Shown here piece by piece: positions 1 to 64,000 of a stretch of DNA of 64,000 bases. Under the pieces are notes generated by a model. That model saw nothing but the letters and a program-made list of their open reading frames with translations. It had not been told where the DNA came from and did no database searches. Source of the stretch: Antedon mediterranea (taxonomy: Eukaryota > Animalia > Echinodermata); contig NC_092676.1 in the NCBI RefSeq assembly GCF_964355755.1, forward strand, positions 9,835,888 through 9,899,887, read 5' to 3'. A program made the translations under genes and the position numbers. The first letter of the stretch is position 1; each line of letters starts with the position of its first letter.

Positions 1-458
1 CTTTACGTAACCGTTTTCATTAAATTATGCTTATATTTAAATTTATATTCTATTTATTAATTTAAAAAATACTGATTTATTATCAATTTATTTTTGTTTA
101 AAAATCAGTAGTAAACATTGTATGTAACGTAAATATAGTCTGACATGAACAAAGTCCGTGGCCTACTGTACAGAACAAAAGTATATTCCGGGGTAGGATT
201 TACATTTCAGTAAACACAATTTTCCAGCCTACAAACGTACTCACTGTGAATGAATGATTCTATATTTGTTAAAGGGCTTCTAAGAACGGGTCTTAATTCC
301 TCCTAGAAGAGCACCTTGCAGCACCCTTTATATCTGCTATTTGCTTGAAAATTGATTCAATTATCGCTACAAAAAGGCTGGTGTTTCAACACAACAACAA
401 TTTCCTTTACTAGTAATTAAGACATACATTATTAAATCATACTTTAATTTTCATATAG

Positions 459-3400
459 GTATTTAAAGAAAAACCGTCTGGCCGATGTCCCGGCAGCATT
501 ACAATCATTAGAAAAATTATCGTGGTTGTAAGTATTGCTTTTTTGTTATATTACTTTCATGGTCACAAGTTCTTTCAAGGTTCACTGGACAACGGCTTTT
601 TGATCTTCTCCACCAAAGAGTATAAATAACTCCATGAAAGAATGTGATTTCTATTAACAAAGAATCCATCTATTTCATCAAGTATTTCATGTCGTATTTT
701 CAACGCTAGAGCTACAAACTCCCTCTGAAAACGTTCCAATTGGCATCCAGTCATGTCATGCACTCTTGTAGGCCTACTGCATACACCATGTATGAGCGTA
801 TATCATATGCAACGTAGGCTTATTATTATATACAGTACATTGCAAATCATTACCGTATTCCTAAAATATACGTAGATTGGATTATATATTGAAATAGTCC
901 ATCTTCTGTCGTCTCATTTGGCTATCTTTTTCATCAACGTTCTTTCTAACGGACGCATAGATTATACTGACGTCATTAAATAAAAAGTGGCCTAAGCCCC
1001 ATTCCCTACGTTTTTTAGATCTAATTTAAGATCACAAACTATATTTAATGTAAAAATAATACTATATGGTCCTATTGTGATAACTTTTTTCGTCTTTAAA
1101 CGGTTAAAAATGTGAAAAATAAATCGATTCTAATAATTATAGCGGCCCGCTATAAATCCCAAAATGCATTGCGCGCGGATTGATATTTTTGTTTTTCACC
1201 TGTAATTCGCCCACTTTTCGATCGATCGTGAAGCCAAAACAAATGGAAGACTCCTAACTTTTCAGCGAAAATACCGGGTTTTCCCCAATTTGTATCAACG
1301 GAGTCTGGCAAAAATAGAAAGACAATTAATGCAGCAACTATACAACGTCAGGCTAGGTATATAGCTAGCGTACGATGTTCGTACGTTATCGATGTTTACC
1401 AGCTAGGCCTACAAAACTAAGCCTAGCTAGGCTAGGCCTAAGACCGTCCACGAGAGGTCGATCGCCGCGAGCTACTTAGGTAGTGCATTGTTTCTCACTT
1501 TTTATCATAATTTACCATAAAACGTACATTTAAGACAAGGAATGACATGGTTTAATGTTTTTAAAGTGATATATATGTATTATTTTCCAAAAAACGTCCA
1601 AAATTGCAGGGAAGGGGTCTTTAAGGAACAATTTCCTTTCAAGTCTGTTTCGTTGTAACGTATCAAATTTATCGATTGAAATTCTGCCTTTTCTGATTAA
1701 ATGACTACAAACACCAAACATGTCAGGTATTACAAGACATACTGATAGAATAGAAAAATAAATATTATATATTTTTTTAATAATTTAAGTTTGTTGTAAG
1801 CCAGAGACTCCAGTTCAGGTGGCCTCCTCAAAATGTTTGACCCCTGTGGCTGATTAACTTGAATACTGTGGAGAATGTGGTTCAGAATTCAATATCAGGA
1901 TACCATAAAGTTAAACCAAGGACCCGCTAAAAGTCCTTGAATAAAAATAGAAATATGATAAGAAAACAACATGTGCAAGAAATAAAACAGAAGTTTGGCG
2001 AACTTTAGGCATATGTTCATTGTATATTTTATACAAGCTTATTACTTATGAAAACAAAGATTTATATTCGAGGAAATCTCATCTCTTTCTAAATTTAACG
2101 TCTAGTGGTTTAAACAAAATTGGATCCATCCTTTAATTATTATTTTCAATAAAATGTGATTTGATCTGATTGTTATTTTTGAATGTACTTTTAGATAGGT
2201 AAAATAAAAATAGTATAGGACCAATACTAATTCATAGCTATTAGATCGTATTTAAAATAAATATAGGGAGTATTATTACAGTCTGTTTAGGGTATAAAAA
2301 CGCAGGTTTTTGTTGTAACGTAAAACACCCATGGTTTTCAGTGGTGTTGGTATGTATAAAACGCGTAGACCTATGGAAGAGAAAACATTTTAGTTGATTT
2401 GTATTAGTAAAGTTTGTATTATAAATGTTCAGAAATCCATAAGAGTTATTTAAAAATTAATATTTTAAAATCTGATCGGACAATCAGTACCGTATGCATG
2501 CGTTTGGCAGAGCACTTGAGAAAGTGAACAAACGATGGATTATTCCAAAATAGTCGCTAGTCATTGGTCATCTTGCGTTACGTCCACGTCATTACTTTGC
2601 GTTCTAGTGGAAACCAAGCTTTATGTAATATTATAACTGTTGTGACAATCACTGTGGATAAACTTTTACATTTTCCATTCTTCAAAACTTATTCGTTATT
2701 TGTTTATACATAGTAATAGTATTATATTAGTATTCCATTTCAATAAATAAGCCTATCTTCTTTCTTGTCTCTTTTCTGTGTCTGTGCTTGTTTTTACAAA
2801 TTAATTGTTCCTCATTTAATTTTACAATGATTTAAATATGGAATTCATACATGAAACTAAATAAATTAAAACACACTATACGGTATAGTATACAAAATAA
2901 CTTTTAGTATGGTTTTTGACAATTTTATTTATCTATTATATTTCAGAGATCTGTCGCATAATCACATACAATATATTCCTGATGGTGCGTTTATGCACAA
3001 CACGAACCTGGCAAAGATTGTTCTAGACGGCAATGACATAATCCTCGTTGGCAATGGAGCATTCATAAACTTATCCAAGTTAACTGTGTTGTGAGTATAG
3101 AAGAATAAAATCCTTCAAACTCCATGTTTTACAAATTATATCATACTATAATGTACAATTCTCCAACACTTGTGCACTGAAGGCTTTCAACACGATGCAT
3201 ACAAATTACAATCACATTATACACTCTTGTTGAAAATCAAGAAAAAATGATTTTAGAGACTTTTAATTGATTAGTTTTGTTTTGAATGAATTGTTAAGTT
3301 CTTTTTTTTACCCGATTCTTGGTGCTTTATCTCCAATAATGGTATGCTCTGGTATAGGCATAGGTATATTTGGTAATACAGCATGCCATTTGTATTCCAT

Positions 3401-6400
3401 GTGTGCCCAGTACGGTATCGTGAGGTGTAGGTTAAGGGTTAGGTTATGATATACTGCACAAGGAGATACATGCAAAACATATATTACCAAAATATTCCAA
3501 CAGCATCGAGGCCTTATAACTACATCACTCATGGTGCGCAAACGCAGCCATAATTGACCGGCACATGGACTTGTCTCTCTTGTAGACACTACTAAATAAA
3601 TACTGTTTGAAATAAATGTTTTCAGTTGAATTTGACAAATGATTATACTATACAGTCGTTTAGAGAATATTTTTTTTTCTTTTTATCTCAGATAAACACA
3701 AATTAAGTTACAATATAATATTAATAGCAAAATAGAATTGTATTGACGAATAAAAAAAAAATAATTTAATTTTTTTTAGTTTTATAAATTTGTCATCTCA
3801 GATAAACGAAAATTAATAATATAATAACTAGGCGAGATTAAAATGCCCGCATGACCTTTTCAAATTTAATAATTGAATAGATGCTAAATGCGATATTTGC
3901 TTATTTATTTTCAGGAAACTATCAAGAGCTACAAAGATGCACATGTTTCCTAATTTGAACGGAACTTACAATCTACAGACGATGTAAGTTGTCTGCGAGC
4001 TAAATCCGACCAACTTGCGTTTTAAGCATTTTAACGTCGTTTGACGTAACAAGTGTGACGTAACAAGTGTATTTTATTCATCTGATGATTGTTTACTGTT
4101 CTAAAGCTCTGTCTACACTATCAAACTAGTTTGACAAAAAAAGTGTGATTTGCCCAAATATGGTAGTAATATGAAGTCATCGTGTCCATTATGGACATTT
4201 CATATTTTTGTTGTCACGTAAACTTGGATAGTGTAGACTCTTTTTAAAAGAAAAGTTCAAATATAGATTTTCACTGAAAATGTATATAATGTCATTAAGT
4301 AAAAATATGTTATTTAAGTAGAATTATATCCATCCAAAGGCAAATTAAAACAAATAAAAAAAAAGTAATTAAATAAGCAAAGAGCTAAATTACATTGCAT
4401 TGTTTTCGGTCAATATAGGAAAGTTGATTTGGAGTTTACTACAAATACAAATTCACTAAACAGAGATAATTGAATTTATTATTATTCAATTGTTTCATTT
4501 ATTTATATTAATTATATGAATTAATGTCGTATAGATATAATCACCAGATTGTCTTAAAAAATAAAGAAATAACTGGAAATTTGTTTGTGAAAATAAAAAA
4601 TAATAACTCCAAAAACGAAGAAAAAAATTATTAAATAAGAATAATTTGTAAAAATTGGTTTCTCTCAATTATTAAATGAAGATTGAAAATCAAAATCATA
4701 TTATATTTTTTGCAAGAATCACTGAAAACAAGAATGGATGTTTGGCATTGTATCGAAACCTATTTTTAACTTCGTATTAATCATTCATTATAATATATTG
4801 TGGTTTATTAATCCGTGTGCTATTTTCTACAGAGTCATCGACAACTGTGGATTCTCTGAAATACCAGAGGATCTATGCAAGCATATGAAAAAGTTAACAA
4901 CCTTGTAAGTTGACTAAAAACAATACAGTTCATTCACTTTAGATAAATATCTGTTTTTTGCTGTTTCACCTGACTTTTCATGTCTTTTTCATGACTTTTC
5001 ATACACATAGGTGGCGATATTGTGTGTATTGTTTTTGCCGATACAAACTCGAACGGAATGTTTAGTCTTTTGTATACAGTATAACATTAGAGTTGCTTGC
5101 GCTCCAGGAGGCGCTATCACTCGATTTACTGAATATTGATCCTTAATAATTATGGCATGATATAAGAGCAGTTAAAATTCTACAAAAAACCTGTACTATT
5201 ATTTGACAAACTCGACATGGTTTGACGGAAATAGCCTAAAGTAGAAGGATTTAGTATACGATCATACTATTTATATAATAATATTATATAATAAATCCGT
5301 TACTCATTCTAAACGACTAAGCCTTAATGATTATTGTCTTCATTTATTTTATTCTATTTAAATACAGAGAATTGCATTATAATAACATCAAAATGATACC
5401 CGATCTTTCTGGATGTACAAGTTTGAAGATGATGTAAGTTTAAAGAGAACGTTATTTTAATTAGTTTTTGAATACGTCGACATGTTTTTGTTGTTGTTAT
5501 CATTCAGTAAATCCGATAATTAGAACTTTAAATAGTATATACAATTAGATGAAGGGTAAACGACTTAAAATATGAGTCAGAGGACAGCATGAACTGCGAC
5601 CTCGATATTTAGACGGCTCTAATAAAAGAACGTGTACACAGTGCGTCTATAAGTGATCAGAGTACATGAAGCCCTTGTGATCCGCAACCTAACTTTAAAC
5701 ACTTGTAAACATTGGATTTTACATAGTTCACATATTAAATTGAAGCGAGTGAAAAATGATTATGTATTCATTTTGATCGTACTAGAATACTACTAACCGT
5801 CAACATTCGAAAACTGAAACAATATATGAATAACTATAGGCCTTCATTATATAATAAATCGTAAGAAAAAAATGTAAAAAACGCTGTGTAAAGTCACACT
5901 TGATAAATTGAAGATACTGCAGTAGCCCTACTACAGGTAATCGGCTGACGGAACTCTGGTATTGACTCGACTCGACGATCAAAGCTTTCAAAAAGAAAGT
6001 TTAATTTTAATGTTATTCTGTTTGTCTATAAACCACAGCTGCTTATGTTATACAGCACAAATAATACATTAATTACGTTTTTTTTATGATAGTTTTTACT
6101 TATTCTTTTGTAGAAATTTGGGTAAGAATGCTATAACCTCATTAGACAACTCGCCTTTCAAAAATCTGAAGAATTTGCAAGACTTGATTTTACATAAGAA
6201 CAAGATAACGCACCTTCGAAACGATTCTTTACAGGGATTGGAAAATCTGTTATACTTGTAAGTTAACGTTATGAATATAATTCTTTTAATTGGTTACACA
6301 AAACTGATTCAGCTGAATTCCGATCTGTTTTCAGATTGCTAGTGAGAGTATTTAAATCCATTTCAATCAATATCAAACCATGTTAAATGCAAGATTTTCA

Positions 6401-9400
6401 GAAACTAGAAAATAAAAGTAATAAAAAAAATAAATTTTACGTCTTTCTGATTAGATGTTTAGCAAGTTACCTTTTGGTATCTGAATCGTTCGTACAAATT
6501 GTTTATTGATCATTATTTTGATAACCAGTTTGATCCAGTTTTTGCATGCTAAATAGTCAAAAGAATCATGGATAAGATAATCAAATTCAAGCTTACTTTT
6601 TTAACAAACTTTAATATTGTTTTTATTTGCAGAGATATGAGTAACAACTCAATTGTACATATTGACGAAGGCACCTTTGTTGCAACAAAGAATTTAAACG
6701 ATTTGTAAGTGTTTATAAAATAATTAAAACAACGCGTTTAAAATATACTGTACACGCCATCCAAGCACTTGGATAAAGGTATTTACCACTAGAGTGTATA
6801 TCACAAATAACTGAAATAAGTTTTTATCATTTTTATTCATGATTTAGCGATTGAATATGTTACAATCTTCCAAAACGATTTGTTAATGGAAACTATAATA
6901 ATGGCATTATCCTAAACATTGCAAACATTTAATTCACAGAAACCTTGCGAACAACGAATTCCCAAAATTTCCCAGCATAGGTTTTGATTCACTTATCGAA
7001 TTGAAGGTGGCATTTAACGATAAACTACTGGATTTTCCACCGAAGGAAAGCTTCCCGGCTTTACTGACTCTAAGAGCGGCTTCAGCATACCATTGCTGTG
7101 AATATTTGAATAAACAAGTGGATCCGCTAGAACTGGAAGAAGAATATTCTTGGCTTGGGGGACACGAAAACGCTACAAACTGGTCTAATTATGGTTAGTA
7201 TTGTACTTATTTCGTTGGTGGTATTTACCGCACTGTATAAATGTATTTCATTTTATCAATGGCGTTAATACAGTGTATAAAGTGTACTCGAATATTCAGG
7301 CACAAGCGAGACAGTCTCTCTATTACTGTAAATGCGTACATTAGCAACCTCGAGTTATAAACACTGTAGTTTGTGTTGGTACTACTACAATAGAACAGCG
7401 TATAGATCAGCATTTTCAATGAGTGCGTAACATCGCTCAGAGCAGGGAAGAGTGAATGCATGGTACTCTTCCCTGCACAGAGGGCACAGAGTTTCTCAAG
7501 TTATTGTTTTTTGTTATTATGTTATTATATTCCAGTCGGTTTTTTTTGTGTCATATTTTTGTCTGTTCCAGCAAAAGAATTCTGTTAAAATCAATTAATT
7601 TCATTTTGTCTATAGGTAATTATGTGTATAAGTCTTTCGAGAGTTTCATGAGTTACTATGAACCATCGTATGAAGGGACCTACGAATCGGAATATGGACT
7701 ATCAAATCCCACGACACTCGAAGAAGATTCTCTCTTTGAAGATACACTTAAACGTGTGGGTGACGTAATACACAATAATATGGACGAAGACACGGTCAAT
7801 ATGGATAATTATGATGGATCAATGAATCGAGAATATTCATCTGCGATTGAATTTACAATAGAGAACATTGTAGATTGCAAGCCTATGCCAGGTTGGTAAT
7901 TATACAATATTCCAAATGCAACTAGATTTCTAGTACTGTACTGCATATCCATATCATTATGACTTTTCCGGTATCCATAGACAAATTCCGATGCCTATAT
8001 AATGGTTGGTTAAGTGTTTACTTATTGGGTCTATGATACAGACGTAAATGTGAAACGGAAGTTGCTTATGATACTGGACAGGGCAATGTGAGGTTTAAGC
8101 CTACAATCATTCTCTTGCCAATATTATCAATCGACGCCCGTAACACATTCTCAAAATTCTAAAATGTTATTTCCAATGCGTCATTACGAGCAATTTAAAA
8201 CGGTTTTCATATTCTTGTTGTGTTTTCACCTCGACGGTAAGCAATGGTGGGACTCAGTAAATATTCTCAAACACAAATCTTGGCATGAGTGTGTACTTAT
8301 ATGAATTTTATTTACAATTCTCGGGAGGGTCGGCACCAAAAAATAATTTACTTTCATCTGACATTGCCCTCTGGATGCTAATGTCTCGCCGCATTCATAT
8401 CAACCGTCAAATTAAAGGATTTCTAATAACTTATTGTTTACTTCCAGATCCGTTCTGGCCTTGTGAACAACTGTTGGGATCATTGCTGCTACGTATTGGA
8501 GTTTGGATTGTCTTTATAACTGCTATTATTGGTAATGCAACGGTCATCTTCGTGATTTGTGTAAGCAGAACAAAAATGGATGTACCACGGTTCCTTGTTC
8601 TTAATTTAGCCTGTGCTGACTTTGCGATGGGAGTATACATAGGAATATTAGCAATAGTCGACGTTATGACGATGCACGAGTTTCGGGAACATGGTCTTCA
8701 TTGGCAGAGAAGCAATGGGTGTAATGGTGCTGGGTTTATGGCTGTTTTCTCAAGTGAATTGTCAATTTACACTTTAACCGTTATTACTTTGGAAAGATTC
8801 TATGCTATACGTCATGCAGTTAATCTTAACAAACGTCTGAAGCTCCGAACAGCTGCTGTTGTTATGGTATTCGGTTGGATATTCGCTATGGTATCGGCGA
8901 GTCTTCCTCTGATTGGCATCAATAATTACCATCGTTATTCTGTCTGTCTGCCGTTTGAAACCCGTGACATTACAGCTTTAACTTACATTGCTACTTTGAT
9001 GATATTAAATGGATTTGCATTCCTTGTGATTCTATTGTGTTATCTGAGTATTTATCTTGCAATTCGTGGTTCTCATGCCTGGAACTGTAATGATTCGCGA
9101 GTAGCTCAGCGGATGTCGATTCTCATCTTTACTGACTTTATTTGTTGGGCGCCCATAGCGTTCTTTAGCCTTACCTCAGCGTTCGGATTGCATATCATAA
9201 AAATTCAGAGTGCCAAATTTTTAACAGTGTTCATACTACCAATCAACTCTTTCTTCAATCCATTTCTTTATACTATATTTACACAACATTTCAAGAAGGA
9301 TCTCAAGAAGATGTTACAGCGCTTCCTCTGGATACCGACACCAAAGATTCAGTACAACAATCGCTCAGCAAGTCACAGCGTTGGAAGACGCATGTCTCCA

Positions 9401-10375
9401 GCAAGCCATGACATGTCAAAGAGGTGGCATCATGAAAGTGACTCTGGATTAGGAAAGAGCCATCATGGTGAACCTCCAGTAGTGATTGTTTCAGTTCCTC
9501 TTGATCAACGGCAACATACTCCCAGATCTAGTCCTCAGTGTGCAACAACCGGTAGACCCAGAAGTCGTTTGGAGAGCGAGAGTACTATAGCAACAAGAGT
9601 TACTATAGAAAGTCGTCTGTCAACAACCATGCAAGATTCGTCCTGTTTTGAGACTTCCGATGATGAAGACGTACGAATGAATCGACGACGCAGTTCGGCG
9701 ATGCCTTTAATGCAAACATCACATGAACCGCAAATTACAGAAGAAGACGTCACTAAAATGTCTCCACTGACCCGACTTCGACATTTTTCTTTGTCTTTGT
9801 TGTCACCTCGAAGCGCAGATAAAACGCACGAAGCAAAAAATAAACAGTCAATTGGTTCGATTGATTCAGAAGTAGACCAGTATAATCCATCAGTATTCTC
9901 ACGGAAACCAATCCGCAACGCACGTTTATTTGATATCCGGGGTCCTTTTGAACGATCACGTGGGTCTTCAGAAGGTAACTGTTCTCCGACCGCAGATTGG
10001 GATAACTTAGAAGTTCGAACAAGAGCCAATTCATTACCAGAAAAAGGTAGAGCTGGTTCTTTACGGTTTAAATCGCCTCCAGCGACGTTAAAAATCAGAA
10101 AGGCAGGTGCTGCCAAGGGCGAAATGCATCGACATCCTAGCGAGATCCAACATCTTCTTCCACCAAGTGAGCTTCCTTCACCTCCATTGGCAAAACGTTA
10201 CACAAACAAAGTATGTCCATCGACCAATTTATCAACGGAGTCTGTTTGGCAGAGGCGGCCTAACGACATTTCAATCCTGCAATCTCAAATGATAAATTCG
10301 CAGTCTCCTCCATTCGCAGTGAGTACAAGAGAAACAATGAGAAGACTGGATGCCGCAAAAGAAACAACGTTATGA
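459..10375 (+). CDS. rk: Type-B leucine-rich-repeat GPCR (rickets/bursicon receptor-like, LGR4/5/6 group); 5' part lies upstream of the window
   Basis: Exons with AG/GT ends: 459-527, 2947-3090, 3915-3983, 4833-4904, 5368-5433, 6114-6257, 6633-6704 (66-144-bp LRR exons separated by phase-2 introns), 6940-7193 (LRR + AYHCC), 7616-7891 (hinge), 8448-10375 (PFWPCE + 7TM + long tail). TM motifs KMDVPRFL, ITLERFYAI..NKRL and IRGSHAWNCNDSRVAQRM match my recollection of insect rickets. More than 10 LRRs are already in the window. Confidence 0.9.
992..1624. mobile_element. Non-autonomous DNA transposon (TTAA-ended, Kolobok-like), copy 1
   Basis: Degenerate termini taagccccattccct ... agggaaggggtctttaa; about 550 bp is closely similar to 32796-33364, and a fragment lies near 19780-19850. 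Confidence 0.7.
4102..4243. mobile_element. MITE (Harbinger/Tourist-like)
   Basis: Imperfect TIR agctctgtctacactatcaaac ... acttggatagtgtagactct, preceded by TAA. Confidence 0.55.
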
Positions 10376-11665
10376 GGCATTCTGTATGACATGGCGCATG
10401 CGTAGTGTACGCAGTGCGTTGAATACATAAATAATAAGGCATTCCCAGCGTTGTGAGAATTACTACCTCTAATAATCATTGGTACTTCATCATCTCTATC
10501 GTTATTTATTATACAAATAATTATATTTATATATCATCCATCAGAAATGTAATTCTGTCCCTTCAAACAAAAATGATTATTAGGATTTGTGTTATTAGCA
10601 GCTGTTTTTTTTCTATACACAATATTTTCACTAAACACTTGCCTCACCGACCCAAAACAAATATATATATTTTTGATAAATAATAATTATTGTCTCTTAA
10701 AGTTTGACTTTTGTAAGTTCGCTCTCAAACTAGTATTGTGCTCAACATTGTTTAAAAAAAACCAGAAAATATTACCTTTGCTTTTGGGTCTAAAGTTGTA
10801 TTACAACAAAACAAAATTAGTATTATTTTGTAGACGGCAAAGTAATTACTTTAATTGTAATGTGTTGATCACATGTTAAAGGATTAAACTCAAATGGACA
10901 AGGCAGCAGGTGCTGACTAAATGTTCATGTATGACATATTTGCATAAGGAAGTCGGTGATATTATACAGTCATTTAATTATAATATATATTCGATATAAG
11001 ATCTTGTATACAGTATTAAACATGGTATCTTTCCAATTAAAATGTTATACATTGGGACCAATCAGAGACATAATAAACAACATGAAATTGTATAGGCCGA
11101 TATATATATCTCATCTAGAGGCGATGAAGGCGCTCGGTGGATATACTTTTCAGTAAAATATCAAATATCTTATTGTAGACTTCTGCCTATTGCCAATATT
11201 ATTATACTTACTGTGCCTATTGTAGACACAGACAAGTATTAATTACTATTAAATTGGAAGATACTAGGCCTAGTTGATAACATGTTTATAATATATTTTA
11301 ATTATCATTATATACTTATAAATATGTAGAAATATCTTATAGACATACAGTAACATGTAATATACGTCACGTTTATAATTTTATATATATATAAAATATA
11401 AAAAATTAAATATATTATTAAACGAAAAAAATTATATGTATGGATAATGTCAAATAAAAGCTCTAAAACGAATCTATTTTGATGACGTTAAAATAGAATA
11501 TAGTTTGATATATTGTGAAGTTAATTAAGTTTAAATTATAAGATATATATTATAACATTGTACATTTTATATAATTATTGAAGTTGTGTGATTTTGTGAG
11601 AAAATGAGCTGAGTGCATAAAATGTTTTTAAAAAAAAGGCCTATATTAGCAAAAATGTGTTTTGC

Positions 11666-12349
11666 TAAAGCGTGGTTCCCACTAGCGACGTAACGCAACG
11701 CAAGTGAATTGACCAATCACAAGCGATGGCTTATTCGCTTGTGATTGCTAACTGTCTATAACTTCGCTTGTCATTGGTTAAAACGCTTGCATTGCGTTTA
11801 CGTCCTTGCGTTACGTTCTAGTGGGAACCAAGCTTAAATATTATGGTAGATTTCAAAGGCTACAATTTATTATTATTGATCTACAAAAGCACGTTTACTT
11901 GAGCTTGGTTCCTTAGAACGTAACGCAAGGACGTAAACGCAACGCAAGCGGAGTTATAGACAGTTAGCAATCACAAGCGAATAAGCCATCGCTTGTGATT
12001 GGTCAATTCACATGCGTTGCGTTACGTCCGACGTGTTGCGTCGCTAGTGGGAACCACGCTTTACTGGAAACTAACGCGAATAACATAATGTTGTATAGAC
12101 AGATATTGTCATTGTTTGGTTTATCTATGCAATATTAGGCGGCCGTATTGTTTATTCTGGTACCTTGCTGTGCACTCGTTCAGTGTAGGCTTAAAGCTTG
12201 TTTCCCACTAGGACGCAAGGATCTAAGCACAACGCAATTAGTAATTTGACCAATCACAAACAATGGACTATTTGAACTTTCGCTTTCATTGGTCAACAAG
12301 CTTGCGTTGCGTTTATTTCGTTGCGTTGCGTCCTACTGGGAACCAAGCT
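11666..12349. mobile_element. Cluster of three related Harbinger/Tourist-like MITEs (11669-11834, 11902-12060, ~12195-12349)
   Basis: Shared TIR AGC(T/G)TGGTTCCCACTAG ... CTAGTGGGAACCA(A/C)GCT; the first copy is flanked by TAA/TAA. Related copies or fragments at ~2560-2622, ~15860-16100, 16634-16938 and ~47087. Confidence 0.75.
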
Positions 12350-12985
12350 CAACGATAACTTGATAGAATCTATATAAAATAGTATGTTTAGGTTATGGTC
12401 ATTTTGTAAGACAAAATAATAACAGTATCAGTATTAAATAGAATGATGTCATACAAATTAATTAGGCTACCGACGGTTTTATATTTTATAACATTAAAAA
12501 TCAAATTGATTAAAGATAAACTAAGACTGATGTACGTTCGACAACTTTTACGACAGACAGTTGTTGAAGTCTTATAAACACGTTTCCAAATTAATCATAT
12601 AGGCCTAATTACCGCGTATATGGTAAATTGACGTCACACCAGACCATATTTAGAAGATACGTCTAATATGTTGTTATAGTTGCAAATTAAATATTATTAT
12701 ACCATTTTTAGTAAAATTGTCTAAAACATAATAATTTGTCGTCATCTTTGATACTCATGTATACCTGTAAAGTAATTTTTTACCAGCTTTGTACAAAAAT
12801 GCTTTTCTAAATAGTTAACATATTAAACATTATTAAGGGTTTTTATAATAATCGTATTACAATGAATGTACGTACCGGTACCATGTGACCAAAGACTATT
12901 ACAGCTATTATACTGACTTGGTTTGTTTTTACATGGCGAATGGAAAATCATTAAATACATTTTAAAACATGGGTCCTACTAATAC

Positions 12986-13102
12986 GCCCTGTTAAGTGCT
13001 ACGCACCGGGCTTAAAAATGTAAATTATACGAATCAGGTTATTTTGACTGCGATTATATAATTGTATAATTAATATTTTATACACGTAGCACTTAACAGG
13101 GC
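12986..13102. mobile_element. Small MITE / inverted repeat
   Basis: Perfect 18-bp inverted repeat gccctgttaagtgctacg ... cgtagcacttaacagggc around an AT-rich core. Confidence 0.55.
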
Positions 13103-13719
13103 CTAATGTTTTAAACTTGGTTTTAAACATGTTTTAATCCTGGACTACCGTACTGATAGCGCTTAGCAGGCCTTGGTAGGAAACTAAAATATACCTTCGA
13201 TATCTTAGGTGCAATGGAATCCCACTGTGGATTAGTGAAATGGGAATGTTCAAGGTAGACTTCCAACATAATTAACTAATAAGTAGTAATTTTGATTTTG
13301 TTTTACTGTTGGAAATGTTATTAAAAACAAAATGCAGTTTGCTTTTGATTAGATGAAGAATTATCAATGTCACATGTGACCAATGTAAAATTGTAAGTAA
13401 CATTTTGGGGTTTTGTTTGTTGTATTACTTTATAGCCTAATGATAATCTTGTAAACATTCTTAACGTAGGCCTAATTTGTAAGGATTATTAATGAAACAA
13501 AATGTGGTGTTTCGATGTAAAAGTATTGTGTAAATAAAGAAAATAATTATTGAATATATTATGTGTCTTAAAGATATAACGACTTTCGTCTCTACTGAGG
13601 GTAGGCCAAACACATTCATCTGTTTACAACGACGACTCAGATGAACCAAATAAAAACACCTGGGTAACCCTATACAAATTCGAAATATCCACTGGGTTTA
13701 TTAAATGTGAACCAGCGTG

Positions 13720-15830
13720 TATAGCAATTACACTGCTTTTTTTTATGGCAATAGCAAGTAGCAATTGCACCTCTATGTGTTTGTTATTTATGGCAATACC
13801 ATGAAGTAGCAATTGCACAGATATTGGTTTTCTATTTATTTATGGCTATTATCAAGTATAGAAATTGCACAGCTATTGGTTTGCTATTTGTGGCAATATC
13901 AAGTATAGCAATTGCAAGCTATTGGCTTACTATTTGTGGCAATATCAAGTATAGCAATTGTACAGCTATTTGTTTGCTATTTGTGGCAATATCAAGTATA
14001 GCAATTGTACATCTATTGGTTTACTATTTGTAGCAATATCACGTATAGCAATTGCAAGCTATTGGCTTACTATTTGTGGCAATATCAAGTATAGCAATTG
14101 TACAGCTATTTGTTTGCTATTTGTGGCAATATCAAGTATAGCAATTGTACAGCTATTGGTTTACTATTTGTGGCAATATCAAGTATAGCAATTGCAAGCT
14201 ATTTGTTTGCTATTTGTAGCAATATCAAGTATAGCAATTGTACAGCTATTGGTTTACTATTTGTAGCAATATCAAGTATAGTAATTGCACAGCTATTTGC
14301 TTGCTATTTGTGGCAATATCACGTATAGCAATTGCAAGCTATTGGCTTACTATTTGTGGCAATATCAAGTATAGCAATTGCAAGCTATTGGCTTACTATT
14401 TGTGGCAATATCAAGTATAGAAATTGCACAGCTATTAGTTTACTATTTGTAGCAATATCAAGTATAGTAATTGCACAGCTATTTGCTTGCTATTTGTGGC
14501 AATATCACGTATAGCAATTGCAAGCTATTGGCTTACTATTTGTGGCAATATCAAGTATAGCAATTGCAAGCTATTTGTTTGCTATTTGTAGCAATATCAA
14601 GTATAGCAATTGCACATCTATTGGTTTACTATTTGTGGCAATATCAAGTATAGCAATTGCAAGCTATTTGTTTGCTATTTGTGGCAATATCATGTATAGC
14701 AATTGCAAGCTATTTGTGGCAATATCATGTATAGCAATTGTACAGCTATTTGTTTGCTATTTGTGGCAATATCATGTATAGCAATTGCAAGCTATTTGTG
14801 GCAATATCATGTATAGCAATTGTACAGCTATTTGTAGCAATATCAAGTATAGCAATTGTACAGCTGTTGGTTTGCTATTTGTAGCAATATCAAGTATAGC
14901 AATTGCAAGCTATTGGCTTACTATTTGTGGCAATATCAAGTATAGAAATTGCAAGCTATTTGTTTGCTATTTGTAGCAATATCAAGTATAGCAATTGCAC
15001 AGCTATTTGTTTGCTATTTGTGGCAATATCAAGTATAGCAATTGCAAGCTATTTGTTTGCTATTTGTGGCAATATCATGTATAGCAATTGCAAGCTATTT
15101 GTGGCAATATCATGTATAGCAATTGTACAGCTATTTGTAGCAATATCAAGTATAGCAATTGTACAGCTGTTGGTTTGCTATTTGTAGCAATATCAAGTAT
15201 AGCAATTGTACAGCTATTGGTTTGCTATTTGTGGCAATATCAAGTATAGCAATTGTACATCTATTGGTTTACTATTTGTGGCAATATCAAGTATAGCAAT
15301 TGTACATCTATTGGTTTACTATTTGTGGCAATATCAAGTATAGCAATTGTACAGCTATTGGTTTACTATTTGTAGCAATATCAAGTATAGCAATTGTACA
15401 TCTATTGGTTTACTATTTGTGGCAATATCAAGTATAGCAATTGTACATCTATTGGTTTACTATTTGTGGCAATATCAAGTATAGCAATTGTACATCTATT
15501 GGTTTACTATTTGTGGCAATATCAAGTATAGCAATTGTACATCTATTGGTTTACTATTTGTGGCAATATCAAGTATAGCAATTGTACAGCTATTGGTTTA
15601 CTATTTGTAGCAATATCAAGTATAGCAATTGTACATCTATTGGTTTACTATTTGTGGCAATATCAAGTATAGCAATTGTACATCTATTGGTTAGCTATTT
15701 CAATTGCCAATATTCATATAGCAATTGTACAGCTATTTGCTTGCTATTTATGAACTATATCTGGATATAGCAATTGTACAGTTATTTTCTTGCAATTTAT
15801 GGCTATGCTATTTGTTGGCTAGTTTGCTAT
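13720..15830. repeat. Tandem satellite, 46-47-bp unit (about 45 copies), with 34-35-bp truncated units
   Basis: Consensus ctatttgtggcaatatcaagtatagcaattgtacagctattggttta; it degenerates at both ends. The spurious ORFs here recur every 140 bp. Confidence 0.95.
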
Positions 15831-16633
15831 TTATTTCTGACCAATGCTGTGCCTGAATATCCCACTTGGACGTTACGCAAGTAATTTTAACAATCACGTC
15901 ACGATGATTGTTGTGATCCATCGCATTTATTGTGATTGGTAAAAATTGTTTTCGGTGTGCTTACGTTGCATCCTATTGGAAACCAATGTTTAAGCTTGGT
16001 TCCCAATAGGACGCAATGCAAAGATGTAAGCGCAATGCCAATGACCAATCAAGAGATTGTCATTAGTCAACTAACTGGCTTGCATCATTTTGGGGACCAA
16101 GTATTAGTAATTTGGGTTGATTATAGATGATCCATCAAGTTATGACTGGCCAAATTATTTGAGTTCTGCCCTAATGGAAACCAAATAAAGTTCGCAGATT
16201 AAAAGAAGACACATTTAGAAGAAATCACTAGATGTTCCCACTGAATAACTCTAGCCAATGGCCACATGACATAAAACAACACATAATGCAGTCTGTGATA
16301 TAGAAAATGTTTATTGAAAAATGAGAAGTCCAAAATATTTTTCTACAATTTAATTGACAATAATTTGATATTAAAATTTCGAAGAAAACATATCTACATT
16401 ATGCAACTTTAAATTAAACTAAACTCAGCATAATAATTTATATACACTTACAATATGCATTGTTGAATATTATTTATAACAAATTTGTATTTAATATTGT
16501 AATACACTGAGAGTAAATTTACAAATAACTGTATTGTTTTATTTTAAATAAATGCTTTTATGCATAACAACTTTGCTATAACAATCTGGAGCTGCTAAAC
16601 TGGCACTGGCAAATTTTACAACACTTTTATTTC

Positions 16634-16938
16634 TAAAGCATGGTTCCTACTAGGATAATGCAGCGCAAGTGTCAGTAGGAACTGACGACGCAACAATGCT
16701 GTGAACATTGCTATGGGAAATCGAATCGGTTTAATTCCATGCAACAATACAAAAACACTGGAGAAACATAGAGTATTACAGCGCACAGTCATGTACGCAG
16801 GGTGAACAAGATCAAAGTTTACAGCAACTGATGTTGACACGCAACCAGACAGGCTTGATTTTATGCGGGCGGAGGCAAACAATTATTGGACAGGCATTTT
16901 CTTATTTTGCATAAATTGCTAGTGGGAACCACGCTTTA
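16634..16938. mobile_element. MITE of the GGTTCCCACTAG family inside the predicted LIN9 3' UTR
   Basis: aaagcatggttcctactagg ... ctagtgggaaccacgcttta. Confidence 0.65.
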
Positions 16939-17636
16939 ACTCCAAAATTTCCACTGTTTGGCAGGTCTTTAAATTGTTGTCTGCAGCATCACATTGACTG
17001 TTATTTGATTTGTTAATTTCACAAACTAGTTTTTGCAATTTGTTGGTTTACACTAGCACTTTCTTACCAAACTCGGAGTTTGCAAACTGTAGACTAGGCT
17101 TACAGTACAGCAAGCTTCCAAACCTATAGAACCACTGTTTCTTTGGTACTTCGTCTCATTTTAAGCACATGCCTGCCTGCTTTGTGTTTCCATGGTTTAG
17201 ATTTTCTAATGGCTTTCCCTTCTCAGATCTGTGGACAATTTTTCTCTGGTCCCAATGGTGTTGAATTCAATAAAACACAATCAATTGTCCTAATGCCATT
17301 TTCATCTGATCTGTCTATACAACTTGACCATTTCTTTGGTTTTAATAATTGGTACATCACTTCACAATATTGCAGATCTTAAACAAATTATTAAAAAAAT
17401 TCAGAAATTGTGTATTGTGTATACACCTCAATTTATGCTATTAGTATTATAAACACCCCTATTGTGAAAGGTATGATTTGTGAAAGGTATGATCTATGAA
17501 CAACAGTATTATTTTTCATCACTATACACAGAGTGTTGCTATTGATTCAGTAACAAGGTTTCACTATTTCTGACCATCATATTATATTAAACTCATACTG
17601 TTATTGATGTGTTAGTGTCTATGCAAAATTACCTGT

Positions 17637-20600
17637 TCAGAATGGTACTGCACTGGTTTCTGAGAATGCGTGTAGGTTTCCCATTTGAGTCATTCCACTC
17701 TGAATATGTGCAACATGCACCTCCACATTATTCTGGAAGCACCTGTCATCATAGATATAAAGATAAAATGGTAACAATGAATACAGTTCATAACAATGAA
17801 TACAGTTCATAACAATGAATACAGTTCATAACAATGAATACAGTTCATAACAATGAATACAGTTCATAACAATGAATACAGTTCATAAAAATGAAGAAAA
17901 TTACATACATTTTTAATTGGAGAACTAATCAAAACACACAGGAGGTCCAAAGTTCACAATATTAGTGAGTTTTAAGCAATTTTCAAATGTATTTCCTTCT
18001 AAATCTAAAAATGTTTTCAAAGGCCTTGATTTGAAATCCAACAAACTGTTTTAATTTAACAGTTAAACAGTTTTCCAAACAAACATGATATTTCACAAGT
18101 AACAACTGCTTTAACAGAGATGCCCATGTATTCAAAAAAGGATTTCTTATCCTCTGTTTTGCAACAGCCACCCAACAACTGTCATTTGGATATTCTAGTG
18201 TAGCGTCACCAGAATATAGAAAAAAAACCATGTGGTTCCACGGGTTGAAATTGACTTGTTTTTTACTGAAACATGTGTTTTTTAATGACTTTATTGAAAG
18301 TTTATTGTTGATACCACTGGCATACACATAGTAGTAGTTGTTGCACCAATGATGCACGCTAACAAATTATTTATAGCTTACGGTATATATTTTAAATTAT
18401 TATAGCATACTATATTGTTTGATACCGCTTTCATTAAAGTAGCAGAAACATGGGATCTTTGTGACCCATAAAGCAAGATTGACTACTTACGTAAAATTTG
18501 AAGGATCAATATTGTTCTTAATTTCTTGCAATGACTCATTTAATGACTGGAATCCATAGGAATTCAAATCTCCAGATGCCAGGTTCTGTTGAACAATAAC
18601 AATATAATAATTACAATTAGCTAAACAACTTTTTTAACAAAATCCATCCTACTATATATTTTACATATCCTTTAAACCCCAAAAATGAGTTTTCTTTTAG
18701 CTAATTTCTTTATCCAATTATTTGAATCGATTAAAATCACACTCAAACCAGACACCATATGTCAGTCCGTCCTCATATCAATTTTTTTTTAATATCTGAG
18801 TTTCAAAACACTGGGTTTTCAGGACCTCTGCCACCAGTAATAGAACATCTACATTCATGATACCACAGCGGATTTCCTCATCGAGTTTTACTTTCTTCAA
18901 GCTCAACTCAGCCATCAACTTTATTCACCATTCCCAGAGGATATTTGGTTTGTGGGGGGGGGGGGGGGGGGGCTATGGAAGTTCTTTGGACATGGTATAT
19001 TGTTCTTTGGTGGTGTATCCTAATTTGGGCGGTAGCACATACCCTTCGGTAAATATGTACTGTATTTACTTAAAGAATACTTGATTTACGGTTATCATTG
19101 AGAATTTTTATCAACAATTTTGGAACAAAGTTTTAGAAATCAATCTTGTAAAGTATAGCATCTCACCTTCACTTGCAACATAAGAGAGGTTAGTCTCGTT
19201 ATGAGGTCATTCAAATGACCACTCTTGACCGCTCGACCACCCAAGGCTAGATTGGCATCATGTACAATTTGGTTCGCTTCTTGGTCGCACTTTAACTTCT
19301 GTTCTATTGGTTGATCCATTGGTTCTAGACCCTGACCGGGAGCAATCTGCAATAAAAATAGTAGCATTTTAATTTATGAAAACTGTTCTGTCCAAAGAAT
19401 ATGAAATAAATGTATAATGCACTTGTCAATTGTATGACTCACTATACGACCCCCGGGAGAGGTGCGTCATGGGTGCGTCATTTACAAATAATTACTGACG
19501 CAGGGGTGCGTCAAAAAACCTAGATGGTACGTCACATCAATGAACAAGGTGCGTCAATGTCCGTCACTTTACCACCCACCATATCATAAACAACATGGTC
19601 ACAGTGCGTCAAAATGGGTGCGTCATGGTCACCTAAAGGTAAGTCACCTTTTTGACGCACGGGTGCGTCATGGTATTCAAAAGTATGACGCACATCGGAC
19701 AAATGACGCACCTCTCCAGGGGGTCGTATAGTGGGTCATACAATTGACAAGTGCATAACATGAGGCCATCTATGAGAGAACATTCGACGCGAGCTACTTA
19801 TTTATGTAGTGCATTGCTCTTTTTATCATAATTAAACCATAAAATGTTTAAAACAATTTAAATTAAGGCCTCTTTCTTGGCAAGAAATTAATATTGTGCT
19901 CTAAAAACTAAAAGTCTAAGAAACCTCTGCTAAAAGATTCATATATCAAACCAGGTGTGTGCACAAATTCCATAACACAACATACATTGCATTCGTAGCG
20001 TGCTTTCTTTGGAGACGTGGAATCATTACTTTTTTCTTGCGAGACATCGACATCGTTCGAGTCAACATGATCATGATCCTCCTCAAATTCAGTCGAAATG
20101 CTTGTTTCATGTCCATTGCTGTCGCTAACAAAAACCTGAGTTCTTCGTTTTGGAATATAATTCTTTCTACGCTTTGATTTCATACACAAAAGCATGCGAT
20201 TGTTGGAACATATGTCTTTAAGCTTAGGCCCAGAGATAATCTCTTCATCAATGTCTCCAGTCGTCAGTCCACCGCGTGAAAGCGTCTGTGGCTGCGACGA
20301 CGTTGTTGGTCTCAACAGCGGCGGTGGAGCGGGTAGGCCTAGGCTACACTCTTCTTCTACTGCTTGTTCTTCGGCTATTTCAGCCGCCATACTTATTCCT
20401 ACACTTCCCAATTTTTATTTATATTCATATATTCAATGCAATACATATTTCTTTGTTGCTAAAAATGTTCAGTTATCCACCATCATGCAAACTTCTTTTG
20501 TTGTTGTTTTCCGCAGTCCGCACCTCCTAACAGCAGCAATTACCAGCCAGACGTTCTCTTTTCTGTGCGTCTGTATCGATCTCAATCATAAAATTAGCAC

Positions 20601-23600
20601 GGCTATGTAGAGTCTGGACGTAAGAGTATAGCTCCTATTATGAGATGGCCGGGTACGTGTGTGGGGAAGAGGCCTACGTGACGGCTGGTTTTTTTTTCTC
20701 GAATTAGATCACGTCAATTTTGATATAAAATGTTTATTTAGAACATTGCTGATATTGTATTTTTGTTTGTAAGTACTATTAAATTGTATACAATGTTTAA
20801 CATCGTGTACAACAAACCAATATTGTGTAAATTATCTTGTGATTAAACATGGAATCATGTTTAATCTTTTTAGGCCCAGCTACACTCACGATTGATTGGT
20901 AAACACACAGTGCAGTGTGCATGAAATAAAACGACACTGCAGCCTAGCTAGGCCACCATCTAATTGTATACAGTACCTCCATGTCTATTAGGCCGGGGTA
21001 GGCCTAGACCCTACCAGGGTAAATAAATGATGTTTGCATTATTAATGAGAGACTTATAATTGACTTTTGTTTGCTAGGCCTAGAGTAGATAGGAAGAGTC
21101 TAAATGTCATCCGTCAGGGCACCTATTTATTTTACGCATGCGCACTTAATTCCTTGGATAGATGGACCGCAATTAATGGATCGTATTTTATTTACCATTT
21201 GCACAATTATTCTATTATTACAGTGTAAGTGCAAAGCGATGGTGAAAGTTGTTCTCGTTTTACCTTTGTAATTTTCATGCAATTTCACTACAAAACCATG
21301 ATTCATAATTTTTCCTTACTTATGCAAAATTTTAATTTTCGAATAATCATAATTTGGTTATATTTAGTAATTTTATTGCGTCACGGCACCTAGTTAGCTG
21401 TATGCACTGAGTTAGCATACGTTGTTCGGTTATCTCTATGTATGAACGAACGGTGTGAATTCACTGTGAATCTGGTAGTAGTGCCCTGACAGTGACAGAT
21501 GATACGTATTAATTGTCATCCGTCAGGGCACCTAGTTAACATACACGTTGTTAATTCACTGTGTGTAACTGGTAGTGCCCTGACGGATGATAAGTATTAA
21601 TTGTCATCCGTCAGGGCACTTATGTAGTTAGTTAACATACACGTTGTTAATTCACTGTGTGTAACTTGGTAGTGCCCTGACGGATGATAAGTATTAATTG
21701 TCATCCGTCAGGGCACCTATATAGTTAACATACACGTTGTTAATTCACTGTGAATCTGGTAGTGCCCTGACGGATGATAAGTATTAATTGTCATCCGTCA
21801 GGGCACCTATATAGTTAACATACACGTTGTTAATTTACTGTGAAACTGGTAGTGCCCTGACGGATGATAAGTATTAATTGTCATCCGTCAGGGCACCTAT
21901 AATATATATGTTATAGTTAACATACACGTTGTTAATTCACTGTGAAACTGGTAGTGCCCTGACGGATGATCATTATTAATTGTCATCCGTCAGGGCACCT
22001 ATAATATATATGTTATAGTTAACATACACGTTGTTAATTTACTGTGTAACTGGTAGTGCCCTGACGGATGATCATTATTAATTGTCATCCGTCAGGGCAC
22101 CTATATAGTTAACATACACGTTGTTAATTCACTGTGAAACTGGTAGTGCCCTGACGGATGATCATTATTAATTGTCATCCGTCAGGGCACCTATATAGTT
22201 AACATACACGTTGTTAATTCACTGTGAAACTGGTAGTGCCCTGACGGATGATCATTATTAATTGTCATCTGTCAGGGCACCTACTGTATATAGTTAACAT
22301 ACACGCGTTGTTAATTTACTGTGAAACTGGTAGTGCCCTGACGGATGATAAGTATTAATTGTCATCCGTCAGGGCACCTATAATATATATGTTATAGTTA
22401 ACATACACGTTGTTAATTCACTGTGAATCTGGTAGTGCCCTGACGGATAAGTAGTAGTAATGACTGTAGTATATATTATGGCATGCCAGTCATTGTTTTA
22501 AATACCCTAAACTAACTTGCTTTAATTGTATACACCCCTTTGTTTTTTCTTCTTTTTGAAATAGGTTGAAAAACAATGCCGCCACATTCAAGGATAAAAT
22601 CAGAAAACAGTGAGACAAGAATATATGTAAAATTTATAAACAAGTCACCTAGAAATGTTCGAGTAATCTGGCTTAACTATCAAGGGCAACCTGTATGGCG
22701 GCCATATAACAACACGGCTGGCCTATCGCCAAATCAAACTTTTAACATCTATACATATATAACGCATCCATGGATTTTTAGGGATAATCTTACGGGCGAT
22801 AAAATAGTCTATAAGGAAGGATTGACAGAAAAACAAGTGTATTATCCCAAGGAATTGGCAGAAAATCAAGAATATAATGTAACCTTGGTGTTGCCAATTT
22901 ATAGCCTCAAAGAGCGGTGCCTTCAAGTGATGAGAAGACTTGTACGACAACAATCTGTGCATTCGCTTGAAATTCCACAGACTTTAAAAGATGAAATTCT
23001 GAGACCAGTTTTTCGCATAAATGATACTTAAATGCTATTTTTTAAAAATACAATTATTAGCAACCTTGCCACCATGATTAATTTGTAAATACTATGGAAT
23101 GCTGAGCATGTTATAGCCGAGGTTCTCAACAAACAGCATGTGAGGGCATTTCATATGGCCCGCTAAAGATGCATTGTGTCTCAACAACAAAGATTAATCA
23201 AATCAGCTTTTGAAAAGGCCATTTTGTAGTTTTAATACAGTTTATCAAACATGAGTAGAAAAAACAAGTTTTGACTTATAAAAAGACAAATGAATTATTT
23301 TAACCAAGACATTTTTTTAATTTTTTGCTTTAAATTACAGTTTTTTTCAGGTACATAATTTTTTATTCAACTGTATTATGTGACATTAAATAGCATATTT
23401 AATCAACAAATTAAAAACGATTATTTTTTTATGGGGACAATACCAAAAAAACTGCTTATCTGGACCCCAATGTTATGTGTAAAATCCCACTAAAACTGCT
23501 AAAAACCTATGTGTTAACATACATTTTTGTACATATTAAATCATGTTTTGCAATTTATTTTCAGATATTTATTATTTACAGTACTTTCATTTTTGTTTCT

Positions 23601-26600
23601 TGTTCCGCTGCAAATTTTTTATTAATTAAGCAAAAATTTTAATTTTGTTCAAAACATAACTTAAGACATTACAATCACCATAATGAATGTTTCTTTACAA
23701 AATTGGTAATTTATTATTAGTCAAAACTTTGTGAAATAAATTGTATACGTGTAAACTTACCAAATTATTGTTATTAAGTAGGCCTACAATGTACTACTGT
23801 ATTGAAGGAACATGGCTAGTGTACTAGTAACTAACAATCTTAATCTGCTGAGGCTACATAGATATAATTCTATTTTTAGGGATCAGATACTAGTACGTCA
23901 TTTCTTGAATTTATATTATATATTATATTAATAAATTCATTATTTACTTCACGGTCAAGTTATTGATGTATTTTTAATGTTATTTATTGAGATGCCAAAT
24001 AAATGAATGAAAGAAAGAAAAGTATGTCCTAAAAACGACTCTTGTGTAAAGATAAATATAAAGTATAATATAAAATAACCATTCATTGATAAAGGGTCTT
24101 TTCTTGCCAAATTACAAAATATGTCCTACAATAAGGCCAACAGTAGTTCAGCAAGGTCACATGATCAGGTGTGGCCATAACAATTACTGTACATTTCAGA
24201 AAGGAATTAAGCCTATACTATAATGAATGAAAAGTTGTGCACCCTAGACTAAACTCCTAAGTCGTCATACAGTCCCAATAATTAGACTATAAATCAGCCT
24301 ACTGTATGATTTACAAACTGAAAGAAATTAATGCACATGACAGGATGTGCTATTGTATACTTACCAATCCAATAATCTTTGAAAAATCTTACATGAAGTC
24401 AATGAAGCATTTATTGTTTACAGCAAAAAATGTAATGCTTCAAAACCCTCACAAGAAATGGAAATGACTTTGTGTTCACTATGACAAGTCTTTCTCTTCT
24501 TAAAAAAACAAACCAATCTCCTCACCCAAGATGTTTAATGTTTAGGAAACCTATTTCAAGGGCTTTGAAAATACTATTGAATTTTCGAAAAATGTTTATA
24601 ACTTTCCAAAACCTGTGGCCGCATTTATTTTTATTTAAAGTTTAAATTGATATGGTACATCTAGCATAAAACAGTCGTAATTGTATTCCAAGTCTGGAGA
24701 AAACTTATTTATCATAAAGGCCAATTTACACTGACAAATGGTAACAGTAAGTGGTAAATGATAAGTGAAAAAAAAAATAGAATCTATGTTATTTCATGAC
24801 TATTTACACACGGAACAGGCGGGCAGAGGATAGATACATGTTCTATGTGGGACAAGCCAAATGGTTTTCCACTTACCTTTAGTTACCACTTGTCTGTGTA
24901 AATTTTCCTTAAAGGTGTTCTTCCACAAGGCGATATGTATAATAATACAAATTAAAATCCAGGTTAACTGTAAAATTATAGCAGAAATGAGTTACTACAT
25001 ACCTCTTGACAGTACTCTTGGACACCCAGTAGATATCGGTTCAAGTCTTTGTTCAGTCTCTCTAATTCCAAGACATTGCTGGCATACATCCTTTTAAATT
25101 CCATCTCTATCATGATTTCCATTGATTTCTAAAAAAATACCACAAACAATTAAACAAACAAATCAAAACTTTATTTATTACCTGTAATGTGCAAGAGTTA
25201 AATAATAAACTTATAAATAACATGTCATTTTAGGTTGGCATTTATCAATACTTTGCTTATTTTTTAGAAAAAGTGCTTACTTTTAAGCAAATATGTTAAG
25301 GTTGTTTATCAAACCGAAAATAATTTTTGGCAAATGCGCAAAATTTTACACACAAGGGCAGCAAATTAAGTCTAAACTAGGAATCATCTGCACAATTGGG
25401 TAAGGGGACTACGTTGTTTAAACCAACATAGCTCACTACTCTAGATTACAATATCTTACTTGTCTTTCAGCCTCTGCATTCATTTCTCGTAACTTCTGGA
25501 TTAAATCCTTTTTATGAACCAAAATTTTTGACAATTTAGTCTAAAAAAAAAAATAAATACATAAATTGGATTAAAAACAAAACATGACTGACAATTTTTG
25601 CAATATAACAATATTTCCTATATAAATTGTACTAAGCCTAGCCCAAAAGGAATTTATATTATTAATTCAATCTATAGTACAGTATTGCACATTTTCTAAA
25701 AGCTGTGTTTTTATTAGGTTTGTGAGTGAAGTCTAAGGAACCCAAGAGCCTATCTAGTGTCAATCCATTGTGTGCTGTGTAGACAATTTTGAATCCTCAT
25801 ACCATTCCAACAAATACATGACTTACGACTTATATAGGATAGGAAACCCAGGCTTACTAAACCAAGTCTCATACAAGACTGTACTGGCCGTCAGAAATTT
25901 TAACCCAGGATGACCACCAAACCACAATTAGTGCAAAACTTACCACAAAAAGTAAAAATTTGATGGGAAAACCACCAAGTTTCTTTTCTTTCATTGCCTG
26001 GAACTTGCCTCTCATTGGTGACAGACTCATAACAGGGTCATGCTCTAGACCAGGTGATTCCAATAGACCAGCTGTTATTCTGAAAATTACATCAAATCAA
26101 AATCTCAATTTATAAAAACAAAATATAACACTTATTATATAATGCCTAAATAAATTCCTGTCATTTGATTGGACAATTGTGGGTCACATGGCGTGCAATA
26201 GTATGCACTATTAAACGATCGTTTAATAGTACTTTTTTAAAGATTTTTGTGTATGAAAAAAAAAAACGTTTCGCGGATGAAAAAAATCTATTATACAAAA
26301 AGTACTGTGAAATACAACAGCGCCACCTGTTGTCCTGCCTCTGTTTGTAAAGACCACCGCGAGATATGCAACAGCAGCAGATTTTTGTGTACGATTTGGA
26401 GATATATATGTACTAATTTCATTCAAAAAGGCATTTAAATTAGCTTTAGATCGTTTTTAGGAGTTTGATTAATTAATGGGGACATCCATACAAGACGTGG
26501 AATCGTTGGACAAACCATAATTAGCCTAGATAAGTTCCAATTGTCTGTCGAAGTTTTGCCTTTCAGCCAAGCTAGTACAACTACCAGGTCTAGCCTAGCT

Positions 26601-29600
26601 AGAATGAGTGAATGAAATGTAGGCCTCTTGGCTAGGGCTACCTTTTATTTGATTCAAATGACAGGAATCTATTTAGATGTTATATAAAACAAATAATGAA
26701 TGTTTTATATTCGTGTAATGGTACAAATAATGGCATTTGGTGAATGATGAAAGGTTATATCAACGAGGCAACTCATGCCATTATTTGTACCATTACACTC
26801 ATAAACATTCATTATTTGTATACTATATAACGGCTAAATAAATTCCTTTCGATTGATTGGACGATTGTGGGTCACATGAACGTGAAATAGTACTTTTTCC
26901 ATGTACGAAAACAAATCTTTTGCATACAAAAACAAAACTGAAATTCGATAGCAGCATCGTCAGTTGTTATGGGAACGGAAGCAGCGACACACATGATGCG
27001 ATCCCTCATTGACAACAAGATCAGAAAAATGACAATAATTTACACAAAAAAAGTACTATTACATGATCGTTTAAGTACTATTGCACACCATGTGCCAAAA
27101 TCGTCAAATCAAATGTTGTACTTTTATCAATAAACTCACCTTGATGGAGAGAAGAAGTTTGCCCTTGGTCTGTTGTAGTTCTTTGTAAACGAAGATAGAG
27201 GAATTGTTTCTTGTTCTTCATTGCTCTATGTAGAATAAACACAAACAGTTGTGGTATTTAATGCAATGATACATTTTCAGCTACCAGTGACAAGTTCATA
27301 TTCGATTAATAGACAAGTTTAGAAAACAAGACAATTGTGGGCCATCCCATTGATGTCTGGTATTGTTTTATTACACACCCATTATGCATAAATAAAGTCC
27401 CCAGAATTTGGCTGCGGAGATGCGACATTACAAAAGGAAAAACTAAAGGCCTATTTATACTACAGAAGATAACGATGAACAATAAGTAGATATACACACA
27501 GCTTTCATCCTAGTAGATCTATAGGACAACAATTTATGCTGTTGATGAAAATATTATTTTTTTAAATCCAATCAAATTACATCATGATCAATAAGAAAAA
27601 TTAAAAAACGTCATAATATTAACGCCATCTGAGTGGGTTTGTGAAAATATTATTTTCATTAAAGAAATCATAATAGTTATCCTATAGTTCCCAGTTGAAA
27701 TTTGTTGATTTTGTTTTCTGTAGGAAAAATGTCTATTTATCTACTTATCGTCAATTGTTATCGTTTTAGTATAGATAGGTCTTAAAGATCAGTTTTTGAA
27801 TATGTACAGACAGTGTGGCACATGATGTGAATCAACCAATCAAAAAGGAAGATTACATTTGTGTTTTTGTTGATACTGTACTTACCAGCACTTCCGTATC
27901 TGGGATAGTGTGAATGCCAAGGCTAGGCCTGTCAAAGGTTATCCTGTACGTTGCATTTGCAGGATCAACTGCATCGATTTGGCCAGTGAACAAACCATCT
28001 ACAGGTGATCGCAGTCGGGCTAAAAAATTTAAGAATTTGAATACTTTTACAAAACTTTGTACAGTACAGTGATGTGTACATCAGTGACACCTCTATTGTT
28101 AGTAGTTGAATAGAGATAATAACATGGACAACAAACAAACAATTCGCAACAATAATCCTTGGAGTTACTCCCAAGTTATTTACCATCTGTCAATTTTTAG
28201 TATGTACTGAAAAAACAATAACAACCCTTCACATCTTTACAACTTGAGATCCTGAAATGAAAGGGTCAAGTCTTCCAAGCAAAACATAGCTTTCGAGACT
28301 AAAAGTCATTTTAAAGACACATGTATGTGCAGAATGGCTGCTGAGACATAGTTGAGTGAAAAAGAAAGGTCTCTATTCCATGTATAGCGCTTCAAATACA
28401 TTTTGATATACAGTAGAGAATCTTGTCAGATTCTATTCTCTGAAAACTGGTACTCTCATAAAATATTGGTTCAACTTTAATTTTACTAAACTGAAAGTAA
28501 ATTCTAAAAAAGCAGATAAATTATTTATTTATTTATTTATTTTATATATTTAGGCAAATTGCCAAGGATAACCATAAGCAAATTCAATCACTATCCTTCT
28601 TAAAGGTGGCAATCCGTTCACGAGACAAACATATACACACAATGCTCTACATAAACAAAGTCTTTATTACAAGTAAATACAATCACCTGTTACTTTAGTA
28701 CCAATGACTAGTTGTGAGGGTATCTCTTCTGGTAGATCTTTGAGCTCACTTGGGTCTAGTTCGTGGCTTTTTCTCTGTTGTAATAACCGTATCTTCTGAC
28801 GTTTGGTCTGCAATGCTGCTCTCTCCTCAGCAAAAAACGAAGATGAACATCTAAAAATAGAAACATTTAATTTCACAATGGTAATAAATCACCACTTTTT
28901 TTAATATACTATACATTTTATACTATACCCCTTTTTGAAAAAACCAATACCTATCAAAAACATCTATTCTGAGGACTAGAATGTATTTTGATGTCAACAC
29001 GGAAATGGTTTCACATGTTTGTACCAAAGTAACAATTTATAATTGCAATTACGGTGTGAATTGGGGTATATGGGTGGTTGTACTGGAATCTCATACAAAC
29101 TTGTATCAACAAATGCTCTGTATTCATGTAGAATATTTATTTTAAAATCAACACACGAATTACAGGATGAATAATTGTGCTATTAATTGCCTCAATCTCA
29201 TCAACAAATTTGGGAGTAGAGCAGAAACAGGTATGAGTTACAACCCTGGCACTACTGTAGGTCAAGATTGCAACCAGGACCTTGGGATTGTATTTCCTAA
29301 TCTTGTAAAAGACTGTTTTATAAATTATAAAATGATACCTTCTAGGCTTGCCCATCAGTCTTCTGATTGTGATCCATTCTATGCGTGTCAAATGGCGTGT
29401 CTTCAATTGAGGAAACGACTCCTTCAAACATACACAAAAGTCATTTTCACCTTCAAATAAAGCTCTAAATACAAGATACAATGCAATTTGTAATTTAGAA
29501 TCGATACTGAAGGTCGCCTAAATTTTTTTAGTTTTTTAACTTTACAATACTTAGTGTCAGGCCTGCTTAGTGTTGTATATTCTGGTACAGCCGCTCCATA

Positions 29601-32600
29601 ATCTCTTTGCTTTTCTTCCTTATATCTTTACTCTTATTAAAAGTTTTACTAACGAATTTTATTTATATTTTTGCTTTATGTACATGTCAACTTACGTTCA
29701 ATTTTCTCATTGCAACTTGTACAATGTAATTTAGAAAACTACAACCATTTTTCAATAAACATACACATCATACAACGTACATTTCTAGCCTAACAAATTT
29801 TTCAAAACTTCTATTTTTTAAAAGTCGAAGATAGCCAGGTCTTGGGTCCATTCTATTGTCACCACAGATTGATATCTTCATTCAGTACTTCTAAGAATTG
29901 ATGATTATAACATAACATAGATAATTTACTCTAAATTTGCTCACTCTGAGTTTATGCATATGTTGGTGGACAACCTCAATATATTATGTAAAACATATTT
30001 TTGGTGGCTATTATAAACCTATTTGTTTTCAAATTTGTAAAGTTCAAAATTACAAAATGATGAAAGAAGCTTACTTGTCCAAATTTGAGTAGAACCATTC
30101 ATATATACACCATTTGTATGCCTTAGGCAACTTAAGCAGATTCTTTAAACGTGTACCAAGATTCTGAGCAGCTCTTTTATCAGGTGTACTTAACACATTT
30201 CCACCAGTCCTCTAATAATTAAAAATAAGTATAAACAATATCATATTTTATATAATATTTAAACTATAAATAAATTGACACAGGGCCCGTTTCTTCTGAA
30301 AATTCTCAAAAGAACGGTTTTCTGCAGAACCAATTTTTATTAAAAAGATAGAAAAAAATTGCTCAACGGAAACAATTTTTAAAACAGGTATATGTGAGAC
30401 CGGAATCAATTGGGGGTTTTAATCCTGTATTTGGTTTTGTTATGTACAGTAGTGTACTATACGGTATTAAAAATATGGCATTTAATTCTGTATTCTCTTG
30501 CATTAGTCATAAACCAATATTGCTTAAGCAAAATAGGAGAAGAGTCAGATGGCCCAAAACAATGTATCGGAGTACAGTGGAAAAAAGAGAGAGAATATCT
30601 AGGACCTCTTTTCTAAAGCATATCAACTTAATAGATAATACTGTAAAAGAATATGTGCGCTATATAAATTATTATGAAGGACATCAGAAGAACGAAGTCA
30701 AAAAAATCGTCACGGACAGAACCAACTAGAAAATTGCCACTGCAGCCTTATGGGCCACAAGGCCTGTAACTATAGTAATTACCGTACTGACGCGGGTATA
30801 AGCCCATACTCGGGTATAAGCCCACCCCCGACTTTTGACTAATTTTCATGAAAATCTACAGTGCGTGTCGGAATACATTATTTTGTATTTGGCGACGTCC
30901 ATACACCGAATACACCTACCTTTGATCATAACCAAGCTAGGCTAATAATATACGCTAGGCCATATGAGGCCTAGCGGTCCTGTTTTGTTTACACTCCATC
31001 GCGTTCGAAGATCGCTTCACACACGATGCTACAAGTCGCCAAAACGGGAAAACCACTATTTCGTATCGGCTGCCATAAACAAGCTTATTAAATTTCTTTG
31101 GTACATTTCTATTTAACGAACATTGTATACTTGCTTTTCTGCTTGATAAATTCTTGTTAAATTGATGTTTAAAATAAGATATTCTACGATAAATTACACG
31201 AACTATAAACTTAATTTTCCGACACTCTACACCTCGTGTATTTAGAGGCAACGTCGTACACGCGAGGGCGCTCGCTCGCATGGTGGAATACACAGTGTAC
31301 ATGTGCTGTTTTTGACAATCTGCATTTTTGGATCCTCGGGTATAAGCCCACCCCCCAAACTTGACTTGATTTCATGTTTGAGGGGGGTGGGCTTATACCC
31401 GCGTCAGTACGGTAGTATTGCAAAAAATCAATATATATATTGTTTTTTTGCGTGAAACAGCTACAATTTTAAAGTTATTATCCATAACCATAACATTTTC
31501 AGTATTCATTCAATATGGTTGAAATATTTTTCTAAGTGTGTTACCCTAACCCTATACTTATAGAATAGTAAAACCTACCGCACGCCTTTCTCTTGGTCTT
31601 GGTGTAACAATTTTTAGTGGCGTAGACTTTGACCTTTTGCTTGGTGATGAACGCAGAGATATAGCTGATGTATCTTCATAGTCATCAAAAATTAATCTGT
31701 TTCGTTTTCGGATTCGTGGTGGCTAAAGGAAAAATAAAACCAGAGTTACCTTTTATTCGAAATATACATATTGTATTGACTGAAGTAAATTTGTGCTACT
31801 GTACATATTGAACAGCTAAGCAAATTCAGAGGCATAAAGATACAAACTGTAAATCTGTAAAGGCATTTAGGAGTCTGTTAGGTGAGTGACTGCACTCACA
31901 CACCTCAAAAGACAAGGCCTGGAGTCTGTTAGGTGAGTGACTGCACTCACACACCTCAAAAGACTAGGCCTGAATGAACTGTTTTTTTACACTTCTTACT
32001 GTATGCAATGCACATTTCTAAATTCAAAATCATAATTACAATCCAGTAATGTTTAAAAGAAATGTTCTTTACATTAATTTTGTTGTGCGTAATGCCATGC
32101 AGTTTCCACTCATATGAAACATTTCAAAATCAGGATGTTTATCACGCAAAGGCGGTGCTGCAGTTTACGATTATTACATAGAGAGAGTGCATTTAAGATT
32201 TTCAAATTAATGCTGCAAACCTCATTCATTAGCCACTGAAAAAGTTGGCAGTTAGTATAAAACTTTAGATATTGTACCCCTCACAAATGAAATAAGTTTA
32301 CTTACCCTGCGAGGACTATCCTCCTGTGATGAGGATGGTGATGGTTTACTTTTACCAGCACTTCGTAGACTCATTAAAGCCTCTGCAGAGTCTGTGTGAA
32401 ATTTAAAAAACAAAAGGGTGAATCTCAGTTGATGTCAAATCAACCAGAGCTTTCAGCGCTATCGTGTCAGAATTTGACAAAACTCCACAAATATGATCTG
32501 CCATGTGAAAACCCTCAATTAGAATTAGTGTTTACTTTGTATATGAATGGGGTCACACTAATCTATGTCCGGTTTTTATGACAATAAGTTAAAGACATGG

Positions 32601-35125
32601 TGTCAGTTGAAATCGGTCATGCTTGAAATCGGTCGTGCTTGAAATCGGTCGAGATAAATCAACATCCGGTATTTTGTATGGAGCACTGCTAGAAACACTT
32701 TTTCTATTAGTTACATTTGAATAATTTTTTAATACAGTAAATAGAAATGTTCATCTCCTATTTTATATTAATTTGTGTTTTCATTTTATCTTTACTATTG
32801 AGATAACTTTTTAGTCTGTAAACTGTTAAAAATGTGAAAAATAAGATGATTCTAGTAATTTTAGCGGCCCGCTATAAATCCCAAAATGCATTGCGCGCGG
32901 ATTGATATTTTTTTTTCTTCTGTAATTCACCCACTTTTCGATCGATCGTGAGGCAAAAACAAATGGAAGACTCCTAACTTTTCGGCGAAAATACCGGGTT
33001 TTTCCCAATTTGTATCAACGGAGTCTGGCAAAAATAGAAAGATAATTAATGTAGCAACTATTACGTCAAGCTAGGTATATAACTAGCGTACGATGTTCGT
33101 ACGTTACCGATGTTTACCAGCTAGGCCTAAAAAACTAAGCCTAGCTAGGCTACAGTAGGCCTAAAGACCGTCCACGAGGTCATTCGCCGCGAGCTACTTA
33201 CAGTAGGTAGTGCATTGTTTCTCACTTTTTATCATTTTACCAGAAAACGTACATTTAAAACAAGGAATGACCTGGTTTGATGTTTTTAAAGTAATATATA
33301 ATATGTAATGATTATGTATTATTTTTACAAAATGTCACAAATTTTTTAGGGAAGGGGTCTTTAAGTTAATAATAAAATAAAAAATAAACAATTTAATTAT
33401 TGATTTATTTTTAGCAAATAAAAAATATCCACATAAATTAAATAATCTACTAGTTCCTAAAAAATATCAATTAAAGGAAAATGTATATCCTGCTCTCATG
33501 CATCCCGCTCCATAAAAAAAAACGCTATCGATTTCAAACGTGACTGATATCATCAAAAGTCTAGCGGTGCACCATACAAAATGCCGGAATTTGATTTTAT
33601 CGCGACCAATTTCAAACGCGACCGATATCTTAATAAGCCAAAGACACTACTAGTACTACTGTAGTTTGGCCTAGAAGGTATACTGTACAATTTACAATAA
33701 CAATTTGTAGCACGAAATTCGTCTAATAATAAAATAGCACTCTGGGACTATGTATGTGCACTACAGTACTAAACCCATAGATAGCTAGTTACCCTCTCTC
33801 TAGGTCTACCCAGATAGTATTTTAGCAGACTTAGGTAGGCCTAGTTTTAGTTTAGTTAGTTTTTTAGGCCCTAATCTAAAGACTAAATAATTAATTAAAA
33901 GTTTAAAAAAACGCTGTGGCTAAAGATACGGTACCGTATTCTAACTTCTGTTTACTAAAGGTACGGTAAAATTGCATTACGTCATAATCAGCCAATGGGG
34001 TGCTTGTACGTGTGTGACGTCATCGTATAAGGACTTTTGATTTTTTTTCATATCGCGTCTGTTGTTTGTATGTAGAGAATTCCTGTCGGCGGCGCCAGGC
34101 TGCATGGATGTGTGTGCGCTGATGAGGGTTAAATTATTTTTATTCCAAATGGCCTTTAGGCCTATATTTTTTATTAAACTTTGTTTACAATGGTGACCAT
34201 AAACAACAAGCAAATGCGGGCCCTCAAATACTATGATTTTTAGACAGTAGCCCAGGTCTGAGTCACAGAAATCAGCGCACACATGCAGCTGGCCCCAGCC
34301 TGGCATCGCTTTCCCTACACAAACAAACTCATATAATGAGGTTATAGTACGTAGTAAGTAGGCCCCGAAGTAGGCCTAGCCTAGGCCTCTTTTGAAACGG
34401 TTTTCTGTATTCTAGAATTAAAATCAACATGTTTTGCCTTTTCAATAACAATAACAGACGTAGGCTGCATTTAGTTTTTGTCACACACGACGGCGATAAT
34501 ACTCATAGCGATAAATGAAGCAAAGAAAATGCGGTTGATCCCCGGGTTGATCACTGTTTTCGCGATATGAAAAAAATCCAAAGTCCTTATACGATGACGT
34601 CACATACGTACCAGCACCCCATTGGCTGGTTATGACGTAATGCAATTTTACCGTACCTTTAGTAAACAGAAGTTAGAATACGGTACCGTATCTTTTAATA
34701 GCCACGGCGTTAAAAAAAAGTTTTTTTTTATTATAATAGGTATACTAATTAATAGGGAGGCCTAGGCCTACTTAATAAGCCCAGGATAGAGGGGGTTGTA
34801 ACTGTATAATAGATTCTAGAAAATCAAACTGGCTTAACTAGCTAATAGCTAGGCCTGGACTCCTACACTACACATGACATGGTCCGGCTACTTCACAATT
34901 TTATCGCCGCCAGACATCCAATCAGAACGGGTCTGGGGTCGCTAGGCCTAGACTATAGAAAGCAATAAAGGCATTGTAAACCCTACGCATTTTAAATAAT
35001 GTAAGTCTTAACTGAATATATGAAGATTCTTATGTAATGTTATACAGTAGAAATTATGCTTTAAAAGTTAATTTTAAAAGTTTATTTGTGTGTGTATCCT
35101 TACTTTCTACCGACGTGTCCGCCAT
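17637..35125 (-). CDS. LIN9: LIN-9 (MuvB/DREAM core subunit; DIRP, Tudor-like and C-terminal coiled-coil regions), complete
   Basis: 14 phase-compatible exons: 35125-35104, 32391-32306, 31722-31579, 30211-30075, 29464-29339, 28850-28687, 28019-27886, 27225-27140, 26079-25944, 25540-25460, 25128-25003, 19346-19167, 18585-18491, 17742-17637. Hallmarks: LKNLLKLPKAYKWCIYEWFYSNLDK, CLKESFP..EW..IRRLMGKPRRCS, DGLFTGQIDAV, CFQNNVEVHVAHIQSG. Confidence 0.97.
17772..17895. repeat. Minisatellite, 19-bp unit x ~6
   Basis: (aacaatgaatacagttcat)n in the last coding intron of LIN9. Confidence 0.95.
19417..19756. mobile_element. MITE with ~55-bp TIRs and internal TGCGTCA repeats
   Basis: atgcacttgtcaattgtatgactcactatacgacccc..gagaggtgcgtcat mirrored at ~19702-19756. 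Confidence 0.8.
19986..20390 (-). CDS. Candidate alternative first coding exon (135 codons) able to splice in frame to LIN9 exon 19346
   Basis: agtATGGCG start; 405-nt stop-free, GC-richer frame (MAAEIAEEQ...SPKKARYECN) ending at a phase-0 GTATGT donor. The next LIN9 acceptor (cag|ATT GCT) is phase 0. No transcript evidence. Confidence 0.5.
20560..20774. promoter_or_regulatory. Putative bidirectional promoter and VHL non-coding first exon
   Basis: CpG-richer patch between the divergent 20390 ATG and a + strand GTAAGT donor at 20769; TACGTG at 20654 and 20675. Confidence 0.4.
21105..22450. repeat. Tandem array of ~90-102-bp hairpin-containing units (21481-22450, about 10-11 units), apparently derived from a TIR-bounded element at 21105-21497
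   Basis: GTGCCCTGACGGATGA, 13-nt loop, TCATCCGTCAGGGCAC in each unit, plus a ttaaca..tgttaa mini-hairpin. Confidence 0.95.
22576..23031 (+). CDS. VHL: von Hippel-Lindau protein (pVHL), single coding exon, nested antisense in a LIN9 intron
   Basis: F.NKSPR.V..IWLNYQG, TY.THPWIFRD (beta domain, hydroxyproline-pocket Trp/His/Trp) and LPIYSLKERCLQV (BC box). Polypyrimidine tract plus AG acceptor at 22563-22564, 11 nt before the ATG. Confidence 0.95.
   Translation: MPPHSRIKSENSETRIYVKFINKSPRNVRVIWLNYQGQPVWRPYNNTAGLSPNQTFNIYTYITHPWIFRDNLTGDKIVYKEGLTEKQVYYPKELAENQEYNVTLVLPIYSLKERCLQVMRRLVRQQSVHSLEIPQTLKDEILRPVFRINDT
23163..23445. mobile_element. Degenerate copy of the TTAA MITE also found at 42369-42694, in the predicted VHL 3' UTR
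   Basis: Shared blocks ttttgctttaaattacagtttttt, tattatgtgacattaaa and terminal ggggacaata. Confidence 0.55.
24716..24912. mobile_element. MITE
   Basis: taaaggccaatttacactgacaaatggtaa ... ttaccacttgtctgtgtaaattttccttaa. Confidence 0.5.
27445..27785. mobile_element. MITE
   Basis: aaggcctatttatacta..gataacgat mirrored by ttatcgttttagtatagataggtcttaa. Confidence 0.45.
30782..31412. mobile_element. Tc1/mariner-pogo-type MITE
   Basis: Perfect 25-bp TIR ccgtactgacgcgggtataagccca, TA on both sides, repeated subterminal cgggtataagccca. Confidence 0.85.
31870..31971. repeat. Tandem duplication, ~51 bp x2
   Basis: ggagtctgttaggtgagtgactgcactcacacacctcaaaagac.aggcct occurs twice. Confidence 0.9.
32605..33630. 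mobile_element. Long-TIR element containing a nested, 5'-truncated copy (32796-33364) of the element at 992-1624
   Basis: (ttgaaatcggtc)x3 ... ccggtattttgtatggagcactgctaga mirrored at ~33560-33630. Confidence 0.65.
33910..34711. mobile_element. Non-autonomous element with ~150-bp TIRs in LIN9 intron 1
   Basis: 33910-34057 and 34561-34711 are near-perfect reverse complements. Confidence 0.85.
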
Positions 35126-35164
35126 CTTGACGCGCCTATTTTCAAAGGTATTGCATTGTGGGAA
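35118..35164 (-). promoter_or_regulatory. LIN9 proximal promoter motifs: YY1-like, CDE/CHR-like, ZNF143/Staf-like
   Basis: CCGCCATCTT over the ATG; CGCGCC-4 nt-TTCAAA at 35131-35146; TTCCCACAATGCA on the minus strand at 35152-35164. Confidence 0.5.
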
Positions 35165-36067
35165 TGTGACAGGAGGAGGATATCTAGTTAGGAGGAGGAG
35201 GAATAAATATAGCACGGCGGGGAGGGGGTTTGTGTTCGATGATGATACTACGCAGACGTGACGGATATCGGATCATCATCAGATATTAATAAATCCGATA
35301 TATCTTCATTCTTGGATTTAAACGATTTTTAATATATTACTGTCTGGATTTTGTGAATCTGTTATGTGATAATATTAAAAAGAAGTAGGCCTAATAAAAA
35401 GGCTGTACATATATCAAACTGCTTAGATAAAATGTCAATCAATTACTAATTAGAATAATTCTTCTTGTAGTACAAGTAGAAATGTGAAACTCTCTCTGAT
35501 AATAAAATCTTGTGTAGGCCTACTATCATTATTACGTTTATTCAAAGCGCGGCGTTACTCGAATAATCGTGGTAGTCCAACTTCTTTAAAATGTTTAGTA
35601 AACAATCAGAGGTATCTATATAATGATTAATATAGTATTATATGTTTAGCATTTTGTTATACCAGGGAGTTGTAAAATAACAACTCCCTGGTTTAAATAC
35701 ACAGCGGACTTCTGTAATGTTATAATGATGTAGACACCGGAGGCGCGGCCAGTCGGGGTCCTAATACTTTTTGGAACTGTTTGCTGGTTTTGTTTTTTAC
35801 AGGCTATTTTAATATCGCATTATATAATAATATGACGGTCTTAATCAAAGGTTTAATTGCTTTTTTTTATCAGTCATAAATAGAAAATAATTTAAAAAAA
35901 AAAATATGATCCACTGGCATATTACGATGTATGCCCTAATAAAAATCAAATCATTATGGGAGAGGGAGTTCGAGGTAATTTAATTTATTCCCATTTTTTT
36001 TCACAGGCCTCTGTAATATAGAAAGTATGGCCTACCGTTCAACATGGAGGTCTAATTATAACTACAT

Positions 36068-37967
36068 CAGGCCCGTAGCCAGAATGCATGAGAGGGGGTT
36101 TTCTTGACACCAAGTATTTTGCGAGCGCAGCGAGCAACTGTAGGCTGGGGGCCAGGGGGCCGCCAAGGGCCCCCGGTCGGGGTCCAGGGGGCGAAGCCCC
36201 CTGGAAGCTTTGGCTCTCAGAGCAATTTTGGTTGTTTTAATAAGCTTACAGAGACATTTTTTACCTACTAAAATCTGGGTTATGCAGAGAAATTATATAG
36301 TAGGCCTACAGTATGGAAGTTAGTAGTACTGATCATGAAATACAGCTTTATTGTTGCAAAAAAGTATATTATATTAGGCCCTTAAGTAATTTCTTATCCT
36401 ATAAACATAAAAAACAAATAGTACCGTATATTTCGGTGTACAAGTCGCACCTGTGTATAAGACGCACCCATAACGGAGACTGAAATATTAGTATTTTTTA
36501 TGTAGTCGATGCATAAGACGCACTTATTTCTAGGCCGAAATTTAAACATTTTACAATCAAAACAATGGTATTTTAATAATAAAATAACGATATTTGAGAC
36601 ATATTAGAATCAAATGATATAATTTTGTTTGATTGCCTTTATTACATCGTAATCAGTCTCTACTTCAACTGAACGTTCAATGAAAAGGGAAATCCCCATA
36701 TTGTTTCAGTTACGATGCACTGTGTGGGTAGGGCTAGCCTAAGTCTATTTAAGTAACTTTAATTTCATATTATTTAAATATATACCTTCTTATTGTGTGT
36801 ATGACCATTATAAAATCAATCCAAATGATGTTCAGTTTTTTGGGCTGATAATGAACCAGGAATATCATGTTGGGTAGGCCTATATGAAAATCTTTCCTAT
36901 TTCCATGCATGCATTACAGCAATATGAGGAGAGAGCACTAACCATGTGCTCCTTGCCTGGTGGCCAGCACTGTTGGCCATATACACTATAAGATTAGGGG
37001 AAGCTACTTAACACAATAACAACACACTCTTTTAGATATCGCTTGACATACGAACTATTGACTACATGATTATAAAATTATGTGATTGTTGACATAGAGA
37101 TGTAATAAAAATAAACCACCGTGATCAAGGGAAATAGTTATTGTGTAAATAAAATGTGACACCACCGTAATTAATGGACTCTTCCATAAATGTGTTGCGC
37201 TGTGATGATGCTGCATGCTGCTAGAATACACACCCGCGAGTTCAGAGAGTATTGCTAGGCCTGGGTAGAATATCTAATGCGTACTGTAATATTAATTAAT
37301 ACAGTCGAGGATGACAATTTACCTTAACTAAAAATTCAATAAACTTGTTACCACACTGTGGTTAGACAGGAGTGAGTAACTAGCTAGGCCTACATTGCAG
37401 AGTAGTAGGCCTACACTATTTTTAATTAATTTAAGTATTAGTAGGTAATTAAATTAATTAGGGTTACATTTAGAGGTCAAATTTGCGTGTCAAAAGTGCG
37501 TCTTATACACCGAAATATACGGTAGGCCTACGTACACGTACCAATTTAACTCAGCACCATTTTTATTCAAGTTTAAACAGTGAAATTCTTTGGTTTAATG
37601 AAAAATATTTCCAGGAAAAAAATAAAAATCCCCAAAAAGATTGAACTGAACTGAACGTGATCTTGTGCGTTCCGAAGCCCGGCCGAAGCACGTCCATTTT
37701 TCTGTCATATTTATAACCATCATCTCTCAACAATCTCTCGATCTCACGCTCAGCAGTGACTTTGACATCGGACAATCTGTATATTCGATCGATTTAAACA
37801 TAGTCAATAAGTAAAATGACCAAAAAATCTGCTATAATTGATAATTAATTGCACGATTTTGGAAGTGGGGCCTTTGTTTTTCAAGGGGGGTTCGCTGGTA
37901 AAAGGGGGGTTCGCGCAAAAGGGGGGGTTCGCCCGAACCCCAAAAAACCCCCCTGGCTACGGGCCTG
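36068..37967. mobile_element. hAT-like non-autonomous element with a 5-bp TSD
   Basis: 15-bp TIR caggcccgtagccag / ctggctacgggcctg, flanked by TACAT on both sides. Confidence 0.8.
36424..37522. mobile_element. pogo/Tc1-type MITE nested in the previous element
   Basis: TIR ccgtatatttcggtgta(c/t)aag(t/a)cgcac with TA flanks. Confidence 0.85.
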
Positions 37968-38093
37968 TACATGGTTATCATGGCCTCTAAATTTTTTTAT
38001 TGTTTCTTTTTTCACAATAATTATTACCTGTGCGGAAAACGTTTAAACTAATATTACGCCCTCTCTACTACGGGGCGCCGTTTGGGACATTGC

Positions 38094-38622
38094 TAATTTT
38101 GTCGAAATATTACAATTTTGTCTACACATAATTAATTTTGTCAATACAAAATTCATTTTGTCAACACAAAATTCATTTTGTATTGACAAAATTCATTTTT
38201 TGTTGACAAAATTTATTCTGTGTGGACAAAATTCATTTTGTCTCGACAAAATTAATTCTGTGTAAACAAAATTCATTCTGTGTAGACAAAACTAATTCTG
38301 TGTTGACAAAATTAATTCTGTGTAGACAAAATTCATTCTGTAACGACAAAATTCATTTTGTGGCGACAAAATTCATTCTGTAACGACAAAATTCATTCTG
38401 TGTGGACAAAATTAATTCTGTGTAGACAAAATTCATTCTGTGTAGACAAAATTCATTCTGTAACGACAACATTAATTCTGTGTGGACAAAATTAATTCTG
38501 TGTGGACAAAATTAATTCTGTGTAGACAAAATTCATTCTGTGTAGACAAAATGAATTTTGTTGCAACAAAATTCATTTTGTCGAGACAAAATAAATTTTG
38601 TCGCGACAAAATAAATTTTGTT
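38094..38622. repeat. 21-bp tandem array in the left arm
   Basis: (gacaaaatt[c/a]att[c/t]tgtgt[a/g])n, about 25 copies. Confidence 0.95.
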
Positions 38623-38875
38623 AGCCGAGCCTACTCAAGCGTGGGACAAAACGTTTTTTAAAACATTTTGTCCCACGCTTGAGTAGGCTCCGTTTTAATA
38701 TTTAAATTAGAAGGCGGAGTTTAAACGTGAAAAGGGCAAGACAGGGTGAAGCTATCTTTGACATTTGTTATTGGTTAAGTTATTATGGCTGAGCATGCCT
38801 CCGTCTCTATTGCTATCATATTAATCTATTTTATAATATCAGGGAACCCCTGAAAATATCAGATATGATCAGTAT

Positions 38876-41800
38876 TAGTGGAGTCTGTTAGGGCTGAAAT
38901 AAGGGTGTTTGGTTCAGTTTCTTCCAAAAGCACCAAATTTGGTATACAGGTTGCCCATCCTATACAAATTCAATTTTTGATGGGCGCCAAGCAAAATGAC
39001 CCCTTGGGTCACCTAATTTGCATAATTTAAAATGGCGGACATTTTCGCTTAAACAGTCTATATCTCTAAAAATACTGGTCATAGAGAGTTGATTTTTAGC
39101 CCAAAATGTTTAGAACATAAACATTCCTATTTACGCTAATGAAGTTTTTTTGAAAAAAATGACCGAAAGTACCAGTTTTAACCTTTGACCCATATTTTAA
39201 GGTATTGCCATATCTCAGTAAATAGTTGTCACAGACAGTTTATTTAAGTGTAAAATTGTTCAGAATATATATGTTACTATTTAATTTAATGAAACATTTT
39301 ATCCAAAAATGACTGGAAGTACTCAGTTTTGCCTTTGACCGTTACGATGTAATTACCAGCCTTGTTACGGTTAATATATTTTGATATCCATAAAACTACT
39401 TGTCATAGAGAGTTAATGTTGGTGTCAAAATGTTCAGAACATAAACATTTCTATTTACTATAATAAAGTTTTTTCTCAAATAATGACCAGAAATACCATA
39501 TTTGACCTTTGACCTGTTTTTTCAGGCAAATTGCCATATCTCATTATTGGGTTGGAGTGGAAAGTTCATTTTGGTGTCAGATTGTTCAGAATATATATGT
39601 TTCTATTCTGCTTAATAGAAGACTTTTCAAAAAAATGTCAGGAAGTATAGTTATTGGCTTGTTAAATACATAAAATTTATAAATTTGTTCAGTTAATTGT
39701 ATAGTTAACTGTATATTTATGATATTATTTTGCAACCCACTTTTGAGCACTTGTCGAAGATGGCTGCTTGCATGTGCAATTGAACAAAGTATACTGAACA
39801 AAGTTGAATAGATTGTCCTATTTGTAGTGAGTCTAGAGTGATGTAAATGAGAAATGAGAAAATTGTATATACAAAAAATACCCAATCTCATCTAATCGAG
39901 TAATTAAATGAAGTCTTCCACATATTTAGCAATAATGTGTAGGCCTACTGATGAAATCCAGTAAAAGTTTTGTTTTGGAAAGTTAGTGTTTCTGTCACTT
40001 GTGTTTGCTGTTGCATAACAATTTCATGTTGCTACATTTCTCTTTGTTGCCATAACACGAACAACCACTGAATGGGGAAAAGACACCAAAGATTTCTGTC
40101 CTCCAGACCTAAGTCATCCAAGGACCGTCGAGCTTGGTGGTTCTCAAAGATTTTCAAATAAAAAAAAAAAAGAAATTGACCATATACAGTAATCATCTAG
40201 AAGAGATTGGATGAATAGGAACAGTTTTGTTACTAATGACATGTTACGCTCTAGTATCCTCTTTTTCATATATTGCCCTTTTTTCAAACTTAAAATGAAC
40301 TCTGTATTGCATGTCCTTGACTATGAGAACAATGCAAATTTTATGAATGGAAATGTTGTGCAAAAATCAACAAAAAGGTTTAGCCTCATTTCTAAGAAAC
40401 AATATCATACTCAAGCTCAGAACATGATGGGGCATTTCGTCTTTACGAGAACACTGAAAATATTACAATTACCATACATGTGCTTATGGTGACTGAACCA
40501 ACCAGACTGTTCAAGGATTGCTAAAGAAGTTTGAATAAGCCATTATTTTCCAAATACTCGATATGAGAAAGGACACATCATTCAATACTTTGAAAATGTA
40601 CATAAAAGAAATGAAAGTAATAAAAGTAAATCTGTTCATGAGGTTAAAACAGCTCATCAATACATTATGTTACACAAGCCAAGAGTTGTTACCAATTCCA
40701 ATATAACAACAATTTAACATTTACTAATCAACCAAAAATCAAGTAAAAAGGCAATAATGAAAAAGATGATACTAAGGCGTAATGTCATAAGTAACAAAAC
40801 TGTAATACCCAAATCGTGTCCAGATGATGGCCAAATTTTTTAAAATTAAAATTCGAGAATTCTGCCAAGTTTGGCGGACCAAGGATTACTTTAGGTCTGG
40901 TGGAAAAAATATATTTTTCAGTTGTGGTTCGTGATATGGCAACAGTAGTCTAGTTTTTATATTGTGCATCCCGAAAATGTCCATCCTTTTAATTAGTAGG
41001 TTATACCCCAGTTTGAAGGCCCTTTAAAGAAAGATACTCAGCGAAGAAATGCAATATAGGACAATTACCCTGAATGTAACAACCAAACAAACACAAGTGA
41101 TGGAAACACTAACTTTCCAAAACAAAACATTATTGCTAAATGTGTAGAAGACTTCATTTAAGTACTCGATTAGATGAGAATGAGATTGGGTATTTTTTGT
41201 CTATACAATTTTCTCTCATTTGCGTTACTCTAGACTCACTACAAATAAGACTATATTCAACTTCATTCAGTATACTTCGTTCAATTGCACATGCAAGTAG
41301 CCATCTTCGACAAGTGCTCAAAAGTGGATTGGAAAATAATATAAATATACAGTTAACTTGAACAAATTTATAATTAATTTTTATGTATGTAACAGGTCAA
41401 CTGTACTTCCTGACATTTTTTGGAAAAATCTTCTATTAAACATAATAGTAACATATATATTCTGAACAATCTGACACCAAATTGAACTTTCCACGCCAAC
41501 CCAATAATGAGATATAGCAATTTGCCTGAAAAAACAGGTCAAAGGTCAAATATGGTATTTCTGGTCATTATTTGAGAAAAAACTTTATTATAGTAAATAG
41601 AAATGTTTATGTTCTGAACATTTTGACACCAACATTAACTCTCTATGACAAGTAGTTTTATGGATATCAAAATATATTAACCATAAAAAGGTTGGTAATT
41701 ACACCGTAACGGTCAAAGGCAAAACTGAGTACTTCCGGTCATTTTTGGATAAAATGTTTCATTAAACTAAATAGTAACATATATATTCTGAACAATTTGA

Positions 41801-42164
41801 CACTTAAATAAACTGTCTGTGACAACTATTTACTGAGATATGGCAATGCCTTAAAATATGGGTCAAAGGTTAAAACTGGTACTTCCGGTCTTTTTTTTCT
41901 AAAATACTTCATTAGAGTAAATAGTAGGAATGTTTATGTTCTGAACATTTTGAGCTAAAAATCAACTCTCTATGACCAGTAGTTTCAGAGATATAGACTG
42001 TTTAAGCGAAAGTGTCCGCCATTTAAAATTATGCAAATTAGGTGACCCAAGGGGTCATTTTGCTTGGCGCCCATCAAAAATTGAATTTGTATAGGGTGGG
42101 CAACCTGTATACCAAATTTGATGCTTTTGGAAAAAAGTGAACCAAAATATAACAGACTCCACTA
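38876..42164. mobile_element. Academ-like non-autonomous element with ~1.2-kb inverted arms
   Basis: Termini TAGTGGAGTCTGTTA / TAACAGACTCCACTA with a 3-bp TSD TAT; arms ~38876-40137 and ~40865-42164; no long ORF. Confidence 0.85.
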
Positions 42165-42368
42165 TATTCATACTTTGACAATTTAATATCTACGTCGTCA
42201 GTAATAATTATTATTATAATGTATTCTATATTAAAAAATCGGAAAATGGTTTTCATTAGAGCCCTTATTACTTAAGTAAAATTGTAGTAATGGGGCTATT
42301 TAATATTTTGTCGTTTAAAATATTATTTATTAATCTTATAAAATGTATATACTTTATTTTAAAATTAA

Positions 42369-42694
42369 AGATGTATTGTCTCCCAAAATCATGAAAAATA
42401 AAGAATAGGCCATTATGCAATTTTAATGAAGTTGTTCACTTCCATAAGAAAAAAGAACGGGGAAAACAATTATTTCAACTATAAAAAGACAAAATAAACA
42501 GTTAAATTACCCAAAAACTCATTGGCTTCCAGACAATTTGACAATTTTTTGCTTTAAATTACAGTTTTTTCAGGTAAATAATTTTTTTTCAGACCCAATT
42601 TTTTGTGAAAGTGAATAACTATTATGTGACATTAAAATAACATATTCAACAAAAAGATTTAAAAAAAACATTTTTTTCAGGGGACAATATATCT
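42369..42694. mobile_element. TTAA-flanked MITE (Kolobok-like) nested in the IS3EU-like element
   Basis: ttaa|agatgtattgtctccc ... ggggacaatatatct|ttaa. Confidence 0.7.
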
Positions 42695-44277
42695 TTAAGA
42701 TAATAATAATCATTGCAGAAATAATGATGCTGAAAGCTGTCCGTTATTTGAAAAAAAAAACATTTAAAGAACTGACTACAGAAGATTGCTCACGTTAGTT
42801 TTATTATAACAATCATCCACCCTGCGAAACCTAATAACCTTTAACCTACAGTAGTAAGTAGGCCAGGTAGCCTATGTTGGCTAGGTTCAGGACTGATTGC
42901 CCATAAAACATTCGATGTATAAATATCAACACCCCAGACAGTGTAATAATGACCTTTCCAGACCGAAGCTGGTTTGACTGAGGGTCTGGGCTTCTCCAAG
43001 ATTACGCAAGTTGTCTAGGACCTCTTCAGGTAAAGCTTCAATAATGGGGCTATTCGATTCGATTCGAACATTCGATGTATAAATATCAACACCCCAGACA
43101 GTGTAATAATGACCTTTCCAGACCGAAAACCATTCTGCCCGAAATTACAATACTTTCTCGATACAACTCCATATTTTATTAGTGGAAAATGCATTTTTAT
43201 TTAACATCAATCTTATCAAGCCAGGCAAAGACTGAATACGTACATTAAAAGTACAAAGAACAATGTAAACCTATAAACAATTATTTGCAATTACCAATGT
43301 ATAATAAATAAAATCAATCATGGAGAAGGTGGAAAGATTATATACACTGCCATGGGAATGGATACTTGAGTGGCGCCATATGTCAGTTGTGTGAACACCC
43401 ATTTAACTATTTGGTCAAAGTTGAATTATATCTTTCGAGGGTGTAAATATATAATAATATGCAACCGAGAGTAAAATTAATAGTTAAACGTAAATTTGAA
43501 ATTAAATTTAACTTTTTAACGACAATTTGCAATACTCATAATCTATGGCGTACCAAACTGTCATTTATTTAGGCAACTAAAATATCTTAGTTTTTAATAG
43601 ATGTAGTTAGTTTACAATATAGATCTTAGGTTCCAATAGAGATATATCCCTGTTATAACCAAGATATCTTTTCAATAAAGATATCTCTATTATTCCAATT
43701 AGAGACAATTAATATATGTCTTAAGAGATATATCATAGTTTTGTTACCTTGAGTTAGGCCTATTAGCAATTTAGTATTCCTATCAAATAAACTTGGTAGG
43801 CCTATATAGACGACGCAATTCCCATAAGAATAAATAGGCCTATACTAACTATTATATTAAAATAAATGTATTAACTAAAATCATTTCATTACTACTCAAC
43901 TTATCAGATGTTATCGTAAATAGTGTTGTCATTTTCTTTATCAATATTATCGGTATCGATATAAATCTTCAACCATCTTTAATATTTATTACCAAAATTG
44001 GTAGGCATATAGGGCTACCCGGGAGGGCTACGTGTTCCGTTTTGCTGAATCGGAATTAATTTTAAGTATACAATAATATTGTTATACGTCAGTATAAACT
44101 GTACTTATACTCGACGCAAAGTATTCAAGTTCACCGGTGTAGAGGAGGTCGTAAAATGATATTCGCGAGCTGTTTGATCGTAGGCCTATAACTGTCAATC
44201 TTCGAGTTTCCCATAACAACCCCGCCTTCTAATTTAAATGTTAAAACGTTTTGTCCCACGCTTGAGTAGGCTCGGCT

Positions 44278-44826
44278 AACAAAATTTATTTTGTCGCGAC
44301 AAAATAAATTTTGTTGCAACAAAATGAATTTTGTCTACACAGAATGAATTTTGTCTACACAGAATGAATTTTGTCTACACAGAATAAATTTTGTCTACAC
44401 AGAATACATTTTGTCGCCACAAAATGAATTTTGTCCACACAGAATTAATTTTGTCTACACAGAATTAATTTTGTCCACACAGAATTAATTTTGTCTACAC
44501 AAAATGAATTTTGTCGTTACAGAATGAATTTTGTCGCCACAAAATGAATTTTGTCGTTACAGAATGAATTTTGTCTACACAGAATTAATTTTGTCAACAC
44601 AGAATTAATTTTGTCTACACAGAATGAATTTTGTTTACACAGAATTAATTTTGTCGAGACAAAATGAATTTTGTCAAGACAAAATTAATTTTGTCCACAC
44701 AGAATAAATTTTGTCAACACAAAATGAATTTTGTCAATACAAAATGAATTTTGTGTTGACAAAATGAATTTTGTATTGACAAAATTAATTATGTGTAGAC
44801 AAAATTGTAATATTTCGACAAAATTA
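44278..44826. repeat. 21-bp tandem array in the right arm (reverse complement of 38094-38622)
   Basis: (acacagaat[g/t]aattttgtct)n. Confidence 0.95.
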
Positions 44827-45079
44827 GCATTGTCCCATACGGCGCCCCGTACTCTACACACTTTCCACTGGTCATCCACCACACACACACGTGTCGTCGC
44901 TGGTGGTGCGTGACGACAATAAATGACGTAATTTCTAATAATCTTTGATTCTTCTGTAGAAAAAAAAGCTGACGGCGGCGGAAGAGAGTATTTGGCAAGA
45001 AGTTACGAAACCTGGCGTTAAAAAGCTAATTAATGTATTTAAATAATAAATAATTGTCTAGGATAGCCTGACAAACCAT

Positions 45080-48000
45080 ATGGATTTTGAAAAGCTTCTG
45101 AAATTAGCGTCAAAAAATCAGAAAAATGCAGAAAAAGAGGTCAGTAACTCTATCTAGGCTAGCCTAGGCCTAGGCTAGCCTTTCTTATTTTATAGTTCTT
45201 GACCGCAAGATCCAGCAGTTCAGAATCTGCTTTCTAGGCTCACAATAGGCACACATACAGTAGGCCTAAGCCTGGCTAGCCATGTCTTTAATAGATAGAC
45301 GTCGGAATTAGATCATTCCATGACTTATTAAGGGAAGAAGGCTAGGCTAAATAATTATGTGAATATAATTAACATTAATTTTTTCTAATTTTTATTTAAT
45401 ACTTAATTATTAAGCTTAGTTAGTAATGTTAGGCCCTATCTTTGCATTGTATATTTTTTGCTTAAAATCAATAATATAGTATATAGATAAGATTATAATA
45501 TAAGAAAAGAAATATTGAGAAAGAAATGCCTTCATGGTAAAGTACTGCCTCAATAGGCCAAACAAAGAGAGGTTTGTTTCGTTGTCCCATATGATGATGA
45601 CCTACAGTAGGGGCGTAGCAGACACGATACAGTAGTACTCATCATGACATGATACGACACTCAGGCATACGCCATATCTCCCACCGGTACCCATCTCCTC
45701 TCCTGGCTGGTGGGTGTTTTTGCTGGATGGCCGTTGTTGGTTCTCTTGAACCAACGCCCTTGTGAGGGCTACTCCGCCACACCATGCTCCTAAAGAAGTT
45801 GATGTGGGTACCGGTGTGTGACAGTGGCTGTGTGTGGACTAGTACACCGGGTAACCCCCTACTAAGAGAGGTTATGTTGACATTATAGGGTACAGTACTG
45901 TAGGTATTTCAACGTAGATGATTGTTGGGTTTTTTTTTAACTTTTAACAAGATAAAACTGAACCACTCTAATCATCCACTTTTATTCAGTATTTTTAAGT
46001 ATGTAAAATGGTGATTTTTTTTCTTAATTTTATTCTTTTTTTATAATCTTTTTTCATTTAAAAAAAATAAAAATTACTTTCTACTGTAGGGCCAGTAGGG
46101 CATATTTTTAGGGTTGGTCAGGTTACACCAACATAAGGTGTTTTTTTTTGGCCTAAAAGGGAAAACTTAAACTTGTTTGAATTGTGCCATCAATCAATAG
46201 ATTTTATTGACAATATAACTATTACAGTACTTCTCTACTCCATGCCCACAGAGTACATGATACAAGTTTAAAAATTAATAACTTCATAAATCATTACATT
46301 TATTTATAAATAAAACCATGAAATTTGAATGAAACTGTATTAGTATTTATATGATTGACTGTATCTTCTACAGATTAAAATTGCTATTATTATTTGTTTT
46401 CATTTGAAATTGTATCTAATTTTGAATTGATTTTTTATTCTCAGTTACCCCAAACTAAGCGATACAGCACAAATTTACCACCACCCAAAAAAGCTGAAAG
46501 GAAAGTGAATTCTGAAGCAATCCGGGCATTGATCAATAAAAAAGAAAAACCAAAACAAGTAGAAAAAGGTATGTACTTCCATAGACCATGTATTAGAGTA
46601 TTCATTGTCTATTTAAAATGAGCTTATTATTCATGAGTTGAAAATAATTATTATAACATACACCTGGTTAATATTTCATTAGATGAAAAATTGTCTGCTT
46701 TGTTTAACTTGGCTCGTCATTACAGTAAATAGAGCAGTCAATCTTTCCACTCATAAAATATTCAAACCATTCAACTGAAACATATATTATAAATGTATCC
46801 TAGTGTATGCATTCATTACAATGAAAGAAAGTCGCTGGGGTGACCTGAAATAGAGACTGTATAGTACATGTATATCAAATCTAGTCAACTGGATTTATTG
46901 TACTTGTAAGTAATGCATACTGTAGTAGTACTAGTACTGTAGCATTGACACAACCTACTGTACAGTATCCAGGTTGTGTACTCAAGCTGGATAGGTCTGT
47001 TTGTTGACCGTCTATGATCATTAAAATGAGTTTGATTGCAGGGCACACTTTTCTTCCTGGTCTCTGTGTATTATTATAGTACTGCAAGCTTGGTTTCCAC
47101 TAGGATGCACAAAGTATGCCTGTAATTATATATGGCCGGAAACAGTTGTGGGTTGGGGGTTGTGGCTTCCTCTCCACCAAGTAAATAAATCAAAAACTGA
47201 CATTTTTCTTTAACATTTACCAACGAATAACACCTCATGCTCAAACAGAGCTTTTTCGCTTAACACAGCTGTACTGTACATTGTTATAACCTTCTACTTG
47301 ATCGAACAATTATCAATACAATTAAGTTTTTTACTTTTAGTTGCTGAAACAAAGAATAAAGTAACAACACTGAAAAATGGAACTAAGGAGAAACAAAAAG
47401 AAAAGAAAGTTAAAGATTCAAAAGTCAGGACTACAGAAAGCAAGAAATCAAAAATAGAATATAAATCAAAAGAACATGAAAGCAAACATAAACATTTTAT
47501 GAACATGATTGAGAAAGATAAAGAGAAGAAACAAGAAAAGAAATATGACCGGCCAAGTAAAGAAGAAAAAAAGAAAAAAACATCTTCAAAACAACCAATG
47601 AATTTTAAAGATCTTATGGAACTGGCTAAAAAAAAACAAAACGGAGAAATGATAGTTGAAGCAAAACCAACAGAAATGTCAGAGGAAAAACAAACATCTT
47701 CTTCTAAGAAGAATGGTGTACGTAAAACAGAACCAAAAGAGAAAAGACAACTAGATTTTAAAAAAGATTCAGCGAAAGTCAAGTTAAGGAATGGTCAGAA
47801 TAAAATCGTGAACAAGATTTCAAATGGTGTTCATATAAACAATCCTAGAATTCCAGATGCCAAAGTAAAATGTGATGATAAAAAATCTGGTAATGGCATT
47901 AAAAGGTCCCCAGAGGGATATGCTAAAAACAAGACAGCTGTTAATGGAAAACCAGAGGATGGTTTAAAAAGGTCCTCAGAGGGATATGCTAAAAACAAGA

Positions 48001-51000
48001 CAGCTGTTAATGGAAAACAAGAGGATGGTTTAAAGAAGAGTATAGCAAGTGGAACCAACAACCAAAATGCAATTGCTGTGCTTGGAGGAAAATTAAAGAA
48101 ACCTATGCCACCACAACATAGAAGTTCTAATATGCCACCCCAACATAGAAACTCAAACATGCCACCCCAACATACAAACTCAAACATGCCACCCCAACAT
48201 ACAAACTCAAACATGCCACCCCAACATAGACGTCAAGTTAATGGCACACCAGTTAAGCGCAAAGGTAAGTATTCTGGGCTTGCATTTCTACCCTACTGTA
48301 GGGCAACCAAAAATGTATGTAGGCCAATTAAAAATGGTCAGTCCCGATGGTCAAGTAAAATAAACAAAATATTTCAAAAATGTTTTACATCAGTTGTTGT
48401 GGAATACAACTGTAGATCAGATGTTTGATAATTTCAGCCAGCAAATGTTTCGGGCACCAACAAATTTAGAGGTTACCTGAAACTCTGGTTGTCGACCGAA
48501 CAAAATCTTGATTGGAATGTAACAGTACAGGAATGCAGGAAACTAATGACAGGATTAATAACAATTCATGGATCTCCATGTTACCCGGACTGGCAATCCA
48601 CTCTCTGTTAAGATTCATGGATCTCCGTGTTACCCGGACTGGCAATCCACTCTCTGTTAAGATTCATGGATCTCCGTGTTACCCGGACTGGCAATCCACT
48701 CTCTGTTAAGATTCTGTACAGTACATGTCTCTCGTTCTCCCTTTAGTTGATCTAACTCTTTATATGAATAAATATTTGAATACAAAAACTGATTTTTACT
48801 GACATTACTTTTTTTCAGCGCCACCACCTAAAGGTAGAATGATGAAATTAAAACGTGGTCGATTATGCAGTGATGATGAGGACGACGAGGATGATGACTT
48901 CATTGATGACACTGGTGAAGACGTTGATGTCTCTAAATACATTAGACAGATATTTGGTTATGATAAACGCAAGTATGTACAGTATTACCTAGGATAATGA
49001 TGATAATAACATTTTTCTCAAAAAATTTCATCTGGTTTCAATGAATATTTAAATAAATAAAGGTTAACTTTTAGTTAAACCAGTTGACAAGTACTTACTT
49101 GCTACGTTTCAGCTACTTTCAGTAGCCTTGGTCACGCAAATGACGTTGACATGATGTTCTGTCATTCGTCATAGTTCGGTGAATTACGCCACCTCTCGTC
49201 TGATGTTCAGCTTTCTGCTGGTGTCCCCCTTTGGATGCTCGGGTGTCCCTTTTTATTAAGTCATTGTAGATGTGGCTCAGTTCATGTCCTCCCTGGTCTC
49301 TGTTGATGTTCATATTCGTTTTTCTTATCCAAATGGCTTCTTTTATTTTTCTTGATAAGTAGTGTTGTTCTTTGTCTAATATTTTTGTATTTTCAAAATC
49401 CGGTATGTGATTTTCTATGGTGGCGTGATCTGTGATAGCTGATTTGTGTAGAATTTTAGATTGTGAATGGCGAGCGCTCCTGGTTCTTGTCCCTACCGTA
49501 TTTTTTTCCACGTCTGTTTTGTGTTCTATTATTATCATCTTGCATTTTGGTGTTGACGGTATCATCTTGCATTTTGGTGTTGACGGTATCATCTTGCATT
49601 TTGGTGTTGACGGTATCATCTTGCATTTTGGTGTTGACGGTATCATCTTGCATTTTGGTGTTGACGGTATCATCTTGCATTTTGGTGTTGACGGTATCAT
49701 CTTGCATTTTGGTGTTGACGGTATCATCTTTCATTTTGGTGTTGACGGTATCATCTTGCATTTTGGTGTTGACGGTATCATCTTGCATTTTGGTGTTGAC
49801 GGTATCATCTTGCATTTTGGTGTTGACGGTATCATCTTGCATTTTGGTGTTGACGGTATCATCTTGCATTTTGGTGTTGACGGTATCATCTTGCATTTTG
49901 GTGTTGACGGTATCATCTTCCATTTTGGTGTTCACGGTATCATCTTGCATTTTGGTGTTGACGGTATCATCTTCCATTTTGGTGTTCACGGTATCATCTT
50001 GCATTTTGGTGTTGACGGTATCATCTTGCATTTTGGTGTTGACGGTATCATCTTGCATTTTGGTGTTGACGGTATCATCTTGCATTTTGGTGTTGACGGT
50101 ATCATCTTGCATTTTGGTGTTGACGGTATCATCTTGCATTTTGGTGTTGACGGTATCATCTTGCATTTTGGTGTTGACGGTATCATCTTGCATTTTGGTG
50201 TTGACGGTATCATCTTGCATTTTGGTGTTGACGGTATCATCTTGCATTTTGGTGTTGACGGTATCATCTTCCATTTTGGTGTTCACGGTATCATCTTGCA
50301 TTTTGGTGTTCACGGTATCATCTTGCATTTTGGTGTTCACGGTATCATCTTGCATTCTATTCTTACTACAGTATTCTGTGTAGAACCTTGTTTAAGTATA
50401 CAGTAGTCACAAATAGATTTGTTACATTATACAGCTGAGCTTCACAATTTTTTTCTATAAGTTTCAACATTTTTTTATTATGTTTTATACATTTTCCATC
50501 TATTTTCTTTTAACGATACTATATTAGATTTCTAATTGCTCGGTCAACATTAGTGATAGGATTTATGGAATTAATATTGTATATTTGTTTACTTTTAAGT
50601 TATGGCTTTGAGAGTGAACATGCACTGAACAATATGGAAGCCAGCTACAGTCAAATCATGAAGGAAGAGACTAGAAGGTATTATTATCTATTAAGCTATT
50701 TTTGAAGTTCATTCAATAAGCCGTTTATTATTTTTTTGGAGGGGGGAGGGTGTAATTAGGTTAATGTATAATCAAATCAATTATCTCTAGATATAAACAA
50801 ATTTTGCAACACAATTAATATCAAGACATGATAAAATATGCTAAAAAATGATCAGAATGTTTGGTAAATCGTAGATCATGGCAGTCAATGATTCTGCTAC
50901 AAATAGTAATGTGATACAATATTGTGTAATTTGACAATAATATTCATTCTTATATAGCTAGCGTGTATTGCACAATGCTTCTACTGTGTAAGCACTTCAC

Positions 51001-52190
51001 ATTAATTCCCCGGTCATTTTTTAAATCAAACACGTATGTACTGTAGTTCCCCGGGTATAATCCCACCCCCCTTGTACGTGAAATTTGCCAGAATTTGGGA
51101 GGTGGGACTATACCCGGGGATTTCCCGGTGCATGAACTGAAAATGACAATATTTCTTCTGGCTACGATTTAGGCTAGCTATATTCCGATGTAGGCCTAGA
51201 CATTAGACTGCCAGGTCATCTAGGCCTACTCTCCCGATTCCCCACGCTCGAGCTCTGTGCAAATCGCATGTTGTTGCATGTGACACGAACTACAGTACTG
51301 CTCCGGTCGGCATAGAGGGCGGTGTTTTTTTTATGGTAATCAAGCATGCAGTAGTGTCAACAAGGCAGAATGTACACGGCGAGCGAGTGTGCGGCGAATG
51401 CATGATGTGCAGAACGCGAAGATCGGGGCGATGATATTAAGGTTGTATTCAACTTTACGATGGCCAATGTTTGATGAGTTTTAAGTCAGCCGAATTCAGA
51501 GAAATTACTCTATTTTTTGGTGAGAATTTCTTTTAAAAAAATCGACGTCGGCCTAGCTAGCTAGGCCTACCTCTGTCCTAATGATAAATTATACACTGGG
51601 ACTTTGCCCGGGGATATGCTTGCTTGCGAAGGTAATCCTAAAGTCGGGGGTGGGATTATACTCGAGGTGGGATTATACCCGAGGAACTACGGTATTATGT
51701 ATTAATCTCATAATGAGCGCAAATCCAATCCAACAAACTGTACGACACGAATGTAAGAAGGTGTCCAAAGCGGGGTGTTTTTTCGAATAAATATGGTTTT
51801 ATATGTATGCTGGATCTGTTATAATACACACAACCCTGATTGGTTGATTTTATACAATTTCATATATGCTTTCCCTCACTTTTTCAATTGAGGGCAGTGT
51901 TGTACGCTTAGATTTTTTTATATGTTTTGACAATTGTGTTTGTGACATGATGAGATGAGTGTGTAGACAAAATAATGAGATAGTCCAGTAAGATGTTGCA
52001 CCTAAATAAGTTTAAATGCAGTCTATAAAAATATCCTACTTATTAAGAAAAATATTAATAATCTTGTTAATTTTTGTTGCTATTTCTTGTTTACGATTGC
52101 AGTACACGTCTTGGAGTGCTTGAAGATTTAGAGGACATGAAGAAAGAGAAGATGGACTTAGAAAGAAAAAAGGCGAAGAAAAAGAGGTGA
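45080..52190 (+). CDS. SPTY2D1: SPT2 homolog (histone H3/H4 chaperone), complete
   Basis: Exons 45080-45139 (MDFEKLLKLAS), 46445-46568 (KRYS..LPPPKK..V.SEAI), 47341-48264 (Lys-rich), 48819-48972 (DDFIDD..VSKYIRQIFGYD), 50600-50677 (NMEASY..IMKEE), 52103-52190 (RLG.LEDLE..stop); phases are compatible. Confidence 0.93.
48564..48713. repeat. 49-bp tandem repeat x3
   Basis: attcatggatctccgtgttacccggactggcaatccactctctgttaag. Confidence 0.95.
49090..49533 (-). mobile_element. 5'-truncated Penelope-like retroelement (C-terminal GIY-YIG endonuclease region plus 3' UTR)
   Basis: EHK...KSAITDHA...NH...KILDKE...RKIKEAIWIR...NRDQG..LSHIY pattern, followed by a hammerhead. Confidence 0.85.
49097..49141 (-). 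ncRNA. Minimal type-I hammerhead ribozyme (Penelope-associated)
   Basis: Minus strand: AUUUGC GUGACCA A GGCUAC UGAAA GUAGCU GAAA CGU A GCAAGU = stem I, core, stem II, GAAA, palindromic ACGU stem III, GUA cleavage triplet, stem I. Confidence 0.8.
49534..50356. repeat. 27-bp minisatellite, about 30.5 near-identical copies
   Basis: (atcatcttgcattttggtgttgacggt)n. Confidence 0.97.
51041..51692. mobile_element. pogo/Tc1-type MITE
   Basis: TA|ctgtagttccccgggtataatcccacc ... ggtgggattatacccgaggaactacgg|TA. Confidence 0.8.
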
Positions 52191-53284
52191 CATTACGGTA
52201 TTTAAAAAACATTACAAAAAAGTGTAATTTTTATGCTAGAGAAATTATTTTAAGCAAATTTTATATAATATATTCCAACATCATAAATCCAAGCTCTATT
52301 ATCTGTATCAGGGTTGAAAAATGTACTTTTAAATTGTGTACATTTTAGACTATACATACCAAGTAAAGTGTTTCTGAAATTTCTAATTTGCCATTTACAA
52401 TGAGATTTTTATATTCTCAACTGTATTTGATATACAGTATAGTTAGGCTAATTTAAACTGATATACCCTGGTGATTCTAACTCGGATACAAGCAAGTATT
52501 ACTACTGTAGCCCTAAAAGCCAGATCAGTGTCAATTGTCAGTGTTGCTGAATGGTGTAGCGCACAATCTATGTGACTACCTCATATACATATGTATAAAA
52601 CTGAAGCATTTTTAACCAGTGGGGTACAGTAATCATGTACACATAAAGCTAGTAGTGATGGTGTAGGTGCTATCCGGTGCAATTTAAATGCAACATAAAG
52701 TGAAAGTATTGTCTCCCAACAATATTAATGAAACGTTGATCATGTCCAAATATGTTTTTTATCTTGCATTTAGAGATATTATTAAGCCTAATGATTTTAC
52801 ATAAAATATGTACTTAACTTAACATTAGTTTGTTTTTTTTTTGCAATTCTTTGCGAATATTAAGGTTTGCATCTCTTATCTTGCCCATACAAGCAAATCT
52901 CACTAACTCAGTAAATTACCAAACCAGTATCGTTTGTGTAACTAATGCTTATACTTTTTCAACTAATATATAATGTGGGTTAGTTTTATTGAAGATTTAT
53001 AAAATGTTTTTGTAATGGATATCTTAGAAACAATTAATGATTTATGATAAGTATACCATCTCAATGAATGCTGTATTGTTGCTGGCACCAGCCAAATACA
53101 TAGTGTTGTGATGTAACTATGACAAATCTACAATACACCATGCAATTTATAACAACATTTTTGTTCATGCTAGTGTTGCAAATTTAATTTCAGATGGTAT
53201 AAATTGGAAAAAAAAAATGTTTATGTTTCAACTTGTTAATTTATGTTACCAACACATGGCTTTTTGTCAACACCCAACCATTAA

Positions 53285-53417
53285 TAAAGGGCTTTTCACA
53301 CCTGTTCCGGTCTGGTTCCAGTTCAGGAGGTTTATGTCAAATTTCGCATACACAGCATTAAAAACATTGAGACACGAGTCTATCTGCCACACTAGAGCAG
53401 GTGTAAAAGGCCCTTAA
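53285..53417. mobile_element. Small MITE
   Basis: taaagggcttttcacacctg ... caggtgtaaaaggcccttaa. Confidence 0.5.
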
Positions 53418-54525
53418 GTTTTGTAACCCACACTATGTAACCACTTAATTAATAATAGAGAGTATTTTTAACACTGAAAGTTAACTTATTCAAACACTAT
53501 AGTTTTGCTTTAACAACAAAAATACATTATGGACATATGACTTTCAATTTGTACTGTTTATTAGATAGAATGTAGGTATAGGTAGTATACAGTAAATCCC
53601 TCCTTTGGGACACTCCCATTAAGGGGCCACTTTTCAATGACCTGGACGAGGAGAAATATATGTTTTAACACTACAACCAACCCTTCTTCAGGGGACACCT
53701 ATTATTTGTTTGGGTCCCGAAGGTGTCTTATTAATGGTTTTACAGTATTTAAAAATAACGTTAGTTTGCATACAGAGTTCAGGATACAGCCATCTATTTT
53801 AAAAAGGTAATCAAAACAGTGCAATTTACTAAACACTTTGTAATTAAAAACATTTTTGATCTGTTTGCATATTTTATTATTTATTATGCTTTTAGCTTTG
53901 CTGACGTTGATATCGAGTTTCCATATTGATTGGAGAAGTTATTTATTTTATTAAAAGCATTCAATAACATAACTGTATTATGAATTTGTGTTTGTTTGTG
54001 TTCAGTCTATCCGAAATATGTTGTTTTAAGTTTTAAAAAGACCCCGTAACATAAGGATAGGTGATTCATGTCTCTTATCAGTTGTAGCAGCGCATACCAC
54101 AAGCTAAAAAAAAACAACAATTATCTTAATTTTATTTGTAGAAGAAATTACCATTTCATTATGGAAAATGACTCCCTAATCAAAGCGAGCACCTGCACTG
54201 GTGTATCTGATTGTGCATTTAATATGAGCCAGATACCTTCCTACCTCACTTCCTCGCTGGTTATTATATACAATGACAAACTGTGGATTATTGATTGTCG
54301 TGTAAAAGCTTTTAAAAAGTTGACCTCAACGTCAAAGCAAGTTCAGGATATGAGTAGAATCAATTTATTGGAAGTAAGGCCTCTCTACAGAAACAAAGGA
54401 AATTATAGTGTCTGGTAGCGCAGTAAGGACATCCCCTGAGCAAGTTGATATGAACTTACAGTAGTTGAAAATTACATCAACACAACAAGTTTCCAATTTG
54501 TTTTTGAATTTTAACAGTTTTTACA

Positions 54526-57500
54526 ATGATTTTGCTGCTTCGTCTGTGTGTATGTTTAGCTGTGGTTGTTTTTGTAAATGCTGCTACCGACACTCATCCA
54601 GATATACCAAAGATACCAGATGGTACTGAACCTGCATCGACAGATGAAAACATTGACAATGAATTGAGTCCTGAAACAAAACCTACGAAAGAGACGAAAG
54701 ATGAAATTATACCAACTCCGAATGTGGACGAAGACGTCTTACCAACTGCGGAAACTCCGACAGGAACAGGTTTTACGCACAGGCCTCCCCGGCCACCAAC
54801 GGTAGATAACCCTACCCTGTATCATTACATCCCAGTCCCTGGTCCCCCAGGAATGCCTGGACCAACAGGTACTACAGGGAATCCTGGCTACCCTGGTCCA
54901 CAAGGACCAATGGGATACGCGGGCGCACCTGGAAACAACGGTAACAATGGGTCTCCTGGTCCGGCTGGACGACAGGGTTCGGACGGTCAGAAAGGCGAAA
55001 GAGGGTCACCGGGCATTACAGGTAGGTACTCATCATATTTTAGAAATTAAAAATTGAGTTAGTTAATGGGGTGGTGGAGTAGGCCAAAAGAATCATATTT
55101 CCGTTTGTCAACCACAATAATAAAAAAAAAACTTAATCTCAATTCTTTCAGAATTTAGAAATGACATACTTGGTTTCGATTAAAAAATAAAATGTATCAA
55201 TGTATCAACTTTCGTAGAATATGTACGGTAATGTATATGTAAATTATACAATGCGCAAAGAAGAAAAACCTTATTTGTGACACGAAAAGTAATGGTTGAA
55301 CTTTGTTCATATTGATAACGCACGCTTGGTGTTTCCGACGACCTTTAGTAGGAGGCCTTACTTAAACAAAATGGATTATTCAACTTAAATAATTTATTAG
55401 CTTCCTTCACAAAATACAATGATGATATTAATAGACATAAAGCATTTCATCATTCATGGTAGGGACTACTCCAAAAAAGAAAAGAGGGAGAAGTACGTTT
55501 GTAGACATTCGTATTGCATTATGAATTTTGCATTCATCAATTTGATGATATGCAGCTTGCAACATCATAATGAACAACAACTAATAAACATAACAAAAAC
55601 ATGGTATATATTAGAACATTGAATGTTAGAGAAGTTTGTGACATTTTTTGACGTGGTTTTTGCACTGTTTTTCTGTTTTATATTGTGTTGTGTATGGTCA
55701 CAGGAAAACTCAATGTTCTATATCTTTTTGTATGTATATAACAATGTAAATCCAGGTGGCCTTATATTTATAGTATTCTTCTAAATTACTAGTCCAATAC
55801 AAATATGCAATATTGTATCTGCATATTCTAATAAAGCGAAAAATAAAAAGAAGACAAAGCATAAGCATCTTGCTTTGTGACGTCACCAATATATCGGGTT
55901 TCTTAACAATCTGTTGAAAACAGATAATTCAGGGCGATAAAGTTGAAAGTCGTGGACTATCGGGCAAACAAACGTGAAAAAAAACCGGAATACTTGACGA
56001 GAATATCAAACGCTTAGTGCTTGTTGTTAAATGTTTACAATCCGTATTGTATTTGTATTATACAGGTGATCCAGGTGTTCCAGGAGCATCTGGTACTAAT
56101 GGTGAACGTGGGGCAAGAGGCCCAATGGGTGATCGAGGCCAAATGGGTCCATCCGGAAGAACAGGGGCACGAGGCGTAATAGGACCGACCGGTCCGAAGG
56201 GTAGTCGTGGTAAGTACCAATACTATTTCAATATTGTTAAAGATCACAGCGAACTCAACATGGTGTTTTCCTGATGGTATGTGTTGTTTATAAGTTAAAA
56301 AAACGGGGCTTTATTTATCAACCAGTTATTATTATTGTTTTTAAATTTTTATTTTAGAGTATTATATGTTTTCTATTTGCTTTTTGAAGTCAGTGCCTCC
56401 TTCATGTTGTATATTGTAAAAGAATTATATTTAGAGTATGTTTTTTATGACCGAAGGAAATAAATGTCATTTTGATTGATTGGTTTTCTTGAAAATGGAT
56501 AAACGTTCATGTATTGAAAAGACAACCACTAAATCTTTCTGTTATTTTTAAACTCGACTTAATCAAAATTTAAGCGTTAAGTAGGATTGATAAACCTGAC
56601 TCCTGGTATGCAAATTACATTCTTTATTCCTATTGATTACTAGGTGCAGAAGGTAAACCAGGCTCTTCGGGTATGCGGGGATTTCCTGGTAGTTGTGATT
56701 GTACCCAATCACTTGTGTACCAAAGAGCATTTTCAGTTGCCAGAACAACCAGTTTAACTGCTAGTAATGGTCACATGATTATAACATGGAACCATGAATT
56801 TTCAAACGTTGGTGGAGATTTTGATATGAGTACGGGTATGTTCAATGTCACTATACCAGGTAGGTACGCGCATTATTTTTAAAAAGGGGCCAAAGACTAA
56901 ATATTTTAATTTTCTGTGTCACAAATGTCAAAAAGTCATGCTTTAAAAAAATACTTACTTCTTTGATTTAAAACCTTAGGTTTAATGTGTCCTTCTGACA
57001 TAACCGACGTACGTCTTCTTTTAAACCTAACACTATTTCAATCACATCTTTTATATTGTTTTGTTTACAATTTGTACGGTAAAATGTAAAAGGTTCAAAT
57101 AGGCTATACTGTAAATGCAGAGATAACAAATTAAAATACCTAAACTGCATAAACTTGTATTTAATTTTGTCCTATTCATAATTACAGAATAATAACAGGA
57201 GTTTTAAAGTTGATTTTAATCTATTGTGACTTTGTTTTTCAGGAACGTACTTTTTTACAATTCATGTGTACAAGTCTTCCAGACAAAACTTTCCGCTTGT
57301 ACAACTACTTAAAAACGGTAAGAGCAACCACAAATCGAATTGTTATTCCCCCTTTATGTCCAAATTGTTTAGTTATCTTCGTCAAAGCTTAATAGACTCA
57401 AAATAATGTTCCTTGTTTTATTCCTAGACAAATGCACATGTGAATTAAACTTGTTAAATTATGGTCTAATTGTCTGTATTCATATTTCCATTTCTGCCAA

Positions 57501-60019
57501 AATGCAACAAATTCAGTTTCAGATTTATTTCACACATAAATATTGTAGTTTCTGAGTTCATTCGCTTCAGATAAAAAATAGCTCTAAAGCCTGTTTTCCA
57601 TTAGGCGAAATTATTCGCGAAAATGAAAAAAAAAAAAGTTAACTATAATACGCATGCGTATTATTATTTTCCCCTAATTTTTGTGACGTGAAAAATTGTG
57701 CAACCAATCAAAACTCACGATCGTTCGATTCGCGCGAATACATTCGCCTAGTGGAAAATATATGTTTAAAGGTTTCTACTTTCGATGCAAACAAGTGCAT
57801 AACTATCATAGCTCACGAATTCGCATCGCATACGTTCAAACAACTCGACATACTCGCGGTCAATGGCAAATTATAAAGGTATGGTGAAAATTGAATACCT
57901 TGAATATAAGAACACAATAGTGTCGCACAATAGTGTTTTGAGAAAATAACAACAAAAACATAATATTTTTTTAATAATAATAATTATTTATTGTTGGTAT
58001 TCCATTATTATATATTATATTATGACAACTTATTTATTCGTATTTAAATGTAAAATGGTATAGTAACTTTCTACAAAAATTTTTGGTTTGTATGAATTAT
58101 TTACTTACTTACTTCTATAAGTTTAATGATTCAATATTCTGACTGAAATACCATTAAGCCTGTATTTGATTTGTTATCAAAATTAAATGAACTACCGGCA
58201 TATCCGGTTGTTTCCTGCGTTTACACCTGACATAACCATGACATACAGTCTACCAACCTATTTTTTTATTATATTCTTGATTAGTCATAGTACCCATAAG
58301 AATTGGTTCGCATATCTGTTTTATAAAGGAAATGACATATCTCGTACAAAACTGTGGTCAAATTAGAACGAGATGTTTTGTGGTCCCGAACACTTTTATT
58401 GTATAAGAAGCATCAATTGTTGTCTAGATAGGTTATGCTTGAAAACCACATTTACTCAAGATACATAGATAGAGATCTCATAATCTACCGTTAATTACCA
58501 AATACTACTTATAAATCGTAATGACTCCCCATGGGTCACTCTTCTTTTGTGTCAAATCCTAACCTTTTGTCTAACTTCTCCCTATCGTATAATATAAGAG
58601 TTACGAATTATAGCCATGTTAATACTATTGTATTATTACTGTAGGCCTATTACAAATAGCAATCATAAGAGGCATACGTTTTCTGAACTCATCAGCACTC
58701 TGAATTACTGGCCTACAAAACACAGTGTTGTTACCGTTGCTGACAGTAGGGCATATGCTAACTTAACGTAGCCTTACTGCGATGTGGAACACAGACCATA
58801 AGCCGGTTTTGCAGTGCTTATGGAAGAGCTTGAGTTTGATAAACGTTACCATAAAAACACGCTGGTTATAAATACATAAAAATCAATTTAAAACGACTGT
58901 TTTTACACTGTCACTTCATATTATATTGAATTGCATGTTGTGATACTGAAACACAGTAATTATGTATATTAAAAAAACGAATGTGGCAGGTGCATGTTCT
59001 AGAACCTTCTGTAGTACTTATGTTTGGGGAGTTAAAATGTACATTAAGATGTCTATTACTTGTGACTAGCAATACCAAATAGGCCTATGAGAGTAAATAC
59101 TGGATATTGTTTAAGTTCCCATAGAAAAATTAGTTGCATCAAGGCAATCTAACAACAGGATGCTGAGCTCTGCTGCGACACGGTTGTTTACTAATCGACA
59201 ACTCGCGCCGCGGCGTAGAATATGTACATTGGACAGCACTGCTGGTATTTGTCGCAGCCAGACATAAGATCAAATGACTGTTGCGTGTTCCTAATTTGAC
59301 AAAGGGAGCTCAATATCCTGTTGTTAGATTGCCTTGATTGCATCTTTAGGAGCACATTGGTAGTATGGAATAGTCACATTGTTAAAATGGCAGATAACTC
59401 ACATTTATTTTCACTATCAATACAACTAAAACATTTCATCAGACAGGCACCAGAACTTGCTTTTCGAGTCCAACTCCTTAAAAACAAGGCCATATACATT
59501 GGCTGCAGTCGCGTGCTCAAATTTGAGTTAGTGTTTACCGAACGACCAACCGACCGACCGACATAGTGAGCTGTAGAGTCGCGTTTTAATTGTACGCGAC
59601 TAAAAACATAGAATTTGTTTTTGTATGCGTTTTATTTCTTCTTCTTCTTTTAAGAATAATAGTCATGCCCGCACATGTACAGACATAAAATCCGGTAGTA
59701 TTACTATAGCATTTATTTTACATACCATTTTTAGTACTTGAATACGATTTTTTCTTCTTTGAATGGATCATTACAACCACGTGATGATGATGATGTTTTG
59801 TATATCTTACTCTTATTTACTTTTTTAGGTGATCACGTGATAGGTGTGATTGATTATGGGCCAAATGATAGTGAAGATTCGTCTGGTAACAGCGTGGTAC
59901 TGAACCTCACCAAAGGAGACGCTGTTTGGCTACTTCTCTACGATGGCAAAGAAATATACAGCAGTCACTATAAATTTACAACTTTTTCTGGATTTCTACT
60001 CTTTCCAAATTTTGAATGA
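54526..60019 (+). CDS. Secreted collagen-C1q domain protein (C1q/CTRP-like), complete
   Basis: Exons 54526-55021 (signal peptide, acidic Pro/Thr region, Gly-X-Y), 56066-56209 (Gly-X-Y), 56644-56859 (AFSVAR..FSNVGGDFD..TG.F), 57243-57317 (GTYFF), 59829-60019 (SGNSVVL.L.KGD.VWL..TTFSGFLLFP). Confidence 0.93.
57585..57770. mobile_element. MITE
   Basis: taaagcctgttttccattaggcgaa ... ttcgcctagtggaaaatatatgtttaa. Confidence 0.5.
59137..59343. mobile_element. Inverted-repeat element, ~35-bp arms
   Basis: gcatcaaggcaatctaacaacaggatgctgagctc ... gagctcaatatcctgttgttagattgccttgattgc. Confidence 0.6.
59500..59606. mobile_element. End of a Helentron-associated (DINE-1/HINE-like) element
   Basis: (accg)n microsatellite followed by the hairpin agtcgcgt..acgcgact and an A run. 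Confidence 0.45.
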
Positions 60020-61139
60020 TGGTACGACAATTTTGAGTAGAAATGTTCTAATTTATGTTTCGATGTGATGGAGATATATTAATTAAATAGCGGGGGATTA
60101 TAACATTTGAGAGGGATGGCCAAGACAATATATAATGTTTAAAATGAATGTCTCTTTTTAAACAATAACGTTGTTAAGCCTACTACTTTAAGTTTAGGTT
60201 TATGTATAATTAAAACAAATTAAATACTTTATTGTACATTATGCTTCATTTATGATTATCAATACAATAAAAACATGTTAAATGTATGCGAGGTTTGGTT
60301 GTTTGTTTTTAAGACAATAGTTCATGCACACGACACATGATATACCATTGGTGAAAAGAAAAAAGATATTGAAGATCTATTAAGATGATGAGGAGGAATA
60401 ATATTTGAAAAAAAAAGAAGATGGCAATAATGATGATAATTATTTTGATTTACAATCAGGACCTACGGTAAATATTATGCAGATCGGCACAATTAATGCG
60501 TTATGTGCTGAATGTGAGTAATGCGTAGCAAACACGAACGTAAGTGAACTAAATATTAACCTGTTTTTTGATTCTCATTAATTTCTTTGACAATAAAGCG
60601 AATCCTAAATAATGACAATATAAATTATGTTGGTGATGTAAGTACATTGTGAGCATTGGTATTTTAAACTCTCTACTTATATCATGATCACAATTAGTCA
60701 TCCATATTCTTCAAAATATCAACATCATTATCATCATCAGCAGCAGCAGCACAATTTTTCTTCTTTGAAATGACTATTACAATCACGTGATGATGAAGTT
60801 TCATAAATTTGTTTGTAGCCTATATTTGATCTTATTTACGTTTTGTTGGTGATCGCGTGATCATCATCATCATTATCATCATCACCATAAGCACCATATG
60901 CATTTTTTAATGGTAATATCATATGCATTTTATTACACATGATATTAACATTAAAATGACTATTAATATACTTGCTAGGCCTACGATTTATTAGTGCTAT
61001 ACACCAGAGATAAACATTCAAACTAAATTCAGAAATTAATACTTTATTGTTTTCGGAAATAGAAATATGAAACAAAATATATACAATTAAAGAGAATTTA
61101 CTTTAGCAGTACTATGAAAAAAACCCAAATAATGTGTCA

Positions 61140-63841
61140 TTAAATGGGCATTGGAAAAATCAAGAATCCAGAGAAAGTAGTGAATTTGTATGGATTGCTT
61201 GAAAGTTCACGCTCTCCGTGTAACACCATCCAGATTACGTCACCCTTACGTAATGTTAAGATGACACTATTGCCACTGGAATCATCGCTATCGTTAGGTC
61301 CATAGTCAATAGCACTAATAACATTTTCACCTGTAAGATAATTAAGCATAATGTTTTAGTCAAATACGGTATCGTAGTAGACTTAGATATGTGCTGCGTT
61401 GGTTACTGGACAATCACCACACGTTATTTAATAACTTCCATCGTTCCAAGTGGTATTTTGTCATCTATGGACCAGGGCGCATTATATTTATAGAAATCAT
61501 GAATAATTCTTGAGATTCGTGAATACGATAAGGTTTAGGAAAAATTAAAAATACATTTTTATGACTGTAACTTTCTGCAATATTGGTTTTATCGTTATGT
61601 GAAAGGTTTTAGCCTTCCAAAAAATTGAATTGTTTTACCTAGGTTCAAAGGTCAAATGCTTAAATGTTACTTTACCGTTTTTCACAAGTTGAACATGTGG
61701 ATAAGTCTGACGAGATGTTTTGGATACGTGGAAGGTAAAGAAATATGATCCTGTAACGAAACAATGCGCCATTACTAATTTAGAATAAAATCCAGGAAAG
61801 GAAAAGAAATAAATAGAAATGGAACTTTCAAACTATTTAAAACATAAAATATAAAACTGCATTTATAAATTTTGATTTGATTTGAATTGAATTTATTTGG
61901 AAAATCAACATAAAAAATACATACAAAGTGATAACATAAATTACGGACATTACAAATAATACATTTATAAAAGACTTTCCAGGATAGCCCAAAAAGCTTA
62001 TCAGATTATTTCCATTGGGATCCTTTTACAATCTAAAATAAAAAATATAAACATTACAAAGTATAGCATTAAACACGTAAATATTACAAAAACAATAATA
62101 TAAAAAACAAGTTAAATTAAAGACTATGATTGACTTATAAAGTTATTTGGTAGAACAGAAATGTGATTTAACATTTTTCTTAAAATTAAATTTGTTTTCT
62201 ATTTGTTGAATGGAATGAGGTAGGTTATTCCATGCCTTTATGCCTGTATAATAAAACGTTTTAGATATTTGACTATCAGATTTAGGAACTGAAAAACCAT
62301 TGACACTACTTCTAGTCATATAATCGTGGTTAGATGAAACTCTTTGAAACTTTTCAGTCAAATAAGGTACTGTTTTTCTATAAAAAATCTTATGAACATG
62401 ATTAAGTTTGAGTTGGCAAATTCTATCCTCTAGACATAATTGACCGATTTGGTTCAGTTCGTCTTTACCAATATGTGCACGATTATTTTTATTTAATATA
62501 AACCTAGCAACTTTATTTTGACTGGTTTGGAGTCTTTGTTTAAGTTTTTTAGAAACACCGGAAAACCAGGAGCAACATGCATAGTCAAAGTGACAAGTAA
62601 TCAGTGCCGAACATAGAATTTTACGAGAAAAGAAATTTAGACATGCAGAATGTCTATACAAAAATTTAAGTCTTGAATTAGTCTTACTAAGAACTTTTTG
62701 AACCATAGATTCTCCAGACAGGTCTTCATCAAGCAAACAACCAAGATATGAGATCATATTCTTCTTACATATCAACTTATTTTTAAACATAACAGCAAAA
62801 TCATGAACATTCTTAAGTTTTCTTTTAGTACCAAACAATATTGATTCAGTTTTATCAGGATGTAATGATAGTTTGTTGTTTATAAGCCAGTTGTTACATG
62901 ATTCCAGGTTTGAACTTAAATCATTAGCTATTTGTCTAATATCATTACCAGAAGACAACAATATTGTATCATCAGCATATAACATAATATTGCAATTTAC
63001 ACTAATTGGGATGTCATTCATGTAGCATATGAATAAAAGAGGTCCTAAAATGCTACCTTGCGGAACTCCGCTAGATATAGTACATGGTTGAGACTGAACG
63101 CCATTTACTGATGTAATTTGTTTGCGATCTTTCAAATATGATTCAAACCATAATAATGAATCTTTATCAATGCCCATATGAACCAGTTTTTGCAATAATA
63201 TCTGATGGTTGACTGTATCAAAAGCCTTTTGTATGTCAAGGACCACCAAACCTGTAAAGTTACCTTTAGGTATTTCAGATCTTATATGATCGGTTAAATT
63301 AATTAAAGCAGTATCAGTAGAATAATTTCCTCTAAAACCTGATTGAAAATCATTAATTACATTGTTTTCATTGAGATAGTTATGTAATTGTACAAAAACA
63401 GCTTTTTCGATTATCTTAGATATTACTGGTAAGATGCTAATAGGTCCATAATTACTAACTTCCTGCCTATTGTTCTTTTTAAATAATGGTGTGACCTTAG
63501 CAAATTTCATATTGTTAAGAAAAACCTTTAACCTTTAACAATTAAATTGACAATGAACGTGAAATGAAAGACCATTTCGATTGTCACTCATCGATGAAAG
63601 AATGGTATACATTGTGCCATACCTGATACAGTAACGTTAAACACGCCTGTTTCCATATCGAAGTCGCCTCCTATATTTGAAAATTCATGTTCCCATATAA
63701 TCACCATATCACCATCATTTGCTACTATATTATTATTTAGCGCCACTGAAAACGCACGATACTGTCTATTCACGGCATTTGTAGTGGTAAACGTCCCTGG
63801 TATTCCTTTAGGTCCTTGTGTTCCAGGTTTACCAGGAAAAC
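61140..63841 (-). CDS. Second collagen-C1q paralogue, last three exons (5' part beyond the window)
   Basis: Exons 63841-63623 (Gly-X-Y, RAFSVAL..FSNIGGDFDMETG), 61750-61676 (GSYFFTFH), 61330-61140 (DYGPNDSDDSSGNS..TTFSGFLIFP); same phases as the + strand paralogue. Confidence 0.92.
61870..63530 (-). mobile_element. 5'-truncated LINE (CR1/L2/Crack group) with an uninterrupted RT ORF at 62143-63510
   Basis: QSGFR, DIQKAFDTVNH, GVPQGSILGP and YADDT motifs; 3' UTR stem-loop near 61981-62024; AATAAA plus (TCAAA)n tail near 61871-61898; intronic and sense to the host gene. Confidence 0.93.
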
Positions 63842-64000
63842 CTGTAAAATATACCAGTGATAATGTTTAGCTTCATTAGGATACATAAACTACTAATTTA
63901 TCATGATAATCAGGATGGATAAACCGATAGATTATCTAGACTATTATAATCGCTTGTTGTTGCTAAAATTACTTGCTTTAGAGGTCAGATCGAATTATTA

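What the first reader, a model, noticed from the sequence alone, without database searches (positions are those of the whole stretch)
19167..20774. Hidden internal first exon: a C-terminal-only LIN9 isoform sharing a divergent promoter with nested VHL
Seen: inside LIN9 intron 19347-25002, a GC-richer 135-codon ORF starts at agtATGGCG (20390) and ends at a phase-0 GTATGT donor (19985), matching the phase-0 acceptor of exon 19346. It has no polypyrimidine tract upstream, so it looks like a first exon rather than a cassette. About 380 bp away on the other strand is a GTAAGT donor that could join the VHL acceptor at 22564. Inference: one bidirectional promoter drives VHL and a ~260-aa protein made of a new N-terminus plus the last ~126 aa of LIN9. 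That protein would lack the DIRP/Tudor regions and most of the LIN52/B-Myb-binding coiled coil, so it could modulate MuvB/DREAM and be co-regulated with the oxygen-sensing ligase. I know of no description of such an isoform.
Basis: partly seen in the sequence, partly recalled or inferred. Interest (0 to 1): 0.78.

Follow-up and report, generated by a model that had tools for sequence, protein, structure and literature searches.

The report
Short LIN9 isoform from internal exon
A feather star splices a second RNA from inside its LIN9 cell-cycle gene; it likely encodes a short protein keeping only the LIN9 domain predicted to grip the DNA-binding subunit LIN54, so it would act as a decoy or adaptor for the MuvB/DREAM cell-cycle complex.

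Summary
The hidden exon is real. In the one RNA-like run laid (X1), a contig joins 19986 to 19346 across a GT-AG intron, alongside the normal 25003-19346 junction. The exon contig runs unbroken to 20644. No upstream AG gives an in-frame cassette, so this is a first exon. Its 135 codons score like true exons (0 of 804 background windows reach it), it is single-copy, and no homologue was found. The host is a crinoid: the LIN9 exons match Antedon mediterranea LIN9. The predicted 261-aa product keeps LIN9 415-540 (human 416-542). That is the C-terminal four-helix bundle reported to contact LIN54 and the nucleosome acidic patch, and it lacks essentially the whole LIN52/B-Myb coiled coil. Best reading: a nuclear LIN54 decoy or adaptor (inferred, untested). 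The VHL half is not shown. VHL is nested on the opposite strand, but the 20768-22565 junction could not be tested and that donor scores poorly. Limits: one RNA run, no protein evidence, no cross-species conservation. Verdict: new variant of a known kind (internal-promoter isoform).

The parts
19986..20644 (-). Alternative first exon of LIN9 as far as seen in RNA: leader 20644-20391 plus coding part
   Evidence: One 656-nt X1 contig, 19986-20644, no loose end at 20644, ending exactly at the donor
19986..20390 (-). 135-codon novel N-terminus: acidic-basic-acidic, basic motifs KRRK (73) and SPKK (126), mostly disordered, predicted beta-hairpin 83-101
   Evidence: no homologue
19347..19985 (-). 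GT-AG intron of the short isoform (639 nt); also seen retained
   Evidence: Joint 19346-19986, skips 639, ends CT..AC, depth 33.7; unspliced record 19755-20015, depth 18.1
19417..19756 (.). High-copy MITE-like element with 61-nt terminal inverted repeats inside that intron; absent from at least one haplotype
   Evidence: I1; very high depth in DNA runs; X3 record 19 runs 19415 to 19755 with about 12 letters between
19167..19346 (-). LIN9 exon shared by both isoforms (LIN9 415-474; human 416-475): linker and first two helices of the C-terminal domain
18491..18585 (-). LIN9 exon (475-506)
17633..17742 (-). Last coding exon of LIN9, stop at 17639-17637, followed by a 3' UTR intron 17632-17378
25003..25128 (-). 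Canonical upstream LIN9 exon (373-414), the end of the coiled coil; competes with the new exon for acceptor 19346
   Evidence: X1 loose end at 19348 matches 25005-25032 at 27 of 28 letters
20645..20768 (.). Likely promoter zone of the short isoform; three RCGTG cores at 20655, 20676 and 20710; no CHR or E2F-like site between 20391 and 21050
   Evidence: promoter role inferred from where the RNA contig ends
20769..20774 (+).
22565..23031 (+). VHL coding exon nested in the LIN9 intron (ATG 22576, 151 aa); in-frame TGA at 22567, so any upstream exon joined at this acceptor is non-coding
35123..35146 (-). Start of full-length LIN9 (ATG 35125) with TTTGAA (CHR-like) and GGCGCG just upstream

Best explanation
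An exon inside a late LIN9 intron is transcribed and spliced onto the last three LIN9 coding exons; it likely starts at its own internal promoter and likely makes a 261-aa protein predicted to bind LIN54 as a decoy or adaptor outside the full MuvB complex. Shown: the splice, the exon's extent and its coding character. Inferred: translation from the strong-context ATG at 20390, and nuclear import through the new basic motifs, since the retained domain has no such motif. Also inferred: the product carries the intact four-helix C-terminal domain but no RBBP4/LIN37 module (DIRP/Tudor) and no LIN52/B-Myb/pocket-protein module. It would therefore compete with full-length LIN9 for the C-terminal helices of LIN54 and either titrate LIN54 away from MuvB or hold CHR promoters with a LIN54 that can neither form DREAM nor recruit B-Myb. 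My odds: spliced first-exon RNA 0.93; translated 0.75; acts through LIN54 0.55 overall.
For: Joint 19346-19986 with GT-AG ends in X1. X1 behaves as RNA: exon records at depth 83-105 against 4.9 for intron records, three GT-AG joints. The three DNA-like runs cross 19986 unbroken at flat single-copy depth. 0 of 18 AGs between 20391 and 20644 give an in-frame, stop-free, phase-0 cassette. Coding score is in the true-exon range. 0 listed variants in the 405-nt ORF against 16 in 2421 nt of single-copy non-coding sequence (P about 0.08, weak). The junction lies at the domain border: exon 19346 begins at human residue 416. PMC8792015 gives the MYB-binding domain as 333-421 and the C-terminus as 428-542. 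A low-confidence model ends the long helix at 414 and places four helices after it. PMC9424243 reports the CTD as a four-helix bundle crosslinking to LIN54 635-749 and docking on the acidic patch. PMC8386835 shows mouse LIN9 341-559 binding the LIN54 paralogue MTL5 and LIN9 carrying it into the nucleus. Rough depth arithmetic puts the new junction at about a third of spliced joins into exon 19346.
Against: Only one RNA run, held as contigs: strand, start site and level cannot be read directly, the junction has 30 letters on its shorter side, and depth is a poor measure of expression. No protein evidence. No homologue or cross-species conservation found. Five upstream ATGs lie in the leader below 20644 and could suppress translation. 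The donor is weak (4.2 against 5.4-10.8 for 12 correctly placed LIN9 donors) and the intron is also retained at depth 18.1. Published binding data use longer fragments (300-542, 341-559) or crosslinks plus a model, so sufficiency of 416-542 for LIN54 binding is not shown. LIN9 CC-CTD with LIN52 alone does not bind nucleosomes (PMC9424243 section 9), so acidic-patch docking alone is unlikely to matter.
Confidence: 0.55

Rival explanations
1. One reading: one bidirectional promoter at about 20650-20750 drives both VHL (plus) and the short LIN9 RNA (minus), so the two are co-regulated, possibly by hypoxia.
For: Head-to-head layout; the short RNA reaches at least 20644; VHL has a clear acceptor 11 nt before its ATG and so needs an upstream UTR exon; three RCGTG cores within 60 nt, one of only four such clusters in the 64-kb window.
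Against: The 20769 donor is not among the top 15 of 188 GT sites. One RCGTG and the 20652 donor are removed by a 6-nt deletion seen in two of the three DNA runs. The motif cluster was noticed after the fact. VHL's start could lie anywhere in 20645-22564.
Confidence: 0.35
2. The RNA is a by-product of divergent or cryptic transcription from the VHL promoter that happens to splice into LIN9, and yields little or no functional protein.
For: Weak donor, partial intron retention, upstream ATGs, no homologue.
Against: A strong frame-specific coding signal that fades at the donor (0.308 in the exon, -0.007 in the read-through tail, negative in all three leader frames), strong Kozak context, phase match, and a cut at the domain border. 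No listed variants in the ORF.
Confidence: 0.15
3. The exon is mainly a separate small gene (160 aa, stop at 19908-19910) or the remnant of one, and its splice into LIN9 is secondary; the function lies in the new N-terminus rather than in LIN54 binding.
For: Unspliced record at depth 18.1, above the 4.9 of other LIN9 introns; confident beta-hairpin 83-101 in the N-terminus (pLDDT 80-88).
Against: The spliced record is deeper (33.7). The 25-codon tail has no coding signal. The retained form appears to run on into exon 19346 (X1 depth 18.1 also at 19386), leaving its stop upstream of three introns, which from general knowledge invites nonsense-mediated decay. No relative among 1.84 billion representatives apart from one spurious repeat-protein hit.
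Confidence: 0.1
4. The exon is a cassette exon of full-length LIN9, or a transposon fragment or retrocopy.
For: It lies in a phase-0 intron that also holds a MITE and a tandem array.
Against: An in-frame stop lies eight codons before the ATG; 0 of 18 AGs allow a cassette; the contig is unbroken to 20644; depth is single-copy in three DNA runs; no Pfam family passes its cut-off.
Confidence: 0.02

Closest known systems
LIN9 (Mip130/Aly family), scaffold of MuvB/DREAM/MMB
   Same: The last 126 aa are LIN9's own C-terminal domain, identical to Antedon mediterranea LIN9 415-540 and aligned to human 416-536.
   Different: No DIRP, Tudor or coiled coil, so by published mapping it cannot scaffold RBBP4, LIN37, LIN52, B-Myb or p130; it has an unrelated 135-aa N-terminus (no similarity to LIN9, E 34).
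Internal-promoter truncated isoforms acting as antagonists, such as deltaNp63/deltaNp73 and ICER from CREM (recalled, not from a call)
   Same: An intronic first exon replaces the N-terminal modules and keeps one interaction domain.
   Different: Those add a few residues and keep a DNA-binding or dimerisation domain. Here a long (135-aa) new N-terminus is put on a protein-binding domain of a scaffold. Antagonism is untested.
LIN9-MTL5 (tesmin) nuclear import in mouse spermatocytes (PMC8386835)
   Same: The LIN9 C-terminal region binds the C-terminal helix of a LIN54-family protein and LIN9 brings it into the nucleus.
   Different: There it is full-length LIN9 within a MuvB core; here it would be a dedicated CTD-only protein with its own basic motifs.
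Nested gene on the opposite strand (VHL inside a LIN9 intron)
   Same: Ordinary nested arrangement; VHL beta domain and box are intact.
   Different: The host gene has an internal first exon facing away from the nested gene; a search for VHL with LIN9 and bidirectional promoter found 0 papers.

Membership tests
Alternative first (internal-promoter) exon isoform | Exon spliced to downstream host exons at canonical sites | tested here: met
   Joint 19346-19986, GT-AG
Alternative first (internal-promoter) exon isoform | No upstream acceptor joining it to earlier exons | tested here: met
   Contig unbroken to 20644 with no loose end; 0 of 18 AGs give an in-frame cassette; contigs drop rare variants
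Alternative first (internal-promoter) exon isoform | Own capped transcription start site | not testable with these tools
   Only contigs were available; needs CAGE or 5' RACE
Alternative first (internal-promoter) exon isoform | Translated and under selection | tested here: inconclusive
   Coding score met; variant depletion P about 0.08; no orthologue to compare, no protein data
LIN9 family (full MuvB scaffold) | DIRP and Tudor domains | tested here: not met
   Encoded by exons at 30209-27886, upstream of the new exon
LIN9 family (full MuvB scaffold) | LIN52/B-Myb-binding coiled coil (human 333-421) | tested here: not met
   Isoform starts at the equivalent of human 416
LIN9 family (full MuvB scaffold) | C-terminal four-helix domain (LIN9_C) | tested here: met
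   (TM 0.80 by query to a LIN9 cluster)
LIN54-binding decoy or adaptor | Binds the LIN54 C-terminus without the coiled coil | not tested
Bidirectional promoter pair with VHL | Two divergent start sites within about 1 kb | tested here: inconclusive
   Minus-strand RNA reaches 20644; VHL 5' exon not located
Transposon-derived exon | Multi-copy sequence or transposon protein similarity | tested here: not met
   Flat single-copy depth in three DNA runs at 90% likeness; no family or homologue

The most novel reading that the evidence does not exclude
Crinoids, and perhaps other echinoderms, have a dedicated 'mini-LIN9' that pairs with LIN54 to form a CHR-binding complex independent of Rb-family proteins and B-Myb, with a new disordered effector N-terminus. 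It is transcribed with VHL from one HRE-containing bidirectional promoter, which would wire oxygen sensing directly into MuvB cell-cycle control.
Probability: 0.12. Interest if true: 0.82.

Novelty: new variant of a known kind. Interest (0 to 1): 0.52.

Why it matters
MuvB is treated as a fixed five-subunit core that switches only by exchanging pocket proteins and B-Myb. A natural protein that keeps just the LIN54-contacting domain would add a way to regulate the core by subunit competition. It also offers a ready-made reagent to test whether LIN9 421-542 alone binds LIN54, which so far rests on crosslinks and an AlphaFold model (PMC9424243). I found no such isoform in five LIN9 literature searches (listings only), nor a separate short LIN9 protein among the 23 candidates. 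Importance is capped by evidence from one species and one RNA run.

Tried and rejected
No whole genome is held for this window, so genome-wide and cross-species tBLASTn were not possible. Homologue searches for the new N-terminus were blank. These were: 608 word-index candidates of 238-2000 aa; the ESM Atlas, with low recognition; phmmer over 1.84 billion representatives, 1 hit, a tandem-repeat protein rejected as spurious; JGI metagenome contigs, 0 of 594 candidates; exact look-ups, 0 of 3. These blanks are weak evidence on annotation, because this window's VHL was also missing from the collection. A suspected likeness between the new N-terminus and LIN9's own N-terminus was rejected. The Atlas feature search for LIN9-CTD-like clusters without DIRP gave no usable hit. 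Rfam found 0 matches in 17000-25200. X1 has no contig cover at 20645-21050, including the proposed VHL exon; this is not counted as evidence, since two ordinary intron stretches also lack cover. No listed holder was on record as RNA; X1 is judged RNA from its spliced joints. X1's 0.54 word share was considered as a hint of VHL expression and dropped as uninformative. The donor matrix is rough: 13 sites, one of them misplaced by my coordinate. For the variant count I left out rows inside the MITE and the repeats beyond 21050. Both AlphaFold models are low-confidence (mean pLDDT 39.8 and 56.2), so no fold search was run. No complex was predicted, as no LIN54 sequence was at hand. Earlier scan findings returned nothing. 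One search listed no crinoid paper mentioning LIN9 among the 12 of 55 shown.
Full report
Observation. The window holds a LIN9 gene on the minus strand from ATG 35125 to the stop at 17637. Compared exon by exon with the public Antedon mediterranea LIN9 (P0008, 540 aa), 521 of 525 residues match, and the 4 misses are intron residues that I included at one exon edge. The 60-aa exon 19346-19167 is 85% identical to Anneissia japonica LIN9. The host is therefore a feather star. The intron 19347-25002 contains VHL on the plus strand (22576-23031, 151 aa) and, on the minus strand, the 135-codon frame 20390-19986 ending at AAT|GTATGT.

More than chance. A coding model built from 16 exon pieces of this window scores the frame at 0.308 bits per codon. 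True exons score -0.02 to 0.53 in leave-one-out tests. The other five frames score -0.08 to -0.62, 0 of 804 background windows and 0 of 2000 shuffles reach it, and no ATG-ORF of that length occurs in 49,684 background nt. The signal drops to -0.007 in the 25 codons after the donor and is negative in the leader.

RNA evidence. Five runs hold the stretch; none is on record as RNA. I laid four, then X1 alone at 99% likeness. X1 behaves as RNA: exon records at depth 83-105, intron records at 4.9, and three joints, all with GT-AG ends. One joint is 19346-19986 (639 nt skipped, depth 33.7, 30 letters on the shorter side), exactly the predicted junction. A loose end at 19348 matches 25005-25032 at 27 of 28 letters, so the canonical junction is used too. 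Depth arithmetic gives about 57-61 for the canonical junction, which puts the new one at roughly a third; contig depth is only a crude guide. The exon contig runs unbroken from 19986 to 20644 with no loose end. An in-frame stop lies eight codons before the ATG, and 0 of 18 AGs in 20391-20644 give a phase-0, stop-free cassette. So it is a first exon with a leader of at least 254 nt. The three DNA-like runs cross the donor unbroken at flat single-copy depth, which argues against a transposon or retrocopy; their joint table was cut (36 rows not shown). An unspliced record (19755-20015, depth 18.1) shows that the intron is also retained, in keeping with a weak donor. Tables 3 and 4 list 0 variants in the ORF against 16 in 2421 nt of single-copy non-coding sequence (P about 0.08; MITE and distal repeat rows left out). 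That is a weak hint of constraint.

The predicted protein. It is 135 new residues plus LIN9 415-540, 261 aa in all. The new part is acidic-basic-acidic with KRRK at 73 and SPKK at 126; these resemble nuclear-localisation and CDK motifs as recalled from general knowledge. It is predicted to be mostly disordered with one beta-hairpin at 83-101. No homologue was found, and it does not resemble LIN9's own N-terminus. The retained part starts at human residue 416. PMC8792015 (passages seen) places the LIN52/B-Myb domain at 333-421, a helical C-terminus at 428-542, RBAP48/LIN37 binding in 1-300, and LIN54 binding in 300-542. PMC9424243 (passages and sections 9 and 11 seen) describes the CTD as a four-helix bundle that crosslinks to LIN54 635-749, was modelled with it as 421-542, and docks on the nucleosome acidic patch. 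PMC8386835 (abstract and passages) shows mouse LIN9 341-559 binding the last helix of MTL5 and LIN9 importing MTL5 into nuclei. PMC5550918 (passages) calls the LIN54-family C-terminal HCH a protein-interaction domain. My own model of crinoid LIN9 is low in confidence (pLDDT 39.8) but ends the long helix at 414 and puts four helices at 428-535. The splice therefore cuts at a domain border and keeps one module whole.

How it likely works. Shown: exon, splice, coexistence with the full-length form. Inferred: an internal promoter near 20645-20750; translation; nuclear import by the new basic motifs, as the CTD has none; binding to LIN54 in competition with full-length LIN9. Without DIRP/Tudor and coiled coil the protein could not bring in RBBP4, LIN37, LIN52, pocket proteins or B-Myb, so it would uncouple LIN54 from DREAM and MMB, or escort LIN54 alone. 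The main LIN9 start has a TTTGAA and a GGCGCG within 21 nt of the ATG, while 20391-21050 has no CHR-like hexamer. This hints at different control, but TTTGAA occurs 1.5 times per kb here. Against: five upstream ATGs in the leader, intron retention, a single RNA run, no protein data, and no proof that the CTD alone binds LIN54.

The VHL link. VHL needs a non-coding upstream exon if it uses the 22564 acceptor (in-frame TGA at 22567), and the layout is head to head. But the junction could not be tested. The proposed donor is not among the top 15 of 188 GT sites in a rough matrix, whereas 20652 and 20619 score well and would make the two 5' ends overlap. Three RCGTG cores sit at 20655-20714, one of four such clusters in the window. 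They match the HIF element core (recalled) but also ATF/CREB and E-box cores, and one is removed by a polymorphic 6-nt deletion. I rate the shared promoter at about 0.35.

Comparison and novelty. The kind is known: an intronic promoter yielding a truncated, potentially antagonistic isoform (deltaNp63/73 and ICER, recalled). It is not a member of the full LIN9 scaffold class, since DIRP, Tudor and coiled coil are absent. I found no LIN9 CTD-only isoform in the listings, none linking VHL and LIN9 promoters, and no separate short LIN9 among the 23 candidates. The three A. mediterranea RefSeq accessions in the cluster share one 540-aa sequence. The library lacks most subscription journals and the protein collection lacks even this VHL, so absence is provisional.

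Verdict. A real alternative first exon of crinoid LIN9 giving a domain-precise C-terminal isoform; likely a LIN54 decoy or adaptor; VHL co-regulation unproven. New variant of a known kind; interest 0.52.

Noticed in passing
window 19417-19756: MITE-like element with 61-nt terminal inverted repeats and internal GGGTGCGTCA repeats; very high copy; absent from one X3 haplotype and apparently from X1's unspliced record, so a polymorphic insertion.
   Followed up: partly
window 17378-17632: An intron in the LIN9 3' UTR begins 4 nt after the stop codon; spliced in X1.
   Followed up: yes
window 21493-22448: About 10 tandem copies of a 90-nt unit containing a near-perfect palindrome, just upstream of the VHL acceptor.
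   Followed up: no
window 20653-20658: A 6-nt deletion polymorphism in X2 and X4 removes a good plus-strand donor and one RCGTG motif.
   Followed up: partly
window 35123-35146: CHR-like TTTGAA next to GGCGCG just before the main LIN9 ATG, suggesting LIN9 may be a target of its own complex; the hexamer is common in this AT-rich DNA.
   Followed up: no
window 2870-10372: Leucine-rich-repeat G-protein-coupled receptor gene on the plus strand with a long Ser/Arg-rich tail, judged from the translation by recall.
   Followed up: no
window 13750-15770: Long degenerate tandem array of about 35-nt units downstream of LIN9.
   Followed up: no
window 46379-50700: Lys-rich exons resembling an SPT2-type chromatin protein (by recall), with a 33-nt tandem array at about 49500-50400 next to a retroelement fragment.
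   Followed up: no
window 54508-63867: Collagen-repeat plus C1q-like genes on both strands, and a 463-codon reverse-transcriptase-like ORF at 62146-63534 (by recall).
   Followed up: no
window 26100-27050: Two similar dispersed-repeat copies in LIN9 introns (about 26180-26340 and 26860-27050), seen by eye.
   Followed up: no
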